NCBI GenBank assembly: GCA_937996685.1
Contig: CALKUP010000006.1
Location: forward strand, 64,001-128,000
DNA: 64,000 nucleotides
Direction of reading: 5' to 3'
Source: an uncultured bacterium
GTDB taxonomy: Bacteria > Patescibacteriota > Patescibacteriia > UBA9570 > XYC2-FULL-38-9
Part shown: positions 1 to 64,000 of the stretch, one piece after another
Layout: the number at the start of each line of letters is the position of its first letter
How positions within the stretch are numbered: position 1 is the stretch's first letter
Made by a program: the position numbers and the translations under genes
Notes under the pieces: generated by a model
What the model was told of the DNA's origin: nothing
What the model saw: only the letters and a program-made list of their open reading frames with translations
The model's database searches: none

Positions 1-1889
1 GTGTATGTCACAGTGTAGGTTCCTGGCGCTGCGGTATCCACTGGATTTGTCGTTGAGACAGCAACGCTTGCATCACACGCGTCTGAGGCTGTTGCTCCTA
101 GATCAGTATATGTTTGCCCTTGCGTCACAGATACATTTCCAGCGCTCACTTGCGTAATCGTTGGCGCAGTCGTATCCACAACACTCACTGTTCGTGTATT
201 GGAGCCTTGGTTTCCATCATAGTCAAGCGTACTGAGATACAGAATTGGATAGCTCCCAATGACACTCGCATTCACTGTCCCGCTACTCAAACCTGCAATT
301 AAACCTGTTCGAAAATTATCCGTTGCTGTCGCTCCTGCGTCTGACCAACTGCCAATGCCACATTGCACTGTGTCTGTTCCACTGGTGATCGCGACAGTTG
401 GGATTGTTTGATCTGACTCAAATGCACCAATGTCACACAAACCATTTTGTGGGCGAGATAACCCACGTGCATCTGTCGTTAGCGGATTTCCAGCAATGTC
501 TGTGCAATCAACTTCTGGGACAATGTCACGCGTGTTACTTGTCCATAAACGAGCTGTCTGCACAGGCCCTCCATTATTTTCTAATGAGACTGTAAAAAAG
601 AGTGAATGTGATCCAGAGGTTGTGTTGTCATGTGTTTGCGTAAAAATACCAGTGCAGTCAGTTGTTGTTGCGAGATAATTATAATCAGCAGACGCGAGAC
701 CCGCACTCGCAGAACAATCATTCGCGGTTGAGCCTGTTGGCGTATCTGGATATTGATAATTTTCCGCAAAGAGCGACCCCTTCACAACCACGTCAGCACT
801 TCCGCCTGCAACAAATAATCCACCACCATTTCCCCCACCACTGCGATTATTATTAGCGTTATTTTGCAAAATTGTACTAAAGGAAATATCGAGATGTGCA
901 TCGCCATTATTCTCCACAAAAATAGCACCACCGTTGTCAGCAGCTGTGTTATCCATAAAGGTTGTATTCACAACAACAGTTGGTGCATCAATATATAATG
1001 CTCCGCCGCCTAAACCAAAACCACCCAAAGAAGCGTTGTTGTTCGAAAAGGTACTATCGCGAATCACCATCTGGCCAGCCGGAATGATTGTGCTTTCAGT
1101 GGTATAAATTGCTCCGCCGATTGTTGCTGAGTTATTTGTAAAAGAAGAGTCCTCAATCAAAATCTCATTCGATTGTATTGAAGCGATAATCGCTCCGCCA
1201 CCTCCACTTGCAGTGTTGTTTGAAAACGCTGATTGAGAAATGGTCAAATTACACAAATTCGCATTCATCGCACCACCGAACTCACCTGCAGTTGTTGTGT
1301 TTCCGGAAATCGTGGAATTTGTAATCACTAATGTATTGTTCTCACAACGAATACCACCGCCAAATGACGAGCCGGTCATTGCATTATTTGAAACCGTCAC
1401 ATGATCGAGTGTTGTTGTTCCAAGCGCTAGAATGCCTGCACCGTCACCAGTTGTTGTGCCATTTGTGAGCGTGAGTTGACTGATTACAGCCGTTGTTCCT
1501 GCCAGCGTCTCCATCACACGATCAATGTGGTTCGCATCAATAATTGTCTCGTCTACTCCAGCACCAGTGAGCGTTAACGTGCCGCTTGTGTCTGTAATAT
1601 CTAAATCGCCAGTCGCTGCAGCGTTTTCAGCTGTTCCGGAAACACTGAGAGTGTACGTTCCAGCTGGAACAATGATTGTGTCTGAACCACTACTTGCATT
1701 TGCAGATCGAATCGCTTCACGCAATGAACAATCCGTTGCACTGCCAGTGACGCAGGATGGCGAAACATCTGCTTCATCGTTTTCGATGGTCACCGTGTAA
1801 CTCGCCGCGTATGCGCTTGTTGGCATCAAGAAACAGAACAAAGCGAAAAAAGAAACAACTATTTTTTTGATTGTGTGTTGTGCATGCAT
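1..1889 (-). CDS. Large secreted beta-helix surface protein with PMP-type repeats and a DUF5011-like Ig domain. 5' partial: the C-terminus lies beyond the window start.
   Basis: Manual minus-strand translation from ATG at 1889 reads MHAQHTIKKIVVSFFALFCFLMPTSAYA (signal peptide). The open frame continues without a stop to position 3. Repeated FxxN and GGAI motifs (FSNNTASGGGGAIIAS, FTNNSATIGGAIYTT, GGALYID), a CDIGAFE motif, then a DUF5011-like TAPTIT...GATATD...TYTVTYT segment. This ORF is absent from the supplied track because it is open-ended. Confidence 0.72.
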   Translation of the reverse strand, partial: MHAQHTIKKIVVSFFALFCFLMPTSAYAASYTVTIENDEADVSPSCVTGSATDCSLREAIRSANASSGSDTIIVPAGTYTLSVSGTAENAAATGDLDITDTSGTLTLTGAGVDETIIDANHIDRVMETLAGTTAVISQLTLTNGTTTGDGAGILALGTTTLDHVTVSNNAMTGSSFGGGIRCENNTLVITNSTISGNTTTAGEFGGAMNANLCNLTISQSAFSNNTASGGGGAIIASIQSNEILIEDSSFTNNSATIGGAIYTTESTIIPAGQMVIRDSTFSNNNASLGGFGLGGGALYIDAPTVVVNTTFMDNTAADNGGAIFVENNGDAHLDISFSTILQNNANNNRSGGGNGGGLFVAGGSADVVVKGSLFAENYQYPDTPTGSTANDCSASAGLASADYNYLATTTDCTGIFTQTHDNTTSGSHSLFFTVSLENNGGPVQTARLWTSNTRDIVPEVDCTDIAGNPLTTDARGLSRPQNGLCDIGAFESDQTIPTVAITSGTDTVQCGIGSWSDAGATATDNFRTGLIAGLSSGTVNASVIGSYPILYLSTLDYDGNQGSNTRTVSVVDTTAPTITQVSAGNVSVTQGQTYTDLGATASDACDASVAVSTTNPVDTAAPGTYTVTY

Positions 1890-1951
1890 GAAGCAATGTT
1901 AACACGAGCGGAATTAATTCACCAAATACTATTTGAATCAAGTCACGCTCT

Positions 1952-2773
1952 TTACACCGTAATAAACGAACGCATCCCGACACTCCCCATTTCAATCTCC
2001 GTATTAAAATAGGACAACTGTTCATCTGGTTCAAGCAGCGCCATTGCCGCAACCATTGGCCGGTAATGATCATCTGTTGGAACTGCTAATTGCGTAATCG
2101 CTCCAAACTGCTGCGGGCGTGTAATCACATTCATATTTTGGTCAGTCATCGCATCTGTCAGGCGCGCATCAAATTCTTGCGCCCAATCGAACGGCTGTCC
2201 GTTTTCCCAATCAATCGCACCGAGGTTGTGAACAATATTTCCGCTCCCAATAAAAATCACGCCACGATTGCGCAAGCTTTTTAATTCCGCGAACATGGTG
2301 AGCAATTGCTCCAGCGACTGATTGATATCAAGACTTATTTGTAACATCGGAATGTCGCGCTCAGGCTTCATGCGCATCATCACAGACCACATCCCATGAT
2401 CAAAACCGCGCGTGCGATCGAGCTCGGCTTCATACGCGAGCAGCGCCTGTTGCAATTGCTGTGCGACAGCTGGATCTCCCGGCGCTTGATATTGCACCGC
2501 AAAAAGCTCCGGCGGAAAACCAAGAAAATCGTGGATCGTATCAGGCCGCTCAACAGATTGAATGAACGTTCCGCGCGACAACCAATGCGCGCTAATCACC
2601 ACAATCGCCTGCGCCTCAGGCAAGCTCGCTCCGATCCGCTCCCATTCAACCGCAAACGGATTGTCTGTAATCGCATTCATCGGATTGCCATGCCCAACAA
2701 ACAACACCGGCATGCGCGCAGACGGCGTGAGCGTGTGTGACAATTGACGCAACGAATCAACAGGATGTTTCAT
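1952..2773 (-). CDS. Class III extradiol ring-cleavage dioxygenase, YgiD/LigB family (4,5-DOPA dioxygenase-like)
   Basis: Protein ...MPVLFVGHGNPMN...ISAHW... matches the YgiD N-terminus. The track ORF 1952..2995 extends upstream; the likely start is ATG at 2773 (MKHPVD) or 2713 (MPVLFVGHGNP). Confidence 0.78.
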   Translation of the reverse strand: MKHPVDSLRQLSHTLTPSARMPVLFVGHGNPMNAITDNPFAVEWERIGASLPEAQAIVVISAHWLSRGTFIQSVERPDTIHDFLGFPPELFAVQYQAPGDPAVAQQLQQALLAYEAELDRTRGFDHGMWSVMMRMKPERDIPMLQISLDINQSLEQLLTMFAELKSLRNRGVIFIGSGNIVHNLGAIDWENGQPFDWAQEFDARLTDAMTDQNMNVITRPQQFGAITQLAVPTDDHYRPMVAAMALLEPDEQLSYFNTEIEMGSVGMRSFITV

Positions 2774-2819
2774 TCCTCTATCTAACCAAAGAACTGGACC
2801 GATAGCAAATTGCGGATCT

Positions 2820-2848
2820 TTGCAAAATATCAAATATCTGATTAGATA
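2820..2848 (+). promoter_or_regulatory. Sigma70-like promoter TTGCAA-17-TAGATA, about 7 nt upstream of the CYTH gene ATG (near-leaderless)
   Basis: TTGCAA at 2820-2825, 17-nt spacer, TAGATA at 2843-2848. The ATG is at 2856. Confidence 0.35.
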
Positions 2849-2855
2849 GTGGCAT

Positions 2856-3599
2856 ATGGAAAAACCACTCCGAAAACAACCCGACAAAAAATCGTCAACC
2901 GAAAAGCGCGAAGACACGCCGCAAGAACGAGAGCTCAAAATTGTTGTGCCCAGAGCCGCGATTGAACCCTTAATCGCAAGCGCTCCAGCTGCCACGATTG
3001 ATCAATGGTATTTTCCGAAAGACGTCGAACTCTTTCAACGCGTCGCGAGAGAATGTGCTTTAGATCTACCATCTGATGCTGATGTTTCGCAAGCTCGGAT
3101 TCGCAAACAAGTTGAGCCAAACGGCAAAGTGGTGTACACCGCAACATTCAAAGGACAAAAAGATCTTACAACCTTTTCTCGCAGTGAGTTTGAAGTGGTG
3201 ATTTCGCAAGAGACAGCGGAAAGACTGCTGCCACAAGCAACCAATGGTCATTTACAAAAACGCCGACATTTTATTGAAGGCATTGTCGTTATTGACGGAC
3301 AACCTGAAAAACAAAAAGCGGAAATTGATTTACTCCTTCAAGATGCAAAGGGCGATGCAAGTGATTACCCTATCGCCTTTTTTGAAATTGAATGTGATTC
3401 CGATGCCGCGATTGATGCAATTCGAAAAGGAAGGGTAACATTTTCAGAAGAAATCAATGCAGTGCTCCGTGCTGGCAAAGAAGCGTCTGATAACAAGTTG
3501 TTAAGCATGACAACGATCGCAAAAAAAGGTGTTGACAGAGACGGTGCAGCTGACTTGCTCAAAAAAATTACCCCCGAAAGCAAGAAAAAGAAAAAATAA
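2856..3599 (+). CDS. CYTH-domain protein (triphosphate tunnel metalloenzyme, class IV adenylate cyclase / triphosphatase-like)
   Basis: N-terminal ExExK motif (ERELKIVVP). Alternating acidic and basic beta-strand pattern typical of CYTH. Lys-rich C-terminal tail. Confidence 0.6.
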   Translation: MEKPLRKQPDKKSSTEKREDTPQERELKIVVPRAAIEPLIASAPAATIDQWYFPKDVELFQRVARECALDLPSDADVSQARIRKQVEPNGKVVYTATFKGQKDLTTFSRSEFEVVISQETAERLLPQATNGHLQKRRHFIEGIVVIDGQPEKQKAEIDLLLQDAKGDASDYPIAFFEIECDSDAAIDAIRKGRVTFSEEINAVLRAGKEASDNKLLSMTTIAKKGVDRDGAADLLKKITPESKKKKK

Positions 3600-3621
3600 A
3601 TACTGCGCGAGTATTATTTTG

Positions 3622-3650
3622 TTGCAGCTCAACAAGAGATGTCATATAAT
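3622..3650 (+). promoter_or_regulatory. Sigma70-like promoter TTGCAG-17-TATAAT for the FG-GAP gene
   Basis: TTGCAG at 3622-3627, 17-nt spacer, TATAAT at 3645-3650. GGAGA lies 10 nt before the ATG at 3682. Confidence 0.45.
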
Positions 3651-3681
3651 ACAGGCATCTTATTTGTAATATAAAAATTTT

Positions 3682-5566
3682 ATGGAGATAAAATATGGAG
3701 CGAGTTTTGCGCTCCTTGGCGCGTTTGCGTTCAATCTTATTGTTCCTCATCAAACCCTTGCTGATACAGTTTGGGATGCGACCAAAAAGAGTGCAGCGAC
3801 GTACACACTTTCTAGTCCATATGCTGGCCCAACAAACGTCAATTTTGTCGGCGATGTAAATGGCGATGGCTTCGATGACGTGGTTGTCACAAGCGCAAAA
3901 AGTGATGACTCAAATGCAACGATTTATAATTATCTTGTATACGGGTCAGCCAACAAAATTTCTGACGGCAAGCTCACAGCAAAAGCGAGTGCCATTTTCA
4001 CAAACTCTCGACCATTAACCGGCGTTTCTCGACCAGTCGGCGGCGACATCAATAATGATGGCTATTCTGACATCATGATCGGAGACGACGATAACGTATA
4101 TATCATCTTCGGAAAAAGCACAAAATTTACCGGCACACAAACAACAAAGACTGCTTCAAGTGCATCAATTTTAAATCCAAATTCATCAGAAGCAGAGGTT
4201 GTTGATGTAAATAACGACAACATTGAAGATTTGATTGTGCCAGGGCGCTTACAAAAGCACAGTGGTTCTTGGGTCTACATCTATCACCAACACCACAACA
4301 GCGCGAGCCGCTGCTCATGACATTGCACAAACAACTCTCTTAGGAGACATCAATAACGATGGTTTCATGGATTGGGGCAAAGTTGTTGAAAAAGGCAACA
4401 CAAACGCAATTGTTCATATCTATAAAGGCTCTGCAAGTTTTTACACAAACAACAGCGCGGTAAAAGCAGCCACAAAAATAACCATTACTCCAAGTACAGT
4501 CGGTGTTGCTGGAGAAAATGCTATCGGTGTATCCATTGCTCCCCTTTCAGATCTAAACAGAGATTCATATGACGACGCAGTCATTCGCGTCATTCATTAC
4601 AAGGTCCAAGGCACAAACGTGAAAGAACTCAAAACAACCAGTCACGTATTGTACAGCGACGGCACAATGCCAAAGACTCGTACGCTTGGATCATTAAAAC
4701 AATTAGATTCTGACTTTTTACGTGGCCTCTATAACGCAGGAGACGTGAATGGCGACTCTGTTTCAGACATTGCATCACGCAATATCCCAGGATCAAGTCT
4801 ACAAGCTGGATCAAGTGTCATGAATGTATTTACTTCAGGGGTAAACAAAACAAAAAATACAGCACACGACATTTTGCAACTCGGCTTTACTCCAGGAAAT
4901 CGAATTGGCGCGTATCAAACTGCGACAGACATTGCTTCAACAGCAAATAAAGCCGGTGACTTGAATAATGACGGATTTGCAGATCTACTATTTTCTGGTG
5001 ATCCTGAGCACAAAAATGCAACCTTTATTGTATATGGCCAGTCGAACTTTACTGGATCAGAAAGTCGCATTGGCTCAGCTGTTGGCTTAAAACGAGATCG
5101 CGTACAAATCACTCGAGAAGATGGCACGATTTTAAAGAAACAAGTATTTTCAACTGGAAAAACCGGACAAAGTCCATATGTTAACCCTTTGAAATATCGT
5201 AATTTTGCACTTGTTGTATCCAGCAACGGAAAACAAGTTGCAACAATTAAAAATACTGGCTCAATCAGTAAAGTAAAAAAATTGGCTTCAAAGGCACAAT
5301 CTTCTGTGCTAGAGATGGAATCATTTAACATCGGAAACACAGCAACTGAAGAAGCTGTTGTTGTCACCCGAACTGGTAATGATGTCACAACGTTTTATCT
5401 CACCATCATGAATGGCGCTATTAAAACAATTGACTCAAAAACTATTTCAACAACAGAAGCATTCGTTGGACTCGTTGTTGATCCAGCGCAAAAAACTGTT
5501 ACTCTGCAAAAAACAGATAGCTCAACAATTAAAGCATATACAATTGTTGGAACAACACTACAATAA
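3682..5566 (+). CDS. Secreted FG-GAP/VCBS-repeat (integrin-alpha-like beta-propeller) protein. The reading frame is interrupted by an apparent +1 frameshift near 4245-4255 (track ORFs 3682..4320 and 4235..5566). Either a pseudogene or a sequencing indel.
   Basis: Signal peptide MEIKYGASFALLGAFAFNLIVPHQTLA. Repeated GDVNGDGFDDVVV, GGDINNDGYSDIMIGD, GDINNDGFMDW, GDVNGDSVSDIAS and GDLNNDGFADLLFSGD motifs continue across the frame break. Both frames look protein-like only on their own side of about 4250. Confidence 0.6.
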
Positions 5567-5592
5567 GAACACTCTTCATTCTTATTCAAAAA

Positions 5593-5618
5593 GCGTCCCA
5601 TATCGGGGCGCTTTTGTT
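5593..5618. terminator. Bidirectional rho-independent terminator between convergent genes
   Basis: GCGTCCC-ATATC-GGGGCGC hairpin (7 bp including one G.U) flanked by CAAAAA upstream and TTTTGTT downstream. Confidence 0.6.
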
Positions 5619-5639
5619 ATAGGAAGATATTCTTGAGTA

Positions 5640-6170
5640 TTATTTTGTTGCAGCTTCAATCCGCTTCACCCGTTCAACGGCTTGTTTTCGGGTCACAAAG
5701 AGATAGACGAATAATGCAATCCCCACCGCCACTGCAACCGCAGAAATAATCATTCGGATATAATATGGCCGCCAATATTCCATTGTTGTGGCTTTTTGTA
5801 ACAACGGTTGCATGTCTTCGGGATTCGCAGAATCAATCACTAAGATGTCGACAGTATCACCAAGTGACAATTCGTTATATGTATTGCCATGCACGACTTG
5901 TGTGATGTTCCCTTCTGTCAGGGCGCCGTTTTGGGTCGTATATGAAACCGCGATATCATATTCCGTTCGCCAGCGATAATGCTCCGCGGAAAGATTGGTC
6001 ACACTCGCTTGTCGGACAGTTCCTTCTGCTTGATATCGCCCAATGAGTCGGTATTCACCAAACTGCAACAAAAACACCGGCCCGCCAATAACTAGGCACG
6101 CCGCGAATAGGCCCACCAAGATATTTCGACCGCGTTGTAATTGTGTGTCGCTGAGTGATTGTTTGTTCAT
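5640..6170 (-). CDS. DUF3592-like membrane protein (TM, beta-rich domain, TM)
   Basis: Two hydrophobic helices flank a beta-rich segment. Likely start is ATG at 6170 (MNKQSL); the track ORF extends to 6206 via an alternative start. Confidence 0.45.
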   Translation of the reverse strand: MNKQSLSDTQLQRGRNILVGLFAACLVIGGPVFLLQFGEYRLIGRYQAEGTVRQASVTNLSAEHYRWRTEYDIAVSYTTQNGALTEGNITQVVHGNTYNELSLGDTVDILVIDSANPEDMQPLLQKATTMEYWRPYYIRMIISAVAVAVGIALFVYLFVTRKQAVERVKRIEAATK

Positions 6171-6210
6171 GCAGAAAGTATGCCACAATTTCACACAACT
6201 AAACAAGGTG

Positions 6211-7467
6211 TTACTGATTGTTTGATTTTTGCAACACAGAACGGACGGTAAACAATAATGGGAGTTGCGTTAAAATCACACCGAGTAATCCGAAGCGCAA
6301 TGTTTCAGCTGGAAAATAGATATAGCCGAGTGCCAGCGCGATTAAAATAGTCACCCGACCCGCTCCGAGAAAAAATTCACGATCAAGCAAATAGACAAAA
6401 CGATTAACCCCACTCTTTTGGATCTCTTCATCGACGATATCAAAAAAGATTGTGAATAATGTTGAGTAGCGCAGTTCAATGGAAAAGGCACTAAACGCCA
6501 AATACACCAACAACGCCCAGGCAGTGTAACTAAATCCTAGGATCACTGCTCCAATAGTGGTGAGCGCAAACCAAAATGTGAGAATGCGGATATAATATCG
6601 CGGCTGAATGACTCGTCCTAATAAATACATTGCAGCCGTCGACAACACCGCTGTGACAGATTGGACTGAGCCGACGACATTCTCCTGCCCTATCAATAAC
6701 AAGATTAATAAGACCGGAAAATAAGTTGATGCACCTTCAACGAGTCCACTGAGAAATTCAACAAAGCGAACCTTCTGCCACCGCCTATTAGGGGCTTTCA
6801 AAAAAAGACCCTTCATTTTAATTGGGACGTGCACTTCTTCCGCGATCCATAATGTGATTATTCCTGAAACAACCAAACAGCAAGCTCCAATAATGCCGAA
6901 AAAACGATAGGCCACTCCAACATGAACAAACCCACTTCTCTCACCCAAAATAATACACCAACCGATCAACACAGGGAGCGCGGCACTTGTCATTGTTGAG
7001 AGCGCACTATCAAGACTCATGAATTGAAAACGGCGCGCTCCTTGGCTCGCGTGTGATGCGATGGTGTTTCGATTTGCCCAATACAAACCGCCAGCCAAGC
7101 CATTGAGTAAACTAAAAAACATAAAATACCCCACCGATGTCATCCCCTCTCCAAAAAATAAAAATGTTAAGGGCGCAAGAGCCTGAGCAATACAACCGAG
7201 GGTATATAAGGTGCGAATCCGAAAATAGTTGAGCAAAAATCCGTTGAGCGCAAAGGTGGCAATAATCCCAACAGGAAAAGCAACGTTGTATTCAATTAAT
7301 AATAACGGGTCACGCGTCTGCCGCCACACAAAGGTTTCTAAAAATACGAGCAACAATGGCGCCGCTGTGGAATACAACACAAACGACAATAACAAAACAC
7401 GCTGATCTTTTGTCAGCACTTGGAAATAAGACAACTCTTTCCGAAAAAATTGGATGATGTGATTCAT
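6211..7467 (-). CDS. MFS-type transporter (12 predicted TM helices)
   Basis: 418 aa, uniformly hydrophobic with a periodic helix pattern, mid-protein cytoplasmic loop with basic residues. Confidence 0.65.
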   Translation of the reverse strand: MNHIIQFFRKELSYFQVLTKDQRVLLLSFVLYSTAAPLLLVFLETFVWRQTRDPLLLIEYNVAFPVGIIATFALNGFLLNYFRIRTLYTLGCIAQALAPLTFLFFGEGMTSVGYFMFFSLLNGLAGGLYWANRNTIASHASQGARRFQFMSLDSALSTMTSAALPVLIGWCIILGERSGFVHVGVAYRFFGIIGACCLVVSGIITLWIAEEVHVPIKMKGLFLKAPNRRWQKVRFVEFLSGLVEGASTYFPVLLILLLIGQENVVGSVQSVTAVLSTAAMYLLGRVIQPRYYIRILTFWFALTTIGAVILGFSYTAWALLVYLAFSAFSIELRYSTLFTIFFDIVDEEIQKSGVNRFVYLLDREFFLGAGRVTILIALALGYIYFPAETLRFGLLGVILTQLPLLFTVRSVLQKSNNQ

Positions 7468-7507
7468 GCAAGCCTGCCTATTTTTTCACTAGATTATATA
7501 TTACTTT

Positions 7508-7933
7508 TTACCACTTCGCAGCAAATTCCACTGTCCATTCAATACCGAACTTGTCTCTGAACATACCGAAATATGTTCCCCATGGACTTCCTCCCATTGG
7601 CATTTCAACTGCGCCGCCAACGGACAATCCATTGAAGATTTTTTCAGCTTCTTCTTTGCTTTCTGCACGAACAGATATTTTGGATCTGTTTTCGTTTTCA
7701 TTCACTCGCCCCATCGCTTCCGGGATGTCGTTCGCGATTAACACGTTCGCGCCAATAGACAACGCAATGCGCATGATTTTATTCTCCTCTTTTTCTGGAA
7801 CTGGAAACTCAGCGCTTGATAAATCTTTGAAACGCACAAGCTCCACAAACTCTCCCCCAAATACTGATTTGTAAAATGTGAATGCTTCTTCGGCGTTTCC
7901 GTTAAAGTTGATCCATGGATTGATTGTTGTCAT
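7508..7933 (-). CDS. VOC/glyoxalase-family protein (PhnB/YjdN-like)
   Basis: MTTINPWINFNGNAEEAFTFYKSVFGGEF matches the PhnB-like N-terminus. Confidence 0.75.
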   Translation of the reverse strand: MTTINPWINFNGNAEEAFTFYKSVFGGEFVELVRFKDLSSAEFPVPEKEENKIMRIALSIGANVLIANDIPEAMGRVNENENRSKISVRAESKEEAEKIFNGLSVGGAVEMPMGGSPWGTYFGMFRDKFGIEWTVEFAAKW

Positions 7934-8070
7934 ATGTACTGCTGTTTATCTTTCGTTATGTTGTTATGCGTATATGGTAACAGGTTATTTGGGTGTGTGG
8001 CAACGATAACTGTTTGAATTGACTTATTTTAAGATGTTGATGGAAGAGAAAAAATTTTGATTTTAGTTTC

Positions 8071-8964
8071 TTAATCAATTTCACCATTTTCTCTCAAAAC
8101 GCGAATCGCATTAAATCTTCTACCCTCATCCACTTTATCCTTAACAATCTCGCGGAGTGCAATAATGGTTTGATTATATGCCAATTCCAACCCCTTATTT
8201 ACAACTTGCATCCATTGATCAAAATCAAATTGCTCAGCTTCAAGCAGTTTTTTGATTATGTCACCAAAATCACGCGGACTAAAACACGAATCCAGAAAAT
8301 GTGTTTCCAAAAATTGCTCGATGTCATCACCAGTACTGATTTTCTTAAGCCATGCAAGGGCAACCTTCTGATTCATGGGCAGATACGAAATTTGCGTTTT
8401 TTCCAACCAGTCGAAATATTCTACAATTTTAGCCTCAATATCTTGCTCAATATAGCCTTTGGCGTGTGCAATTTTGTCATTACGATATGTAATAATCGAC
8501 TTCTTAATACTACGTGCATCAATTTTTGTTAGACCTACAATCTTCAATAAATCGATAATTTCAGTTTCGCCCAAAAAAGCGATGGCATGCGGTGATTCAG
8601 GCGCTAAAATACCCTCTGCCCCATTACGGGGGTTTTTAATAGTTAATGCCAACTCATATTTATCTTTCTCCTCTCTGTAAATTCGCAAAATTTTATACTG
8701 TATGGCGAGCATAAAAAGGAGATGAAATGGCATTACCGCAAAAGGATTCGGTTCAGCTTCGTCTTTATTAAGAGAAGAAAATGCTTCCCATAGGTGATTT
8801 ATATAATCATTTTCCGTAGTGTCTCGACGAATGGGTAGATAGTCAAAAATCTCAGCTCCGATTACTGAATACGAGACATCCTTTCTATTATCCTCTATAG
8901 CAGACTCTCGTATTTGTTCAAGATAATCTTGATGTTTGTAAAAATATTCATCATCTTCTGACAT
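8071..8964 (-). CDS. Hypothetical HEPN-motif protein, possibly an Abi2 (AbiD/AbiF)-like abortive-infection effector, last gene of the type I R-M cluster
   Basis: 297 aa. Rx4-6H motif RNDKIAH in a helical C-terminal half. Position immediately downstream of hsdMS with a 6-nt gap. Low GC like the rest of the island. Confidence 0.45.
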   Translation of the reverse strand: MSEDDEYFYKHQDYLEQIRESAIEDNRKDVSYSVIGAEIFDYLPIRRDTTENDYINHLWEAFSSLNKDEAEPNPFAVMPFHLLFMLAIQYKILRIYREEKDKYELALTIKNPRNGAEGILAPESPHAIAFLGETEIIDLLKIVGLTKIDARSIKKSIITYRNDKIAHAKGYIEQDIEAKIVEYFDWLEKTQISYLPMNQKVALAWLKKISTGDDIEQFLETHFLDSCFSPRDFGDIIKKLLEAEQFDFDQWMQVVNKGLELAYNQTIIALREIVKDKVDEGRRFNAIRVLRENGEID

Positions 8965-8969
8965 AGTAG

Positions 8970-11390
8970 TTACATCCAGAGTTTGGCAATCACGTCCTTG
9001 ATCTTTTGATCGTAAATGACAATGAGTTTTTTGGCAGATTCGACTAGCATACGCTCAACCTTAATCTTCTCTACAATCTGCCCTTGTACTTCGAGGGATG
9101 GGAGAGGTATTTTAAAATTTTTCACACTACCCGCAGCAAGATTGGGCTGTGCAACACCATTTTTAGATTCAAGGATCATATCTGCAAAAAATGACGTCCC
9201 AAAATACACCGCTAGAAAATCTACCATTACTTTTTCTCTGGGACGTACTATGACCAATGATGAAGCGATAGCTCCTTCAGAAAAGTTCTCAACTTTGGCA
9301 TATTTACCTAAAGACCCTCGCAAACATAATAATATATCATCTTTCTGAACCTTACCGCCTCCAAGCAGATCAAATCTGACTCGTGATATGAAATCCATAT
9401 TCTTCATGTCAATTCCATCATCTGTTAAATGGCCCGCATTAATAAATGGAATTCCATTGTCTACCCGGTCAGATTTTGAAGGATAATTTACGCCTCTATC
9501 GCCATTTTCAAAATCACAAATCTCCCCCAACTTCACTTTCTCCCACTCAGGATCGATGTCAATTTTGGGTTTCCAATTTTGGACGATTTGCTTGGCACCG
9601 GCGATGATGCCTGTGTAACCATTCAGCTCCGCTACAATTTGCTCTTGAATTTCGAGAGACGGGAGAGGGATTTGAAATGACTGCAACATTCCAAGCTTGA
9701 TATAAGGCATTGTATTTCCAAGTTTCTGCAACTGCATATTCTCTTTCAGAGAATTATTCAAAACTTGAAAAAGATACTTTACATTTACATTTTTGAAATT
9801 ACTCAAAACATAAGTTCGTTGATATGCGTCAAATTTTCCTTTGTAATATTTCACTGCACCAACATCACCGTTTCCAGCAATAAGTAACGCTTCTGTATCA
9901 AATGAAAATACATCAATAAATGTGTTTTCTTTAGCACAAGTAAAGAATGGGTACTCGCCGTTAGGATTTCCTTCATTTACATCTTTTCTGCCTGTTGTAA
10001 TTTCACAAAGTTCTTTTAACTCCACCATTTGCCATTTGACCTTACTGTAATCAGTAACTACACGATATCTGTCACCTGAAAGGTTATAATCACCGTTTTC
10101 GGCAATTTTTGATTTTTCTACATACATTGCAAGCTTGCTTTCTACTTTTTCACCGGCGTTCCATTTGTTCAAAATATCTAGTGCAGCTGGCAAATCATTT
10201 TTGTTAATTGGCCTCTTGGTTGCACCGAGATCAAGACCATCTTGTTCAATTTTTACGAACAAAATTTCTTGATTTGTTTTTGTTAACTCATTATTAAAAA
10301 GCAAAATACTTGTTTTTACTCCGCTATACGGAGCAAAAACACCTGATGGTAAACTTACAACAGCATATAGACCGTCCTCAATAAGATTTTTTCGAAGTTG
10401 CTTATGAGCCGTACCCGATTGAAAAATAATCCCTTCCGGCACGATAATTCCTGCGCGACCATTTGGGCGCAAGTGATTCATGATGTAATCAACGAATAAC
10501 ACCTCCGAACGGGTAGACTCAATGCTAAATTTTTTGTGGGTTGCTACACCACCTTTCGGTGACATAAACGGCGGATTCGCAAGAATGACATCGAACTTAT
10601 CACCCCATCGATCTTCTTCGCTCAATGAATTATATTGAACAATTTTAGGGTTCTTAAACTGATGTAAATACATATTCACTTGAGCAATACGCACCATGCT
10701 CGGATCAACATCGTATCCCTCAAAATTCTCCATTATTTTACGACGCTGCGATGGTGTTAATGGGGATTCTTTTTTTTTGGGGTCATTTATGCCATCATGC
10801 TGTTCCAAAATATGCTTGTATGAACTCACCAAAAAACCACCTGTTCCACATGCCGGGTCCAGTATCTTATCATCTTTTGTCGGATTAATAACATCCACAA
10901 TAAAATCGATGATATGACGCGGCGTGCGAAACTGCCCAGCATCACCTTGACTCGACATAATCGAAAGCAAATACTCATATGCATTACCAAGCTCTTCTGG
11001 ATGAGAATAATCAAAGAAATCAATCTCTTTCAAGAATAATCCAAGCGTTTCTGGTGAACGATATGGTAAAAATGCTGATTTAAAAATTCCACGGAATAAT
11101 TCTGGGAGTTGTTTCGCCTCGGAAAATTTAAGTAGAGCTTCGGCATATAAATTCATTCGCTCTTGATTCCCAACGCGCGAATCCATGAGCCGCGACCATG
11201 CATATTGCTCAAGCTCACCAATAAAAAAAGAAGGTTCATCTCCTTGTTTAATTGCAGCCTGATCCATATCATCCATGAATTTGTAAATCAAAGCATTGGT
11301 GATTTGCTCGATTTGTGAAGTCGGGTTTGGAACAACACCTACAAGCACTTGCCTTGCAGCGTCTATATGTCTTTTAGTTTCTGAATTCAT
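8970..11390 (-). CDS. hsdMS: Type I restriction-modification methyltransferase fused to the specificity subunit (HsdM-HsdS single polypeptide, two target-recognition domains)
   Basis: N6-adenine methyltransferase motifs DPACGTGGFL (motif I) and NPPF (motif IV). C-terminal 330 aa contain two TRDs, each ending in the conserved HsdS helix LPSLEIQEQIVAELN / LPSLEVQGQIVEKI. Confidence 0.8.
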   Translation of the reverse strand: MNSETKRHIDAARQVLVGVVPNPTSQIEQITNALIYKFMDDMDQAAIKQGDEPSFFIGELEQYAWSRLMDSRVGNQERMNLYAEALLKFSEAKQLPELFRGIFKSAFLPYRSPETLGLFLKEIDFFDYSHPEELGNAYEYLLSIMSSQGDAGQFRTPRHIIDFIVDVINPTKDDKILDPACGTGGFLVSSYKHILEQHDGINDPKKKESPLTPSQRRKIMENFEGYDVDPSMVRIAQVNMYLHQFKNPKIVQYNSLSEEDRWGDKFDVILANPPFMSPKGGVATHKKFSIESTRSEVLFVDYIMNHLRPNGRAGIIVPEGIIFQSGTAHKQLRKNLIEDGLYAVVSLPSGVFAPYSGVKTSILLFNNELTKTNQEILFVKIEQDGLDLGATKRPINKNDLPAALDILNKWNAGEKVESKLAMYVEKSKIAENGDYNLSGDRYRVVTDYSKVKWQMVELKELCEITTGRKDVNEGNPNGEYPFFTCAKENTFIDVFSFDTEALLIAGNGDVGAVKYYKGKFDAYQRTYVLSNFKNVNVKYLFQVLNNSLKENMQLQKLGNTMPYIKLGMLQSFQIPLPSLEIQEQIVAELNGYTGIIAGAKQIVQNWKPKIDIDPEWEKVKLGEICDFENGDRGVNYPSKSDRVDNGIPFINAGHLTDDGIDMKNMDFISRVRFDLLGGGKVQKDDILLCLRGSLGKYAKVENFSEGAIASSLVIVRPREKVMVDFLAVYFGTSFFADMILESKNGVAQPNLAAGSVKNFKIPLPSLEVQGQIVEKIKVERMLVESAKKLIVIYDQKIKDVIAKLWM

Positions 11391-11392
11391 AT

Positions 11393-13993
11393 TTACAAGT
11401 TTGTTATATGATACGCGTAATCATGGATATATTGAGGAACTATTGCCTTATAACCATTCAGCATCTGATATTCCTCAAAATCAAACGTGGACTCTGTGTT
11501 AAATCGTGCTGTTTGTTTGGTTGAGATAATTTCTCGCACTTTTTCATCTGTTGCGTATGCCTTAAAAAACATCTTGACTGGCGCATAATGCTTTTGATCA
11601 ACTGGGTTTACTTCCATGAATTTCTCCCATTCGGACTCTAGTAAGTCTTCTTTATTTTCAAATGATTCTTTTTGCCCAAAAGCGACTTCTAAAAATTCCT
11701 TTACGGAAATTCGACGATCGACATCAAATATTTTACGTATTTTATCGAGATTCAAAAAATGTTTTGGCTTATCAAAAATTTCTTTCTTCGCAAAATCTTC
11801 TGCTTCTTGTAAATCACCATTCTCCCACAATGATTTTAGGACTTCATTACCCACAACATCTTCTTCAACAGCTTGTTTAAAGCCTTCTCGGTCAATGCGC
11901 ATTCCTTCTACGCCAATAGCTATTGCAGCAACAGAAATGACTTTATCATCCATCGCTAAATCAACAGGTCCTTTAAATACTGCATTGCCATTTTCGTCTA
12001 CAAATTCTCCTTGCTGTCCTTCTGAATCAGCATTTTTTTCAGTTGCGGTCACTTTTTTTATTTGTGGCAGTTTGATTTTCTCATCATACGGAAATTCATG
12101 TTCAAAATATTCACAACTGGCAAAGAAATCAAAGAACTTAAATTCGTTCTTATCGACATGAATTTGTTCATTTGTCGTATAATCATGATAATCGAATGAA
12201 TACTTTCTAGTACCGCGGCCTTTCATCTGCACAAAATCAGACGGACTAAACACAGGTCGCATAAGACCAATATTCAACAAATCTGGGCAGTCATACCCTG
12301 TTGTCATCATGCCAACTGTAACCACTACTCGTGTCTTTCCTGAATCATATCCTTCAAGAAATTTCACTGGCCCACCAAGTCTGTTATTCGCAAAATTTAT
12401 TGTCATCTGCTGTGCCTTCTGCACTTGAGATGTCACCTGCACAGCAAAATCAGATTCATTATATTGATCTGGCCATTTTTCATAAGCAAGTCTATTGAGA
12501 ATATTTGCTACACGCGCAGCATGACTTTGTGAAACACAAAAGACAATGGATTTTCCAAAAAGTGGGAGGCCAAATTTTTGACCAATTGGATCCAGAAGAC
12601 CGTTATCAATAAATGCCTTACACATCGCAATATTTGTCTCTTCATTGAAAAATTTCTTTTCATAGTGTCGTTCATCAAACACCTCATTCATTTCTCCGGC
12701 TTCTGTATTTGTAGATACACCGTATCCTTTTTCAGATAGAAGTTCAGTGGTAATTTCTGTACGAGCATCTATGCGCGTTGGCTGAATAAGATGCCCATCT
12801 TTTGAGCCTGTATTTAAATCATATGAAAAAGTAGGAACACCTGATTCACAACCGAAAGTTTTATACGTATCTAAAAGCAAGCGCCGTTCATGCTCCCGCT
12901 GATTATCTAATGTAACGGTATTAACATTCTTCAAATAATTTTTTGGCGTAGCAGTTAAACCAAGTTTATAACCAACAAAATATTCAAACACAGCGCGACT
13001 ATTACCACCTATAGAACGATGAGCTTCATCTGAAATCACTAGTTCAAAATCTGTAGGTGAAAAATCCTTTTTGTATCGGTCGCCTGCGAGAAATGTTTGC
13101 ACTGTAGAAACGACAATGCTCGCATTTTGCCAAGAATCCTTTTTGTTCTTATAAATAACACTTGGAAAATCACGTCCCAAATACTGTGTAAATGCCTTAT
13201 GCGCCTGGTCTTCTAACTCTAATCTATCTACTAAAAATAAAATACGCTGTGCGTTACCAGACTGTAAAAACAATTTTATAGCAGCCGCGGAAATCAGCGT
13301 CTTGCCTGTACCTGTTGCCATCTCAAACAGAAACCGATTATTACCCAACTGAGCAGACTGCTGCAAAGAATTAATCGCTTGCATCTGATACGAACGCAAC
13401 TGTTTAAGGCTATTGTCTTTCAAGAACGCGCTGCGAGTATATTCATTTTGAAATAAAGGATCTTTTTCGAAACCCGGCATCTGAGATTCAATTATATAAT
13501 TCGCTCCTACTTCAATTTGCGCTAACCCTGCGGGGTCTGGTGTATATTTTTCGTACTGTGAAATTGAATCTTGCGTAGGAAAACGCGAAATTGTTTCCGG
13601 ATTACCGTTTTGAGTATCCCAAAAATAATGAATGTTACCATTCGACAAAATCACAAAACGCGCATTTATATTACGCGCATAATTACGGGCCTGTTCCTTT
13701 GCAGAAAGCGGGTCGATTGATTCTTTTTTTGCCTCAACAACAACCAGCGCTCGCCCGTTCTTATCTAGCAATAAAAAATCGATAAATCCTTTTGAAGCAT
13801 TTTCAAAATCATCACCTAACTCGCTAATACTCACTCCTGGCTCCAGCTGAATATTTGCCTTACCATTTTTATCATCAAAAAATCGCCACCCAGATTCTTG
13901 TAGTAGGTTATTTATTTTTATTCTTGCTTGGGCTTCTTTTTTATTTTTCATAACATTATTTTTCTTCATCATCCATTCGTCTTCGTCGATCAT
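11393..13993 (-). CDS. hsdR: Type I restriction enzyme R subunit (HsdR)
   Basis: N-terminal PD-(D/E)xK nuclease (FIDFLLLDKNGRALVVVEAKK). SF2 helicase Walker A (ATGTGKT) and DEAH box (SDEAHRS). The true start is probably 13972 or 13951 (MKNKKEAQARIKINNLLQESGW); the longest ORF overlaps the upstream gene by 38 nt. Confidence 0.85.
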   Translation of the reverse strand: MIDEDEWMMKKNNVMKNKKEAQARIKINNLLQESGWRFFDDKNGKANIQLEPGVSISELGDDFENASKGFIDFLLLDKNGRALVVVEAKKESIDPLSAKEQARNYARNINARFVILSNGNIHYFWDTQNGNPETISRFPTQDSISQYEKYTPDPAGLAQIEVGANYIIESQMPGFEKDPLFQNEYTRSAFLKDNSLKQLRSYQMQAINSLQQSAQLGNNRFLFEMATGTGKTLISAAAIKLFLQSGNAQRILFLVDRLELEDQAHKAFTQYLGRDFPSVIYKNKKDSWQNASIVVSTVQTFLAGDRYKKDFSPTDFELVISDEAHRSIGGNSRAVFEYFVGYKLGLTATPKNYLKNVNTVTLDNQREHERRLLLDTYKTFGCESGVPTFSYDLNTGSKDGHLIQPTRIDARTEITTELLSEKGYGVSTNTEAGEMNEVFDERHYEKKFFNEETNIAMCKAFIDNGLLDPIGQKFGLPLFGKSIVFCVSQSHAARVANILNRLAYEKWPDQYNESDFAVQVTSQVQKAQQMTINFANNRLGGPVKFLEGYDSGKTRVVVTVGMMTTGYDCPDLLNIGLMRPVFSPSDFVQMKGRGTRKYSFDYHDYTTNEQIHVDKNEFKFFDFFASCEYFEHEFPYDEKIKLPQIKKVTATEKNADSEGQQGEFVDENGNAVFKGPVDLAMDDKVISVAAIAIGVEGMRIDREGFKQAVEEDVVGNEVLKSLWENGDLQEAEDFAKKEIFDKPKHFLNLDKIRKIFDVDRRISVKEFLEVAFGQKESFENKEDLLESEWEKFMEVNPVDQKHYAPVKMFFKAYATDEKVREIISTKQTARFNTESTFDFEEYQMLNGYKAIVPQYIHDYAYHITNL

Positions 13994-14552
13994 CTAAAAT
14001 CTCATCCTCAAATTCAAAATAAAGCGTGCCTTGCGGTCGTCTCTGATACCCCAATAACTCCATTGCAAAAGTTGAAAGGCTATTTACCTTATCACCAATT
14101 TTGATTTTATCATTTTCAATAACCTCAGCAACAATGTTTGCATCTCTCGTAAATGTCAGCTTTGAGCCAACAGGGATGCCATATTGATCAAAATGAAACC
14201 GTGAACGTCGCTCTTTCACTTCATCAACCTCTTTCTCTTGCTCTTTCGTTAAACCACTGTCAATTCTTTCTTCTTGAATTTGAACCTTTTTTAACGCCAA
14301 GGCAGCATATTCAGGATTCATCTTAAAAAATTCACGATTATCTCGCGCTCGTCGATCAGCAAAAATAGAATGCAACCACTTTTCTTCTTTCTCGGCATTT
14401 TCAACTACTGCAGCATAATACACTTCAAAAGGAAGCGGGGTGCCAGTTCGATCCAGTTGCTTCATCCGCTCTGTGACATCGCCATGAGTAAAACCAATTT
14501 TAATGTACTCTGGCATTGATTCATTTGTTAATATGTAGACAATCTGATTCAT
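13956..14552 (-). CDS. GIY-YIG nuclease-family protein (T5orf172-like N-domain plus DUF4357-like C-domain)
   Basis: VYILTNESMPEYIKIGFT ... R...N ... EFF motif pattern of the T5orf172/GIY-YIG fold. First gene of the R-M operon. Confidence 0.65.
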   Translation of the reverse strand: MNQIVYILTNESMPEYIKIGFTHGDVTERMKQLDRTGTPLPFEVYYAAVVENAEKEEKWLHSIFADRRARDNREFFKMNPEYAALALKKVQIQEERIDSGLTKEQEKEVDEVKERRSRFHFDQYGIPVGSKLTFTRDANIVAEVIENDKIKIGDKVNSLSTFAMELLGYQRRPQGTLYFEFEDEILDDRRRRMDDEEK

Positions 14553-14755
14553 ACGCCAACTTCAGCAACCTATTGATAAAAACTCAAAACTTCGCAAAAT
14601 TCGAGTTAATTTGAATAATATATACATATAATATAAAGCAATTAGCGAAAAAATGCCATAGCACTGAATACGTAGAATAAACCGAAATTTAGGGGGTGTA
14701 CCCCTTCAGGGCACGGGCAGGAATCCTCGATTCCCGCTCTCCTTCTAGAGATAAC

Positions 14756-14789
14756 AAAAAAGCGGTCCCAGAAGGACCACTCTTTTGTT
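14756..14789. terminator. Bidirectional rho-independent terminator downstream of tRNA-Trp
   Basis: GGTCC-CAGAA-GGACC hairpin flanked by an A6 tract and TTTTGTT. Confidence 0.6.
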
Positions 14790-14794
14790 ATATG

Positions 14795-14865
14795 CAGGGG
14801 GTGCAGGAATCGAACCCGCCCAAATGGTTTTGGAGACCAGTGTACTACCGATATACGAACCCCCT
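14795..14865 (-). tRNA. tRNA-Trp (anticodon CCA)
   Basis: Manual fold: acceptor AGGGGGT/ACCCCCT, D-arm GTAT/GTAC, anticodon loop CTCCAAA, T-arm GCGGG-TTCGATT-CCTGC, discriminator G. The 3' CCA is not encoded. Confidence 0.8.
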
Positions 14866-15011
14866 AGAAAAGGGTGGGTCATTTGTTGACGAGATCCGGC
14901 ACATCGACAAAGGTCGGGGGGTGCGGCGGACAGACATCAAAAAAATAACCCAGCTACCCATAGTATACGGAAATATTTGGATTTGTAAAGATGGCGCAGA
15001 ATTGAAAAGAT

Positions 15012-16088
15012 ATGATACAATCCACACATATGGAAGAAAAAAGAAATATCATCTTTGATAAAAAAAATGTCCTTGTGATTGGTGGAGCTGGATTCATCGG
15101 CTCTCACCTCTGCGACGAACTGATTCAAACCTCGAAAGTCATCTGCGTTGATGATTACAGCTCTGGTTCAGTCAACAATATCTCCCACTTGCTCCAAAAT
15201 CCGAACTTCGTGTTTTTGCGGCACGATATCACAAAACCGCTGGATCTCGCGGCCTATCCCGAACTTGATTTGTTGCAAGTCAAATTCCAAGGCATCCAAG
15301 AAATCTACTACCTCGCCTGCCCGACGATTCAATTGGGATATGAGGAATTCATGCTCCAAACCGCGAAAGCAAACTCGGTTGGCGTTTTCCACGGACTTGA
15401 GCTCGCGAAAGAATATAACGCGAAATTTTTACTCGGCTCATCTCGCGCGGTCTACGGCGATCCACTTGATGGCCAAGAACAATTCCAAGAAGATTATTGG
15501 GGCTTTGTTGACCAACTCGGTAGTCGCGCTGCGTACAACGAAGGCAAACGCTTTGCAGAAACACTAACGCTCACTTACAAACGCACATTCAACCTCGACA
15601 CAAAGATTGCTCGGATTTTCAATACCTATGGCCCTCGCATGATGCTCAACGCCGGGCGCATGATCCCCGACTTTGTGAAAGCTGCCGTCGACAACAATGA
15701 CGTTGTGATTTACGGCGACGGAACCAGTGAAGACAGTTATTGCTATGTCGATGACATGATTCAAGGGTTAGTCGCGCTCATGCAAACACCGATTATTGAA
15801 CCAGTGAATCTCGGCGCTGACACTACATTTCAAATTATTGATATTGCAAAAAAAGTCATTGAACTGTCTGGCTCAAAATCTCAAATTTTATTTCAAAAAG
15901 AAATTCAAGGATTGGTTCGCTATGCTGCGCCAGACATCTCTCGTTCAAAACGACAACTCGGCTGGTTTCCGGTTACTGACCTCGATACTGGACTCAAACG
16001 CACCGTCTCGGATATGATCGGCGCCCAAACAATGACCTACAATTCCCTGTCTCCAGAAAATTACAGCACAATCTCCTCTTCATCTTGA
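15012..16088 (+). CDS. UDP-glucuronate decarboxylase / UDP-xylose synthase-like NAD-dependent epimerase-dehydratase (UXS family)
   Basis: GGAGFIGSHL Rossmann motif, YNEGKR catalytic YxxxK, and IARIFNTYGPRM characteristic of UXS/ArnA-type decarboxylases. The start may be ATG 15030 (MEEKRN). Confidence 0.7.
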   Translation: MIQSTHMEEKRNIIFDKKNVLVIGGAGFIGSHLCDELIQTSKVICVDDYSSGSVNNISHLLQNPNFVFLRHDITKPLDLAAYPELDLLQVKFQGIQEIYYLACPTIQLGYEEFMLQTAKANSVGVFHGLELAKEYNAKFLLGSSRAVYGDPLDGQEQFQEDYWGFVDQLGSRAAYNEGKRFAETLTLTYKRTFNLDTKIARIFNTYGPRMMLNAGRMIPDFVKAAVDNNDVVIYGDGTSEDSYCYVDDMIQGLVALMQTPIIEPVNLGADTTFQIIDIAKKVIELSGSKSQILFQKEIQGLVRYAAPDISRSKRQLGWFPVTDLDTGLKRTVSDMIGAQTMTYNSLSPENYSTISSSS

Positions 16089-16501
16089 GGATCTTCTGAA
16101 AACGCAAAGATCCATAATTTTTGCAACGCGAAACTAAAGACGCCTGCCGCCATTCCTGAGAATGGTTTTGCGATGATGTCTAATATATGGAAGTGTTCAA
16201 CTAAGCCCCACAGCACACTTTGGTTGATTAATAGCGCAACACCGGTTGCAACATAAAACTTCAACATCTGTTGATACGAAAACTCATGTGTTTTACCGGA
16301 ATGATGCTTGAATGTCCAACGACGACTCCAATAATAGCCATTCACGCCTGACACAACGAACGCAATTAACGCCGCGAGTAAATAATGTTCTCGGAAAAAC
16401 ACAATACCGCGAGTAAGGCTGATAAACACAGCCGAATCAATCGCGGTATTGAGAACGCCAATAATGCCGAATTTACTGAACTGCAGGATCGTATGCTTCA
16501 T
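16061..16501 (-). CDS. GtrA-family membrane protein (polysaccharide synthesis / flippase accessory)
   Basis: FGIIGVLNTAIDSAVFISL ... YWSRRWTF, four TM helices, about 146 aa. Confidence 0.65.
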   Translation of the reverse strand: MKHTILQFSKFGIIGVLNTAIDSAVFISLTRGIVFFREHYLLAALIAFVVSGVNGYYWSRRWTFKHHSGKTHEFSYQQMLKFYVATGVALLINQSVLWGLVEHFHILDIIAKPFSGMAAGVFSFALQKLWIFAFSEDPQDEEEIVL

Positions 16502-17663
16502 AGAGGTCGAATGATTGTTCGTTTATACCTCCGTGATTATAAAGGCGCGTGGTGTTTTTTGCAATGTCGTCCCAATTATATTGCTGCTTCACATGCTCTT
16601 TAATCGAGCGGCCAGCAACTTTTAAGACATGCGGGTTTTTCAAGATGAAGGCACACTGCTCAGTCAAACCATCAACATCTCCTTTGTCGAAGAAAAAGCC
16701 ACCGTGTTGCACAACTTCCACATTCGCTGGAATGTTACTCGCGATAATCCCTTTTCCGAAACTCGCGGCTTCAAGCAACGCAATCGACAACCCCTCTGAA
16801 TCAGACGGATGAATCGACGCATACGCATTCGCATAAATTTGTTTCAATGCGCGGCCTGTTTGAAAACCGGTGAAAATAATTCGAGGATCGTTTGCTGCCA
16901 AATCTTTCAATTGACTCACATATTCTTCTGTTCCAATTGCAGCGTCACCAACAATCGCTAATTTTTTATCTGTTTCTAAACGCATCCAGGCTTCAATCGC
17001 GAAATGGACGCCTTTATGCGGAACCAATCGGTTGACCACGATGGCGTAGTCTTGCGGCGAAAGACCGAGACCCGCAAGCAATTCTGAACCAACGTCTTCA
17101 CCGTCTTGCACTTCAACACCATTTGGGATATACCACGCATGTTTTCCATACGCTTCTTGCGCATAGTCTTGCAATTCCCGAGACACAACAATTGTTTGAT
17201 GTGGGAATGAAAGCGCTGCTCGTTCACCCAGTGTTAACATCAATCGAGCAAACGAACCCCATTTACCGTGCAGGCGATCTGGACTATGGAAGGTTGCGAT
17301 CACACGAGCATTCGGCGCAAAGACGCGCGGCAAAAACGACAACAATGACGGACCAACACTGTGGAAATGATAGACATCTGGACGGACAAACAATAATGCA
17401 TGTGTTACAGCGAACAGCGTTGAAATAATGGTATCAAAATGTTTTGTGCGCAATGTCGGTGTAAAGACAATCCGAACCAGTGGATGCTCTTTCTGAAACT
17501 GTTCAGCTTTTTTTGGCGAAACATAATGACGACGACTATATACAATAACCGCATTCCCTGCGCTGGAGAGTTGTTTACTTAAATGATGGACATGCTGCTC
17601 CACTCCACCCCATGTGGCTGGAACACCTTTTTGTCCAAACATTGCAATTCGTTGTCTTTTCAT
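16473..17663 (-). CDS. Glycosyltransferase family 4 (GT-B, retaining)
   Basis: MKRQRIAMFGQKGVPATWGGVEQHV N-terminus. C-terminal EX7E-type motif EGLSIALLEAASFGKGIIASN. Confidence 0.75.
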   Translation of the reverse strand: MKRQRIAMFGQKGVPATWGGVEQHVHHLSKQLSSAGNAVIVYSRRHYVSPKKAEQFQKEHPLVRIVFTPTLRTKHFDTIISTLFAVTHALLFVRPDVYHFHSVGPSLLSFLPRVFAPNARVIATFHSPDRLHGKWGSFARLMLTLGERAALSFPHQTIVVSRELQDYAQEAYGKHAWYIPNGVEVQDGEDVGSELLAGLGLSPQDYAIVVNRLVPHKGVHFAIEAWMRLETDKKLAIVGDAAIGTEEYVSQLKDLAANDPRIIFTGFQTGRALKQIYANAYASIHPSDSEGLSIALLEAASFGKGIIASNIPANVEVVQHGGFFFDKGDVDGLTEQCAFILKNPHVLKVAGRSIKEHVKQQYNWDDIAKNTTRLYNHGGINEQSFDLYEAYDPAVQ

Positions 17664-17793
17664 ACGTTACATGTTTCGCCGCTGTCTTAATCAAGAAATG
17701 TGAGCGACAGAAAACAGTAACAGGTTTTCGCTATTTTGTCAAGTCTATACACCAAAAGACCTTTTTCCTATAGAAAAAATTGTCTAATATTGG

Positions 17794-19674
17794 CTATTTT
17801 TTATCAATCACTTTCGCGGGGGTATTCAACACACCTTTTTCAAGAGTGAAGGTTTCTCCAGTAAATGCGTCGGTTGCAATAATTTTCAATGAATCAATTG
17901 CCGGCACGGCTTTATTTAATTGCAAGATATTTGGAGTAATCAACACTTCGAATTGACCGCCATATTTCTCACTTTGCGGTGATAGATCAGGAATCTTCCA
18001 ATAGACAGTTTGTGTCCGCTTATCAAAGCTCATCGCTGTTCCGGCGCTGTAACTGTATAAATCTGTCCATTCCGCTTGCTTGCTGAGTTTTGCGAACACA
18101 TGGACATTTGAAAGGTCGTTGTTGATATTTTGAATATTCAATAAGACACGGAAGGCTGTCGTTTTCCACGGCTCAAGCGGCAGTGGGCCATACCCCAATT
18201 GTTCCCCTTCTGGCGAGTAATAGATGACCTCCTGAGAAGCACTGACACGTGAATGGAACTTCACTTCGCCAGACTGCACAATCAACGGGATGCGTGTTTC
18301 AATTTCCGGTGCGTACACAGAACCTGATGTTGTCACAAACGCTTGCACGCGTTGATCCATGGTTGCAAATGTCGGAACAGACAGCGTCACAACCCCGGTC
18401 TTGCCTGGTTGAATACTTGGAATCCGCGGAATCGCAGCGCCACCCCCCGTTAAGTTCACAATACCAGAAGCAGTTATTTTTTCACCGTCATAAATACGAT
18501 ACAAAATTTTATCCGCATGTACGGAAACACCTTTGACCGCAGCAGACAAATCAATATCTGTAATTGGTGTGTCGCCAACATTTTGGACATTCAATTGCAC
18601 TTTCCAAGTATCGCCAAAATGAATCGCGCGTGGTGATGTCACTGACAGCACAGCTCGCGGGTTCACCACTGCAATGGTTCCAGCGACAATATCCTGCGTG
18701 AACTGCTCGTCTGTTGCTGCAAGTTTGCTATCAATCGCGGCTTTAATCGTTGATCGAATCTCCACCTCTTGATCACCAAACACATTATGCTCACGCGCCT
18801 CTTTCAAAGAAAAGTACCCACTGATATCAACCGCCCCTTCCTCTGCCGATTCGATGCGATTCAATCGAACGCTATTATTCTCTGTATTCACATTCAAATC
18901 TTGTCCATCTTTCACAGCTCGCGTTAACACAAAATGATCCGGCAACAATAATGTGATCTCAGCATTTTTTCGCGAGACTGTACTGTGATTCACATATCGA
19001 ACCGTGCCGGTAAATTCGCGACCATACACCGCAACACTCGGCAGATCAACACTCATTTCAATCGTCGAATCTTTGACCGAAAAATGATAATACAATACTT
19101 CTTCATGAGTATTTCCAAGGTAGCTATACACCATCACAACCCGAGCGGTATATGTTTCCCCGACATTTCCAAAAATCACACCACGCACTGGGATTGTTTG
19201 CACATCGCCTTTGCGGATAGTCCCAAGCAACGCATCAACCGTATTATGCTCGCCGCCCGTTGCTCCAAGAAAGCCAGGTGGTAAATCAATATGAATCTGC
19301 GCATCTTTGATTGTGCGATACGGATTCGCATACGTCACTTGAATATCCATCGGTTTTCCAGAAGTAACGTGTGACGTTGTCGCAATGCGCAAATCAACAT
19401 CCGCTGGCGTGTAATAGAGATAGAGCCACAATAAAATACCAACATTGGTAAACAACAACGTCATTGTCACAGCAGCATAAATCGTATCAACAATAACCTT
19501 ATGCCATTTGCCGTCGTACTTATCCGTCAAATAATGGATCATGAACGGCATGAACAAATGCATGAACGTCCACAGCACTGACAAAAACGCCGGCCACAAT
19601 GTTGGAAAATTCCGGTGGTGCCATTTTTCTGGGTTATGCGTATGCGCGAGTGTATCGAATGCGTGCTGTTTCAT
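17794..19674 (-). CDS. Membrane-anchored protein with DUF11/CARDB-like beta-sandwich repeats
   Basis: Two N-terminal TM helices, then repeated segments such as NVQNVGDTPITDIDLSAAV typical of DUF11/CARDB-type repeats. 3-nt gap to the downstream gene. Confidence 0.45.
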   Translation of the reverse strand: MKQHAFDTLAHTHNPEKWHHRNFPTLWPAFLSVLWTFMHLFMPFMIHYLTDKYDGKWHKVIVDTIYAAVTMTLLFTNVGILLWLYLYYTPADVDLRIATTSHVTSGKPMDIQVTYANPYRTIKDAQIHIDLPPGFLGATGGEHNTVDALLGTIRKGDVQTIPVRGVIFGNVGETYTARVVMVYSYLGNTHEEVLYYHFSVKDSTIEMSVDLPSVAVYGREFTGTVRYVNHSTVSRKNAEITLLLPDHFVLTRAVKDGQDLNVNTENNSVRLNRIESAEEGAVDISGYFSLKEAREHNVFGDQEVEIRSTIKAAIDSKLAATDEQFTQDIVAGTIAVVNPRAVLSVTSPRAIHFGDTWKVQLNVQNVGDTPITDIDLSAAVKGVSVHADKILYRIYDGEKITASGIVNLTGGGAAIPRIPSIQPGKTGVVTLSVPTFATMDQRVQAFVTTSGSVYAPEIETRIPLIVQSGEVKFHSRVSASQEVIYYSPEGEQLGYGPLPLEPWKTTAFRVLLNIQNINNDLSNVHVFAKLSKQAEWTDLYSYSAGTAMSFDKRTQTVYWKIPDLSPQSEKYGGQFEVLITPNILQLNKAVPAIDSLKIIATDAFTGETFTLEKGVLNTPAKVIDKK

Positions 19675-19676
19675 AT

Positions 19677-21737
19677 CTAGAAATTGAATATACCATAACT
19701 CATCGGAACAATCTCGTTTGTGCCATCCTCATCAATGTCAGAGATTGTAATAAAACCACCGCTCTTGTTTGATTTTGGAAAGGCGTAAAAACCATTGTTC
19801 ACCACTTTTTTCTTACTTTTTTCCATTCGGAACACACGCACAAAACTCCCAGCGCGCGCGGCTGGCATTGTGACAATTTCTTCAAAACCATCACCGTCCA
19901 AATCACCACTTGCGAGCGACACGCCAGAAGTCACGCCTGTGTCATACGCCGTGAACCCGCCTTTCATGCGTTTGCATTGAGCGTTATAAATCCGGACTTC
20001 TGGCTTCCCGGACGTTGCAGGAGCGACAATAATTTCTTTGCCAGACTTTTCTTTAATCACATCACCAATTGCCAAATTCACACCGCGCACTTGCCCAGCA
20101 GAAAAGACATCACAACCATTGCTGATTTTTTTACCCGTCAAGTCATACATTTTAATCGACGGACTCCCTGTTTTTGCGCCAACGACAATGCGATACGGTT
20201 TCAAACGACCTTTCTTTGCACCCTTTTTGTCTGGCGCTTCTAAACGATCAATATCCATTGACAGTCCGCCACGATAACTTGTTCCAAACGGCGCAAACCG
20301 CGCGAGTTTTTTTGACCCCTTATAGACAGTGACATATGTCTTATCTGCCACGATTGTTTTATTGCCATCAGCGAGATGATGAATCACTGTTCCCCCTTCA
20401 TATTTCCGGTTAAAGGCAAAGAAACTCGTTCGAACGCGCTTGCCTTTGTTGCTGTAAATATTGGTAAATGCGCCGTTGAAAAATGCAGCATCATCAATCT
20501 GTTGCAAACGCCTGCGTAATATAATCGCATCTTTTGGCTTCAATGTAATCTTTCCGGTTGTGGCGCCATTATTCACTTTTTTTTCTTTTGTTCCACGCAC
20601 TTTTTCATACCCACTTTCCAATGTGATCGTTTGATTTTTTGAGGTTGAATTGAGCAACACAATACCATTATCAAAATCACGTCGCCAGACACCATTTTGA
20701 ATCTTGTATGGATTATTTGGATTCTTGAGATTTCGTGCCTTGCCGTGCGCTTTGCCGAGATTCACTAAATATTCATCATACAGCCACACGCTGTTATGTT
20801 TATCAACACCGTTATCATATCCAGCGTATGTTCCAGAAACCAAACCAGACGCGATTGAAAAGCGCATTTTCTTGTAATCTGTTTCTGAACCTTGCGCAGA
20901 AAAAATAATTCCTACTGGATCCATATTATATTGTTCCAGTGTTGGAACATTTTCTGACACTCCGTCCCATTGTCCATTCGCATGCCACGGCGTTGGAAAA
21001 TCTTCAAACATCCGACCATTAATATCACTTTGCATATCAAGATTTGATGCGCCGTTGATAATAATCAATTTATCTTTGCCAATTTTTGATCGGGTGGATT
21101 TAAATAATTCTTTATATCCAGCCACCCACTGAGAATTCACATTACTATCCACAACGCCATCGCGATTCAAATCAAGACCACCAAGGTAATCGAGGTTATC
21201 TTCGACAACATCAAAAAAGACACCATCCCAACAATTTTTTGAACCGCACTTGTCGTTATTCAAATCAGCAACAAATGATGCAATCGCTTCTCGTGTATCG
21301 CTTCGTGTAATATTCAAATCCGATTCCCCGGTATATCGAGACACAATCGAACCGTTTGGTCTGCGGAGATACCAATCGTCTTGCAGCACATCAATCAACC
21401 GCTGTCGTGTCGCGGACGCGTTTAATGTCACCACACCCTGACTTGGGACATACGGCAAAATTTTGATCTTTGGATTGAGTTCGCGCAACGTCTTGATTCC
21501 TTCGAGGTTATATTCAGCCGCTTCCATTGTCACAATCACTAAATCAAATTTCGCAATATCTTTGGCTTGCGCTTGCGTGAAACAACAATCAACATAATAC
21601 AATGACAGCAATGGATACGTTGTTGCGGCTTGCGCTTGAATACTTCCCGCATACAACACACATCCCACGACAAATAACGACACAATACAGCGACGCAGCA
21701 GAACTACAGGTTGAGAAAATTGTGCTATCATACTCAT
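19677..21737 (-). CDS. Secreted protein: GH114/GHL-type TIM-barrel glycoside-hydrolase-like N-domain plus C-terminal FG-GAP repeats
   Basis: Signal peptide MSMIAQFSQPVVLLRRCIVSLFVVGCVLYAGSIQAQA. YYVDCCF...DGVFFDVVEDNL resembles endo-alpha-1,4-polygalactosaminidase-like folds. C-terminal GDLDGDGFEEIV and ISDIDEDGTNEIV repeats. Confidence 0.45.
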   Translation of the reverse strand: MSMIAQFSQPVVLLRRCIVSLFVVGCVLYAGSIQAQAATTYPLLSLYYVDCCFTQAQAKDIAKFDLVIVTMEAAEYNLEGIKTLRELNPKIKILPYVPSQGVVTLNASATRQRLIDVLQDDWYLRRPNGSIVSRYTGESDLNITRSDTREAIASFVADLNNDKCGSKNCWDGVFFDVVEDNLDYLGGLDLNRDGVVDSNVNSQWVAGYKELFKSTRSKIGKDKLIIINGASNLDMQSDINGRMFEDFPTPWHANGQWDGVSENVPTLEQYNMDPVGIIFSAQGSETDYKKMRFSIASGLVSGTYAGYDNGVDKHNSVWLYDEYLVNLGKAHGKARNLKNPNNPYKIQNGVWRRDFDNGIVLLNSTSKNQTITLESGYEKVRGTKEKKVNNGATTGKITLKPKDAIILRRRLQQIDDAAFFNGAFTNIYSNKGKRVRTSFFAFNRKYEGGTVIHHLADGNKTIVADKTYVTVYKGSKKLARFAPFGTSYRGGLSMDIDRLEAPDKKGAKKGRLKPYRIVVGAKTGSPSIKMYDLTGKKISNGCDVFSAGQVRGVNLAIGDVIKEKSGKEIIVAPATSGKPEVRIYNAQCKRMKGGFTAYDTGVTSGVSLASGDLDGDGFEEIVTMPAARAGSFVRVFRMEKSKKKVVNNGFYAFPKSNKSGGFITISDIDEDGTNEIVPMSYGIFNF

Positions 21738-21864
21738 GAACAGATTCGTCTCCTATAATATACCTATTTTTTACGATTCTTTCCATCCTTTGTAGCAAGT
21801 GTGCTCAAAGAATGAACAACATAATACATCATATTTTTTCTTTTTTGTCAATATTCTAGATCGT

Positions 21865-22938
21865 ATGAACATTGGACTTGATTATCGCACAACCACTCCA
21901 CCGAAAACCGGCGTCTTTTCTGTCACGCAAACGCTGGCAACCGAGCTCACTGCGCGCGGGCACGCTGTCTCGTATCCTCGTCCTTCAATCCCTTTTCGAT
22001 TACAAAATGCATTATGGCCTTCTGCACTGCGACGCCTTGCTCCAATTGACCGCGGAGTATCACTCGACATCTATCACCATCTCTGGCCATTTGGTGCGCT
22101 CCCACACACGAAGCATGCCAAACGTATTTTCACGATTCACGACATCATCCCACTACACGAAACATCACGAACAGCATTTTCACAACGACAGATTCGACAA
22201 TTTAGACACTGGGTCAAAGACGGCATTGAACGTGCGGATCAGGTTCATTTTATTTCGGAGTTCACAAAACACGATGTACTCAATCACTATGACATCGCAG
22301 ATAATCCAACGAAATTTTCAGTCGCGCATCTTGGCGTTTCTCATGACTATGTCACAAGCAGCAGCCTTCTCAAAGCGAAGTTGCCGCACGAACTCACCTC
22401 TATTGAATCAACGTTGATTCATAACAAGAAAACACTAATGGAAGGCTTTTTCTTTTTGCTCGCCTCACACTTGCCGCATAAAAATATTCAAGCGGTTATT
22501 GATGCGTACGACGAAACTTTTCCACCGCTGATTATTGCCGGCAGCGATACGAATACACTCACAACCACAAAACGCAACATTGTCTTTACTGGCTATATCG
22601 AACAGCCGACAATTCTCTGGTTATACGACAACGCTCTTGGGTTTATTTTTCCATCACTCCACGAAGGCTTTGGGTTACCGGTGATTGAAGCGATGATGCG
22701 TGGCTGTCCAGTAATCGCGAGCAGCTCAACAAGTATCCAGGAAATTGCCGGCAATGCAGCGCTTTTAATCGACGCGCGCGAACCAGAAGCGATCACACAC
22801 GCCATCAACGAATTATTGCTTTCATCTGAACTGCAAGACAAATTGCGAACTGCCGGAATCGTCCACGCGCAACAATTTACACCACACGCATTTGGCGATC
22901 GAATGCTCGCGCTTTATCAACGCGCGCTCGCTGTATAA
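21865..22938 (+). CDS. Glycosyltransferase family 4
   Basis: EGFGLPVIEAMMRGCPVIASSSTSIQEIAG motif. Likely start is ATG 21865 (MNIGLDY); the track ORF begins at 21799. Confidence 0.75.
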   Translation: MNIGLDYRTTTPPKTGVFSVTQTLATELTARGHAVSYPRPSIPFRLQNALWPSALRRLAPIDRGVSLDIYHHLWPFGALPHTKHAKRIFTIHDIIPLHETSRTAFSQRQIRQFRHWVKDGIERADQVHFISEFTKHDVLNHYDIADNPTKFSVAHLGVSHDYVTSSSLLKAKLPHELTSIESTLIHNKKTLMEGFFFLLASHLPHKNIQAVIDAYDETFPPLIIAGSDTNTLTTTKRNIVFTGYIEQPTILWLYDNALGFIFPSLHEGFGLPVIEAMMRGCPVIASSSTSIQEIAGNAALLIDAREPEAITHAINELLLSSELQDKLRTAGIVHAQQFTPHAFGDRMLALYQRALAV

Positions 22939-24083
22939 TATTGCAATAACTGCGCGATGTGTGACTCAACTGTACTGTTTGCGTACGGTGTGTAACTCTG
23001 TTTCAAGGTGTCTAATTCTGTTATTTTTTTAGCCAGGTCTGCGCTGTTGCCCATTTCAAACCACCAACCATCGACACCATCAGTTAATACATCAATCGAT
23101 CCAGTGTTCGCCGCAATGACCCATGTTCCAACGGTGTGCGCCTCGGGAATTACTAAACTATTCACCTCATACCACTTTGACGGAACAATCAAGGCTTTTG
23201 CGCGTTTCATGTAATCACGAACCACAGTCCGAGATTGATACCCAAGCCATTGAATATTTTCCGGCGCATCTTGCGCAGCTGCCGGACCTTCCCCAATCAC
23301 AATATATTTTTGTTCAGGCAACAAATGAGCTGATTCAATCAGTGTATCCAATCCTTTTTCCGCAGATAGTCTTCCGACATATAACACAAAATCATCCCGC
23401 TCGTGTTGTGGGACCGGATTCAATTCCAGTTCGCTTTCTGTAAAATTATGCAACACCACAGTCGGCAGATTCGCACGATATTCATGAATCTGTTTTTGCA
23501 TAAAATATGACGGCGCGATCACAAGATCAATATTTTTTTGATAGCGTTTGAACAACCACGTGTAATACGCTTCGGTTGCGAGCAACACACGCCGCGCAAG
23601 TGATTCATCAGATGCACCCGGGAACAACAAGCGATAGTATTGATGAATTTTTGTCGCCTCTGTAATACGACCCGCGGCAAACAAGCTGTAATTTGGTGCA
23701 ATTAATTTGTAGTCATGCGCTGTCATCACCACCTTCGCTCCAGACGCGCGCGCAATCGGCAAAATCGCTGTTGTCAGCTGATGATAGATATTGTGCAGAT
23801 GAATGACATCTGGCTGAAACCGATCAATCACTGCTTGGAATTTTTCTGCCGCTTCTTTGTTATAAATAAATCGCTTTGCCGCAGAGAGCGTCGGACGATC
23901 TTGGTGATAATTTGACTCTGACACAAAATAATCATTCCAGCGTGACGGTTCATTGTCTGGATGCTGCATCCCAAACCGCGCAACCTCATGACCACGTGTT
24001 TGCAGTTCACGCGTTAATTGCAAACAATAGATGTCAGCGCCACCTTTTGGATACCAGAATTTATTCACCTGCAAAATTTTCAT
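22917..24083 (-). CDS. Glycosyltransferase family 4
   Basis: MKILQVNKFWYPKGGAD N-terminus, GT-B C-terminal domain. Converges on and overlaps the previous GT4 by 22 nt. Confidence 0.75.
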   Translation of the reverse strand: MKILQVNKFWYPKGGADIYCLQLTRELQTRGHEVARFGMQHPDNEPSRWNDYFVSESNYHQDRPTLSAAKRFIYNKEAAEKFQAVIDRFQPDVIHLHNIYHQLTTAILPIARASGAKVVMTAHDYKLIAPNYSLFAAGRITEATKIHQYYRLLFPGASDESLARRVLLATEAYYTWLFKRYQKNIDLVIAPSYFMQKQIHEYRANLPTVVLHNFTESELELNPVPQHERDDFVLYVGRLSAEKGLDTLIESAHLLPEQKYIVIGEGPAAAQDAPENIQWLGYQSRTVVRDYMKRAKALIVPSKWYEVNSLVIPEAHTVGTWVIAANTGSIDVLTDGVDGWWFEMGNSADLAKKITELDTLKQSYTPYANSTVESHIAQLLQYYTASAR

Positions 24084-24119
24084 ATCTATAGTATACTGTA
24101 TTTAGAAAAAAAATTCGAC

Positions 24120-25346
24120 ATGAAAAAAAATACAAAAAAAATTCTTGTTGTCACAGAGCGATGGTATCCGGATACATTCGGCGGATCTGAGCGTCTCGCC
24201 TTCGAACAAGTGCAAGGACTTGCGGACGCTGGATTTTCTGTTGACGTGTTTGTTGCGACGAACATGCGCGCTCTGCCGCTGACTGAACACACAGACCAGC
24301 ACATCACGATTCACCGCGCGCCAGGAGCGCTCGCGATTCCTGGAAACCAACTGTATTCCATTAATGTCCAAAGTCGCAAACCACTCGCGGCATTACTGAC
24401 CGCAGAGCGCTACGACGCGATACTCTGTCATCACCCGCAAATTGGCGACGCTGTTTTAACATATCGCGTTGGAACAAAAAACTTCCACACTCCTCTACTC
24501 TATTTTTTTCACAGTAGTCAGCCACAAGAAATTCGCGTTGACGGACCAAATCGCTCATATCCTGGGAAAGCGATCTGGAATGAAATTGTCGCACAATATG
24601 TTGAAGCCAAAGAACACCGCATTCTCCGAGCCGCAGACCACATCATGGTCTTCAGTGCATTCAGCTCGAACATTTTGCACACACTCAACAACGCTGCTTG
24701 GGAACATTCTGAAATTATCTCACCTGGAATTAATACCGATCTCTACGACACTGTCTTTGAACGCAGACAAACCCACACCGGAAGCTTTACGCCAGACACC
24801 ACGGCAAAGACTCGTTTTTTTACGATCCGACGCCTGACAAAACGCATGGGACTCCATCTACTTATTCAAGCCCTTGGAACAGATCCACTCGCGCATACAT
24901 ATGAACTACGGATTGCTGGATCCGGAGCCATGGAATCAGAACTAAAAAAACTCGCCGCGCAATTCCCGAAGCTCACCGTTCATTTTCTTGGCAATATTTC
25001 AATGAAAGAATTAGAGTCAGAACTGATTCACGCAGATGCGTTTGTTTTACCGACAATTGCCTTAGAAGGATTTGGCATCGCGACACTTGAAGCATTGCTC
25101 TCTGGCGTTCCAGTGATTGCGACAAACGTTGGCGCCACTCCTGAATTATTACAACCAATTAACCCTGCAATGATCGCAGACGGCGCAAACATCGACGCGC
25201 TTCAGAAGGCTGTTCATCACTTTACTGACTTGTCACAAAAAGAACGGATCGCCTTAGGTAAGAAATGTCGATCAGTATCACTCAAAGCCTACAGCGCCGA
25301 TGCGATGAATAAAAAAATCATCAAGGCGATTAAACGGTTTTCGTAA
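24120..25346 (+). CDS. Glycosyltransferase family 4
   Basis: MKKNTKKILVVTERWYPDTFGGSERLAFE N-terminus, C-terminal LEGFGIATLEALLSGVPVIATNVG motif. Start ATG 24120 (track ORF from 24018). Confidence 0.75.
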   Translation: MKKNTKKILVVTERWYPDTFGGSERLAFEQVQGLADAGFSVDVFVATNMRALPLTEHTDQHITIHRAPGALAIPGNQLYSINVQSRKPLAALLTAERYDAILCHHPQIGDAVLTYRVGTKNFHTPLLYFFHSSQPQEIRVDGPNRSYPGKAIWNEIVAQYVEAKEHRILRAADHIMVFSAFSSNILHTLNNAAWEHSEIISPGINTDLYDTVFERRQTHTGSFTPDTTAKTRFFTIRRLTKRMGLHLLIQALGTDPLAHTYELRIAGSGAMESELKKLAAQFPKLTVHFLGNISMKELESELIHADAFVLPTIALEGFGIATLEALLSGVPVIATNVGATPELLQPINPAMIADGANIDALQKAVHHFTDLSQKERIALGKKCRSVSLKAYSADAMNKKIIKAIKRFS

Positions 25347-25638
25347 GCTTGTATTTTTTTACAAGCTGTAATTCTTCTCCTCGAAAAATGAAAGACCCAT
25401 ATATATAGGAAATTGCAACAAGCACTATCACCGCTAATTCCAGCCCATATCGACCATTCACAAGCGGAAAGACATCTTTCAAAAGAGGAAGTACAGCAAA
25501 AAATACAATAAGCAGTGTAACTAACGATTGATAACTACGCTGATATGCACGGAGATATAATTGTTGCTCACGCTCATCTGCGGGTTGAAACCGAAACCAG
25601 AAAAGGTGCTTTTTAACAGTGGGTAGCATAGTGTTCAT
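25330..25638 (-). CDS. Small two-TM membrane protein cotranscribed with an XRE regulator
   Basis: ATG 25638 (MNTMLPTVKK) lies 2 nt past the HTH gene stop. Hydrophobic helices LVTLLIVFFAVLPLL and LAVIVLVAISYIYGSFIF. Confidence 0.45.
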   Translation of the reverse strand: MNTMLPTVKKHLFWFRFQPADEREQQLYLRAYQRSYQSLVTLLIVFFAVLPLLKDVFPLVNGRYGLELAVIVLVAISYIYGSFIFRGEELQLVKKYKLTKTV

Positions 25639-25642
25639 ATAG

Positions 25643-25852
25643 TTATTTTTTAAACGTAAAAATATCCTCAATTGAAACATGAAATAATTTTGCGCATTTC
25701 CAAGCCAAAAAAAGTGACGGCTGGTATTTTCCCTGCTCTAAAGCAATGATTGTTTGCCGTGTGACGTCTAAATTTTCAGCGAGCTGCTCTTGCGTAAAAC
25801 CCTTCGTCACTCGAAAATCTTTCAGTTTTGATTGAATAGTTGTTGGTTCCAT
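25643..25852 (-). CDS. XRE-family helix-turn-helix transcriptional regulator (Cro/CI-type)
   Basis: 69 aa, [47 protein letters not shown]. Confidence 0.75.
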
Positions 25853-25864
25853 GTAAAATATACC

Positions 25865-25897
25865 TTACATTTAAAATGTAAAACATTTTTTACATTT
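25865..25897. promoter_or_regulatory. Operator-like palindromes upstream of the XRE regulator gene
   Basis: TTACATTT-A-AAATGTAA perfect palindrome overlapping a second inverted repeat AAATGTAAAA-catt-TTTTACATTT. A TATATT -10-like element sits 4 nt before the ATG at 25852. Confidence 0.45.
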
Positions 25898-25931
25898 GGT
25901 CAATATAAAAATATGGACAGTTATCCACAAA

Positions 25932-25957
25932 CAAAAAACTCCGGTACAAGACCGGAG
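25932..25957 (-). terminator. Rho-independent terminator of rplL
   Basis: CTCCGGT-ACAAG-ACCGGAG hairpin with a T-tract on the minus strand (plus-strand CAAAAAA at 25932-25938). Confidence 0.65.
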
Positions 25958-25979
25958 TTTTTCTTACAATAACAATGAA

Positions 25980-26384
25980 CTATTTCAAAGTTACTGTTGC
26001 ACCTGCTTCTTCTAATTTCGCTTTCATTGCTTCAGCGTCTTCTTTCTTCGCGCCAGTTGCTACCATTGCTGGAGCTCCGTCAACGAGGTCTTTTGCTTCT
26101 TTCAAGCCAAGAGCTGCAACTTCTTTCACAGCTTTGATAACACCAATTTTGTTATCACCGATTGCTGTCAATTCAACGTCAAACGCTGATTTTTCTTCTG
26201 CTGCTTCTCCGCCTGCTGCTGGACCTGCTGCGGCCATCATCATTGGAGCTGCTGCTGAAACGCCGAACTTATCTTCGAGGATTGAAACCAATTCTGAAAG
26301 ATCAAGTACTGACATTTGTTCGATTTGTTCAACCAAAGCTTTGAACTTTTCTGGTACTTCTACCGGAGTTTTTTCTTCTGACAT
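25980..26384 (-). CDS. rplL: 50S ribosomal protein L7/L12
   Basis: [42 protein letters not shown] ... [22 protein letters not shown]. Confidence 0.9.
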
Positions 26385-26408
26385 ATGTGTATATGAATAG
26401 ATTATGAA

Positions 26409-26936
26409 TTAAGCTGACTTTTGTTCTGAAATGCGTGTAAGCACTGTCATTAAGTTTCGTTGGTTTCCAGCGAACACATTGACCAAGCCAGAAATTGGAG
26501 CATTCATGCTTCCAACCATCTTGGCAAGTAATTCTTGTTTGCTTGGGAGTTTTGAGAGAGCAATCATTTCTTCACCAGAAAGGATTTTTCCTTCAAGAAC
26601 ACCAGCGTAAAAACTCACAACGTCATGGGTTTTTGCAAAATCGGCAACTGCCTTTGCAGGAGCAACTTCATCTTTGAAACCAAAGATAACAGCAACACCG
26701 GATTCCATGCCGTCAACAACTGAATCGTCAGATCCGTTGTCTTTCAACATGCGTTTGATGAGGCTTTTTTTCGCAACCATCATCTCACTGTTTTCTGCCT
26801 TGAGTTCTTTGCGCAACGCTTGCACATCACTCACAGTCAGACCCATGTAGCGTGCAAACACGACACTTTTTGAGTCAACAAACTTTTGTGAAAGTTCACT
26901 GAGTGTTTGTTCCTTTTGTTGTCGTGTTTTTGGCAT
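26409..26936 (-). CDS. rplJ: 50S ribosomal protein L10
   Basis: MPKTRQQKEQTLSELSQKFVDSKSVVFARYMGLTVSDVQALRKELK. Start ATG 26936 (track ORF from 26966). Confidence 0.85.
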   Translation of the reverse strand: MPKTRQQKEQTLSELSQKFVDSKSVVFARYMGLTVSDVQALRKELKAENSEMMVAKKSLIKRMLKDNGSDDSVVDGMESGVAVIFGFKDEVAPAKAVADFAKTHDVVSFYAGVLEGKILSGEEMIALSKLPSKQELLAKMVGSMNAPISGLVNVFAGNQRNLMTVLTRISEQKSA

Positions 26937-27148
26937 AATTATGGTTCGTGTTATTTGAGATAACACTGAATTAAAAAACTGCGTTTTTGACGCAGGTAAT
27001 AGACGAAGTAATAAAAACAGATGAAGCAGAATCTGTTTATGACCTTCAGTGAATTACACCTGCGTCGGTCTTATGAAACGTGGATATTACACCACTTTCG
27101 CCGACGGTCTTGGGTACAATTTCTCTATCCGAAAGGGATAGTTGTACG
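26937..27148 (-). promoter_or_regulatory. Candidate L10 (rplJ) leader, a long 5' UTR with two terminator-like hairpins
   Basis: About 210 nt between the predicted TSS and the rplJ ATG. Hairpins ACAGAT-8-ATCTGT plus T5 (27011-27036) and CTGCGT-5-ACGCAG plus T6 (26971-26995) on the minus strand. Confidence 0.4.
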
Positions 27149-27154
27149 AGAATG

Positions 27155-27183
27155 AGTATACGAAAAAGCTGGATTTTTGTCAA
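27155..27183 (-). promoter_or_regulatory. Sigma70-like promoter TTGACA-17-TATACT for the rplJL operon
   Basis: Minus-strand TTGACA (plus 27178-27183), 17-nt spacer, TATACT (plus 27155-27160). Confidence 0.5.
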
Positions 27184-27204
27184 TATTTTTTAAAATACGG
27201 TTTT

Positions 27205-27256
27205 AATAGAAAAACATGCCGGCCAACTTTCTTTGTTTCAAGAAAAGTTAGCCGGC
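27205..27256 (-). terminator. Terminator hairpin downstream of the high-GC GT4 gene (bidirectional potential)
   Basis: 13-bp imperfect stem GCCGGCCAACTTT/AAAGTTAGCCGGC followed on the minus strand by ATGTTTTTCTATT. An adjacent second hairpin CCTGGT-6-ACCAGG (27265-27282) has a T-tract on the plus strand. Confidence 0.45.
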
Positions 27257-27286
27257 GGAGACCGCCTGGTGCGTCAACCAGGTGGT

Positions 27287-28513
27287 TTATTTTTGCTTCG
27301 GGATTCCGAGGCGCTTCCGATTGAGGAGCGCCATCACCCGAGGACCGTAAAGCTCCAGACCCAGGTGCGCAACCAAATCGCGACACTTCTGAGGATCAGG
27401 GGTGAAGTGCTGCAGCCGCTCCAGAGCCAGGCAACCGAAGTCGTCAAGCCGAGGATTGAAGCGATCGTTCCATCTTTCCTGCCACGGAATCGTCGCCACC
27501 GCCTGTGGCGACTTGCAGTGACTCAGAAGTCCAACGTTGTCGAAGCCGAAAACTGGAACTCTGGCCGCAAGCATCTCTGCCGCAACCAGGCCGAAGGCCT
27601 CTCTCCAAGGGCTATTCCTCGAACCATCAAAGCTTCTCGGATTTGAAGTGAAGAAGCCCAAGTCAGCATCGTCCAAGATCCGCGACATCATACAATTGTC
27701 TCCCTCACCGTAGTAGGTGACGAAGTGTGCGGTCTCTGCTCTATTCTCGAAGAGATGTTGACGAGCGTAGTAGTGACCATGATGAGGATCGATTGGTCCC
27801 ATGACGTGGAGACGCAGATCCGGCGCCCAGCCCGATTCCCGCATCGCCTTGCAGGCTGCGATCGCAAGATCAAGACCTTTCACGCGGTCAACTCGTCCAA
27901 GGAACACTGCATTTTTTGGTGGCCAGACGTGAGCCTGCTTTTGGGTATGCACCAGACCCGTAGGGTTTTCCAGGCAGCCTGCATACCTGTTAGGCGCTCG
28001 CTCGTACTGCCCGAGCCCGACCGCGTAGTTGCTGATTCTGATGTCGCCGATTGCATCACTGAGATACTGACCCTGATCCAGGTGAACCAGGTTGTGAATG
28101 CGACCAGCATCAATACCTTCGAGCAAGTGCGCGTGCGTACCGAGATCGTTGAAGATGATGTGGTCAGGCCGATACGGCAAAGCCAAAATTGCCGCCTTCA
28201 CCTTGCGGTAGTAGGCAATCGGCTCAGCATGCGGGTCAAAGTCAGCATCCCAAGTCTCCCATCCGTAAGACACACGGCGATCATGACCACCCTCAGTGTA
28301 GGCGGAGGGCAACTGCAGGACCACAGTCGAATTCTCCATGCCGTCTGAACCGGCCGCGACGATGCAGTGGACGCCCACTTTATCACGCATATACCCCAAA
28401 GCCATCACGAGACGACGAGCAACGACGCCGCTACCTGAAGTTCTTGAATTGCGGACAGGGAACCGATCCGGACCAACAACGACAACCTTCTGCTTCTTGA
28501 TCTCAGCAGCCAT
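27287..28513 (-). CDS. Glycosyltransferase family 4-like (GT-B) encoded in a high-GC island
   Basis: RVDRVKGLDLAIAACK ... FGLVAAEMLAARVPVFGFDNVG GT4-type motifs. About 58-60% GC against a ~42% neighbourhood. Strong SD GGAAGGTGA 6 nt before the ATG. Confidence 0.6.
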   Translation of the reverse strand: MAAEIKKQKVVVVGPDRFPVRNSRTSGSGVVARRLVMALGYMRDKVGVHCIVAAGSDGMENSTVVLQLPSAYTEGGHDRRVSYGWETWDADFDPHAEPIAYYRKVKAAILALPYRPDHIIFNDLGTHAHLLEGIDAGRIHNLVHLDQGQYLSDAIGDIRISNYAVGLGQYERAPNRYAGCLENPTGLVHTQKQAHVWPPKNAVFLGRVDRVKGLDLAIAACKAMRESGWAPDLRLHVMGPIDPHHGHYYARQHLFENRAETAHFVTYYGEGDNCMMSRILDDADLGFFTSNPRSFDGSRNSPWREAFGLVAAEMLAARVPVFGFDNVGLLSHCKSPQAVATIPWQERWNDRFNPRLDDFGCLALERLQHFTPDPQKCRDLVAHLGLELYGPRVMALLNRKRLGIPKQK

Positions 28514-28690
28514 GAGTCACCTTCCTGCTTCTCTTTCTGATTGTGGAAGAACAGTACTTTCAGCACTGCTTATCGAAATAAACAGCCCTAAAAATAGCTC
28601 CTATAAATACTATAAAAATACCCACCTGTCAAACAAACAAGTATTTTTTCACCAGAAAATTGGCTGGTCTTATTTTCCTACAACTCTCAC

Positions 28691-31363
28691 CTATTTCTTG
28701 ATTTGCAACTTGTACTTTTTACTTAATGTATACCGCAATACGCGTTTTGACTTACTTGTGCGCAACTCAACTGTATCCTTGGCTGATAATCGAGTTTTTG
28801 AGGCCTTGACCTTTGTACTCGTAAACTTCACCACTGCTGTTTTTGAAAAGCCTTTTTGATCTTTTTTGATACGCAAGACAATCAATCGACCATTGTTTTT
28901 CCCCTTTTTATTTTTGAGTGTCACAATCGCGTCTTGTGATTTATCTTTGCGCAGATCTTTAATCAAGAGCGCTTTTTCTGCCCACGGCACAGAACTAATT
29001 CGTTTATTTGCAACACGCTCACCGGTGTATGCATTTAACACAGAAAGGTATTTTCCTTTCGGAGACAGGACAAGTAAATATCCGGTATTTGGAATGCGTG
29101 CTACTTCCGGCTGTCCCACAGTATCACCTGACTCAGGAGTAAAGACCGCTGTCTCACCCGTCGAATATGTAACAGTAATTGTTCCGTTGTTTCCTGCGGT
29201 CACACCACTAACTAACGTGTCATAGGTTGTTGCGTTTGTTGGATCTTGCGCTGCACGCTCATCTGGCGTGAATGTGTCACTGCCACTTGTTGTTGAACCG
29301 CCAGCTCCTGGAGTAGAAGCTGCTGCCGCAACAGTCACTACACGCGTTGCCTCACCTCGATTTCCTGAAGCGTCGACACTTGCATAAGTTAATGTATAGG
29401 TCCCTGCAACTGCCGTATTCACCGAACCGGACACCGTCACGCTCGTTGAACCAGTGCACGCATCTGCGGCTGTTGCTCCTGAGTCTGTAAATGTATCACC
29501 AACAGTCAGCGACGGAGCTGCGTTGCCAGAAACAGTCACAACTGGCGCAACACGATCAACGACGTTCACTGTACGATTTGTCGTTGCAACACGTTGAATA
29601 AAGTTTGTCAGTGAATAGGTTGTTGTAAATGAATGAACAAAACTAGCATCAAGCGAACTCGGCGCAGCAATCGCTGTCGTTGATTGAGAGGTATATGAAT
29701 CAAGCGCGCTCGCTCCTGGGTCAGTTGCCGCAACTCCACACTCAAGTGTTAATGGATTTGCGCCGGTAAGCGCCGGTGTTGTCGCAACAGAATAAATCAA
29801 ATGTGTTAACCCATTGTTTGTAACAGCGCCGCGTGTTCCGTCGTCGCTCACTGCTAATTCATCGTATCCGTCATTGTTCATGTCGAGACCAATTGAACCA
29901 ACAGTTGGGTACCCATCAGCACCAGGTGTCTCAAACACAACGCTACTAGCTGCGCTGGCTTGTGTTGCGATGTCAGATCGGCCATATAACAATGTATATT
30001 GATCACTACTTGTTGCTGTTGCGTATTGAAAAAACAACAGATCATCAATGCCATCGCCGTTCACGTCGCCGCTATTGTCGACAATCCGAGGATCATAAAT
30101 TGTTGAGCCTGTTGAAATCAGGTTTCCGGTCGACAACAATGCTGATGAAAAACGACCGAGCTGCCCGAAAAATAAACGCCCCCCAATTGTAAAATCAGAA
30201 TAGGTGTCATTATTATTGTCTCCTCCACCAGCTACTGTTAGGCCCGCATACTCACTCGCTGAAGACCCTGAAAAACGACTTGCTTGCCCGCCTGTTGCAA
30301 GCGAATTAATTGAATAACTCCCACTTAAGAGCGCATCTGAATCACACACAGCACTTGAACCAGCGCCATACAAAACATATCCAGCGCCAGCAATCGCATT
30401 ACTTCCTACTTTAAGGTATGGAGCACCCATTACAATATCAGCACACCCATCATGATCAACATCACCAGCAGCGCTCAGCGAAAAACCAAGAGCACCGCCT
30501 GAGCCAGTAATAATCCCAGTTCCAGGATCAACAGCAAGGTCTGCCACCTCACCGGTAATCCGCTTCACAGAAGAATGGGCAACGACGCTCACAATTAAAC
30601 CGTCCCCAGGTGTTCCACCGTACGCAGTGACAACTTCAGCTGGAGTTCCAGATGTACCATAGACAACATAGACAGCACCTTCAGTTGTTGGTGCTGAAAA
30701 TGCATTTTCTGTAAAATATGGCGCGCTAAAAACAACATCGTCAAGACCGTCATTATTCAAATCCCCTGCACGAATAACAGAGCCGCCAGCCATTGCGGCA
30801 GTTGCACTTGAAGAGGCTGGAATTGCAAACGCAATGAATTTATCAGCAGTATTAGACAGGTCAATCAACGAACCTCCGGTTAACTCTTCTTTTCCAAAAA
30901 TTAAAAAGGCCGCGCCTTGTCCACGACTTGAAGGAGCTCCGCCATATTTATATCCGCCGGCGAGTACAACAAAATCATCCATTCCATCGCCATTCACGTC
31001 GCCCACTCCGGAAATAGACGAACCGAATCCATCATTTGTTTGATAACTTGTGTATTCAATAGCTTGCATTGGATCAGCCGTCACTGTTGCTGCTGTGCCT
31101 TCTGCAACTTGCCCGGCTGCACCAAACACGACAACGACGGAATTACGCCCGAGCTTTGTTGCAGAGTATGCAAAGTCCTGGTATCCATCACCATTTACAT
31201 CACCAATAAAACCATGAGCGCCCATGACTTTATTTGATGCATCCGCAGCACTAAACGTTCGAATCGCTCCTTGGTCAGACTGTAAGCCAACTGCTTGAAC
31301 AGAAAACGGAACACAGGCAGCAATTGCACATAAAACGGATAAGATGAGCTTTGAATATCGCAT
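28691..31363 (-). CDS. Giant secreted FG-GAP repeat protein with a DUF5011-like Ig domain and a Lys-rich C-terminal tail
   Basis: Signal peptide MRYSKLILSVLCAIAACVPFSVQA (ATG 31363; track ORF from TTG 31384). Motifs GDVNGDGYQDFAY, GDLNNDGLDDVVFSAPY, GDVDHDGCADIVMGAPY. DUF5011-like VAPVVTVSG...GATAADAC...TYTLTYASVD. Tail ...KSKRVLRYTLSKKYKLQIKK. Confidence 0.7.
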   Translation of the reverse strand: MRYSKLILSVLCAIAACVPFSVQAVGLQSDQGAIRTFSAADASNKVMGAHGFIGDVNGDGYQDFAYSATKLGRNSVVVVFGAAGQVAEGTAATVTADPMQAIEYTSYQTNDGFGSSISGVGDVNGDGMDDFVVLAGGYKYGGAPSSRGQGAAFLIFGKEELTGGSLIDLSNTADKFIAFAIPASSSATAAMAGGSVIRAGDLNNDGLDDVVFSAPYFTENAFSAPTTEGAVYVVYGTSGTPAEVVTAYGGTPGDGLIVSVVAHSSVKRITGEVADLAVDPGTGIITGSGGALGFSLSAAGDVDHDGCADIVMGAPYLKVGSNAIAGAGYVLYGAGSSAVCDSDALLSGSYSINSLATGGQASRFSGSSASEYAGLTVAGGGDNNNDTYSDFTIGGRLFFGQLGRFSSALLSTGNLISTGSTIYDPRIVDNSGDVNGDGIDDLLFFQYATATSSDQYTLLYGRSDIATQASAASSVVFETPGADGYPTVGSIGLDMNNDGYDELAVSDDGTRGAVTNNGLTHLIYSVATTPALTGANPLTLECGVAATDPGASALDSYTSQSTTAIAAPSSLDASFVHSFTTTYSLTNFIQRVATTNRTVNVVDRVAPVVTVSGNAAPSLTVGDTFTDSGATAADACTGSTSVTVSGSVNTAVAGTYTLTYASVDASGNRGEATRVVTVAAAASTPGAGGSTTSGSDTFTPDERAAQDPTNATTYDTLVSGVTAGNNGTITVTYSTGETAVFTPESGDTVGQPEVARIPNTGYLLVLSPKGKYLSVLNAYTGERVANKRISSVPWAEKALLIKDLRKDKSQDAIVTLKNKKGKNNGRLIVLRIKKDQKGFSKTAVVKFTSTKVKASKTRLSAKDTVELRTSKSKRVLRYTLSKKYKLQIKK

Positions 31364-31398
31364 AAAAAATTGCGTGAACGGCAAATTAATTGGGCTAT

Positions 31399-31427
31399 AA
31401 TATACTTATAAAATACTCTTTTGTCAA
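31399..31427 (-). promoter_or_regulatory. Sigma70-like promoter TTGACA-17-TATATT for the FG-GAP surface protein gene
   Basis: Minus-strand TTGACA (plus 31422-31427), 17-nt spacer, TATATT (plus 31399-31404). Confidence 0.5.
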
Positions 31428-31483
31428 TATCTACACAAGAGAGCTTGAAAAATCTGTATTTTTTTGGCTAATATCTGCACTAT

Positions 31484-32173
31484 TTAATCAGGTCGAATGA
31501 CTGTGCCGATAAATTCCGTGCCATCAATGATCGCTTCAACGTTTTCTAAATTTTTTCCGTTTGCAATAATCACTGTTTTGCTGTGTTCAGCTGCAAGCTT
31601 TGCGGCAATCGGATCAAACGGCGCGTTCAAGCCTGGTTTCCACTCTGTGCCAACAATTTTTTGAAACTCTGACCATGTTGTCTCAAGAATCGGTATTGCA
31701 GTTGGATCTTGCTTTGGATCAGCCGTGTAGGCATATTCAATATTCGATAGATTCACAACCATGCCTGCGCCTACTGTCACAGCAACTTGCACCGCATCGT
31801 AATCCGTTGACCAACCCGGTTTCCAGCCAGCGCCAATACGAATCGGTGTTGTCATTTCAAATGAAACTGTCGGATCAACAATAATTTCTTCTGCAGCAAG
31901 ATCCCCGAACATCGCACGCACTAATTGCGCATTTAAACGAGATCCATGAATCCCGATCCAATCAAGATCCGCGTCAGTTGTGTCTTTGATCCCACGCAAA
32001 CCATCCATATATAAACGAGCAGTATTTCCCCCACCAGTAAAAATCACAAACTCAAATCCTTCCTCAACTTTTCGCAAAATAAGTTCACGAAACCCTTTCA
32101 ACATTTCGCTGCTCACTGCTTCAGGAATAATCAATGATCCGCCAAGGGATAAAATAACACGTTTAGTTTCCAT
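31484..32173 (-). CDS. pyrH: Amino-acid-kinase family protein, putative archaeal-type UMP kinase
   Basis: KRVILSLGGSLIIPE ... FTGGGNTAR glycine-rich kinase motifs, 229 aa. Confidence 0.5.
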   Translation of the reverse strand: METKRVILSLGGSLIIPEAVSSEMLKGFRELILRKVEEGFEFVIFTGGGNTARLYMDGLRGIKDTTDADLDWIGIHGSRLNAQLVRAMFGDLAAEEIIVDPTVSFEMTTPIRIGAGWKPGWSTDYDAVQVAVTVGAGMVVNLSNIEYAYTADPKQDPTAIPILETTWSEFQKIVGTEWKPGLNAPFDPIAAKLAAEHSKTVIIANGKNLENVEAIIDGTEFIGTVIRPD

Positions 32174-33050
32174 AATATTTTGCTTTATTCGTTAGATGTT
32201 CTTCGTAGGTTTTGCTATAAATTGCTTTATTCTCTGGCGGTGGTGTTGTTAGGAAGAAATAATAATCTGTCATCTTTGGTTTCAGCACCGCTTCAATTGC
32301 GCCAATGCTGGGATTATTAATTGGCGTTGGCGGGAGCCCGCTGTTTTGGTAGGTGTTGTACTCATTTTGAATCTTTGTATCCGCAAATGATGGGGTTGTC
32401 GTTTTTTTGCCGGTCACATAATTGACTGTCGCATCAGATTGCAGTGGATAGGTATCCGAAAGACGTGACAAAAAAATACCAGCGACAGTTGCTCGATCTG
32501 CTTTATTTGCAACTTCTTTTTCTACAACACTCGCAAGCGTCAAAATTTCATAAAATGAATAGTCACTTTTTTTAATCAGCGCCATGTCATCATCAGTCAA
32601 TTTTGCAAGCATGTTATCCAGTAATTTTTTCACCACTTCTTGCGGAGTTGCGTCGGCAAAAAACTTATAGGTATCAGGATACAGATATCCTTCTGAAGAC
32701 AGTTTTTTTGTTGGCAATCCTTCAAACAATACAGCGTATTTACTCGCTGAATCTTTTTGCAGCGTTGCAATTTCTTCCTCGAGCTGTTCTTCTGTGATAC
32801 CGAGACCCTGTTTTTGCATTTCTGCAATCGCTTGATTTTCTGTCCAGCCTTCAATAATACGCACTGTCACTTCTGCTCGTTTTTGACTTGCCGCGAGGCG
32901 TTTCGCTGCTTGCGCCGCTTGATATTGTTGCACACCAAAAGCAACACCGCCGATACACACAAGCAGCACAATCACCACAATAAATCGCTTGGTGTTTGAT
33001 TTTTTTCGTGGGGGCAACAATGAATCCGTATTATTTATTTCCATATGCAT
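32163..33050 (-). CDS. mltG: Endolytic murein transglycosylase MltG (YceG-like)
   Basis: N-terminal TM, then YPDTYKF ... LTLASVVEKE ... DRATVAGIFLSRL ... LQSDATVNY ... YNTYQNSGLPPTPINNPS YceG signature. Confidence 0.8.
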   Translation of the reverse strand: MHMEINNTDSLLPPRKKSNTKRFIVVIVLLVCIGGVAFGVQQYQAAQAAKRLAASQKRAEVTVRIIEGWTENQAIAEMQKQGLGITEEQLEEEIATLQKDSASKYAVLFEGLPTKKLSSEGYLYPDTYKFFADATPQEVVKKLLDNMLAKLTDDDMALIKKSDYSFYEILTLASVVEKEVANKADRATVAGIFLSRLSDTYPLQSDATVNYVTGKKTTTPSFADTKIQNEYNTYQNSGLPPTPINNPSIGAIEAVLKPKMTDYYFFLTTPPPENKAIYSKTYEEHLTNKAKYYGN

Positions 33051-34132
33051 TACAACAGCTCTGTATTATCCGCCGCTTCTAAGGCTTCAACGATGTCCTT
33101 CACGCGCTGTGTTTGTGATTTTTTTGCAATGAGCAATGCATCGTCTGTATCAATAATCACCAAATCATCAAGACCGATGGTTGCAATGAGTTTCTTTTTG
33201 CCGTTGCGATAAATCAACACGTTATTGCTTTCAACGTTTTGATGCTCTGCATTAATCACAACATTTTCCGCTTCACTTGCCGACAACTCATCTTTCAAGC
33301 GAGACCAATCCCCGATATCATTCCAACCAATACTTGCTGGAATTGTTGCAATTTTGTGCGTCTTTTCAATAATCGCGTAATCAACCGCGACTTTTTCCAA
33401 TGTCGGATAGACCTCATGCAATACACGCTCTTGATCTGGTGTACCAATTGCGTCGGCAATTTTTTCAAGCTCTGCGTACATTTCTGGCAAATGCGTTTTA
33501 TATAAATCCAAAATTGTTTTCACACTCCAGACAAACATATTCGCGTTCCACAAATAATTACCCGCTTCAAAAAATTCTTTCGCAGTTGCGGCGTCTGGCT
33601 TTTCCGTAAAGCGAATAACCTCGTGCACTGTCACTCCATTCACCTCTTCAATTTTTTCACCGTACTGAATATATCCCATGCTGGTATCCGGATGTTGCGG
33701 CTCAATCGCAATTGGGACAATGTATTCTGGATGAGCCTTAACAAAACCTTCCGCAGCGAGCAATGCATCTTGAAATTCTTTTGTCAGTCGAACACTGTGA
33801 TCAGACCCAAGACTTGCAACAATTGCATTCGGATCACGCTTGGCGATCATAATTGATTCAAGACCAATAGCGGCAGCGGTATCTTTTCGAGCTGGTTCAA
33901 TAATCAAATTCTGAGCTGGAATTTCTGAGCACTGCTCAAGCACAAGCTCTTTGCATTGTGTGTTTGTTGAAACAAAAATATCTTCAATTGGAGCAATGTC
34001 GCGTACTCGATCAAGGGCCTCTTGAAGCATTGTGCGTTCGCTTAAAAACGCATGAAACTGTTTTGGAGCAAGTTTACGACTAACAGGCCAGAGACGAGAG
34101 CCGGCTCCACCGGCACGAATAACAATATGCAT
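33050..34132 (-). CDS. manC: Mannose-1-phosphate guanylyltransferase (GMP/ManC nucleotidyltransferase)
   Basis: MHIVIRAGGAGSRLWPVSRKLAPKQF N-terminus typical of GDP-mannose pyrophosphorylase. Confidence 0.75.
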   Translation of the reverse strand: MHIVIRAGGAGSRLWPVSRKLAPKQFHAFLSERTMLQEALDRVRDIAPIEDIFVSTNTQCKELVLEQCSEIPAQNLIIEPARKDTAAAIGLESIMIAKRDPNAIVASLGSDHSVRLTKEFQDALLAAEGFVKAHPEYIVPIAIEPQHPDTSMGYIQYGEKIEEVNGVTVHEVIRFTEKPDAATAKEFFEAGNYLWNANMFVWSVKTILDLYKTHLPEMYAELEKIADAIGTPDQERVLHEVYPTLEKVAVDYAIIEKTHKIATIPASIGWNDIGDWSRLKDELSASEAENVVINAEHQNVESNNVLIYRNGKKKLIATIGLDDLVIIDTDDALLIAKKSQTQRVKDIVEALEAADNTELL

Positions 34133-34135
34133 ACA

Positions 34136-34984
34136 CTATTTTAGTAAAAGGATAAACGCGACAATCACCGCAAGTCCAATGCGATACCACGCAAAAACGG
34201 CCAGTGATCGATGACTCAAGTAACGAAGCAGTCCGGCAATCGCGATAAACCCAACAATTGCTGAAAAAAGCACAGCAATTGACAAGGAAGCGAGTTGGTC
34301 AGACGTCACACCAACACTAGCAAGATCAGCGGTCTTTTTCAAGGTTGCTGCCAAAATAATTGACGCAGAGAGCAAAAAAGAAAAACGAGCCGCGTGTGCC
34401 CGGGACAACCCGAGCATCATTCCGGTGATAATTGTAATCCCGGACCTTGATGTTCCAGGAATCAGCGCAAAAGCCTGTGCAACACCAATGGTCAGTGCTT
34501 GTTTGAGGGTAATCTGATCAATCGTCGAATGCTCAATCTGTTTTGCTACTTTTTCGACCCAAAAAAATGCGCAACCAATCACAATCAACATTGTAATCAC
34601 AATCCACGGTGAACGCAGAACATCTTCAATAAACGACTGAAACAACAAACCAGTTACACCCGCTGGAATCACCGCGAAAAATAAATACCACGCGATTTTT
34701 TGATCTGTTGTCAGATGCGTCGCTGTTTGCATTGATGGTTTTTTCAACAACGACAAAAGACTTGTCAGCCAGGCAACGAGATAGCGCAATAAATCTCGCC
34801 AAAAAAAGGTAAAGAGCGCGAGCAATGTCCCAATATTTAATGCAGCATCAAATGATGCTTCATCAATGGTTGTAAATGACGGCAATACGGCGTGTAATAA
34901 TAACAAATGCCCAGACGATGACACCGGAATGAACTCCGTGAGACCTTGGACGCTTCCGTAAATAATTGGTAGAATAAATGACAT
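34136..34984 (-). CDS. uppP: Undecaprenyl-diphosphate phosphatase UppP/BacA
   Basis: GLTEFIPVSSSGHL and PGTSRSGITI signature motifs, 8 TM. Confidence 0.85.
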   Translation of the reverse strand: MSFILPIIYGSVQGLTEFIPVSSSGHLLLLHAVLPSFTTIDEASFDAALNIGTLLALFTFFWRDLLRYLVAWLTSLLSLLKKPSMQTATHLTTDQKIAWYLFFAVIPAGVTGLLFQSFIEDVLRSPWIVITMLIVIGCAFFWVEKVAKQIEHSTIDQITLKQALTIGVAQAFALIPGTSRSGITIITGMMLGLSRAHAARFSFLLSASIILAATLKKTADLASVGVTSDQLASLSIAVLFSAIVGFIAIAGLLRYLSHRSLAVFAWYRIGLAVIVAFILLLK

Positions 34985-35446
34985 ATGGAAATATTGAATG
35001 GTTCTGCATGGGAAGTGCTGATTGCGCCTCTTGCTGCAATGATTATATCACAGCTTATTAAAGTTGTCAGAGGTCGTAAAAACGGCAAACTTGCCTGGAG
35101 TGAGTTGAATAAATACGGCGGAATGCCAAGTTCACACACCGGCCTGTTTATTGCACTTACTGCAATTGTTGGGTTGACTGTTGGATTTGTCTCTCCCCTA
35201 TTTTTTGTCACTTTGTTCGTTTCGATCACATTTATTCGTGATGCTATTGGCATTCGCTGGTCATTAGGCTTTCATGGAAAAATGCTCAATAAACTCATTG
35301 ATGAATTGCCACAAACGGAACAAAAAGAATACCCAGGTCACTTAGAAGAACGCCTTGGGCACACGCCATATGAAGCAGTTGTTGGCGGAATGCTTGGATT
35401 TTTTATCGCACTCCTGACACACGGCCTTTTTTTGATGTTGCAATAA
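34985..35446 (+). CDS. Divergent PAP2-family membrane phosphatase (DUF212/YuiD-like)
   Basis: YGGMPSSHTGLFIALTA and GHTPYEAVVGG motifs. Its start codon directly abuts the uppP start codon (CAT|ATG at 34982-34987). Confidence 0.7.
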   Translation: MEILNGSAWEVLIAPLAAMIISQLIKVVRGRKNGKLAWSELNKYGGMPSSHTGLFIALTAIVGLTVGFVSPLFFVTLFVSITFIRDAIGIRWSLGFHGKMLNKLIDELPQTEQKEYPGHLEERLGHTPYEAVVGGMLGFFIALLTHGLFLMLQ

Positions 35447-35720
35447 AAGAAAAAGCCGCCCGTAATACACAGAAAAACCGGATTGGAGGAGACTCAGGCT
35501 TGCAAGCGACCCTGGAGGTAGTAGGTGCTCGAAAAGCAAAGTCTTGGTTTTTTGTATACACGGACGGTTTTATAAAAAGAACAGAATTGAAAAACAGAGA
35601 AATTTCGAGACAGCGAGCCGTTGAAGAAGCGTTTGCCCCCCTCCCAGACGCAAAGCGCCTCAGCAACGGCTGCTGTGATCGAAACGATGTGTTCATTTTA
35701 TTAGGCGGCTGACAGCCGGT

Positions 35721-35750
35721 CAACCGCGGACTGGTTGGGTGTTTTTGCTG
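35721..35750 (+). terminator. Hairpin plus T-tract at the boundary of the high-GC island (bidirectional potential)
   Basis: CAACC-GCGGACT-GGTTG followed by GGTGTTTTTGCTG. Ends 1 nt before the guaB1-like stop codon. Confidence 0.4.
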
Positions 35751-37202
35751 TTACTTCCGGATGGCGCCGTGGGGAGTACCTTCATGGAAGGCGGCCGACG
35801 TCTGCACGCCAACGATCGCTTCCACACAGAACTCAGGCAACGTGCGTGCGCCGACGTAGGTCATCGAGGACTGAAGTCCTGTGATGTAGGCCGCGACGAA
35901 GCGACCGACGGTGTCCTGGCCTTCACGCAGGAATACCTTCGAGTTGGAGATACCCTCCTCGTACATCGCACGGATCGCAGCCTCGAATTCACCAATGCCG
36001 GCGTTGCGGTCCACAACGGCGCGACGCGATGCCATGCCGAAGTTCACCTTGTAGGCCGCGCCGTCCGGGTCGCGCTTGAGCTCGCCGGGCGCCTCGTACG
36101 TACCCGCGAGAGATGTGCCGATCATGACGCGGCTTGCTCCGGCAGCGAGGTAGAGACCCAGATCGCGCGGGTGCTTGACGCCCCCGTCGGCCCAGATGAA
36201 TCCACCAACATCCTTCGCCGCAAGCGCGCAAGCGACGGTAGTGCTGAAGCTCGGGCGACCGACACCGGTCTGCAACCGCGTCGTACACATCGCTCCCGGG
36301 CCGACGTTCGTCTTCACGATGTCGGCACCGGCCTCGATCAGACGCTTGACGCCGTCGGGCATGCAGACATTGCCGGCCACGAGCTTCACGCCGGGATCGA
36401 CCGCGGCACGGACCTCGCGTAGTGCCTTGAGCATCTTAACCTGGTCGCCGTGCGCCGTGTCGAGCACGATCACACTGGCGCCAGCCTCGACACACGCGAC
36501 AGCCTTTTTGACCGACTCGCCGTTGATTCCGACGGCAGCACCGACTGCCATGTCGCTCGTCTGCCATGGGTTGAGAGCTCGGTGGACCAGAAGGTCCCGA
36601 CTGACGGTGCCGATGAGCACGCCACTGCTGTCCACAACCGGAGCCACGCTAACGCGAGCAGCGAAGAGCTGTTCGAACATGTACTGAAGCGAGGAGTCGG
36701 GACGGATCGCGAATGGCGCGGTCATGAAGGCATGCGCCTTCGCAAACGGGTCGAGCTTCTCGCGAAACTTGTCATCCCACAGGTCGTCGGGAGTGACAAC
36801 ACCGAGTGGCTTGCGCTGATCGTCAACCACGATCACCAAGCGGCAGCCGCGGCGGTTCACGAGATCCATCACGAGGCGCGCGTCCTGGTTCGGCCCCACG
36901 GTGAGCGGGGTCTCGAAGATCGGATGCGCACTGCAGACCTTGCGGATCGCGCGCGTGACGGTCTCGACCGACATGTCCTGTGGAAGGATGGCGATGCCAC
37001 CGGCGCGAGCGAGGGCCTCGGCCAGACGCTTCCCCGCCACCGCGTTCATGTTCGCGGCGACGATCGGATTGCTGCCAGGCAGGCCGTCGATCGGGGTGAT
37101 GTTGACATCACGGCGGGAGTTACCGGTCCAGTGACCCTGGCAAAGGAAGACGTCCTCGAGCGCGAGCTCACGACAAGCATCCTCAGAGTTAAGAAAACGC
37201 AT
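35751..37202 (-). CDS. IMP dehydrogenase / GMP reductase family protein with a CBS pair (GuaB1-like), high-GC island
   Basis: Catalytic loop NVGPGAMCTTR. CBS pair within ...LTVGPNQDARLVMDLV...VVDSSGVLIGTVSRDLL. About 62-67% GC. Start ATG 37202 (MRFLNSED) preceded by SD GGAAGGAGA. Confidence 0.75.
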   Translation of the reverse strand: MRFLNSEDACRELALEDVFLCQGHWTGNSRRDVNITPIDGLPGSNPIVAANMNAVAGKRLAEALARAGGIAILPQDMSVETVTRAIRKVCSAHPIFETPLTVGPNQDARLVMDLVNRRGCRLVIVVDDQRKPLGVVTPDDLWDDKFREKLDPFAKAHAFMTAPFAIRPDSSLQYMFEQLFAARVSVAPVVDSSGVLIGTVSRDLLVHRALNPWQTSDMAVGAAVGINGESVKKAVACVEAGASVIVLDTAHGDQVKMLKALREVRAAVDPGVKLVAGNVCMPDGVKRLIEAGADIVKTNVGPGAMCTTRLQTGVGRPSFSTTVACALAAKDVGGFIWADGGVKHPRDLGLYLAAGASRVMIGTSLAGTYEAPGELKRDPDGAAYKVNFGMASRRAVVDRNAGIGEFEAAIRAMYEEGISNSKVFLREGQDTVGRFVAAYITGLQSSMTYVGARTLPEFCVEAIVGVQTSAAFHEGTPHGAIRK

Positions 37203-37391
37203 GCTGTCTCCTTCCTGCGTATGCAGCAAACGCCCATCTCGTGGGCGTTATCTCTGTTTTTTCAATTTTCAATTCAGTCGTGTGCAATGGGATCTCCATT
37301 GCGCTTTCCACACTGAACGATGTGCCAACCTTACACCATTTTTTTCTTAAAAGTCAACAATAAATGTGCGTAACTTTTTTACAAAATATCA

Positions 37392-37420
37392 TTGACCTTT
37401 TTCTTATTTCCGCGTAGGCT
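37392..37420 (+). promoter_or_regulatory. Actinobacteria-style promoter TTGACC-17-TAGGCT for the rdgB-like gene
   Basis: TTGACC at 37392-37397, 17-nt spacer, TAGGCT (TANNNT) at 37415-37420. GGAGAA SD 8 nt before ATG 37461. Confidence 0.4.
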
Positions 37421-37460
37421 GACCGCGCACATTTCACAACCTTTCGACTGGAGAACGCGC

Positions 37461-38141
37461 ATGCACAACGCACTGTCTGCATATACCGCTGTCGTCGCAA
37501 CCGGTAACGGCGGCAAGTCAGAAGAAGTTTTGCGGATTCTCGCACGACTCGGGATTCGCGCCGTGACACTCGAGAGCCTCGGGTTCGCTGTCCTCGACGT
37601 CGAGGAGACCCAGACAACCTACACCGGTAACGCGCGCCTCAAGGCGAACGCGCATTTCGACCAGCACAGCCGAGACATCACCGAGAAACTCGGCAAAGAG
37701 ACCTGGTTCTTGGTCTGCGAAGACTTCGGGCTCGCAGTGGATGCGCTGCTCTGTCTTGCAACAACAGAGCAGGGGTACACCGGCTTCCCTGGCCTCTACA
37801 CCCGGAGGTTTCACCCCGGAACCGACGCTGATCGGGCACGAAAAGTCCTTTATCTACTGAAGCAACGCTGGGCTGCCGTTCGGACTGCAAAATTCTTCTG
37901 CGGCGTGGCACTCCGCGGCCCTGGAATCGACCTAGCTGAGCTCCGGCTCTGCAACGGACAGATCACCATCGAGCCGCGAGGAGATCAGTCAAGCTTTCCG
38001 CTTGACCAAATCTTCATTCCGAGCCTGGACCGCGAGGCACGCACCTTCGGGGAAATGCGCCCGGAAGCGAAGGATCGGATCAGTGCTCGTGGCCTGGCTG
38101 TTCGGGCCGTGGTCGAAGAGCTGTTGAAGAAATTGGCGTAA
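37461..38141 (+). CDS. rdgB: Non-canonical purine NTP pyrophosphatase (RdgB/HAM1 ITPase family), high-GC island
   Basis: AVVATGNGGKSEE (ATGNxGKxxE motif) and FIPSLDREARTFGEMRPEAKDRISARG C-terminal motif. Start ATG 37461 (track ORF from 37392). Confidence 0.8.
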   Translation: MHNALSAYTAVVATGNGGKSEEVLRILARLGIRAVTLESLGFAVLDVEETQTTYTGNARLKANAHFDQHSRDITEKLGKETWFLVCEDFGLAVDALLCLATTEQGYTGFPGLYTRRFHPGTDADRARKVLYLLKQRWAAVRTAKFFCGVALRGPGIDLAELRLCNGQITIEPRGDQSSFPLDQIFIPSLDREARTFGEMRPEAKDRISARGLAVRAVVEELLKKLA

Positions 38142-38166
38142 ACGAAAAAGAGTAGACACACTACTC
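38142..38166 (-). terminator. Rho-independent terminator of the 38221..39435 gene
   Basis: GAGTAG-ACACA-CTACTC hairpin followed on the minus strand by TTTTTCGTTT. Overlaps the rdgB stop codon region. Confidence 0.55.
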
Positions 38167-38220
38167 CTTCCTCGTTCCGCGGTCATCCAAGACTCAACAT
38201 CTTGGCGGCCGCATATTTTT

Positions 38221-39435
38221 TTATTGAAACACCGAACCTTTTGCGATAACGCCGTTTCCGACACGTTCAACCAACACACTCGACAACGACGTGACTGACC
38301 CCTGTGAACCAAAGCCACTATTTGTCATATTCACCACAACTGGATCACCAGACTCTGTAAAATCAACAACCACGTATAACGTGTCATCTGCAAAGAATAA
38401 AATATCACCTGAACGATAGCCACTCGTCAAAAGCGCGTCCCCTTCTGTCAGGCCGCTGGTGTGTGCAAACCACTGCTTGATATTTGCCGGACGATACGCA
38501 AAATCTTCTGCCCCGCTATCTCCTTGGTATCCATCCGGATGTTGCAGTGCATCACGATGAATCTCTTGATCGAGAAAAATCCCAAAACCACGAAACAAAC
38601 GCCACGGCATGTCATGATTTGAAATGAATCCCATTTTTTGCATAATTCTGAGCGGCACTCCTTCTGTAACATCATAATAGACACCAGTCACTGCATTCCC
38701 AGCAGTCCGTAATTCAATTGTATTATCAATCCCATCACCGTCACTATCGCCATCAATGCGATTTCGCTTGCCGTCTCCGTCCATATCTTCGTCAAGATAA
38801 TTCACAATGCCATCACTATCCACATCACCATATTGCAACATAGCAGGACCTCGATACGCATGTGCTTGTATCTGCAACAACACACCTGCCCCAATCACAA
38901 ACAATGCAACGACAACGGAAGTCAGCATGCGGTGATAATATGTGTTCACAAATTCTCGCACCAAAAAAATCAAAAACCAACTAATAAAAAATCCTTCGAT
39001 CAAAAAATTGATCAGCAATAATCGATCATTCACAAACAAGATACCGAGATCAGTCAAGCCAAAATATCGCTCATTGAGCGGGTACAAAATCCGTACATTT
39101 GACGCGATCATGTCCGTACACAGATGTGTGAATACACCGATTACAAACGTTGTCACAGCCGCAAACCATAACGGGCGCTTGAGAAAATAACACCCAAACG
39201 CGAGTACAGCCCATGCAACAATGTAGATTGGAAAGGTATGCGTGATGAGTGAGCGATGCGACACAGAGCCATCAATAAAATAGACATACAAAAAATCAAT
39301 GTCCGGAAATATTCCGCCGATAAAACCCGCGATGAGCAGCAAACGTAATTGCGAGCGACGAAAATTGAATACGCCAAACAGTCGCCAGGTTGAACGACTT
39401 GCGAGTGCGCCGAGGGGTCCATGTGCAAAAATCAT
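38221..39435 (-). CDS. Membrane-bound metal-dependent hydrolase (YdjM/DUF457-like) fused to calcium-binding DxDxDG (thrombospondin-type-3-like) repeats and a C-terminal domain of unknown function
   Basis: N-terminal polytopic HxxxD-rich region. DVDSDGIVNYLDEDMDGDGKRNRIDGDSDGDGIDN repeats. Confidence 0.45.
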   Translation of the reverse strand: MIFAHGPLGALASRSTWRLFGVFNFRRSQLRLLLIAGFIGGIFPDIDFLYVYFIDGSVSHRSLITHTFPIYIVAWAVLAFGCYFLKRPLWFAAVTTFVIGVFTHLCTDMIASNVRILYPLNERYFGLTDLGILFVNDRLLLINFLIEGFFISWFLIFLVREFVNTYYHRMLTSVVVALFVIGAGVLLQIQAHAYRGPAMLQYGDVDSDGIVNYLDEDMDGDGKRNRIDGDSDGDGIDNTIELRTAGNAVTGVYYDVTEGVPLRIMQKMGFISNHDMPWRLFRGFGIFLDQEIHRDALQHPDGYQGDSGAEDFAYRPANIKQWFAHTSGLTEGDALLTSGYRSGDILFFADDTLYVVVDFTESGDPVVVNMTNSGFGSQGSVTSLSSVLVERVGNGVIAKGSVFQ

Positions 39436-39453
39436 AGTCTTATATATAACACA

Positions 39454-40830
39454 TTACTTGTGAGGGTGAAACGTATGACGAAATCGATAATAGAAGGCTG
39501 TGCCAAAAATAATGAAAATACCGATTGTTTCCGGCTTGAATAACCACACTGTCCAATTCTTATCAGCAACAAGCAGGATATAGATATTTGTTAAAAACAG
39601 AGCAATCATTCCGATAAAAAACGGCGCGTGCTCAGACACCCACAGATGCTTCCATGTTTTCAGGCGATTCCAGCGCACTGTTGCAAGTATCGGACTTGAA
39701 AGCTGTGATACTGACCAGACAAAAAACGGGAGAAAAAATAAATGAAACTGCCGATGCGATGCCGCAGCAAATAACAATAAAAAACTCATCGCAATTGTGT
39801 AATCTAGCACCCAATACGCATGAGTCTTGAGAATTTGGCCGGTCCACCATTCGCGTACATACAACCCGCCGATAACCGCTGCACACAACAAACCAATTGC
39901 CTGCACGCTCACTTTCAAGATGCGGTAGATATCCCACTCTCCTTGCTTGGTAACGCGCTTTCCAAGAAAGGTTTCACGACCTTCTAGGCCGGCGTGATAT
40001 GACGCCTGCAACGTTGTTCCGTCTTGAATGCGCCCAAGGTCGCCAGAGACTGCCGCACCGTGCACACCGAGCGCATATTGTACAACTTGTTTCGGCGGAT
40101 AGATCACACAACTCACTAACACAATACAGAGCACCGCTACACTGAGCGATCCAAGCATCTGCCATTGTTTGCGCAACAACAAGACTGGTACAAATCCAAT
40201 TGAAAAATATTTTATCACTGCAACAATGCCGAGTAGTGCACCACCAAGCAGTGAAAGGGAGCGAGCCACTTTTGGAGCCATCTGTTTGCTCAGCGGAATC
40301 CCAGCAATCACAATCCCGAGCAATAAAAAGCCGTTGACTTGCCCGGTTTGAATCAGTTTGCGAACCGGCTCGCCAAATGCAAGCACAGCAAAAAGCAATG
40401 TATACCGCAGCTGAAATGGATCAGCCGACGCCCAATATCGAACAGACAAATAATATGACGCAATCACAGACAACACACTTGCATACATCCAGAGCTTCCA
40501 AGCATGCTGATATGAAAATAGCGCGAGCGGCGAAAATAACCATGCTGATGATAGAGAATAAATATATTTCGTTCCACCACTTTGTCGACGCACTGACGCG
40601 ATCGCTTCTTTATATACAGGACGATTAAAAATATCTTGCGGTGACAAATTCATCTGATGCGTCACTGTTGCCGCTGTCACATAAAACACAGCAAAATCCG
40701 TTCGACCATATCCTTGACGTCGAAATCGATCAGCCGAATAGATGCAAAAATACCAGACAAATGTTACACACACAATTGCGGCAATGACATATTTCCAGCG
40801 GGTTTGTAAAACAGAAGAAAGAGACGACAT
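39454..40830 (-). CDS. DUF2029 / GT87-like polytopic membrane glycosyltransferase (GT-C fold candidate)
   Basis: 458 aa, about 11 TM. N-terminal loop with RTDFAVFYVTAA resembling the DUF2029 motif. Confidence 0.45.
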   Translation of the reverse strand: MSSLSSVLQTRWKYVIAAIVCVTFVWYFCIYSADRFRRQGYGRTDFAVFYVTAATVTHQMNLSPQDIFNRPVYKEAIASVRRQSGGTKYIYSLSSAWLFSPLALFSYQHAWKLWMYASVLSVIASYYLSVRYWASADPFQLRYTLLFAVLAFGEPVRKLIQTGQVNGFLLLGIVIAGIPLSKQMAPKVARSLSLLGGALLGIVAVIKYFSIGFVPVLLLRKQWQMLGSLSVAVLCIVLVSCVIYPPKQVVQYALGVHGAAVSGDLGRIQDGTTLQASYHAGLEGRETFLGKRVTKQGEWDIYRILKVSVQAIGLLCAAVIGGLYVREWWTGQILKTHAYWVLDYTIAMSFLLLFAAASHRQFHLFFLPFFVWSVSQLSSPILATVRWNRLKTWKHLWVSEHAPFFIGMIALFLTNIYILLVADKNWTVWLFKPETIGIFIIFGTAFYYRFRHTFHPHK

Positions 40831-40839
40831 GGAATAAAA

Positions 40840-41406
40840 TTATGCTTGCGGAAGCTGCATTAAATTTTGCAATTCACTGACTTGTGTCTGCACCGCTGTG
40901 TCATCAAGTTGTTGCATTGCGGCCTGCAATACATCGGTGATTTTTTGGAACTGCGGATCGGCTTGCTGGCGTGGGATAATATGAATTTCCAAATGGTCAG
41001 CTACTTGCACTTCTGGTGTGCCATCGCTCATCACCAATGTAAAACCAGGCGCGTTGGTTTGTCGCATAGCAATAAATGACACCTTTTTAATAAGGTATCC
41101 AAATTCTTCTAATTGATCGAGATCAAAACTATAGAAATGTGGGTCGTGATTTTTCGGAACAATGACAACATGACCGTGCGTTGCTGGCGTGCGACTCACA
41201 AGCACACGAAACAGTTTTGTTTCATAAAATTGTGCAAGCGGCGCAGTAGCTGCGGAAGCACAATATTCACAAGGAGTCGAAACAGGCGCTGTCGGAATCG
41301 CTGAATCTGCAGCAACAACTGGAGCTGGGGCACTTTGTGGCTGCGTCGGCGCAGAAGGTTGCACGGCAGCGTCTGTGTTTGGGACAAATGTCGGTGTATC
41401 AGGCAT
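40840..41406 (-). CDS. HIT-family (histidine triad-like) hydrolase with a Pro/Ala-rich N-terminal extension and a variant triad
   Basis: CEYCA ... FRVLVSRTPATHGHVVIVPKNH ... HLEIHIIPR. The motif reads H-x-E-x-H rather than H-x-H-x-H. Confidence 0.55.
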   Translation of the reverse strand: MPDTPTFVPNTDAAVQPSAPTQPQSAPAPVVAADSAIPTAPVSTPCEYCASAATAPLAQFYETKLFRVLVSRTPATHGHVVIVPKNHDPHFYSFDLDQLEEFGYLIKKVSFIAMRQTNAPGFTLVMSDGTPEVQVADHLEIHIIPRQQADPQFQKITDVLQAAMQQLDDTAVQTQVSELQNLMQLPQA

Positions 41407-41420
41407 ACGAATAGTATACC

Positions 41421-41446
41421 AAAAAAAAATAGGTCTTCAAAGACCT
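41421..41446 (-). terminator. Rho-independent terminator of rpmG
   Basis: AGGTCTT-CA-AAGACCT hairpin overlapping the rpmG stop, followed on the minus strand by a T9 tract (plus 41421-41430 A-run). Confidence 0.65.
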
Positions 41447-41603
41447 ATTTTCTTTCCTTATGGTTGGTGTGTTGTTTGCAACGTTTGCAGAACTTGTTTT
41501 TTTCGAGACGGATACCACGGAATTTTTTTACGTTCTTGTTTTCGTGGTAGTTGATCTCGTCGCAAGTAGTGCACGCGAGTTTGATGAGATTATCTTGTGA
41601 CAT
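41445..41603 (-). CDS. rpmG: 50S ribosomal protein L33
   Basis: Manual translation MSQDNLIKLACTTCDEINYHENKNVKKFRGIRLEKNKFCKRCKQHTNHKERK (52 aa, CxxC...CxxC zinc ribbon). Below the track ORF size cutoff. Confidence 0.85.
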   Translation of the reverse strand: MSQDNLIKLACTTCDEINYHENKNVKKFRGIRLEKNKFCKRCKQHTNHKERK

Positions 41604-41637
41604 ATAGTTAAACTTATAACAGCTCGATATTATCCGG

Positions 41638-41710
41638 AGCCACTTGTCGGGCTCGAACCGACGACCTACGGTTTACAAAACCGTTGCTCTACCAGCTGAG
41701 CTAAAGTGGC
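41638..41710 (-). tRNA. tRNA-Thr (anticodon TGT)
   Basis: Manual fold: acceptor GCCACTT/AAGTGGC, D-arm GCTC-AGCTGGTA-GAGC, anticodon stem ACGGT/ACCGT with loop TTTGTAA, T-arm GTCGG-TTCGAGC-CCGAC. Confidence 0.8.
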
Positions 41711-41746
41711 GGAGACTCCGTTGTGTTTTCTGGAAAAAACACTGTG

Positions 41747-41828
41747 TGGGCCGGGAGGGACTCGAACCCCCGAAGGCGTAGCCATCTGGTCTACAGCCAG
41801 ACCCATTTGACCGCTTTGGTACCGACCC
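41747..41828 (-). tRNA. tRNA-Tyr (anticodon GTA) with long variable arm
   Basis: Acceptor GGGTCGG/CCGGCCC, anticodon stem TCTGG/CCAGA with loop CTGTAGA, 13-nt variable arm, T-loop TTCGAGT. Confidence 0.8.
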
Positions 41829-41851
41829 AGAACTTGTAAAATAGCTGTATG

Positions 41852-41880
41852 AGCATACAATATTTCAGAAAATGCGTCAA
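41852..41880 (-). promoter_or_regulatory. Sigma70-like promoter TTGACG-17-TATGCT for the tRNA-Tyr/tRNA-Thr (and probably rpmG) transcript
   Basis: Minus-strand TTGACG (plus 41875-41880, overlapping the rlmN stop), 17-nt spacer, TATGCT (plus 41852-41857). Confidence 0.45.
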
Positions 41881-42965
41881 CTCGCTTGCTCCATGCGGTT
41901 TTTTAAAGCCTCTTTTGCCTTCTCTGCCTGCATGTTTTTGACAACTAATTGACCGCACGCCGCTTCAATATCCAGTCCTTTTGAGTACCGAATCGTTGTT
42001 GTGATTCCGCCGGCTTCACAAATCCGCGCAAACTCCTCGATGTGTTCATGTGTACTACGTTCGAGATGCTTCCCTGTTGCGTTCCACGGAATTAAATTCA
42101 ATTTCACCGAGTCGTGGATCTTTGCGAACACTTTCACAAGAGCACGCGCCTCAGAATGCATATCGTTAACACCATTCAACATCACATACTCAACCGTAAC
42201 ATGATGTCGTCGGTTGCCGTATGTATCAAGATATCGTTCCATCCAGTCAACAATTTTTGCAATTGTCCATGCACGATGTGATGGCACAATCTGCGACCGG
42301 GTTTCGTCTGTCCCTGCGTGCAATGAAAACGCAATACGCACATGCGGAAATGAGTCGTCTTTCAATAACCGATTCAAGATCACCGGAACCCCAACAGTCG
42401 ACACTGTGATACGCGTCGCGCCAATTCCCAGCTCATCAATCAAGATGCGCACCACTTCTTTCACCACTTCATAATTTGCAAGCGGCTCTCCCATGCCCAT
42501 AAACACGATGTTTGAAATCTCCTCTTCCGGGCGCGCAAATTTCCAAAAACGCACTTGGTCAACAATTTCATCAACACTTAAATTCCGGATCATTCCCATG
42601 GTTCCTGTTGCACAAAATGTACACGCCATTGCACAACCAACTTGCGAACTCACACAAATCGTGCGCTTCCCACGAGCGTTCGGCATGAATACACTTTCAA
42701 TTTTTTGACCGTCCTGTAGCGTCATGAGTGACTTTTGCGTGCCGTCGCGTGGTGAAGTTGCAATTTCAGAGCCAACCAAAGAAAGCCACGGGAACGCACC
42801 TTTTAACTCTTGTCGCAACTCTTTTGAAATCGTCGAAACAACATCCCATGATTCAGCATCGTACCAGGCTGTTGCAATTTGTGTGTATCGATATTCTGGC
42901 TCTTTTCTTTCAACAAGAAACGCGCGAATACGCTCAAGGGTTGAACTCGTATCTACTGTATTCAT
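41877..42965 (-). CDS. rlmN: 23S rRNA (adenine2503-C2)-methyltransferase RlmN (radical SAM)
   Basis: CAMACTFCATG radical-SAM CxxxCxxC, GMGEPLAN, and C-terminal IEAACGQL motifs. Start ATG 42965 (MNTVDTSSTLERIRAF). Confidence 0.85.
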   Translation of the reverse strand: MNTVDTSSTLERIRAFLVERKEPEYRYTQIATAWYDAESWDVVSTISKELRQELKGAFPWLSLVGSEIATSPRDGTQKSLMTLQDGQKIESVFMPNARGKRTICVSSQVGCAMACTFCATGTMGMIRNLSVDEIVDQVRFWKFARPEEEISNIVFMGMGEPLANYEVVKEVVRILIDELGIGATRITVSTVGVPVILNRLLKDDSFPHVRIAFSLHAGTDETRSQIVPSHRAWTIAKIVDWMERYLDTYGNRRHHVTVEYVMLNGVNDMHSEARALVKVFAKIHDSVKLNLIPWNATGKHLERSTHEHIEEFARICEAGGITTTIRYSKGLDIEAACGQLVVKNMQAEKAKEALKNRMEQAS

Positions 42966-43003
42966 GCGTCGATTTGTATCAATATACCGCTGAAAAGTCA
43001 ACG

Positions 43004-45283
43004 TTATTTTTTAATCTTTAGAGTCTTCACAGTTGAAGTGCTCTTTGAAAATTCTTCTTTATCAGCAACACCTGGTTTCCACACCGCTTTTAATTGCACC
43101 TTCTTTGAAGCCTTTAATGTCATTGTTGCCACACCACGATTATTCGTTTTGGCAACTTTTATTTTTACCCATTTTGATCCTTTCTTTTGATAGAAGGTGA
43201 TATTTTTTTTCTTGAGTAAACGAGCCGTTGATTTGTCCTTGACTGTTGCAGTGACTTTTAATTTCGTGCCCTTTTTAACAGACGATTTACTGAGCTTCAT
43301 TGAAACAGAAGCTTTTGCTTTTAGATTATATAAGCCACGAGTATTACCTGAAATCAAACCATCAAACAACAATGCGTTGAAATTTTCATTTTTCAGACCA
43401 GTGTAATACAGTCCAAAACTAACGCCATTATTTGTCGATTTATAAATAACTCCAGCATTCGATAATTTATTCACTCCACCAATATAGACATTTGTCACAC
43501 TTCCTGCATCCTGCAAGCCAATGGATCGAATTTTTGTCACATCAGCAATGCCACTCGTAATTTTTGTCCACGTCGCACCACTGTCAGTAGAGCGATAGAA
43601 ACCACTTGTTGTGTCACCTGCAGCGCCGTACGTATTAAAGTCTGCTGCTGCGGCATATAGAATCGCCGAGTTATTTGGATCAATCGCAAGAGCGGTAATT
43701 TCTTCTGCTGGAGATCCTGTCAACTTACTCCATGAACCACCTGTATATACATAGACACCTGTTTCACTCGTTGCGTTGATGCTGACATTTCCATTTCCTG
43801 CATAGAGTGTTCCGTCTGCCATCGCTGCAACACTTTGCACTGACTCATCACTTGGAAACGACAATGTTGACCAGGTCGCGCCTCCGTCAGTTGATGTGTA
43901 CACACCGCCGCTCATGGCAGCTGTTTGATTTTGATAACTTGCCGCAGCAAAGAGCACATCTGGATTTCCTGGCTTGTGAACAATTTGCAACGCCGCATAA
44001 CTCGAATTCCAACCAGTTGCTGTTGACCAGGTTGCACCACCATCATTCGAATAGATGACACTACTTTGACCACCGACAACAACATGACTTGCATTATCTG
44101 GATCAATCCACACAGTGTATGCGCCTGCTTCATATTGAATTGGGAATGTCCAATCTGGCGACGAAGTCAAAAAGTTTGTTGTCCGCGCAAGGCCTGCGTT
44201 TGTCGCAACCCACACCGTGTTTTTATCAGTCGATTGCGCAATGCCCTTCACTGTCACAGCAGTAATGCCTTCATTTGTATCTGACCATGTCACACCACGA
44301 TCGGTTGATTTTGCAAACGCAGCAAATGAACCACCGTAGATTGTATTCACGTCGTCCGGATCAGCTGTGACATATCCACTCACTCGACTAATTGGTGTTG
44401 TCTGTTGAATCTGTGACCACGTTGCTCCGTTATCATCTGAGTAATCAACACCTAAATAGATGCGACCGTTAGTATCAAAATCAACATGCGTTGCATATGG
44501 AGTTACCGGAAGCTCAGACCAACTTGTTCCACCGTTTGTTGTCATCCACGGACCAACATCAGCAGTACTTGAAATCAGAATCACCTGATTTGCGTCCGCA
44601 GGATTCACGCCCACGGTTGAGAACGTTGTTGTTACAGAACTCGTATCAATGAGAGTCCAACTCGCTCCAAAATCAATGGTCTTATACAATTGCGTCGTCG
44701 TGTTGTTTGTTGTACTCGCATACGCAGTTCCAGTAGTTGAGGTGGGCGCAATACTTTGAACCACTGACCCATCTCCAACCGCTGTTGCCGTTGTAAAAGA
44801 TATTCCACCATTTCGACTCACACTCACCTGACCATCGGTTCGTCCAATGTAGATTGCGTCATCTGCAGCAATTGCAATCGATCCGCCGTATCCAGCCGGA
44901 AAACTGGAAAGCAGTGTCCAATTTGCTCCACGGTCAGTACTTTTTAATAATCCTTCTCCCAGCACAGCATATACATTTCCCGCGCTATCAATTTCAACAC
45001 CGCGCGGTTCACCGTAATCAGTGCCTGCAGGAAGCCCGCGCCAAGTCGCGCCATTGTTCCCAGAAATATAGACACCGTTTGGTGAATAGGTTGTGATATA
45101 GATCGAATCTGAATTTGTATCAACAGCAATATCACGCACCTCACCACCATACAATCCAAGATTGGTTGCAGTTGCACGGGATTGTGAAATTGTTTCCGCA
45201 TAAACAGCTTGCGTACTGATGAACGCAGCCATTGCAAAAAGCGCAAAACTCACTCGTCGTATGAATAGAGATACAGTTTTCAT
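43004..45283 (-). CDS. Secreted BNR/Asp-box repeat beta-propeller protein with a Lys-rich C-terminal tail
   Basis: Signal peptide MKTVSLFIRRVSFALFAMAAFISTQAVYA. At least ten SxDxGxTW repeats (STDRGANW, TTNGGTSW, SDDNGATW, STDRGVTW, SNDGGATW, STDGGATW, STDSGATW). Tail ...KAVWKPGVADKEEFSKSTSTVKTLKIKK. Confidence 0.7.
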   Translation of the reverse strand: MKTVSLFIRRVSFALFAMAAFISTQAVYAETISQSRATATNLGLYGGEVRDIAVDTNSDSIYITTYSPNGVYISGNNGATWRGLPAGTDYGEPRGVEIDSAGNVYAVLGEGLLKSTDRGANWTLLSSFPAGYGGSIAIAADDAIYIGRTDGQVSVSRNGGISFTTATAVGDGSVVQSIAPTSTTGTAYASTTNNTTTQLYKTIDFGASWTLIDTSSVTTTFSTVGVNPADANQVILISSTADVGPWMTTNGGTSWSELPVTPYATHVDFDTNGRIYLGVDYSDDNGATWSQIQQTTPISRVSGYVTADPDDVNTIYGGSFAAFAKSTDRGVTWSDTNEGITAVTVKGIAQSTDKNTVWVATNAGLARTTNFLTSSPDWTFPIQYEAGAYTVWIDPDNASHVVVGGQSSVIYSNDGGATWSTATGWNSSYAALQIVHKPGNPDVLFAAASYQNQTAAMSGGVYTSTDGGATWSTLSFPSDESVQSVAAMADGTLYAGNGNVSINATSETGVYVYTGGSWSKLTGSPAEEITALAIDPNNSAILYAAAADFNTYGAAGDTTSGFYRSTDSGATWTKITSGIADVTKIRSIGLQDAGSVTNVYIGGVNKLSNAGVIYKSTNNGVSFGLYYTGLKNENFNALLFDGLISGNTRGLYNLKAKASVSMKLSKSSVKKGTKLKVTATVKDKSTARLLKKKNITFYQKKGSKWVKIKVAKTNNRGVATMTLKASKKVQLKAVWKPGVADKEEFSKSTSTVKTLKIKK

Positions 45284-45382
45284 AATACTGATTTTTTTAT
45301 TACTTTTAATTACAAAAAGTATATCACTTCTGTTTGTTGTCCGCTATTGATTTTTTTTAACAACTACGGCACACTGGCGCCT

Positions 45383-46558
45383 ATGCGCTATAAAAAAGGT
45401 TTATTTGGCTTTTCCGCAGATCCGATTACACTCGGACATCTTGATGTTATTCAAAAAAGCCTAGAGCACTGCGAGAAACTGGTTGTACTAGTTGCGAATA
45501 ATCCGAAAAAAAAGGCGGAGTACACATTTTCCCTTGAAGAGCGCGACGCGTTAACACGAGCCACTATTGAAACGTTGCCACACGAACTCCAAACACGCAT
45601 TACTGTTATTACTACACCTGGACTTCTGATTGATGTCTATCTCACGGAAGATTGTGATGTAATTGTGCGCGGTATCCGTAATAGCCACGACGAACTATTT
45701 GAGAACGAACAACGCAGCCTCTACACTGTCATGCTCCCTACGCTGTCAGATCGATTTCTCTACATCGAAGCTAATCCAGTGTATAGCGCGATTTCATCGT
45801 CATGGGTCAAAGAACTCGTGCGATCACATGTTGACGTGAGCGCGCTTGTGCCGCTTGTTGTTAAAGCCGCGCTTGAATTTCGTATCCACGAACAAAAATT
45901 CATCGGCGTCACAGGACCCATCGCCAGCGGCAAAACCACTGCAGCCCGCGCGCTTGTGAATCACCTCACAAACCTTTCGATTGATGCGCATCATATTGCA
46001 ATTGACGATCTCGTGCGCGCACTCTACGAAGAAGATTCACTCGGAGCACAAGCTGTGAGAAACCAAATCATTGCACGCTTTGGACAAGACATTGCTGAAC
46101 ATAACAACACAGCAATCAATACACACGCATTAACACGTGCGCTATTTTCCGGAACTCCAGAAACAGTCGCTGAGCATCGCGCTTTTCTTGAAACACTCAC
46201 TGCACCGCATGTGATGCGACTCTTTCGAAACGCAGTGCATGGTAAGTCTGGATTTTTTTTCGTTGAATGGAGCGACTATGTTTCACAAAATCTTTTACCG
46301 CTCGTGAATAATACAGTTATTCTGATTGACACCGATGATGACACTCGCGCGCACTACGCAACGCAGCGCGGCATTGAACCAGAACTATTTGCAGCAATCA
46401 ACAACACCCAGCGCACAACCGCAGAAATGCACACATTCATACAACATGCACACACTGCCGGCACGCACGGACGATGCATTGTTATGAATCAAGAAACACC
46501 AGAAGACGCTGTGATTGAGCACATTCTTTCAATCCAATCACTCCCCTTTACTTCATAG
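45383..46558 (+). CDS. Bifunctional phosphopantetheine adenylyltransferase / dephospho-CoA kinase (CoaD-CoaE fusion)
   Basis: N-domain GLFGFSADPITLGHLDVI (PPAT T/HxGH motif). C-domain Walker A IGVTGPIASGKTT (DPCK). Start ATG 45383. Confidence 0.72.
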   Translation: MRYKKGLFGFSADPITLGHLDVIQKSLEHCEKLVVLVANNPKKKAEYTFSLEERDALTRATIETLPHELQTRITVITTPGLLIDVYLTEDCDVIVRGIRNSHDELFENEQRSLYTVMLPTLSDRFLYIEANPVYSAISSSWVKELVRSHVDVSALVPLVVKAALEFRIHEQKFIGVTGPIASGKTTAARALVNHLTNLSIDAHHIAIDDLVRALYEEDSLGAQAVRNQIIARFGQDIAEHNNTAINTHALTRALFSGTPETVAEHRAFLETLTAPHVMRLFRNAVHGKSGFFFVEWSDYVSQNLLPLVNNTVILIDTDDDTRAHYATQRGIEPELFAAINNTQRTTAEMHTFIQHAHTAGTHGRCIVMNQETPEDAVIEHILSIQSLPFTS

Positions 46559-46639
46559 CGCGTACACACACCTCTTGACATGCTATGTGCATTATACTAT
46601 TTTATACATAGTATAAATAACAAGGTATTTTTGAATCAT

Positions 46640-46978
46640 ATGCAATTTTCTAAAGGACTTTTAGTTGGCGCTGCGGAATTGATTGTTCTGCATGTGCTCA
46701 AAACAAAAAAAGAAAGTTACGGCTACGAACTCATTCGTGCGATCTCCCAGGAAAGCGAAGGAATCTTTGACTTTGAAGAAGGAACACTCTATCCCCTGTT
46801 GTACCGACTTGAACAAAAAGGATTGATCGAAAGTGAAACAAAAAAGGCACCGAGTGGCAAAAAACGTCGCTACTATAAACTCACAACAACAGGCACCGCC
46901 TCATTGAAAGAGCGGAAAAAAGAAATGACGTTTTTCTTCAAAGGCCTTGAACACGTCTTGCAATCACAATCTGCATAA
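46640..46978 (+). CDS. PadR-family transcriptional regulator
   Basis: GYELIRAISQES...GTLYPLLYRLEQKGLIESE...KRRYYKLTTTG winged-helix PadR signature. Start ATG 46640. Confidence 0.75.
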   Translation: MQFSKGLLVGAAELIVLHVLKTKKESYGYELIRAISQESEGIFDFEEGTLYPLLYRLEQKGLIESETKKAPSGKKRRYYKLTTTGTASLKERKKEMTFFFKGLEHVLQSQSA

Positions 46979-48727
46979 TTGCGTATGTCGTCTCCTACTC
47001 AAAAATTTTTTGCAGAGTTAGAAGAACTCTCATTTGTTGATGAAGCATACAAACAGCGTTTCATTGAAGAACTCCATGACCACATCGAAGACTCGATACA
47101 CGATGCGGATGTACGCGGCATTGACGACCTCAACGCCGAACAAACTGCGATCCAAAGACTTGGAGCACCAAAAAAATTACAAAAGAATTTTAATCGTATG
47201 ATGAAGCCACAACGACTACAAACACTCCTCTTATGTATTCTTCAGTTCGTTGGAACAGTGAGCGTCACATATGCCTCCCTGATTCCATTTGGTGGGATTG
47301 CTGACAGCGTTGTCAATGTCGCACGATATTTGACTGGCAGGCCGTATGTGCTTGATTACCCAAATCTTTCTTCAAGCATCACACTCTTTGTAATAGGCCT
47401 CGGGGTACTCGGTATTCTACAAATTATTATTTTCCAAACAGCGTTGTTTTCTCTACTCAGTCAAGACATGAAGCGTAGTGTGTTTTGGTTTATGTATATT
47501 TTTATGGCTGGCGCTCCTGGTGTACTTGTCATTTTTAGCTCACTCATCACACCCCTCCTTGGAATCCCTTTTGAATTTTGGACAGATCAAATTCGTGGTC
47601 TTGCGCCACAATACGCCATTACATTCATTTGTGCCCTAATGTTTCTCACAATCTGTTTTACACTTGCAGCTATTGGCGTCATCGCGCGCCTAAATAATTC
47701 GTCATTCTTTTTACAACTTGTTGGACATCTTCCGGATTCAATCAACCGCCCAATCACACAACTCTTCACACGCTATCGCGTTTTTTCACATCTGAATACA
47801 GTCAATATTTTTGGCGTACTCAGCATCTTGTACCTCTTGTTTTGGCTCATGGTATCACTTTTTCCAGACCTACAAGCATTCTTACAATCAGGGAATCAAT
47901 ACATAATGAATGAGACGGACCCACGGATTTGGTGGCTGATTTTTGTCATGCCAATCATGATTATTTCTGCAATACAAACCCTCACCATCTCTTCATTGTT
48001 TACCACCCTTTCACCAATTCATGGCATCTGGGCAGCCGGCTTCATTTATAGCGGACTTTTCATGCTCAGTATTGCGCTCATTATCATTAGTCTTCGAAAA
48101 CAAAAAATCAAAACAATGCAGTCATTTTGGGTGGCAAGCGTTCTTGCGCTCACATGTACCATGGTTCTGACAAATCGCTTTCCGAACAACTCATGGGACA
48201 ACCCAAACAATCAGACCCAGTGGGAGCGCCCAGCAAAAAACCTCTCAGTGAAAATAGACAAAAAAGTGTTTGGACCATTTTACATGCTCTATAATAGCAC
48301 GAGCTTGTTTACTCCTATTCCAGCAAGTCAAATACTTGTTGATACAACAGGTGATTTTTTTGTCATTCAAACAGCTCTTGGATCAGAGTTTATGTTGGAA
48401 TTTACTGATGCAAATAGACTCAAAATGGTACACAGACACACAGAAAACACAATGCGGAATGTTGAAAAAAATCTTGCAACAGCAATTCCAAAAGAACTCA
48501 AAGATCGTATTTATTGTGGGGAAAAAACAATAGACACAACTGGGGATATATTTTCAGATGGTACGCCAGCGTACTTTTGTACATCATTACAAATTGATAA
48601 TACACTCGTTGCAAGCGGCGGCTCAATTGGACTGTTGGACGTCGCGATTAGTCCTGATAACTCCACCGCACTGATTGTTACGACAGAAAATGGAAAGCCT
48701 CAAGTCTACCGCGTTAGTTTGAAATAG
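46979..48727 (+). CDS. DUF1700-like polytopic membrane protein partnered with PadR
   Basis: ATG overlaps the PadR stop. Cytoplasmic N-domain FFAELEELSFVDEAYKQRFIEELHDHIEDSI followed by about 8 TM and a C-terminal extracytoplasmic domain. Confidence 0.45.
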   Translation: MRMSSPTQKFFAELEELSFVDEAYKQRFIEELHDHIEDSIHDADVRGIDDLNAEQTAIQRLGAPKKLQKNFNRMMKPQRLQTLLLCILQFVGTVSVTYASLIPFGGIADSVVNVARYLTGRPYVLDYPNLSSSITLFVIGLGVLGILQIIIFQTALFSLLSQDMKRSVFWFMYIFMAGAPGVLVIFSSLITPLLGIPFEFWTDQIRGLAPQYAITFICALMFLTICFTLAAIGVIARLNNSSFFLQLVGHLPDSINRPITQLFTRYRVFSHLNTVNIFGVLSILYLLFWLMVSLFPDLQAFLQSGNQYIMNETDPRIWWLIFVMPIMIISAIQTLTISSLFTTLSPIHGIWAAGFIYSGLFMLSIALIIISLRKQKIKTMQSFWVASVLALTCTMVLTNRFPNNSWDNPNNQTQWERPAKNLSVKIDKKVFGPFYMLYNSTSLFTPIPASQILVDTTGDFFVIQTALGSEFMLEFTDANRLKMVHRHTENTMRNVEKNLATAIPKELKDRIYCGEKTIDTTGDIFSDGTPAYFCTSLQIDNTLVASGGSIGLLDVAISPDNSTALIVTTENGKPQVYRVSLK

Positions 48728-48743
48728 CAACACCCAAATCACA

Positions 48744-49418
48744 TTATATTTTCTTTGGATCTAGTAAATCTTTATTTGGTATTTTGCGCAAATAATACAC
48801 GACCGTTGGATACAGAATGCACACTAACGAAAGAGCAAAAACAGCATTTCCAAAATGCCGCGTATTACACCACCATAATATCAACAGCAATACAGATAAC
48901 GGCCCAAAAATAATCCAGTGTTTTCGTATATACGCCGCCCAACGATAGACCGGCTTATTGAACAAGTTCGATGTTGAAAGAGAAACAAAGACAGGCACCA
49001 TGATACTTGTTGTGTCAAATAGCTCGAATGAATCAAATGTGATTAATATATACAGAAAAATAGGGATAATCATATTTCTTTGGAGCGTTACGGTATATGC
49101 ATCCTCGTCAACACCAGTGACTTCTGGAAAGAAGGAACATGTGATTACACACAAACAATACAAAGCTAGGTAATATGCCGACCAATGAACATCTAAAAAT
49201 GTAGTCACCAGTCCAACTAACAATGCCCCACGAACAATCACCTCCTTGAGATACGGCCATGTCATCAATGGACGCAACTCACTTATTGTGTGATTTTGCG
49301 CATAAAAATAATACACCCTCGTCAAAGAATCAGCGAGCAAGAAAAATCCTAAAACAATACACATCCATCGAAATACGACAGCAGTGGCGTCCAAAATAGA
49401 GAGAGCGCTATCAATCAT
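48744..49418 (-). CDS. Polytopic membrane protein (about 6 TM), last of five tandem small membrane proteins in a ~32% GC segment
   Basis: 224 aa, hydrophobic helices throughout. Confidence 0.4.
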   Translation of the reverse strand: MIDSALSILDATAVVFRWMCIVLGFFLLADSLTRVYYFYAQNHTISELRPLMTWPYLKEVIVRGALLVGLVTTFLDVHWSAYYLALYCLCVITCSFFPEVTGVDEDAYTVTLQRNMIIPIFLYILITFDSFELFDTTSIMVPVFVSLSTSNLFNKPVYRWAAYIRKHWIIFGPLSVLLLILWWCNTRHFGNAVFALSLVCILYPTVVYYLRKIPNKDLLDPKKI

Positions 49419-49731
49419 ATATTTGTTGAATTAATCTTTTTTGAATAAAACGATTTTTGATTATCCAAAACGCGCCGTGTAGTAGGATCACGAAAAAAAA
49501 TAGCGGTAATCCATACACACCAAATAATGCCACATCGGCTCCACCAAGAGCATATTCATCCGCAATAAGGCCTGCGTGAAACAAATCCACCGCAAGAATT
49601 GCAATAAACAACAACACACATGACTGAGTGTATTTCCATACAGTTGTTGTGTTAGTTGCGTAGACTTTTTGAAGCAAGACTGCTGCGAACGCGATAATAA
49701 GAATAAGGAGTGTATTCATAAATATGACCAT
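49411..49731 (-). CDS. Small membrane protein (3 TM)
   Basis: 106 aa, MVIFMNTLLILIIAFAAVLL... Overlaps its neighbour by 8 nt. Confidence 0.4.
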   Translation of the reverse strand: MVIFMNTLLILIIAFAAVLLQKVYATNTTTVWKYTQSCVLLFIAILAVDLFHAGLIADEYALGGADVALFGVYGLPLFFFVILLHGAFWIIKNRFIQKRLIQQIYD

Positions 49732-49748
49732 TCGTTAACAATATGTTA

Positions 49749-50201
49749 TCACGAAATGTTTTTTTGAAAGAGTAGATATTTCAAAATATAAAATAGAACA
49801 AGAATCATTCCAAGATATAAAATATCTTTGATATCGAATGGATACAGCGCATAAGTGACTCCAAAGATGAAAAATGCGGAGGTTGTTTCAAAAAAATGAG
49901 GATCTTTTTTAAAAAACGTGTACTGAAGCCATGCTGCGTATCCAATAACACCTACAAATATCCAAATAATATTTGTAACATACATAAACACGGCTAACAG
50001 CGCAAAAACTAATGCATGTACACGCACTGCAGATTTTTTAAGACCCTTAATATTTACAGGTATAAAAAACCACAGACTCAAAAAACCAGTTACAACAGAC
50101 AATGCTGTTAAAAGGGTTGGGTTATAAAAATAAGCAACCCCTAAAACACCGCCAAACAAACCTCCTAAAAATACATTTTCTATTCTCTTTTGAATTTTCA
50201 T
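49749..50201 (-). CDS. Small membrane protein (4 TM)
   Basis: 150 aa, GGLFGGVLGVAYFY ... hydrophobic. Confidence 0.4.
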   Translation of the reverse strand: MKIQKRIENVFLGGLFGGVLGVAYFYNPTLLTALSVVTGFLSLWFFIPVNIKGLKKSAVRVHALVFALLAVFMYVTNIIWIFVGVIGYAAWLQYTFFKKDPHFFETTSAFFIFGVTYALYPFDIKDILYLGMILVLFYILKYLLFQKNIS

Positions 50202-50203
50202 AA

Positions 50204-50470
50204 CTACCCTTTTGTATTTTTAGCGTATAAGTACCAGGCACATACAAAGCAGCTTATTGCTGAAAATATTTTAACCGTTGTATATACATCCCAATTATCG
50301 GCCCCGATTTCTACTGCGACTCGAAACAAAAAGAATAATCCCCACAAAATAACCGCTGAAATCTTCTTATCGAAAATAATTGCCCCGAGAATCAACGCGA
50401 AAAAAATGTAAGAGACAAGGCTATAAAAAATCATATTATCAACAATTATATCCCCACTTAGGCAGAGCAA
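50204..50470 (-). CDS. Small membrane protein (2-3 TM)
   Basis: 88 aa. 3-nt gap to the next gene. Confidence 0.4.
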   Translation of the reverse strand: MLCLSGDIIVDNMIFYSLVSYIFFALILGAIIFDKKISAVILWGLFFLFRVAVEIGADNWDVYTTVKIFSAISCFVCAWYLYAKNTKG

Positions 50471-50479
50471 TCGGTGTTT

Positions 50480-50674
50480 TTATGATTGATACACTTCCTT
50501 AGTAACTGTCAGTATCAGCACTGACATTATAGATATGACAATTTTTTCAATCAACCACTCTCCTCTCACATCAATAAATTCAAAGAGAAAAAAGGTACAA
50601 AGCACACTTACAATCATTAGCGCGATAAATAATCCAGCACAATAGAGAATGCGATATAATGTATTTTTTTTCAT
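50480..50674 (-). CDS. Small membrane protein (2 TM)
   Basis: 64 aa, MKKNTLYRILYCAGLFIALMIVSVLCTFFLF... Confidence 0.35.
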   Translation of the reverse strand: MKKNTLYRILYCAGLFIALMIVSVLCTFFLFEFIDVRGEWLIEKIVISIMSVLILTVTKEVYQS

Positions 50675-50698
50675 ACGAAGTTTAAAATCATCGCGCTG

Positions 50699-51745
50699 CT
50701 ATGCACGTAAACGAACAATACCTTTTATTGCATTTGTTAACTGCCTCACCATTGCCCCTTTTAATGACGGGGGTATAAGCCTTGAAACAACTGGACCAAA
50801 AACCACACCCCCAGCACATGACCAAGCAGCATCTTGCAATCTTTGATTCCAGTACCAATCCTGATTATGGACAGCTGCTCTAACGCCTGCGATTCCTAAA
50901 TCTTGAATTGCCGAACTTGCACACATCGCAGTCGCCCAGCCAACGTAACCAGCAACAACCGCATACCAATACGGATCAGCATTTACAGGATACACCACGC
51001 CTTCCACATTGTGAATGACATGTTGCGTCAGAGTTTGACCATCTGTTGTAAACCAAGTTTGCAACACCATGCCGTTGGCATCTTTTGCCCATGGAACATC
51101 AACCGTTGCAATCACATCTCCGTTCGCATCTAACACCACTGCACCGCCTTCTTCTGTGAGTTCAATATGTCCACCATTTGGAACAGTCACGGTATATGGA
51201 TATTCCGCTGGAGCTCCCGCGTTATCAATAATCGTTAGCATGCGCACTCCGCCATCTTCCGTTGCTTGAACAGCGCTTGCAGAACCGTTACTGGCTGGAT
51301 ACGCAACTGTTCCATCCGCAACAACTGCAGCGTCACTTGCAGCGGCAGCATTTGGCAAAGAGATTTCAATCGCTGGCGCATCTCCACCAGAAAGCGTCAC
51401 ACCATCTTCTGGGTTGCGTGGAATTTCAACAGTCGTTGCCGCCACTTCCCCTTCCGCGCCGTCTGCTGCAACCGTTGCAACAATCGCTGAGTCCGCATCT
51501 GATGTTGTTGCAACATCGCTAGACTCCTCTGCAATACTCGGTATTGCCGACAATGATTCTGCAACTTCATTTGCGCTCACAGTCCGATTATTATCCGTTT
51601 GTGGGTCCGCAGACACGTCCACAGCCGGGGCTGCATCAACAACGCTTGCTGGCGCTTCTTGCGCATATACCGCTCCTGGAAAAACCACCAAGGCACTGAA
51701 GAATGCTGTTGTTGCGAATGACAACAACGTATGTGTGTATTTCAT
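50699..51745 (-). CDS. Secreted protein with an Ala/Asp-rich linker and a Cys-containing C-terminal globular domain. Candidate toxin or effector.
   Basis: Signal peptide MKYTHTLLSFATTAFFSALVVFPGAVYAQE (ATG 51745). C-terminus ...YWYAVVAGYVGWATAMCASSAIQDLGIAGV...AAWSCAGGVVFGP. Followed by five small membrane-protein genes. Confidence 0.5.
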   Translation of the reverse strand: MKYTHTLLSFATTAFFSALVVFPGAVYAQEAPASVVDAAPAVDVSADPQTDNNRTVSANEVAESLSAIPSIAEESSDVATTSDADSAIVATVAADGAEGEVAATTVEIPRNPEDGVTLSGGDAPAIEISLPNAAAASDAAVVADGTVAYPASNGSASAVQATEDGGVRMLTIIDNAGAPAEYPYTVTVPNGGHIELTEEGGAVVLDANGDVIATVDVPWAKDANGMVLQTWFTTDGQTLTQHVIHNVEGVVYPVNADPYWYAVVAGYVGWATAMCASSAIQDLGIAGVRAAVHNQDWYWNQRLQDAAWSCAGGVVFGPVVSRLIPPSLKGAMVRQLTNAIKGIVRLRA

Positions 51746-51860
51746 ATTGTGAAATAAATAATTATACCTATTGTAATTATAAAAAACCTGCGTGAATTCT
51801 GTATATGGCAGATTTGCGCCGTCTGGGGACAAGTCGTTTTTGGTGCTAATATTAGATATC

Positions 51861-51891
51861 CAAAAAAACAAAAACGCCTGTTTTGACGTTT
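51861..51891 (-). terminator. Rho-independent terminator of the O-methyltransferase operon
   Basis: Minus-strand AAACGTC-AAAACA-GGCGTTT hairpin followed by TTGTTTTTTTGG. Confidence 0.5.
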
Positions 51892-52549
51892 AGCGCTCTA
51901 TTGTTGACGCAATGAGCAGGCCATGACCAACTGAATCGATCACTGTCTTGTACTCCGCATTATCAGAAAACAGAGAAATAAAATCTGTCATCACAGCGTT
52001 GTATTTCACAACATCATCCGCAAGAATCAAATGCGTACGCGACAATTGCGGTTGCAGCAACTGGTAGTACTGCGCATAATTTTTTTTGTCTGCGTCAAAA
52101 AACACCGCATCGATTTTCTCTTCGCCGACCAGCTCTGACAACTGGTTCAGTGCATCACGCACACCACTTTCGTAATATGTAACACGATCAATCACTCCAG
52201 CGCGGGTTGCGAAATCGCGCGCCATTGCTTGCTTTTCGTGCGACGAATCAATCGTAATCACTCGGCCGCCGTATTCTTTGGCAGCAAGCGCGAGCCACAA
52301 CGTTGAATATCCAGCAGATGTTCCAAGCTCCAGGATAATCTTCGGCTGGTGTTGTAAGATTGCTACATACAGCGCCTCCCCTGTTTCGCGTGACACCGCC
52401 CACAGCCGCACGGTATGCATCACACCTTTCGCAATCAGCTTTGGATTCTGCGTTGCCGGCAGTTGCACCTCATAGGTTTTATCAAGCTCTTCTACTTCTC
52501 GTAAAACATCTTGCACAGCAACTGGAAGCTTAGAAAAAATACTATTCAT
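51890..52549 (-). CDS. Class I SAM-dependent O-methyltransferase (family 3, caffeoyl-CoA OMT-like)
   Basis: ILELGTSAGYSTLWLA SAM-binding motif ... FFDADKKNY. Confidence 0.7.
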   Translation of the reverse strand: MNSIFSKLPVAVQDVLREVEELDKTYEVQLPATQNPKLIAKGVMHTVRLWAVSRETGEALYVAILQHQPKIILELGTSAGYSTLWLALAAKEYGGRVITIDSSHEKQAMARDFATRAGVIDRVTYYESGVRDALNQLSELVGEEKIDAVFFDADKKNYAQYYQLLQPQLSRTHLILADDVVKYNAVMTDFISLFSDNAEYKTVIDSVGHGLLIASTIER

Positions 52550-52767
52550 AGACCCTGAATTTCAAAGACTTTTCGAGTCGCGGTATGCCCACGGACTAAT
52601 TGCACACTGGCTTTCGGTACAGAAAAATACGCCGCGAGGGCTACGCACGCCGCTTCATTCGCCTTGCCGTCTTCCCGAATTGCTCGCACACGAATAACAT
52701 AGACATCGTCGCGAACAACAACTGACTCAGAACGTGCCCCAGCGATAATTTTTGCGGAAATCATCAT
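52546..52767 (-). CDS. DUF167 (YggU-like) protein
   Basis: 73 aa, VVVRDDVYVIRVRAIREDGKANEAACVALAAYFSVPKASVQLVRGHTATRKVFEI. Confidence 0.6.
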   Translation of the reverse strand: MMISAKIIAGARSESVVVRDDVYVIRVRAIREDGKANEAACVALAAYFSVPKASVQLVRGHTATRKVFEIQGL

Positions 52768-53930
52768 AGATCAAACAAGGTGTCATTGACGATCTCGTGG
52801 AGCAATTGCTGAAACAGCGCAACGCGTTCTTGTTTTTGCTCATACGGAACTTCCACACGCGCAATTGTGTCAGCATAGAGTGACCCCAAAATTCGTTCAA
52901 GCAACGCCGCCATTTGAATACCCTTTTCAAGAACCAGTGCCTGACGAACATCAGGAGTCACACTCACTTGTTCGGACTCATCCATGAACCGCGTCACTTC
53001 TGTATTATACGCCGATATCCAATCAATCACCCGCTGCCGATATGCGGCGTACGAAATAATTCCGTGCTCTGCTTGCGCTTGAATGCGCTGCTGCGACGGA
53101 TCTTCATGATGCGCAATTGCCGTAATGTTCACATGCTCGCCACCAAACTCCATCAATACATCTGCCCAAATCATAAACGCAAATTCATAGCCACGCGGAA
53201 ACAGCGCCATATGCCCAAAATCCGTAATCCAAAAATTTCCAGTCGCGGAGTTAATGTGAATTTCATTTGGTTTAAAATGACCATGACACCAATACAACGG
53301 TTGATTCGCAAACGCAGTTTCAATCATTCCGAGTGCTGTCTGTATATCTTCCTGCAACACTTCTGTAAGGAGGGCATCTTTTCCTTGCTGTACATATTCC
53401 GCATCTGCTGCCTCTGCCATCTTTTTCCAACTAGTTATACGCAATGCGTGAAACTCTGCACCAGAAATACTGCCACCATCTTTTATATAGCGCTTATCTA
53501 TTTTACCAATTGGCCACGGCGACATCAAAGACATGTGTGATCGATATTCAAAAAATGCTTGTAAAAATTCTTGACGCTGTCTGTCATTTAAAGGCGATGT
53601 AAACATCTGCGCTGTTTCTGGAACACGCTCCATAATCATCCAGCCAGACTCACTCGACTCAACTTCATATGCAAACAATTCTGGAACATGCATTCGAGAA
53701 CTAGCATTCCCGCTTGCAAATTCAAGCGCGTTTTCTGGCTGACGCACCAATTGCCTCCCTGTCTTGTTATATATTTTAAACACCGCCGGCTGTCCTTTAT
53801 ACACACCACCATACACCAAACTCCGTGGACTCCCATCATATGTTGTAGCAAATTGCAAGGTTGAATCAACAATAAAACCAGTCTTTTGTATAATTTCTTT
53901 AGCATGATTTTCCAAGGTAGTTCCAGGCAT
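52764..53930 (-). CDS. Protein-kinase-like phosphotransferase (APH/CotS family) with HGH in place of the HGD catalytic motif
   Basis: YWCHGHFKPNEIHI (Brenner-type motif) and ITDFGH (DFG). Confidence 0.55.
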   Translation of the reverse strand: MPGTTLENHAKEIIQKTGFIVDSTLQFATTYDGSPRSLVYGGVYKGQPAVFKIYNKTGRQLVRQPENALEFASGNASSRMHVPELFAYEVESSESGWMIMERVPETAQMFTSPLNDRQRQEFLQAFFEYRSHMSLMSPWPIGKIDKRYIKDGGSISGAEFHALRITSWKKMAEAADAEYVQQGKDALLTEVLQEDIQTALGMIETAFANQPLYWCHGHFKPNEIHINSATGNFWITDFGHMALFPRGYEFAFMIWADVLMEFGGEHVNITAIAHHEDPSQQRIQAQAEHGIISYAAYRQRVIDWISAYNTEVTRFMDESEQVSVTPDVRQALVLEKGIQMAALLERILGSLYADTIARVEVPYEQKQERVALFQQLLHEIVNDTLFDL

Positions 53931-53939
53931 ACGCCAATA

Positions 53940-55571
53940 TTATTGTATTTCTTGCAACGAATGCTTTGTCATAACATACCGTCGATGAGACAACTCCTCA
54001 ACTGCTGAACGATGTGTGACAATCACAACCGTTTTATTCTTCAGTGCTTGTTGCAAATATTTTACCACCACTTGTTCAGTTGCTTCATCAAGGTGCGATG
54101 TTGGTTCATCAAGCAACACAATATCACGATCAAGTAAAACACCACGCGCAATATTTAAACGCTGTTTTTGCCCAGCAGACATTTTTACACCCTTCTCACC
54201 AACAATCGTTTCAAAACCATCAGTCAGTTGGCGATACCATTCACCTAATCCAATATCAGTCAACGTTTTTTCTAGCACCACTTCAGGAATATTCACACCT
54301 AACGTCAAATTGTCTCTGACTGACAAATTAAATAACTCAGTTTCCTGAGAAATATAGGTGATATGTTGTCGAAAAAAGTCTGGGTCAATAGACTTAAATT
54401 CTATACCATCAATATACCGCTCACCCTGACTTGGTTGTACATTATTCATTAATATATTTAATACAGTTGTCTTGCCTTGACCAGAAGCGCCAGTCAAGGA
54501 GATGATTTTGCCTTTTTGCAAGGTGAGTGCTGGGATTGAAATAACCGCCGTTGCATCCTGTAGATGAAGCTGAACATCTTTCAGACTCATCTCTTGCCAC
54601 CGCAATGGTAATGTACCATTTTTAACTGGTAAAACTTGCATTAAGACTTCATCAAGATTTTGAATATAACCATTCATGACCATTAAATCTTTGACATATT
54701 CTGACAAGCGCTCAATATTCCCACGAATAATCGCATACGCAGCAATAAACAAAATAAGCACAGAAGGACTCAAAACGCCTCTACTAATTTGTAATAACAA
54801 AAACCCAATCGTCGATAAAAATGCGAACCCAAATAATGAATGTAAAAATGCCCAGCGATTCGCATGAAATTTTTGCAGTTGCGAAATTTGTTGGTTATGA
54901 GTCAGTGTTTTATCAGCTATTTTTGCATAAGCAAAATCAACAACATTTAACCGCTGGACAGTTATGATGTTTGCCATAAAATCAGCATATCGCTCAAAAA
55001 GAGATGCTCGGCGAGCGTTTAATTCCTGTGTGATCGGAATCATTTTTCGGGACAGCAACACGCTTGCGATAATAAAAATAGACAAGGTTAAAAAATTAAC
55101 ACACGCAACAAGAAATGATTCACGTGCGGTAAAATAAAAAAATAAAATCAGATTTGAAGTACTCAGAGCGACTGTCCAAAAAATGGAAAAAAGAATTGGC
55201 GTCATTCCCTCTGATACATTATTAATCAGTGACAACGTATAACCAGAATGATATTTTTTTAATTCAGTGGGTGGAAGTTCAACTAATTTTCGAAAATAGA
55301 CCAATCGAATATGATTCGCAAATTGCTGAGCCATTGCTTCACCGTAATTACGAATAAACCACTGAAGAATCAGTGACAGCACATACGCACAAAGCACAGC
55401 TATCGCCAATTGAATAAAACGATGTGTATCTAAATTTGTTTTCGTAAACTCAGCTAATAAAACGGGGATCGCGAACAACGCAGCGCCATCTAAAATACCC
55501 ATGATAAAAATCACGATAAATCGAGCACGATAGATCGATAAATTTTTAAAAATAAAAACTAAAGCGTTCAT
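53940..55571 (-). CDS. ABC exporter, fused transmembrane and ATP-binding domains
   Basis: Six N-terminal TM helices. Walker A LTGASGQGKTT, signature MSAGQKQRLNIARG, Walker B IVLLDEPTSHLD. Confidence 0.8.
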   Translation of the reverse strand: MNALVFIFKNLSIYRARFIVIFIMGILDGAALFAIPVLLAEFTKTNLDTHRFIQLAIAVLCAYVLSLILQWFIRNYGEAMAQQFANHIRLVYFRKLVELPPTELKKYHSGYTLSLINNVSEGMTPILFSIFWTVALSTSNLILFFYFTARESFLVACVNFLTLSIFIIASVLLSRKMIPITQELNARRASLFERYADFMANIITVQRLNVVDFAYAKIADKTLTHNQQISQLQKFHANRWAFLHSLFGFAFLSTIGFLLLQISRGVLSPSVLILFIAAYAIIRGNIERLSEYVKDLMVMNGYIQNLDEVLMQVLPVKNGTLPLRWQEMSLKDVQLHLQDATAVISIPALTLQKGKIISLTGASGQGKTTVLNILMNNVQPSQGERYIDGIEFKSIDPDFFRQHITYISQETELFNLSVRDNLTLGVNIPEVVLEKTLTDIGLGEWYRQLTDGFETIVGEKGVKMSAGQKQRLNIARGVLLDRDIVLLDEPTSHLDEATEQVVVKYLQQALKNKTVVIVTHRSAVEELSHRRYVMTKHSLQEIQ

Positions 55572-55718
55572 TGATTTTTATACTATATCTAAAGAGACAT
55601 CAATCAACCCCTCTTTTTGGGTGCATTTCCTCATGCTCAATTAGGTTTATCCCCACAAAAATAGACGGTATGATATGATGTGATATACTGTACCTATAAT
55701 CATCTAATTATACAACAT

Positions 55719-56273
55719 ATGAAAAAATCATTGCTTGGTTTACTTGTTGTCTCTCTTGTCCTTACAGGTGCAAGTTGTGGCAGCGACGATAAAACAACAA
55801 CAAAAACTGCTGCGAACACAGCCGCTGCTGTTTCAACAGTAAAAGTAAATGAAGCTGCAAAAGCTGGCGACATTTCACACACAGTCACATTGGCTGAAAA
55901 AATGGATACTATTCCAGCGTCAAAGACCGTTGAAGACTTTAAGTCAATTGCAAAAGACAAAAAAGCTGCTGACGGTTTCACATGGGTGCATTTGACTGGA
56001 AAAGTCACAAACAACTCATCTGAATCAGAAAATGTAAGTTCAAACTCTTTGACTGTTGTTGACGACAGTGGAAAAGAATATGACCTTGCAACTGACGTGA
56101 CAATTTACGTTCCAGATGACAAGTTCCCAACATACATCGACATTCAACCAACACAAACAGTTGAATGGGAAGCGTATTACCTCGTTCCAACAACTGCGAA
56201 AGGCTTGAAATTGAAAGTAAACGACTTGCAAATCTTGTCTGACAACGAAGCGCTCGTTGACCTCGGTTTATAA
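55719..56273 (+). CDS. Lipoprotein, DUF4352-like
   Basis: Signal peptide plus lipobox MKKSLLGLLVVSLVLTGASC. Start ATG 55719 (track ORF from 55680). Confidence 0.55.
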   Translation: MKKSLLGLLVVSLVLTGASCGSDDKTTTKTAANTAAAVSTVKVNEAAKAGDISHTVTLAEKMDTIPASKTVEDFKSIAKDKKAADGFTWVHLTGKVTNNSSESENVSSNSLTVVDDSGKEYDLATDVTIYVPDDKFPTYIDIQPTQTVEWEAYYLVPTTAKGLKLKVNDLQILSDNEALVDLGL

Positions 56274-56295
56274 TCAATACAATCAAATACGAAAA

Positions 56296-56324
56296 ATACT
56301 CCGTTTCTACGGGGTATTTTTTTA
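56296..56324 (+). terminator. Rho-independent terminator
   Basis: ATACTCCG-TTTCTA-CGGGGTAT hairpin followed by T7. Confidence 0.65.
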
Positions 56325-56347
56325 TAGCGAGATTGCTGCAAATGGTA

Positions 56348-56374
56348 TTGATGTACACGCATTTGTGGTATACT
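56348..56374 (+). promoter_or_regulatory. Promoter with extended -10 (TGgTATACT) for the second lipoprotein gene, near-leaderless
   Basis: TTGATG at 56348-56353, 15-nt spacer, TG at 56366-56367, TATACT at 56369-56374. The ATG at 56389 is about 8 nt after the predicted TSS. Confidence 0.4.
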
Positions 56375-56388
56375 ACGTGCATTAACAT

Positions 56389-56961
56389 ATGTATTTTATG
56401 ACACATCGTTTCACCGCTTTTTTACTTGTTGCGACACTCCTGCTTACAGGACAAAGCTGCCTCAACCGCAACACCAATACAAATACGAACGTTGCTCCAC
56501 CAGAAAAAATTGTCATCAAGGTTGGTGAAAAAACAACCATCGATTCACTTGAACACCAAGTCACAACAGCTGAGCGATTAGATGTGATTCCAGCCAGTAG
56601 CACAATCAAGCGCTTTAAAAATATCGCCGCTGACAAAAAAGCCCCTGAAGGCTTTACCTATATTCACTTGAGAGGCAACATCAAAAATACCGGAGAAACA
56701 GCCCAAACAATTGACAGTAATAGCTTCCAAATCATCGACCGGATTGGCGAAACATATAAAATCACCACAGACGTAACACTCTACATCGAAGACACACTGT
56801 TCCCGACCTATATTGAAGTGCCTGCAGGAAAAACAACACCGTGGGAAGGATACTTCCTTGTTCCGAATGTCGGCAAAGATCTCGAATTACAACTCACCGA
56901 TCTCCAATCACCTCCAGTAAAAACAGCCTTTGTTAACCTTGGTATCGCAAACAAAGAATAA
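56389..56961 (+). CDS. Lipoprotein, DUF4352-like. Tandem paralogue of 55719..56273.
   Basis: Lipobox LLLTGQSC. About 45% identity to the upstream paralogue across the C-terminal 110 aa (DVIPASSTIKRFKNIAADKKAPEGFTYIHL... versus DTIPASKTVEDFKSIAKDKKAADGFTWVHL...). Confidence 0.55.
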   Translation: MYFMTHRFTAFLLVATLLLTGQSCLNRNTNTNTNVAPPEKIVIKVGEKTTIDSLEHQVTTAERLDVIPASSTIKRFKNIAADKKAPEGFTYIHLRGNIKNTGETAQTIDSNSFQIIDRIGETYKITTDVTLYIEDTLFPTYIEVPAGKTTPWEGYFLVPNVGKDLELQLTDLQSPPVKTAFVNLGIANKE

Positions 56962-56988
56962 AAAAAGAGCCTCAAGGCTCTTTTTTTA
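56960..56988. terminator. Bidirectional rho-independent terminator between the lipoprotein gene and rmlD
   Basis: A7-AGAGCC-TCAA-GGCTCT-T7. Confidence 0.7.
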
Positions 56989-57004
56989 TTATCAGCAAAC
57001 TACG

Positions 57005-57931
57005 TTATTCACTTTTTGTTTCAAGATAGGCAGCCAGCGCATCTTGCCATGATCGCGTTGCAGGAAGCTTTGTATTCAACAGCATGGAAAATTTTGGACG
57101 TGTCGCAGGACGCGGAAATGTACTGGCTGGAACTGGATTCAGCGTCATTTCTTTTCCTGTTTTTTCTTTTTGGATACGGAAAATTTCTTGTGCAAATTCA
57201 AACCATGTGCAGGCTCCCGTATTTGTAATATGGAAGATTCCTGGCTCAATCTCCCCTTGCAACGCTTTTTCAAGCAACACTTTTGTTTGATCAGCAAGAT
57301 CTGGAGTATATGTCGGTGACGCAAACTCTTCATCAACCACATCTAAACTCTCTCGTGTTTGCGCGAGCTCAAGCATCATATCAACAAAACTTTTTTTCGA
57401 CATATCAGAAACACCAGGCTTACCAAACAATTTACATGTTCGAGCCACAAATACCTTACCGCCTGCTGCCAAGACCTGTTCTTCTCCAGCTCGCTTTGAA
57501 CGGGCGTAATTACTTTGTGGATTTGGTGTGTCAATTTCTGTGTAACCGTCTTTTTTTGTACCGTCAAATACATAATCTGTACTGTAATGCACAAACAGCG
57601 CGTCAATTTCTTTGCAGGCTCGGGCCAAATTTCCTGGACCATCTGCATTCACTTTCATTGCCACAGCAAACACTTCTGGCTTTTCAGCATCATCAACCGC
57701 ATTAAATGCTGCTGTGTTAATCACAATCGCTGGTTTCAATTCACGAAACTTTTCTAACACCGCTGCCTCATCAGTAATGTCTAATTCAGCGCGATCCCAC
57801 ACAATCGGATTATATTCAGCAAGGACACGCGCAACATCTTGACCGAGCATTCCGTGACCACCAACAATTAAAATCGGTGTTGGCAGCGTCACATGTGTTT
57901 CAAGATTATTTGTTTCCATATTGCTCTGCAT
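57005..57931 (-). CDS. rmlD: dTDP-4-dehydrorhamnose reductase
   Basis: PILIVGGHGMLGQDV NAD(P)-binding N-terminus, RmlD-like. Start ATG 57931 or 57919 (track ORF from 57952). Confidence 0.8.
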   Translation of the reverse strand: MQSNMETNNLETHVTLPTPILIVGGHGMLGQDVARVLAEYNPIVWDRAELDITDEAAVLEKFRELKPAIVINTAAFNAVDDAEKPEVFAVAMKVNADGPGNLARACKEIDALFVHYSTDYVFDGTKKDGYTEIDTPNPQSNYARSKRAGEEQVLAAGGKVFVARTCKLFGKPGVSDMSKKSFVDMMLELAQTRESLDVVDEEFASPTYTPDLADQTKVLLEKALQGEIEPGIFHITNTGACTWFEFAQEIFRIQKEKTGKEMTLNPVPASTFPRPATRPKFSMLLNTKLPATRSWQDALAAYLETKSE

Positions 57932-58919
57932 AATAATTCGCGTACTCCCCACTTTTAATTGGCTTCCACCACCATTCGTTATCTGTATACCATTGAATGG
58001 TATTTTTCAAACCTTCTTCAAAAGAGTATTTCGGCTCCCAGTGCAGCTCACGTTGAATCTTTGACCAATCCACTGTGTAACGTCGATCATGACCTGGGCG
58101 ATCTTTCACAAATTCAATATCATCCTCTGTTTTGCCCATAATCTGCAACATCATTTTTACAACATCGAGGTTACTCACTTCATCAGTCATGCCTCCAACT
58201 AAATAGGTTTCACCAACAACACCACGCAACAACACCGCTTCAATCGCACTGCAATGATCTTCAACATGCAACCAATCACGGACATATAAACCGTCGCCAT
58301 ACACTGGGACTTTTTTTCCTTCAATCAAGTTTGTGATTGCAAGTGGAAATAATTTTTCTGGGAAATGATACGGACCATAGTTATTTGAACAATTGGTGAT
58401 TGTGATCGGTAAACCGTATGTATCAAAATACGCCCGGACTAAATGATCAGACGCTGCTTTACTGGCTGAATACGGACTATGTGGATCATAATGTGTAAAC
58501 TCATCAAACTTTTTGCCTCCTTCAAGCGGCAGAGCACCAAACACTTCATCAGTAGAAATATGATGGAAACGTTTCACTGAAAGTTCGAGCGCTGCATTCA
58601 ACATCACGGCAGTTCCTTCAACATTTGTTTTGACAAATTCCATTGGATTCGTGATCGAACGATCAACGTGTGACTCGGCTGCAAAATGCACCACAATGTC
58701 AGCGCCAGTCATTGCTGCTTTCACAGCCGCAAAATCGGTGATATCACCTTTCACAAACGAATAATTCGGATTATCTTCTACATCTTTTAATGAACTTAAA
58801 TTTCCAGAATAGGTTAAGACATCGTAATTCACGATCGTGTCCTCTGGATGATTCGCAAGCCAATAGCGAACAAAATTACTACCGATAAAGCCGGCACCGC
58901 CTGTAACAAATAATTTCAT
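57906..58919 (-). CDS. rmlB: dTDP-glucose 4,6-dehydratase
   Basis: MKLFVTGGAGFIGSNFVRYW ... YSASKAASDHLVRAY (YxxxK). Confidence 0.9.
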   Translation of the reverse strand: MKLFVTGGAGFIGSNFVRYWLANHPEDTIVNYDVLTYSGNLSSLKDVEDNPNYSFVKGDITDFAAVKAAMTGADIVVHFAAESHVDRSITNPMEFVKTNVEGTAVMLNAALELSVKRFHHISTDEVFGALPLEGGKKFDEFTHYDPHSPYSASKAASDHLVRAYFDTYGLPITITNCSNNYGPYHFPEKLFPLAITNLIEGKKVPVYGDGLYVRDWLHVEDHCSAIEAVLLRGVVGETYLVGGMTDEVSNLDVVKMMLQIMGKTEDDIEFVKDRPGHDRRYTVDWSKIQRELHWEPKYSFEEGLKNTIQWYTDNEWWWKPIKSGEYANYYAEQYGNK

Positions 58920-58922
58920 AAT

Positions 58923-59477
58923 TTATTCTTTTGATAATTCCCAAAAATCAGCGCCAAACACATCCCATGGCAACCGTTTTTCATCGCATTCACTCGGCTC
59001 TGCAGAAAATGCATTATTTACAAAATAGACAATCGCTGCATTTTTATCCCACAAATTTCCAGCACCATGTGCAACACCGCGTGGAATATAGAGCACTTTT
59101 GCTTTCCCACCGCCGAGCACAAAACGCATGACCGTGCCTTCAGTCGGACTGCCAGCACGCAAATCCTTCAAGCCAATAAGTAGTCGATGATGTGGCGGAA
59201 TAAACCAAATATCTTCTTGGTTAAAATGTAAATGCGTCGCTTTAATAACACCTGGAACCATTTCAGAATAATTCACTTGCTTTACTTCAAAGCCTGGGAA
59301 TTGTTGGTGCATGCCGGATCGAAAACGACCAAGCTCCATAAACTGACCACCATCGTCAATCATGAGCGGTAATTCAATAATTTGCACACCGTCGATTGGT
59401 GTTTTTTTTGAATAATCTTGCATCGTGACTTGATCACGAACGTCAGCACTGATTGACTCGGTTGATAATGGTTCCAT
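58923..59477 (-). CDS. rmlC: dTDP-4-dehydrorhamnose 3,5-epimerase
   Basis: Cupin fold, ...GVIKATHLHFNQEDIWFIPPHHRLLIGLKDLR... RmlC-like. Confidence 0.8.
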   Translation of the reverse strand: MEPLSTESISADVRDQVTMQDYSKKTPIDGVQIIELPLMIDDGGQFMELGRFRSGMHQQFPGFEVKQVNYSEMVPGVIKATHLHFNQEDIWFIPPHHRLLIGLKDLRAGSPTEGTVMRFVLGGGKAKVLYIPRGVAHGAGNLWDKNAAIVYFVNNAFSAEPSECDEKRLPWDVFGADFWELSKE

Positions 59478-59500
59478 AGATTATAATGTAAAGCGAGTAA

Positions 59501-60568
59501 TTAAAGTTCGATTGTTGTGTTTTCACCAAGAATCATTTTGTGACCTTCATTTTTCTTGTGGTCCACAATTGTTGCATTGTGACCAATGATACTTTGGTTA
59601 ATATGCATGCTGTGGTGAATCGTCGCATCATCCATCACAATCGTTTCTTCGATTGTTGCATTTTGAATCGACGTTCCGTTACCGATACATGCATATGGTT
59701 TTAATGTGGCATTTTCAATCACTGCATTTTCACCAATGACCACCGGACCTTCAATCACCGTGTTGCCGAGAATTTTTGCACCGTCACCAATGGACACTTT
59801 TCCGCTCATTTTGACTGTATCATCAACAACAGCAGCGCCATTATAATCAGACACCAAATTCATCAACAAGCTATTCCCTTCTAACATATCAAGCGGTTTG
59901 CCAGTATCTTTCCACCAACCATCAACGACTTGGTATGACACTTTTTTACCGTTATCAATTAAATATGTATGTACATCTGAAATTTCCAATTCACCACGAT
60001 CTGACATCGCAACACCATCAACCGCTTCATGCACATCTTTGGTGTAACAATAAATCCCAGTCACCGCGAAATCACTTGGTGGATTTTTTGGTTTTTCAAG
60101 AACGCGTGTGATATTGCCGTTTGCATCAATTTCTGGCACTCCAAAACGTTCCGGATCTTGCACTTTTGATAATGCCAAAAAGGCAGTCGCGCCACTCTCT
60201 TCAAAGCCTTTCACAAAATCAACAATTGAACCCAAAATAATGTTATCACCAAGATAAAAGACAAATGAATCATCTCCCAAAAATTCTTGGGCATTTTTAA
60301 TCACATGCGCAACTCCAAGCGCTCCGCCAACTTGTTCTAAAAATGTTACCTTCAATCCCCAAGCACTTCCGTCTCCAATCAATTCTTGCAAGGATGTATC
60401 CCCTTCATTCACATTAATCGCCACTTCCACAATGCCGGCTTCAGCAATTTTTTCAAGTGCGTAAACAATCAGCGGCTTGTTCACAAGCGGAATCAAGTGC
60501 TTATTTAATGAATAGGTAATTGGACGTAATCGGGTTCCACGACCACCAGCGGCAATAAGGGCTTTCAT
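59501..60568 (-). CDS. rmlA: Glucose-1-phosphate thymidylyltransferase, long form with a C-terminal left-handed beta-helix
   Basis: MKALIAAGGRGTRLRPITYSLNKHLIPL nucleotidyltransferase N-terminus. C-terminal hexapeptide repeats (IGDGAKILGNTVIEGPVVIGENAVIENA). Confidence 0.8.
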   Translation of the reverse strand: MKALIAAGGRGTRLRPITYSLNKHLIPLVNKPLIVYALEKIAEAGIVEVAINVNEGDTSLQELIGDGSAWGLKVTFLEQVGGALGVAHVIKNAQEFLGDDSFVFYLGDNIILGSIVDFVKGFEESGATAFLALSKVQDPERFGVPEIDANGNITRVLEKPKNPPSDFAVTGIYCYTKDVHEAVDGVAMSDRGELEISDVHTYLIDNGKKVSYQVVDGWWKDTGKPLDMLEGNSLLMNLVSDYNGAAVVDDTVKMSGKVSIGDGAKILGNTVIEGPVVIGENAVIENATLKPYACIGNGTSIQNATIEETIVMDDATIHHSMHINQSIIGHNATIVDHKKNEGHKMILGENTTIEL

Positions 60569-60578
60569 ATATAACAGG

Positions 60579-60785
60579 TTAATTCTCTTGTTTTTGGAAA
60601 TAAAATAGAATATGTATCAGCGCCAAGAATAACACAAAAAGACCGAAATAATCAAGGTTGATAGAAAACTGCGCAAACCCAGGAAGCCATTGGTCAAGAA
60701 CCAGCAAAACAAGAAACAACGCGCTGCATATTTCCAGCGCTGCTTGATGGACATTCTTTATAAGGGAATAGTGGGATGTTTTCAT
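60579..60785 (-). CDS. Possible small two-TM membrane peptide (uncertain)
   Basis: Internal ATG 60785 of track ORF 60579..60872. The full ORF would overlap the upstream gene by 77 nt. Confidence 0.2.
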   Translation of the reverse strand: MKTSHYSLIKNVHQAALEICSALFLVLLVLDQWLPGFAQFSINLDYFGLFVLFLALIHILFYFQKQEN

Positions 60786-60795
60786 ATACACAGAA

Positions 60796-62286
60796 TTATT
60801 TCGTGAACCGCTGTCGCAAACGATCAAATAACGACTCTCGGTGAAAATCAAATTGGATTGACTGTACTTCAATTGTTTCTTTCTCGGATTTCAAATCGGG
60901 GGCTTCGAGTGTGAATTGTAATTTTTTTCGATTGCCAAGCACATGATCCAGGGGCAGGTTCACGGTCGCTTCTTTTCCTGTATACAAGACCGTTGATGGA
61001 ACATATGAAGACGTTGTTACAATTGCTTCGACATCAGACAGTTGCAGACCACTCCGAATTGACTGCATTTCAAAGTCGGGATCAAAATATGCATCTTCGG
61101 CAAATGCCATATATCCAGAAAATGACACGGTCGCGTCTGCAATTGGCACGCGCAATGAAGACAGCAGGTCAGTTGACACGTCCTGTAACTCAACCTTTTC
61201 ACCAGCGGAACCCAACACAATGGAACGATCTTGGATCGTCAGCGTCTGGAGCGACTCTGCCGCTTCTGTCACCGCTGAAAGACCGGAAACACGCGTGAAT
61301 GTTGTCACGGCATTTTGTTTATCCACCCCACTTCCTGGAATACGCGGAGTACCCGCAAATGTGACGTGATCTTTAATCACGAGACGTCTACTGCCTGCCT
61401 TAATATTTTTCAACAATACATCACCACTGGTCTGCACTACGATGCGGTACACACCGTCTGCGAGACCTTCTTTGTTAATACTGACCGGTTGTTCAGAGCT
61501 TGGAACACGGTTATTTGTTGTGTTTCCATCATCCGCAAACTCTTGCTTAAACACTTCCTCGCCTGCCTCATTCACAACAAGCACGGTCGCTGGATCAAGA
61601 CCGCCGGAAAGATTTGCATCAACCAATGTTGTTGAAAAACTAAGCGCACCTTTTGAAACGTAGACTAAAAACTCGTGGCTCCCCCGCAATGGAACGGGCA
61701 CAACCTGCGTTACTGAATCCCCAATAGCCTCTTCTCGATACATCACTGGCACTGTTGTATCACCAAGCGCAACAACAGCTCCGTTTGCAATACGCTCTTT
61801 CACTGCATTAAGATCAAGGCCATCTTTGCTATACACCACTTGACCAGCCCCTTCATCAACCACGGACTTCCAGTGTGCATCCAAAGCTTCTTGCACAAGT
61901 GGAAAATCAATGATTTGTTTTTTTACTGCAAGCGGATTCAGCAACTCCACAATACCGAAATCAATTGGACCATGATGCGCTGTTTTATAGTGAATAGTTG
62001 CAGTGACAGAATCAAACGCCCGCGGAGTCTGTACGGTCATATAGACCGGAGCTTCAGACAGCACCTGCACAGAGCCTCCTGTTCGTGTATTGTACAACAC
62101 GTCGCTGGCGCGATCCTGAGGGATAAACAACGAGATAAACCGATTGCGTGGCTGTGAAAAATCTTGGGTGATCGTGAAGTTTCCGGAAACACCGAAATAC
62201 TGCCACGCACAATAGCCGAGTACACCCAGCGCAAAAAGACCCCATCCACACCGTGCTAGAAATAACGAACGAGACTGTTTCTTCAT
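60796..62286 (-). CDS. Membrane-anchored extracytoplasmic protein of unknown function
   Basis: ATG 62286 (MKKQSRSLFLARCGWGLFALGVLGYCAWQY, signal-anchor). About 470-aa beta-rich ectodomain. Sits between the rml operon and a UDP-sugar epimerase. Confidence 0.5.
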   Translation of the reverse strand: MKKQSRSLFLARCGWGLFALGVLGYCAWQYFGVSGNFTITQDFSQPRNRFISLFIPQDRASDVLYNTRTGGSVQVLSEAPVYMTVQTPRAFDSVTATIHYKTAHHGPIDFGIVELLNPLAVKKQIIDFPLVQEALDAHWKSVVDEGAGQVVYSKDGLDLNAVKERIANGAVVALGDTTVPVMYREEAIGDSVTQVVPVPLRGSHEFLVYVSKGALSFSTTLVDANLSGGLDPATVLVVNEAGEEVFKQEFADDGNTTNNRVPSSEQPVSINKEGLADGVYRIVVQTSGDVLLKNIKAGSRRLVIKDHVTFAGTPRIPGSGVDKQNAVTTFTRVSGLSAVTEAAESLQTLTIQDRSIVLGSAGEKVELQDVSTDLLSSLRVPIADATVSFSGYMAFAEDAYFDPDFEMQSIRSGLQLSDVEAIVTTSSYVPSTVLYTGKEATVNLPLDHVLGNRKKLQFTLEAPDLKSEKETIEVQSIQFDFHRESLFDRLRQRFTK

Positions 62287-62366
62287 ATAGAAGCAGTATA
62301 ACGAACCAGCCGGTATTTTGCTAGCATGTATTGCGCTTTTACTCAAAATACGGTAGTTTTCAAGCT

Positions 62367-63335
62367 ATGAAACGAACCATTTTAGTGACTGGGGCCGCTG
62401 GTTTTATTGGATCAAACGTCATCGACCGACTGTTAGAACGCGGGGACACTGTTGTTGCTGTTGACAATTTCACCGATTATTACGATGTATCGTTCAAAGA
62501 AGAAAACATCGCCGAACACACCACGCATCCGAACTACACCCTCTATCGCACTGATATTACTGACATGGCTGGCATGGCCGCAATTTTTGCAGCTCATACA
62601 TTCGACACGGTTTTGCATCTTGCCGCTCAAGCTGGGGTTCGCTCTTCGATTATTGATCCAATTACGTTCGTGAACGTGAATGTCAGTGGTACAACAATTC
62701 TATTTGAACTCTGCCAAAAAAACGCTGTCCCGCACGTTGTCTTTGCTTCATCTTCATCGGTCTACGGCAATCAAGAAAAGATTCCGTTTTCAGAAGACGA
62801 TTCTGTAACAGCGCCAATCTCTCCATATGCCGCTTCCAAAAAGTCTGCCGAACTCATTGCCTATACGTTTCATCACCTGTATGGCATGCATATGACTGGC
62901 CTGCGTTTTTTTACTGTCTATGGACAACGCGGCAGACCAGACATGTCGCCATATCTCTTTGCGGATGCGATTTTACATGACCGCCCAATCACGCAATTCG
63001 GCGACGGATCAACGAGGCGCGATTACACGTATATCGATGATATTGCAAACGGCATCCTCGCAGCGATTGAGCACCCACTCGGTTTCGAAATCATTAACCT
63101 CGGCAATTCATCAACCATCAGCCTTCAAGAATACATCGAATTATTTGAACAGGTCATTGGTAAGAAAGCAAAAATCATTCGAGAACCGGAAAAGCCTGGG
63201 GATGTCAAAAAAACCTATGCCGATATTCGAAAGGCACGTGAACTCCTTGCCTGGCAGCCGACCACAACCCTTGAAGAAGGTCTCCCACAATTTATCGAAT
63301 GGTTTAAAAAGCATCGCTACACCCCAAACAACTAA
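62367..63335 (+). CDS. UDP-glucuronate 4-epimerase-like NAD-dependent epimerase
   Basis: ILVTGAAGFIGSNV, DNFTDYYDVSFKEEN (typical of UDP-GlcA epimerases), YAASKKSAE (YxxxK). Start ATG 62367. Confidence 0.65.
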   Translation: MKRTILVTGAAGFIGSNVIDRLLERGDTVVAVDNFTDYYDVSFKEENIAEHTTHPNYTLYRTDITDMAGMAAIFAAHTFDTVLHLAAQAGVRSSIIDPITFVNVNVSGTTILFELCQKNAVPHVVFASSSSVYGNQEKIPFSEDDSVTAPISPYAASKKSAELIAYTFHHLYGMHMTGLRFFTVYGQRGRPDMSPYLFADAILHDRPITQFGDGSTRRDYTYIDDIANGILAAIEHPLGFEIINLGNSSTISLQEYIELFEQVIGKKAKIIREPEKPGDVKKTYADIRKARELLAWQPTTTLEEGLPQFIEWFKKHRYTPNN

Positions 63336-63346
63336 CGTACATCTCT

Positions 63347-64000
63347 ATGAAATATTCCATCGTCGTCCCAGTCTTTAATGAAGAAGGAAACGTCTCTGTG
63401 CTCCACGCGGAAATCGTCACCGCAATGAATCAATTACCAGAACACTTGTCTGGTGGCTATGAAATTATTTTTATTGATGACGGCAGTTCAGATAAAACCG
63501 TTGAAATTCTCCGCAATCTTTCCCCTGTTACTGTTATTGAACTGCGCAAAAACTTCGGACAAACTGCAGCAATGGACGCTGGCATCAAACACGCTGTCGG
63601 CGACGTTATCATCACACTCGACGGCGATGGACAAAACCCACCAAGCGATATTGTGAAACTCCTTGAAACAATGAAAGACGGTGGCTTTGACATCGTTTCA
63701 GGTTGGCGCAAAGATCGACACGACCCGTTCATGAAACGCTTCACCTCTCGTGGCGCAAATATTTTACGCGGGATTTTGGTCAAAGACGAAATTCATGATT
63801 CTGGCTGCAGCTTGAAAGCCTACCGCGCCAGCGTGCTCAAGCGCGTCAGTCTGTACGGTGAAATGCACCGATTCATTCCCGCCTGGATGGCCACGGTGAC
63901 CTCGCCTGCTCGCATGTCGGAAGTGGCTGTGAGCCACCATGCACGCACACGCGGAGAGTCCAAATACGGCATCTCTCGCACCCTGCGTGTGGTGCTGGAC
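63347..64000 (+). CDS. GT2 polyprenyl-phosphate glycosyltransferase (GtrB/ArnC/Dpm1-like). 3' partial: runs off the window end.
   Basis: Manual translation MKYSIVVPVFNEEGNVSVLHAEIV...EIIFIDDGSSDKT...DGDGQNPPSDI (DXD). No stop codon before position 64000. Confidence 0.7.
   Translation, partial: MKYSIVVPVFNEEGNVSVLHAEIVTAMNQLPEHLSGGYEIIFIDDGSSDKTVEILRNLSPVTVIELRKNFGQTAAMDAGIKHAVGDVIITLDGDGQNPPSDIVKLLETMKDGGFDIVSGWRKDRHDPFMKRFTSRGANILRGILVKDEIHDSGCSLKAYRASVLKRVSLYGEMHRFIPAWMATVTSPARMSEVAVSHHARTRGESKYGISRTLRVVLD

Follow-up and report, generated by a model that had tools for sequence, protein, structure and literature searches.

Large adhesin-like surface proteins of Patescibacteria (CPR) rank high among the candidates for attachment to a host, and little is known of how the cells retain them. 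A window of 64,000 nucleotides, the whole stretch of DNA that was analysed, encodes two proteins with strikingly Lys-rich C-terminal tails. In a sequence-only reading of the window, both tails were read as two copies of a single homologous module for sorting or retention that closes with an L(Q/K)IKK end. The two proteins, here termed A and B, and their tails are laid out as follows.

28691..31363, minus strand: gene for protein A, 890 aa from the ATG (ORF list and Pfam)
31292..31363, minus strand: predicted Sec signal peptide of protein A, MRYSKLILSVLCAIAACVPFSVQA, as read off the translation
29330..29536, minus strand: Ig-like domain of the bacterial surface type in protein A, preceding tail A (residues 617-685 in the 897-aa ORF; Pfam PF16403)
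28694..29224, minus strand: tail A, the full conserved C-terminal module of ~177 aa, consisting of a non-basic N-terminal extension and a Lys-rich three-blade part (from an alignment of 62 members)
28694..29104, minus strand: modelled 137-aa part of tail A, enclosing the originally flagged 28691..29060; 11 beta strands in three propeller-type blades according to AlphaFold2 (AF2)
43004..45283, minus strand: gene for protein B, 759 aa (ORF list and Pfam)
43007..43321, minus strand: tail B, 105 aa, 28.6% Lys, net charge +28

From the N-terminus, protein A is organized into a signal peptide, an FG-GAP propeller (Pfam, E = 3.4e-25), an Ig-like domain (Bact_surface_Ig-like, E = 2.8e-23) and tail A, while protein B comprises a signal peptide, a BNR/sortilin-type propeller (Sortilin-Vps10, E = 5.2e-22; BNR, E = 2.7e-10) and the basic tail B. 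The Pfam matches bear out the original description of two different propeller bodies, FG-GAP versus BNR/sortilin. It was also correctly observed that A and B have no LPXTG, no PEP motif and no SLH match, and they have no C-terminal hydrophobic segment either. An exact look-up in public assemblies returned no record of either protein. Orthologs of protein A are present at two syntenic loci (L001 and L002) with 84% and 82% identity, and protein B has a full-length ortholog at locus L043 (32% identity, E = 4e-85). The closest syntenic metagenome-assembled genomes are labelled Gammaproteobacteria and Bdellovibrionales, labels that agree neither with one another nor with Patescibacteria, the label borne by other proteins with tail A. 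Two plus-strand ORFs that overlap tail A (28338..28859 and 28866..29225) were discarded as mechanical, given that conservation across 62 families is seen for the protein on the minus strand. A scan of the downstream spacer for terminators and promoters gave nothing relevant on the coding strand.

The likeness that gave rise to the proposal of a shared module is real at the level of composition. The tails span 105-133 aa with 20-29% Lys, as compared to 1-2% Lys in the bodies, and no other C-terminus of a window ORF of at least 120 aa is as rich in Lys, the third in rank reaching 15%. Over the last 100/110 residues the Lys content is 24/22.7% in protein A and 28/27.3% in protein B, and the claimed range of 25-30% thus holds for B and lies slightly above the values for A. 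Each tail carries a net charge of +28 (pI 10.7 for A, 10.8 for B), to be set against -46 (pI 4.05) for the body of A and -24 (pI 4.34) for the body of B. No DNA tandem repeats are found in either tail. Similar length, Lys content and net charge, together with identical last three residues, are what a common origin would have in its favor; the chance of sharing those three residues at this composition is ~0.001, a figure computed after the fact.

Against this, sequence comparison gives no signal above that of shuffled Lys-rich tails, the result that the sequence-only reading had itself named as counting against homology. BLASTP of tail A with tail B yields E = 0.81, and Smith-Waterman and global scores lie at z between -0.2 and 1.2 relative to 1000 shuffles. 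Profiles are equally negative: with hhalign, a 63-sequence tail-A profile (alignment A2) reaches a probability of 0.5% with tail B and 0.2% with tail B plus its ortholog (A5), and with the tail-A HMM no match to protein B is obtained even when filters are switched off and the cutoff is set to E <= 10 (hmmsearch --max). The folds also appear to differ, being propeller-like for A from AF2 and Foldseek and Ig-like for B from sub-threshold Pfam matches. As to the endings, ...YKLQIKK and ...KTLKIKK are indeed present in the two proteins, but they do not behave as a motif in the relatives of either. None of the 62 members of the tail-A family ends in KK, the IKK end being missing in 62/62; the 84%-identical ortholog of protein A (L001) ends in LLLKQ and the ortholog of protein B in KVKGSR. 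Judged by these comparisons, tails A and B are non-homologous C-terminal beta domains that share only extreme positive charge, and descent from a single module is hardly credible. The compositional likeness of two Lys-rich tails does not amount to homology, nor does an IKK ending amount to a sorting motif.

Judging from its sequence matches, tail A belongs to a domain family that has neither a Pfam nor an NCBIfam model and is apparently undescribed. The earlier impression that it is not a described family therefore stands for tail A: searches of Pfam, NCBIfam and PDB sequences gave no match that covers the domain, and a literature search found no description of a domain like it. The family came to light only by exhaustive HMMER search, as word-index searches with tail A and with alignment A2 returned nothing. 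With phmmer, 62 cluster representatives are obtained at E <= 1e-3 over query positions 3-132, and the match lies at the extreme C-terminus in 61 of them. Tail A of the window scores 123.7 bits against the family HMM. All organism-labelled members are from Patescibacteria (labels: Patescibacteria group, Candidatus Kerfeldbacteria). A metagenome scan with a narrower alignment (A3) recovered three loci only, and a scan of viral contigs for A3 recovered nothing.

Structure prediction places this family, at ~130-185 aa, among domains built of four-stranded blades of the beta-propeller type, three of which are modelled with high confidence. For the 137-aa part, AF2 with alignment A2 gives a pLDDT of 96.2 and a pTM of 0.90, and its 11 predicted strands agree with the beta-strand pattern first noticed in the letters of tail A. 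When the model is compared to the PDB with Foldseek, the top matches are all beta-propellers (DDB1, SF3B3, SCAP, BamB and 2yms) with TMq of 0.5-0.6 over ~124 columns. Weak Pfam matches point the same way, namely EIF3I for tail A and Beta-prop_FAM234A_B for the tail of a paralog (PF23727, E = 3.4e-4).

Of known propellers, the FG-GAP/integrin-alpha type (PF01839, PF13517; FAM234A/B PF23727) invites comparison, since tail A shares its four-stranded antiparallel blades. In blade 2 of tail A, the segment D-L-R-x-D-G-x-x-E-x-V-V-T lines up with the FG-GAP loop D-x-N-x-D-G-x-x-D-x-V-V in the body of the same protein, and most carriers of tail A have FG-GAP bodies as well. Tail A differs in its number of blades, three or perhaps four where the FG-GAP type has seven; its charge is strongly basic and not acidic, with the Ca-binding Asp/Asn positions replaced; and it is always C-terminal, occurring also in subtilase and Big_5 proteins that have no FG-GAP body. 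The Pfam models PF01839 and PF13517 match neither tail A nor the tails of the other members scanned, and hhalign of tail A with its own FG-GAP body is not significant (probability 0.2%).

Three blades in an arc do not make up a closed fold, and therefore either oligomerization or a fourth blade must be invoked. With regard to the latter, a full-length alignment of the 62 members shows that conservation begins ~50 aa upstream of the Lys-rich part, in a block present in 58/62 with the consensus v.Sv.G..nG.I.VTYaD.Svy.YtvF...TKVkqY.dTGY.lVLHPKGKK.... Single-sequence AF2 of the 174-aa tail A yields an unusable model (pLDDT 50.7) in which four low-confidence strands fall in this block. The upstream 50 aa may form a fourth blade, with which the blades might close into a small ring. 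A test for an internal repeat with hhalign detects no similarity between the upstream extension and the core of tail A, so that the possible fourth blade is proposed from length, conservation and predicted strands.

The other way to close the ring would be for the incomplete propellers of two or three chains to combine, making tail A an oligomerization module that renders the surface proteins multivalent, with charge playing a secondary role. The confident model, with three blades that cannot close alone, is in keeping with this idea, as is the Foldseek match to 2yms_A, a 124-residue chain from an entry titled assembly of a nine-bladed propeller. That chain resembles tail A in size and three-blade arrangement (TMq 0.57, TMt 0.61), the sequence identity being 10% and the Foldseek E-value 4e-3. 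In addition, adjacent genes often both carry tail A, as at loci L037 and L041, each with two such proteins. On the other hand, the conserved block with its four predicted strands could allow closure within a single chain, and joining surfaces with charges of ~+20 to +40 would be electrostatically unfavorable in the absence of a polyanion. Oligomerization, which would be compatible with anchoring, is on balance rather unlikely to be the main role of tail A.

Turning to tail B, alignment to its ortholog marks it as an integral and conserved part of a BNR-propeller protein family, the tail being 38% identical to that of the L043 protein. It is probably a bacterial Ig-like beta-sandwich. When tail B alone is searched against Pfam, its alignment to Big_3_5 (PF16640) spans profile positions 3-87 out of 88 with E = 1.2e-6, although its 29.4 bits lie below the gathering score of 35.5; Big_1, Big_14 and Invasin_D3 are matched as well, and its weak PDB sequence matches are all to intimin Ig domains. 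Its 28.6% Lys sets it apart from Big_3_5 and the intimin/invasin Ig domains, for which such a content is unusual. The tail of the L043 ortholog has no Ig-like Pfam match that reaches E <= 0.1. A homolog search by word index with tail B and a scan of viral contigs for protein B both returned nothing.

What, then, do these domains do? In both families, a strongly acidic and almost Lys-free body is joined to a strongly basic C-terminal domain. For the tail-A family the median net charge is +20 for the tail (pI 10.4) and -77 for the body (pI 4.05). The bodies vary, with 38 FG-GAP, 2 Peptidase_S8, 2 Chlam_PMP, 1 PA14 and 1 Big_5 among the 62 members, and one member bears a choice-of-anchor Q domain. 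A hydrophobic segment resembling a signal peptide is found at the N-terminus of 44 of the 46 full-length members, and no C-terminal hydrophobic segment, LPXTG, transmembrane segment or lipobox is found in any member of the family. From the C-terminal position, the charge dipole, the shuffling of the domain among bodies and the lack of any other anchor, we infer that tail A probably keeps its proteins attached to the cell, whose surface is negatively charged. Once exported by Sec, such a protein would adhere non-covalently, through its basic C-terminal domain, to anionic parts of the envelope of its own cell, for which phospholipid head groups and phosphate- or carboxylate-bearing wall glycopolymers are candidate partners, and the acidic ectodomain would thereby be displayed outward. 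An anchor of this kind would be independent of sortase and would have evolved at least twice, on different folds. Taken as a whole, including non-covalent electrostatic anchoring by the basic C-terminal domains, this account is given a probability of roughly 0.5. Its descriptive parts, that is, the non-homologous tails, the family, fold and carriers of tail A, the nature of tail B and the charge pattern, are held with high confidence when taken without the anchoring. The notion of a dedicated C-terminal surface-retention domain is therefore plausible and has been strengthened for tail A by its terminal position, its mostly signal-bearing and varied carriers, the choice-of-anchor Q domain, and the pairing of basic tails with acidic bodies; as a single module common to A and B it has to be given up.

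Another use of the positive charge would be to offset the acidic bodies for the sake of folding, solubility or export, in which case the Lys richness would be a by-product and the tails would have no targeting role. Body and tail charges are opposite in sign throughout the family, and the same bias is found on two unrelated folds. However, the compensation is far from stoichiometric at the medians given above, the positive charge sits in a single domain at the end instead of being spread along the protein, and the domain moves between bodies as a unit. Charge compensation is accordingly an improbable explanation of the tails.

Anchoring through tail A would have parallels in monoderms, whose C-terminal anchoring domains are folded, often basic and located on Sec-exported proteins. 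In its presumed mode of action, tail A is akin to the non-covalent anchors of this group, such as GW modules, SLH, CWB2, LysM and the basic C-terminal domains of Lactobacillus S-layer proteins. It is likewise a folded, basic, C-terminal domain of Sec-exported proteins that have no LPXTG or membrane anchor, and it is likewise found on many different bodies with several carriers per genome. It is unrelated to them in sequence, with no Pfam match to any, and in its propeller-like fold. Searches at Pfam E <= 1 and NCBIfam E <= 0.1 gave no match to PEP-CTERM, SLH, the C-terminal domain of the type IX secretion system (T9SS CTD) or other catalogued sorting or wall-binding models.

The T9SS CTD (Por_Secre_tail, TIGR04183) calls for separate mention, since it too is a beta domain at the extreme C-terminus common to unrelated secreted proteins. 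By analogy, tail A could be a secretion or sorting signal that is recognized and removed by a dedicated machinery, and the conserved strand motif V-x-K-K-Y-x-L a few residues before its end would suit such a role. In Bacteroidota, the T9SS CTD forms a sandwich of the Ig-like type with ~80 aa, whereas tail A is propeller-like, 130-185 aa long and from Patescibacteria, a group in which, to our knowledge, T9SS is not known. Moreover, no sorting-domain model of NCBIfam or Pfam matches tail A, no conserved machinery gene lies nearby in the ten loci examined, and the proteins already possess Sec signal peptides. A sorting signal of this type is very improbable.

A further alternative concerns the identity of the anionic surface. 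If the producer is an episymbiotic CPR cell, tail A might be a lectin-like or adhesin domain that binds the surface of a host or substrate instead of its own envelope. Small propellers are common lectin folds, and the conservation of polar loop residues in tail A (N24, G28, T104 and the segment D-L-R-x-D-G-x-x-E) hints at a defined site. The FG-GAP, PA14 and Chlam_PMP bodies are also adhesin-like. Further support is drawn from members with weakly charged tails (net 0 to +5), such as P0008 and a third protein of the window:

5204..5545, plus strand: divergent tail-A-type domain of a third FG-GAP protein, 9.6% Lys, net charge +5 (HMM 19.9 bits, E = 2e-4, model positions 8-122)

Since near-neutral members exist, the tail-A fold must have a role that is independent of charge, a point that weighs against electrostatic anchoring. 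Nonetheless, a host-binding tail would leave these proteins with no recognizable hold on the producer cell, there being no transmembrane segment, LPXTG or lipobox, and strict confinement to the C-terminus of unrelated bodies is seen more often with anchors than with ligand-binding heads. For these reasons, host binding is an unlikely alternative to anchoring on the producer's own envelope. The third protein also bears on a check suggested at the outset, whether every large secreted protein of the genome has the module: not all of them end in a basic tail, as the version of the domain in this FG-GAP gene (3682..5566) is near-neutral. The gene is apparently frameshifted near 4235-4320, with FG-GAP Pfam matches in both ORF pieces and a signal peptide in the first (ORF 3682..4320).

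Carried beyond the window, own-envelope anchoring would lead to a broader and distinctly tentative picture. In it, Patescibacteria would practice a sortase-independent 'charge-dipole' display, with polybasic C-terminal beta domains that can stand in for one another and that tether large, extremely acidic surface proteins electrostatically to an anionic envelope or to the membrane of the host to which these episymbionts attach. At least two unrelated folds would serve in this way, namely a mini-propeller specific to CPR and an Ig-like domain. A third type may be represented at locus L041, where two tail-A proteins are accompanied by a third secreted protein whose tail has 32% Lys and is not tail A. 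An FN3 identity considered for the tail of this protein (15555..16676 of L041) found no confirmation in Pfam. Should this picture be correct, the mini-propeller would be a new and uncatalogued family of anchor domains. As a compact domain that folds with confidence in prediction and marks such proteins, tail A would offer an anchoring mechanism that can be tested and possibly a display tag for CPR organisms, and its HMM would provide a sequence handle for cataloguing the CPR surface proteome.

The genomic surroundings add a few observations. The sequence-only reading had pointed to a rhamnose-containing polymer encoded nearby as a possible ligand, and the genes concerned are located in the window as follows.

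57005..60568: rmlABCD genes

No link between these genes and the tails was found, and rhamnans are not necessarily anionic. Across the ten loci, no conserved neighbor gene or envelope-polymer pathway was found to co-occur with the tail-A domain, which also weighs against anchoring. The two types of tail do meet at locus L043, where a tail-A FG-GAP protein adjoins the ortholog of protein B, which keeps its basic tail.

The Lys-rich stretch flagged by the sequence-only reading is the 3' end of the gene for protein A, an FG-GAP protein, and it was taken there for the first copy of a module shared with protein B. The two genes are as follows:

28691..31363, minus strand: protein A, 890 aa from an ATG (the ORF list starts at a TTG, 31384), with a Sec-type signal peptide followed by FG-GAP repeats (Pfam E = 3.4e-25); a Bact_surface_Ig-like domain (Pfam, residues 617-685 of the 897-aa ORF) precedes the Lys-rich end, tail A
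43004..45283, minus strand: protein B, 759 aa, with a signal peptide, then BNR/sortilin-type repeats, and tail B as its Lys-rich end

The striking composition of both tails is real. In 40-residue blocks, Lys makes up 0-7% of the bodies versus 24% (A) and 28% (B) of the last 100 residues; these C-termini exceed in Lys those of every other window ORF of 120 aa or more, the next reaching 15%. The body of protein A has a net charge of -46 (pI 4.05) and its tail one of +28 (pI 10.7); in protein B the values are -24 (pI 4.34) and +28 (pI 10.8). The endings YKLQIKK and KTLKIKK are present and LPXTG and a PEP motif absent, as originally described; neither C-terminus contains a hydrophobic segment, and neither tail is encoded by DNA tandem repeats. 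Both proteins are exported and strongly acidic, have a compact, strongly basic beta domain at the end, and lack any other anchoring device.

While the composition stands, the shared module does not, as neither alignments nor profiles gave a signal for it. BLASTP of tail A against tail B returned E = 0.81, and Smith-Waterman and global BLOSUM62 scores fell -0.2 to 1.2 standard deviations from those obtained with the sequences shuffled 1000 times, across five tail-length choices; alignment no better than shuffles is the outcome that the sequence-only reading had set as refuting its claim. The 63-sequence tail-A family profile (A2) met tail B with an hhalign probability of 0.5%, the tail-A profile met tail B aligned with its ortholog with 0.2%, and the family HMM misses protein B in a six-frame translation of the window with all filters off at E <= 10. 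Nor is the proposed IKK ending conserved: no tail-A family member ends in KK, an 84%-identical protein A ortholog (locus L001) ends in LLLKQ, and the protein B ortholog ends in KVKGSR. By sequence comparison, tails A and B are different domain families and not one module.

Tail B belongs integrally to the BNR-propeller protein and is conserved; so far it is known from no other protein body. Searched alone, it matches Big_3_5 at E = 1.2e-6 over profile positions 3-87 of 88; the 29.4 bits are short of the gathering score, 35.5. Big_1, Big_14 and Invasin_D3 are matched as well, and the PDB sequence matches of tail B are solely weak ones to intimin Ig domains. These Pfam matches were not reproduced with the ortholog tail from a distant genome (L043). 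An Ig-like sandwich is probable for tail B but not established.

Word-indexed protein searches gave no matches to either tail. When 1.84 billion cluster representatives were searched exhaustively with HMMER, 62 proteins matched tail A at E <= 1e-3. Each match spans nearly all of the 134-aa query (positions 3-132), and in 61 proteins it ends a few residues from the C-terminus; in P0029 it is internal. The A2 consensus begins ..Y..TGY..VLHPKGKK.ALVN.YTGEV.....LSK......SLK..DLR.D...E.VVT.K....V.V....V and runs on as ......L.KKD........V.V.KTK..K..I.LR....K......V.K.Y.L., with N24, G28, T104 and L114 near-invariant. Since it ends in V.K.Y.L, the KKYKL of protein A belongs to the family motif and the residues after it do not. 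In the full-length alignment, conservation starts about 50 residues farther upstream with v.Sv.G..nG.I.VTYaD.Svy.YtvF..tt.K.TKV.qY, a block present in 58 of the 62 members, so that the module comprises about 177 aa in protein A (28694..29224). Tail A is a real domain family, and the suspicion that it was undescribed holds: nothing among the Pfam and NCBIfam models or the PDB sequences covers it.

The 90% clusters of this family are tiny (1-4 members), and all labels that name an organism are CPR: HLD21468.1, 'integrin alpha [Patescibacteria group bacterium]'; MFA6028195.1, Patescibacteria group; PJA93410.1 and PIW36316.1, Candidatus Kerfeldbacteria. Tail A offers a useful way into the surface proteome of the CPR. 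The closest syntenic relatives of the window (L001, L002 and L003; protein A identity 69-84%) carry the MAG labels Gammaproteobacteria and Bdellovibrionales, which conflict with one another and with the Patescibacteria-only family labels; their MAG labels or contig binning look unreliable, and Patescibacteria is the likely lineage of the window.

From a single sequence, AlphaFold2 modeled tail A at low confidence (pLDDT 50.7). When supplied with A2, it predicted 11 beta strands at pLDDT 96.2 and pTM 0.90, which supports the beta-strand pattern noted from the sequence. Foldseek searches of the PDB with this model returned beta-propellers only (among them DDB1, SF3B3, the SCAP WD40 domain, BamB, eIF3i and PROPPINs), with about 124 columns aligned at TMq 0.5-0.6, and a viral library gave the same picture. 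Because the E-values are weak (best 5.8e-4), the resemblance is one of fold only. Weak Pfam propeller matches were also seen, to EIF3I for tail A of the window and to Beta-prop_FAM234A_B for a paralogous tail (L037). In the best alignment of the family profile with the protein A body, which is non-significant, LLIKDLRKDKSQDAIVTL pairs with the FG-GAP loop IRAGDLNNDGLDDVVFSA, a pairing that hints at FG-GAP blades as the origin of the domain. The three blades of tail A cannot close by themselves. The conserved upstream block, with four predicted strands in a low-confidence model, could supply a fourth; alternatively, incomplete propellers may assemble between chains into a closed ring. One Foldseek match, 2yms_A (TMt 0.61), is a 124-residue chain whose entry concerns how a nine-bladed propeller assembles.

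Of the two basic domain families, one, that of tail A, is shuffled among unrelated bodies, always forming their end. Pfam finds FG-GAP in 38 of the 62 tail-A members, Bact_surface_Ig-like and the MopE motif in five each, Peptidase_S8 and Chlam_PMP in two each, and PA14 and Big_5 in one each, the last also with a choice-of-anchor Q domain. Of the 46 full-length members, 44 have a signal-peptide-like N-terminus and two seem to be truncated gene calls; LPXTG and C-terminal hydrophobic segments occur in none. For the 50 members that reach 400 aa, the median net charge is +20 in tails (range 0 to +41; median pI 10.4) and -77 in bodies (-237 to -42; pI about 4.05). The examined loci share no conserved neighbor and no recurrent sortase-like or other processing gene. 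Basic-tailed proteins occur together in several of them:

L037, 10001..19076, plus strand: two neighboring giants of 1496 and 1518 aa, each with tail A at its end
L041, 2308..10402, plus strand: two adjacent tail-A proteins, 721 and 1954 aa (FG-GAP/MopE and Big_5)
L041, 15555..16676, minus strand: third secreted protein, 373 aa, signal peptide, last ~90 aa ~32% Lys, net +32
L043, 2861..5041, plus strand: full-length protein B ortholog, 32% identity over 746 aa, E = 4e-85
L043, 8651..10807, plus strand: FG-GAP protein P0010, 31% identical to tail A

In L038, a further FG-GAP protein has a divergent, tail-A-like C-terminus. The Lys-rich tail of the third L041 protein matches neither the tail-A HMM nor Pfam and could represent a third type of basic C-terminal domain; by eye, its strand pattern is FN3-like. 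Most telling is L043, where the protein B ortholog lies 3.6 kb upstream of P0010, so that the A/B pairing of the window recurs; the tail of this ortholog is 38% identical to tail B and carries net +23, its body -56.

The main argument for selection on the charge itself is that two unrelated folds share it, in genomes with both. The basic domain would bind the producer's anionic envelope non-covalently, thereby retaining and orienting the acidic ectodomain. In this it would work like the C-terminal modules by which proteins of monoderm bacteria bind the wall non-covalently, but neither tail falls into any of those families. The tail may instead bind a host or substrate surface. A cleaved sorting domain would suit the terminal position and is less likely, as is a tail that merely compensates the charge of an acidic body. 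The surface-retention role first suggested is partly supported: it is plausible, and strengthened for tail A, which would be a propeller-type fold put to this use; it falls as a property of one shared module.

At the C-terminus of ORF 4235..5566 (5204..5545, plus strand), the window has a further, weak match to the tail-A HMM (19.9 bits, E = 2e-4, model positions 8-122). This ORF continues, in another frame and with overlap, the signal-peptide and FG-GAP ORF 3682..4320; 3682..5566 (+) is probably one frameshifted gene, with a frameshift or assembly error near 4235-4320. The copy is divergent and almost uncharged (9.6% Lys, net +5), so the tail-A fold exists without the charge; a few family members, such as P0008, are likewise weakly charged.

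As for the suggested binding to the rhamnose-containing polymer, nothing connects the tails with the complete dTDP-rhamnose set rmlA-D (57005..60568) or the many GT4 genes at 16-28 kb. Envelope-glycan genes are dense at 15012..28513 and 57005..63335, comprising five GT4 glycosyltransferases, a GHL15/FG-GAP_3 protein, GT87, ManC, UppP (BacA), MltG (YceG) and rmlA-D. The annotated window ORFs include none of the diderm markers Bam, Lpt and Lpx. A type I restriction-modification system occupies 8071..13993 (-), and a GC-rich island at 35751..38141 (GC 0.605 in 36001-38000 versus about 0.44 elsewhere) may be a horizontal acquisition. The genes concerned, and one neighbor, are:

8970..11390, minus strand: N6_Mtase and Methylase_S specificity domains fused in one ORF
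11393..13993, minus strand: HsdR-type helicase/nuclease, the next ORF
35751..37229, minus strand: IMPDH/GMP-reductase gene with CBS domains, in the island
37392..38141, plus strand: Ham1-family gene, in the island
38221..39435, minus strand: YdjM-family membrane protein

Acidic D-x-D-G-D repeats (DVDSDGIVNYLDEDMDGDGKRNRIDGDSDGDGIDN) form a run inside the YdjM-family protein and are reminiscent of calcium-binding repeats.

Follow-up and report, generated by a model that had tools for sequence, protein, structure and literature searches.

A probable Sec-dependent polymorphic toxin-immunity locus with five small membrane protein genes in DNA of an uncultured bacterium

The window analysed here, a stretch of 64,000 nucleotides of DNA from an uncultured bacterium, carries six back-to-back ORFs on the minus strand between positions 48744 and 51745, and ORF calling placed all of them where a first-pass annotation had put them (Table 1). 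The first ORF encodes the secreted protein of that annotation, although its length is 348 aa from the ATG and not the 347 aa proposed. The other five encode small proteins that were rightly described as membrane proteins, as each of them shows 2 to 6 hydrophobic segments (Kyte-Doolittle, 19-residue windows). Within the block, adjacent genes overlap by up to 8 nt or lie up to 24 nt apart, and 16 nt separate the end of the block from the convergent gene pair that had been reported to adjoin it as PadR/DUF1700, the second gene of which is HAAS-like. The neighbour genes of the block are ordinary housekeeping genes, and no recombinase or integrase lies beside it. In agreement with the annotation, which had found no assignable motif in the six proteins, Pfam and NCBIfam gave nothing above cut-off for any of them, and an exact-sequence look-up of the window's own proteins among the contigs returned no record.

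The block had also been credited with its own promoter and an upstream terminator, and sites resembling both are present. The promoter-like site is the top-scoring match of the region in a consensus scan, and the terminator-like hairpin follows a gene identified as an O-methyltransferase by Pfam. However, such sites show no excess over shuffled sequence in the region, so that the promoter-like site is only suggestive. The very low GC content (~32%) attributed to the whole block applies to the five small genes (31-38.5% singly, 35.5% pooled), whereas the gene of the secreted protein has a GC content of 49.4%, above the window mean of 43.7%. The GC3 values of the small genes (0.25-0.39) overlap those of the neighbouring genes (0.31-0.48). 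Thus, the dip in GC is mostly due to amino acid composition (Ile, Phe, Leu, Lys and Tyr), and the idea of a compositionally distinct, foreign low-GC island was rejected.

Table 1. Position of the genes and sequence features at the locus
Feature	Position	Strand	Basis or remark
PadR gene	46580-46978		convergent to the six-gene block
HAAS-like membrane protein gene	46979-48727		convergent to the six-gene block
224-aa membrane protein, ~6 predicted helices	48744..49418	-	ORF
106-aa membrane protein with 'GLIADE' loop between helices	49411..49731	-	ORF
150-aa polytopic membrane protein	49749..50201	-	ORF
88-aa membrane protein, two predicted helices	50204..50470	-	ORF
64-aa two-helix hairpin membrane protein	50480..50674	-	ORF
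Putative secreted polymorphic-toxin precursor	50699..51745	-	ORF, 348 aa from ATG
Sec-type signal peptide, residues 1-28 (…PGAVYA↓QE)	51662..51745	-	read from sequence
Conserved beta-rich N-domain, residues ~50-258	50972..51598	-	nearly invariant alignment columns; pLDDT >90
YPVNADP junction motif, residues 252-258	50972..50992	-	invariant alignment columns; break seen in 93 genes; L081/L085 breakpoint
Variable C-terminal module (type A), residues 259-348, putative toxin	50702..50971	-	type-A alignment; AlphaFold2
Promoter-like site TATACA-18-TATAAT	51776..51805	-	consensus scan; ~30 nt upstream of the toxin ATG
Terminator-like hairpin and T-run	51872..51891	-	scan; closes the upstream O-methyltransferase gene, upstream boundary of the operon

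The AlphaFold2 model of the 348-aa precursor has a pLDDT of 86. In the alignment of its relatives, which we call the YPV[TVN]ADP family after a shared motif, hydrophobic N-termini followed by small residues line up with the signal peptide. What had been taken for a long linker rich in Ala and Asp is mostly a folded beta-rich region in the model (residues ~50-262, pLDDT mostly >90), and the low-confidence part of the N-terminal and linker region is limited to residues ~20-45. This N-domain matched no Pfam or NCBIfam family, and a comparison of its fold and sequence with solved structures (PDB) gave no match at E values up to 0.001. A distant fold match was obtained with large uncharacterised phage proteins (E ~1e-6). 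Since viral contigs gave only one locus of the family, we do not regard it as a phage family.

Seventy homologues of the secreted protein were found, most of which align to query residues ~48-260 only. In the family alignment P253, A256, D257 and P258 are invariant and the sequence downstream is unalignable, and the same break after the motif is seen in 93 genes from over 80 loci. Confirmed family loci number 170; they come from CPR/Patescibacteria and Actinomycetota, and the family is essentially confined to both groups. Its members show a Sec signal peptide, an N-domain of ~210 aa ending in YPV[TVN]ADP and a hypervariable C-terminus of 45-130 aa; 88 of the 93 genes fall into 22 C-terminus clusters. 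The C-terminus of locus L046, followed by a soluble partner, matches DUF4258 with 34.4 bits (cut-off 25) and Colicin_E5 weakly; DUF4258 is handled in the literature as a BECR/RelE-ParE-type RNase toxin. Other C-termini contain DUF2599 and DUF6973 domains (Pfam) and, like the DUF4258 type, are globular. One type is strongly cationic and resembles antimicrobial peptides (KWWDKTKKWAKKAGK…), and a clear hydrophobic helix is present in some C-termini (L026, L035).

Exchange at the motif is visible in a comparison of loci L081 and L085. Their flanks are 91.6% and 89.2% identical at the nucleotide level, and the non-homologous segment between them starts at the ADP codons. The swapped segment of L081 consists of a C-terminus of the type found in the window (type A) and a 56-aa membrane gene, and that of L085 encodes an unrelated C-terminus, although both proteins agree at 87% of positions in their N-parts. 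A membrane ORF lies directly downstream of 66 of the 93 family genes, and 32 of the 33 pairs of loci with similar downstream ORFs have the same C-terminus type, related loci being counted as independent. Orphan C-terminal modules that bear the motif were located in L041 (9259-9582), L060 (4658-4981), L039 and P0079, and tandem paralogues, all accompanied by a small membrane gene of their own, in L002, L011, L039 and L060. In L002 and L011 an extra immunity-type gene (171 aa) stands behind the cognate one, and the 176-aa counterpart of its product is encoded directly after a DUF6973-type C-terminus in L013. In the window and in L002/L011, partner genes of several kinds are arrayed without ligands.

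The type-A module of the window has 90 aa and is modelled as three long helices (residues 265-293, 297-316 and 326-347) plus a short one, with two Cys conserved in the type-A alignment set. Even within a type the C-terminus diverges quickly, with 48% identity in a case in which the N-domain shows 81%. The module is amphipathic, its Kyte-Doolittle mean peaks at 1.19 against at least 1.6 in the small membrane proteins, and no segment reaches the hydrophobicity of a membrane anchor on this scale. Neither the whole window protein nor its isolated C-terminus matched Pfam, DUF2599, DUF6973 and DUF4258 included. When the C-terminus alone was compared with 1.84 billion representatives, it matched family members only, besides three repeat proteins that were discarded as spurious because they had just the word DWYW in common with it, and no fusion to other delivery domains appeared among these representatives. 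The window holds extra membrane genes only and no orphan C-terminal fragments. The modelled ADP motif is placed inside beta structure and not in an exposed linker, which makes release of the C-terminal 'warhead' by cleavage uncertain.

As to the small ORFs, their conservation and selection had been named in the first-pass annotation as the test that could overturn its reading, and the outcome favours them. Intact versions of four of them occur in metagenome contig L087, given as 84-91% identical at the nucleotide level, or 73-91% over the matching segments, with dN/dS between 0.26 and 0.47, and we therefore consider them real genes. In L087 and L088 the same genes lie together in a changed order, after a different upstream ORF end and with their loop motifs conserved; the 106-aa gene is absent and another one, X134, is present. 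Across the family loci the small genes are not conserved (single-sequence search, over 80 loci): the five proteins had no match at E <1 among all ORFs of these related loci, and nothing significant among the family-adjacent ORFs only.

The 64-aa gene starts 24 nt past the toxin stop. Its product is hydrophobic in two segments (residues 4-22 and 39-57) and is 53% identical in amino acids to its L087 relative, with a dN/dS of 0.26. The same position in other type-A loci is occupied by a membrane protein of 56-69 aa with one or two predicted helices, mostly two, so that by position and topology the 64-aa protein is the likely candidate for cognate immunity. A profile of the type-A-adjacent hairpins did not recover it from the window (E 7.5; E 22 after more sequences had been added to the set), and homology to the other type-A partners is for this reason not claimed.

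Among the other four genes, the 106-aa gene could be weakly tied to DUF2599-type C-termini as a putative orphan immunity gene. A profile of 13 DUF2599-adjacent proteins, built after the motif had been spotted by eye, ranked this protein first of the 493 window ORFs (E 5.5e-4, 14.7 bits) and also matches X134; its top five pairwise matches among the family-adjacent ORFs, none of them significant, all belong to the DUF2599-adjacent group. Pairwise and profile searches linked the 88-, 150- and 224-aa proteins to no C-terminus type. The 88-aa protein is 72% identical in amino acids to its L087 homologue (dN/dS 0.44) and showed no significant match to a profile of the L003, L006 and L008 partners. 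Its real start may be an ATG at 50434, which would give 76 aa. For the 150-aa protein, whose gene has a dN/dS of 0.29, a search of 5.8 billion clusters gave a single homologue (P0073, 76% identity); in L087 and L088 its homologue begins 7 nt after a different ORF ending in …WWYRC, an end that in L087 matched no C-terminus type. We treat the 88- and 150-aa genes as putative orphan immunity genes. The 224-aa protein, larger than a typical immunity hairpin, matched itself only in a large database, and 85% identity to L087 was seen over its first 54 aa (dN/dS 0.47). This gene is possibly a further immunity gene.

We consider it probable, from sequence comparison, that the locus encodes a polymorphic toxin-immunity system which depends on Sec and belongs to an apparently undescribed family of CPR and Actinobacteria. 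The architecture of a toxin with stacked immunity genes, which the first-pass annotation had suggested, gains support from the family comparison: the conserved N-domain with its hypervariable C-terminus, the cassette swap, the co-variation of C-terminus and partner, the orphan modules and the RNase-type C-terminus all point to it. Toxicity of the C-terminus and protection by the small genes are inferred. The precursor, with its visible signal peptide, would be exported through Sec, and YPV[TVN]ADP would be the junction where warheads are swapped by recombination along with the next gene, as relatives show. Because the partner genes encode small membrane hairpins and no enzyme signature was found, the warhead of the window would most likely hit competitors at their envelope or membrane. 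The 64-aa two-helix protein would likely confer cognate immunity, and the other four membrane proteins most likely represent an immunity stock against the other warheads of the family.

A smaller system, composed of the toxin and the 64-aa gene only, with the other four genes encoding unrelated co-transcribed small transporters or stress proteins, seems unlikely. It would agree with the lack of significant similarity between the 88-, 150- and 224-aa proteins and family-adjacent proteins, and with the ~6 predicted helices of the 224-aa protein, unlike those of typical hairpin immunity proteins; nevertheless, L087 and L088 keep the genes together in another order, with the 106-aa gene absent and X134, which also matches the DUF2599-adjacent profile, present, and extra immunity-type genes occur behind the cognate one in related loci (L002/L011, compare L013). 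Co-variation and cassette exchange would be expected equally well of a polymorphic recognition or signalling family, in which the C-terminus is a secreted or surface ligand and the small membrane proteins are receptors or partners, and the window C-terminus carries no enzyme or toxin signature. We find this quite improbable because the C-termini include a DUF4258/colicin-E5-like RNase domain with a soluble partner and a strongly cationic, antimicrobial-peptide-like type, and because the partner arrays without ligands in the window and L002/L011 are better explained by stockpiled immunity. It is also very doubtful that the secreted protein sits at the surface or in the envelope and uses its C-terminus as an anchor or interaction tail, while the small genes either have no connection with it or encode components of a membrane complex. 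The hydropathy of the window C-terminus stays below that of the small membrane proteins, the DUF2599, DUF6973 and DUF4258 types are globular and not anchors, and a fixed complex does not suit small genes that differ in order and content between the window and L087 and are not conserved across family loci, although the hydrophobic helices of L026 and L035 would fit an anchor, the distant phage-protein match of the N-domain could indicate a binding domain and the housekeeping neighbours are compatible with such a protein. Finally, chance ORFs, for which speak the long ORFs that AT-rich sequence gives and the lack of database homologues for most of the small ORFs, are refuted by the four intact L087 relatives with their dN/dS values and conserved loop motifs, and do not match the arrangement on one strand, the tight packing and the 2-6 hydrophobic helices of each product.

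Taken as a toxin-immunity family, the group can be compared with the polymorphic toxin systems that Zhang et al. in 2012 and Jamet and Nassif in 2015 (a work cited in PMC6031116) are said to have defined (CdiA/CdiI with VENN, Rhs/WapA with DPxGL, MafB, LXG/Esx). It shares with them the conserved N-terminal region and hypervariable C-terminus with a short invariant motif between, a downstream gene that co-varies with the C-terminus (the window agrees in position and topology), orphan cassettes, recombination at the motif and, in a family member other than the window protein, at least one RNase toxin C-terminus. It differs from them in the ~210-aa beta-rich N-domain outside Pfam and NCBIfam, in the junction YPV[TVN]ADP, in the absence of YD/Rhs, filamentous haemagglutinin, LXG or WXG elements, in export seemingly by the Sec signal peptide alone, in unusually small warheads (45-130 aa) with mostly tiny membrane proteins as partners, and in its range of CPR/Patescibacteria and Actinomycetota. 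The window protein showed no YD/Rhs repeats or DPxGL, and Pfam and NCBIfam were empty for it at E values up to 1.

The helical ionophore toxins of CDI systems have two-helix-hairpin membrane immunity proteins of 72-100 aa (Halvorsen et al. 2024, PMC11630599), and the effector is a VENN-demarcated C-terminus that forms a five-helix membrane-spanning bundle (PMC11630599). The small helical C-terminal module, the very hydrophobic two-helix hairpin of the 64-aa partner and the quick divergence within a type are features in common. However, VENN, CdiA/CdiB and a CdiA-type N-terminus are absent here, as is contact-dependent delivery across an outer membrane, and the window module, with its three long helices and a short one, is amphipathic and below transmembrane-level hydropathy; no sequence relationship to CDI ionophores was detected in Pfam or among the 1.84 billion representatives. 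PAMP, the protease-activated antimicrobial peptide of the actinobacterium Propionibacterium jensenii, consists of the last 64 aa of a pro-protein of 198 aa (review PMC5756557). With it and with Sec-dependent class II bacteriocins the locus shares the Sec signal peptide, a proposed small active C-terminal part and nearby small membrane immunity proteins, but not the large folded conserved N-domain, the family-wide motif or the exchange of C-termini between loci. Class II bacteriocins have a pre-peptide of less than ~100 aa, whereas the window protein has 348 aa and a folded domain of ~210 aa after the signal peptide. Orphan immunity genes are known from orphan cdiI/rhsI arrays and from the acquired interbacterial defence clusters of Bacteroidales. 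The window resembles them in the different putative immunity genes stacked behind one pair, with content and order that vary between the window and L087. Unlike them, it has no orphan C-terminal fragments and no adjacent recombinase or integrase, and a toxin-type link was obtained for one of the four extra genes (106 aa).

If the toxin family is real, CPR/Patescibacteria, which have tiny genomes and a mostly unknown cell-surface biology, invest in interbacterial warfare or defence, and ~20 new small warhead types with matching membrane immunity proteins would come to light, among them DUF2599 and DUF6973, to which no function is assigned. The YPV[TVN]ADP junction offers an easy way to mine more warheads. 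As Actinomycetota, including the hosts of Saccharibacteria, share the family, host-epibiont conflict becomes testable with defined gene pairs. A bolder proposal, which we regard as speculative and rather unlikely, is that of a cross-phylum arsenal in the conflict between Patescibacteria (such as Saccharibacteria epibionts) and their actinobacterial hosts, with warheads and immunity genes moving between parasite and host and CPR arrays kept because the cells are attached to toxin-producing hosts. The confinement of the family to both groups hints at it, and so does antagonism between Actinomycetota and Saccharibacteria, recently shown for another secretion route (PMC13622651). A further hint comes from the actinobacterial isolate OV450 (L015), whose C-terminus reaches 65-67% identity with its counterparts in Saccharimonadales MAGs and whose N-domain, at 51-53% identity, is as close to the CPR versions as these are among themselves.

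The interpretation of this block in the first-pass annotation as a toxin-plus-immunity locus was supported, and the description accompanying it was confirmed in part. The operon does consist of six tightly packed minus-strand ORFs, spaced from an 8-nt overlap up to 24 nt. The mechanical ORF of the first gene reaches upstream to a TTG codon, but its homologues begin at an internal ATG in the alignment, and this codon was taken as the start. The first protein carries a typical Sec signal peptide (…PGAVYA/QE), each of the small proteins shows 2-6 hydrophobic 19-residue segments, and a convergent pair formed by a PadR regulator and a HAAS-like gene lies 16 nt from the end of the operon. An upstream terminator-like hairpin and promoter-like site are present, but such sites showed no enrichment over shuffled sequence. 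The reported low GC content holds for the small genes (31-38.5%) but not for the secreted-protein gene (49.4% vs 43.7% in the window), and GC3 is 0.25-0.39 in the small genes and 0.31-0.48 in their neighbours, two overlapping ranges, so the dip is mostly due to the amino acid composition of membrane proteins and does not clearly mark a foreign island. Most of what was called an Ala/Asp-rich linker is a folded domain in the AlphaFold2 model. In the convergent pair, the 582-aa protein beside the PadR regulator scores below threshold for a HAAS domain (23 bits, cut-off 27) and contains about seven hydrophobic segments ahead of a non-hydrophobic C-terminal region of ~190 aa. Because this pair is absent beside family members at other loci, its adjacency to the operon is probably incidental.

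Positions of the features in the window and in related loci or contigs (L numbers)
Sequence	Position	Strand	Feature
Window	48744-51745	-	Operon of six ORFs: 348, 64, 88, 150, 106 and 224 aa, in this order
Window	51745	-	ATG start of the secreted 348-aa protein, first ORF
Window	51871	-	TTG start of the mechanical ORF
Window	46580-48727	+	PadR-family regulator (85.5 bits), overlapping the 582-aa protein by one base
Window	53940-55571		ABC transporter
Window	55680-56961	+	DUF4352-domain proteins, 197 and 190 aa
Window	43000-43500		GC dip to 34%
Window	41877-43001, 43004-45283	-	Two long ORFs
L001	about 9000-9250		50-aa ORF, remnant of a WYGWD-type C-terminus
L089	2221-2334		37-aa truncated hairpin
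L031	8910-9431		Duplicated two-helix protein, 173 aa
L087	1-50		Primer-like repeat
L023	7146-10037		963-aa family member
L044	6429-8774		781-aa family member

Seventy homologues of the secreted protein were retrieved from 5.8 billion protein clusters. They belong to CPR bacteria, among them Kerfeldbacteria and Saccharimonadales, and to Streptomyces, Amycolatopsis and Leifsonia, and most align only with query residues ~48-260. When one genome was scanned for each species, 170 loci were confirmed, distributed over Patescibacteria and many Actinomycetota (Microbacteriaceae, Micrococcaceae, Streptomyces, Rothia and others), and the sequences of the best 80 were retrieved. In the family alignment the motif YPV[TVN]ADP, with P253, A256, D257 and P258 invariant, marks a junction beyond which the sequences are unalignable. 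For the N-domain no model was found in Pfam or NCBIfam, and the family profile matched no solved structure. The AlphaFold2 model (mean pLDDT 86, pTM 0.76) shows a beta-rich domain at residues 50-262, with the junction motif placed within a beta strand, and a helical C-terminus (helices 265-293, 297-316 and 326-347). Foldseek comparison of the model with the PDB gave no match at E up to 0.001. Among predicted viral structures the N-domain had two matches at E ~1e-6, both large uncharacterised phage proteins (A0A8S5MN12, a 1379-aa Siphoviridae protein, and A0A5Q2W7D1, 713 aa), and the N-domain may have its fold in common with receptor-binding or structural proteins of phages; at the sequence level, a family member was encoded on only one viral contig. 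Two members are atypically large: in that of Microbacteriaceae (L023) the motif falls at residue 432 and is followed by a 525-aa C-terminus without a Pfam match, and that of Pseudonocardia (L044) has an N-terminal extension of ~700 aa ahead of the motif.

The C-terminus after ADP (CT) is 45-130 aa long, with few exceptions, in 93 family genes, and the CTs of 88 genes form 22 unrelated clusters. Many are rich in Gly/Ala/Trp and flanked by a pair of cysteines, a strongly cationic type occurs (KWWDKTKKWAKKAGK…), and some match DUF2599 or DUF6973 of Pfam. The CT of a Nocardiopsis member matched DUF4258, treated in the literature as a BECR/RelE-ParE-type ribonuclease toxin, above threshold and the colicin E5 RNase domain weakly. 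Exchange of these modules is seen at one chromosomal locus (DnaB … YbaB-RecR) of two related organisms, L081 and L085, where flanks with 91.6% and 89.2% nucleotide identity surround a non-homologous segment beginning at the ADP codons. In L081 the segment encodes a CT of the window's type (type A) and then a 56-aa membrane protein, whereas in L085 it encodes an unrelated CT (WYGWD…NRGGC…YYGGYCR); the two proteins share 87% identity over their N-parts, and a 53-aa two-helix gene follows the swapped segment in both.

The gene that follows varies with the CT. In 66 of the 93 genes a predicted membrane ORF begins no more than a few dozen bases past the stop codon, and 32 of 33 locus pairs with similar downstream ORFs share the CT type, these pairs not being phylogenetically independent. 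Type-A CTs are mostly followed by proteins of 56-69 aa with one or two predicted helices, WYGWD-type CTs mostly by hairpins of 52-53 aa, DUF2599-type CTs by two-helix proteins with a G[ILV]xADE loop, and the 48-aa 'IWLAPWV.RC' CT by a soluble protein of ~94 aa. Orphan modules, in which a few N-domain residues precede the motif and a CT plus a small membrane gene come after it, were seen at three loci (L041, L060, L039) and as the homologue P0079, and several loci hold two or three full family genes in tandem, every copy accompanied by a small gene of its own. A 176-aa four-helix protein directly follows a DUF6973-type CT in L013; its 171-aa counterpart in L002 and L011 comes after a type-A CT with a hairpin and is a putative immunity-type gene without its toxin. 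Degenerate remnants beside intact cassettes, namely the last part only of a WYGWD-type CT (…DWVYNRGGCIKF…) in L001 and a truncated copy of a KPED..F..RF hairpin in L089, suggest repeated cassette displacement. In a Paenarthrobacter locus (L031) the protein after a DUF2599-type CT consists of two tandem copies of a two-helix unit with the motif G[ILV]x[AI]D[DE], giving four helices in all; internal duplication can thus enlarge immunity candidates, and this may bear on the 150- and 224-aa proteins of the window, which are larger.

Module swap, co-variation, orphan modules, tandem copies and toxin-less immunity-type genes are defining features of polymorphic toxin systems, and the locus is probably a toxin-immunity system. 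A ligand-receptor recognition system would agree with the co-variation between CT and downstream gene, but the RNase-type and cationic CTs do not suit it, nor does the stockpiling of partner genes.

Concerning the additional small genes, the 150-aa protein had a single homologue in the large database. Its contigs, L087 and L088, come from two independent metagenomes and hold the window's small genes in changed order: an ORF end (…WWYRC-stop), the 150-aa homologue, a 134-aa membrane gene (X134), the 88- and 64-aa homologues and the start of the 224-aa homologue. Amino acid identity and dN/dS were 77% and 0.29 for the 150-aa gene, 72% and 0.44 for the 88-aa gene, 53% and 0.26 for the 64-aa gene, and 85% and 0.47 for the N-terminal 54 aa of the 224-aa gene. 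This conservation despite reordering indicates that the small ORFs are real genes in a modular array, and refutes a non-coding origin. The first ~50 nt of L087 (ENA ERZ27284499 k141_109190) translate as repeated FPVTKFPSHEVFPSHD, like tandem copies of an M13-type sequencing primer (TTCCCAGTCACGA). This stretch probably arose as an artefact of assembly or adaptors, and the upstream ORF end there calls for caution. The 106-aa gene is absent from L087. Of 493 window ORFs, the 106-aa protein scored best against a profile of 13 proteins following DUF2599-type CTs (E 5.5e-4), and X134 of L087 matched this profile too (E 6e-5), a weak but specific signal that both are putative immunity-type proteins against DUF2599 CTs. 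Sequence and profile searches of related loci linked the 88-, 150- and 224-aa proteins to no CT type, and the large database held no full-length homologue of the 224-aa protein. It is rather improbable that only the 64-aa gene, among the small genes, belongs to the system.

The type-A CT of the window (residues 259-348) is also present in P0002, P0004-P0011, L002 and L011. Searched alone against 1.84 billion representatives it matched only family members, and the module is thus specific to the family. It is 48% identical to that of P0002 compared with 81% for the N-domain, and on this comparison evolves faster. The 64-aa protein sits where hairpins follow other type-A CTs and, by position, size and topology, is their candidate counterpart; profiles of those hairpins did not recover it (E 7.5 and 22). 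The idea that the secreted protein is a surface protein with the CT as its anchor tail is contradicted by globular CT domains and by hydropathy, the maximum Kyte-Doolittle mean of 1.19 leaving the window CT no transmembrane-grade stretch.

In the toxin-immunity reading, the precursor would be exported by Sec, the type-A CT would attack other cells at their envelope or membrane, the 64-aa hairpin would neutralise it within the producer's membrane, and the remaining small genes would protect against other CTs of the family. The logic is that of polymorphic toxin loci, but none of the known delivery modules (Rhs/YD, CdiA, LXG, MafB) is present. CDI helical ionophores, which are paired with two-helix hairpin immunity proteins of 72-100 aa (PMC11630599), are the nearest working model for the type-A CT and its hairpin, although homology is not supported. 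A possible cleavage of the Asp-Pro bond would have a parallel in PAMP, a pro-protein bacteriocin (PMC5756557). In the AlphaFold2 model the motif lies within a beta strand. We found no description of the family in the full-text literature on polymorphic toxins of Patescibacteria, CPR bacteria or Saccharibacteria, DUF2599 or DUF6973, whose coverage was incomplete, and an earlier description is possible.

In the actinobacterial isolate OV450 the CT is 65-67% identical to those of Saccharimonadales MAGs, whereas the N-domains are only 51-53% identical. This greater likeness of the CTs hints, speculatively, that epibionts and host lineages have taken part in cross-phylum exchange, with MAG contamination possible among these metagenome-derived members.

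Elsewhere in the window, two adjacent paralogous DUF4352-domain proteins are encoded in a low-GC stretch (34-37%) just after an ABC transporter whose membrane and ATPase domains are fused, and a separate sharp GC dip coincides with the junction of two long ORFs.
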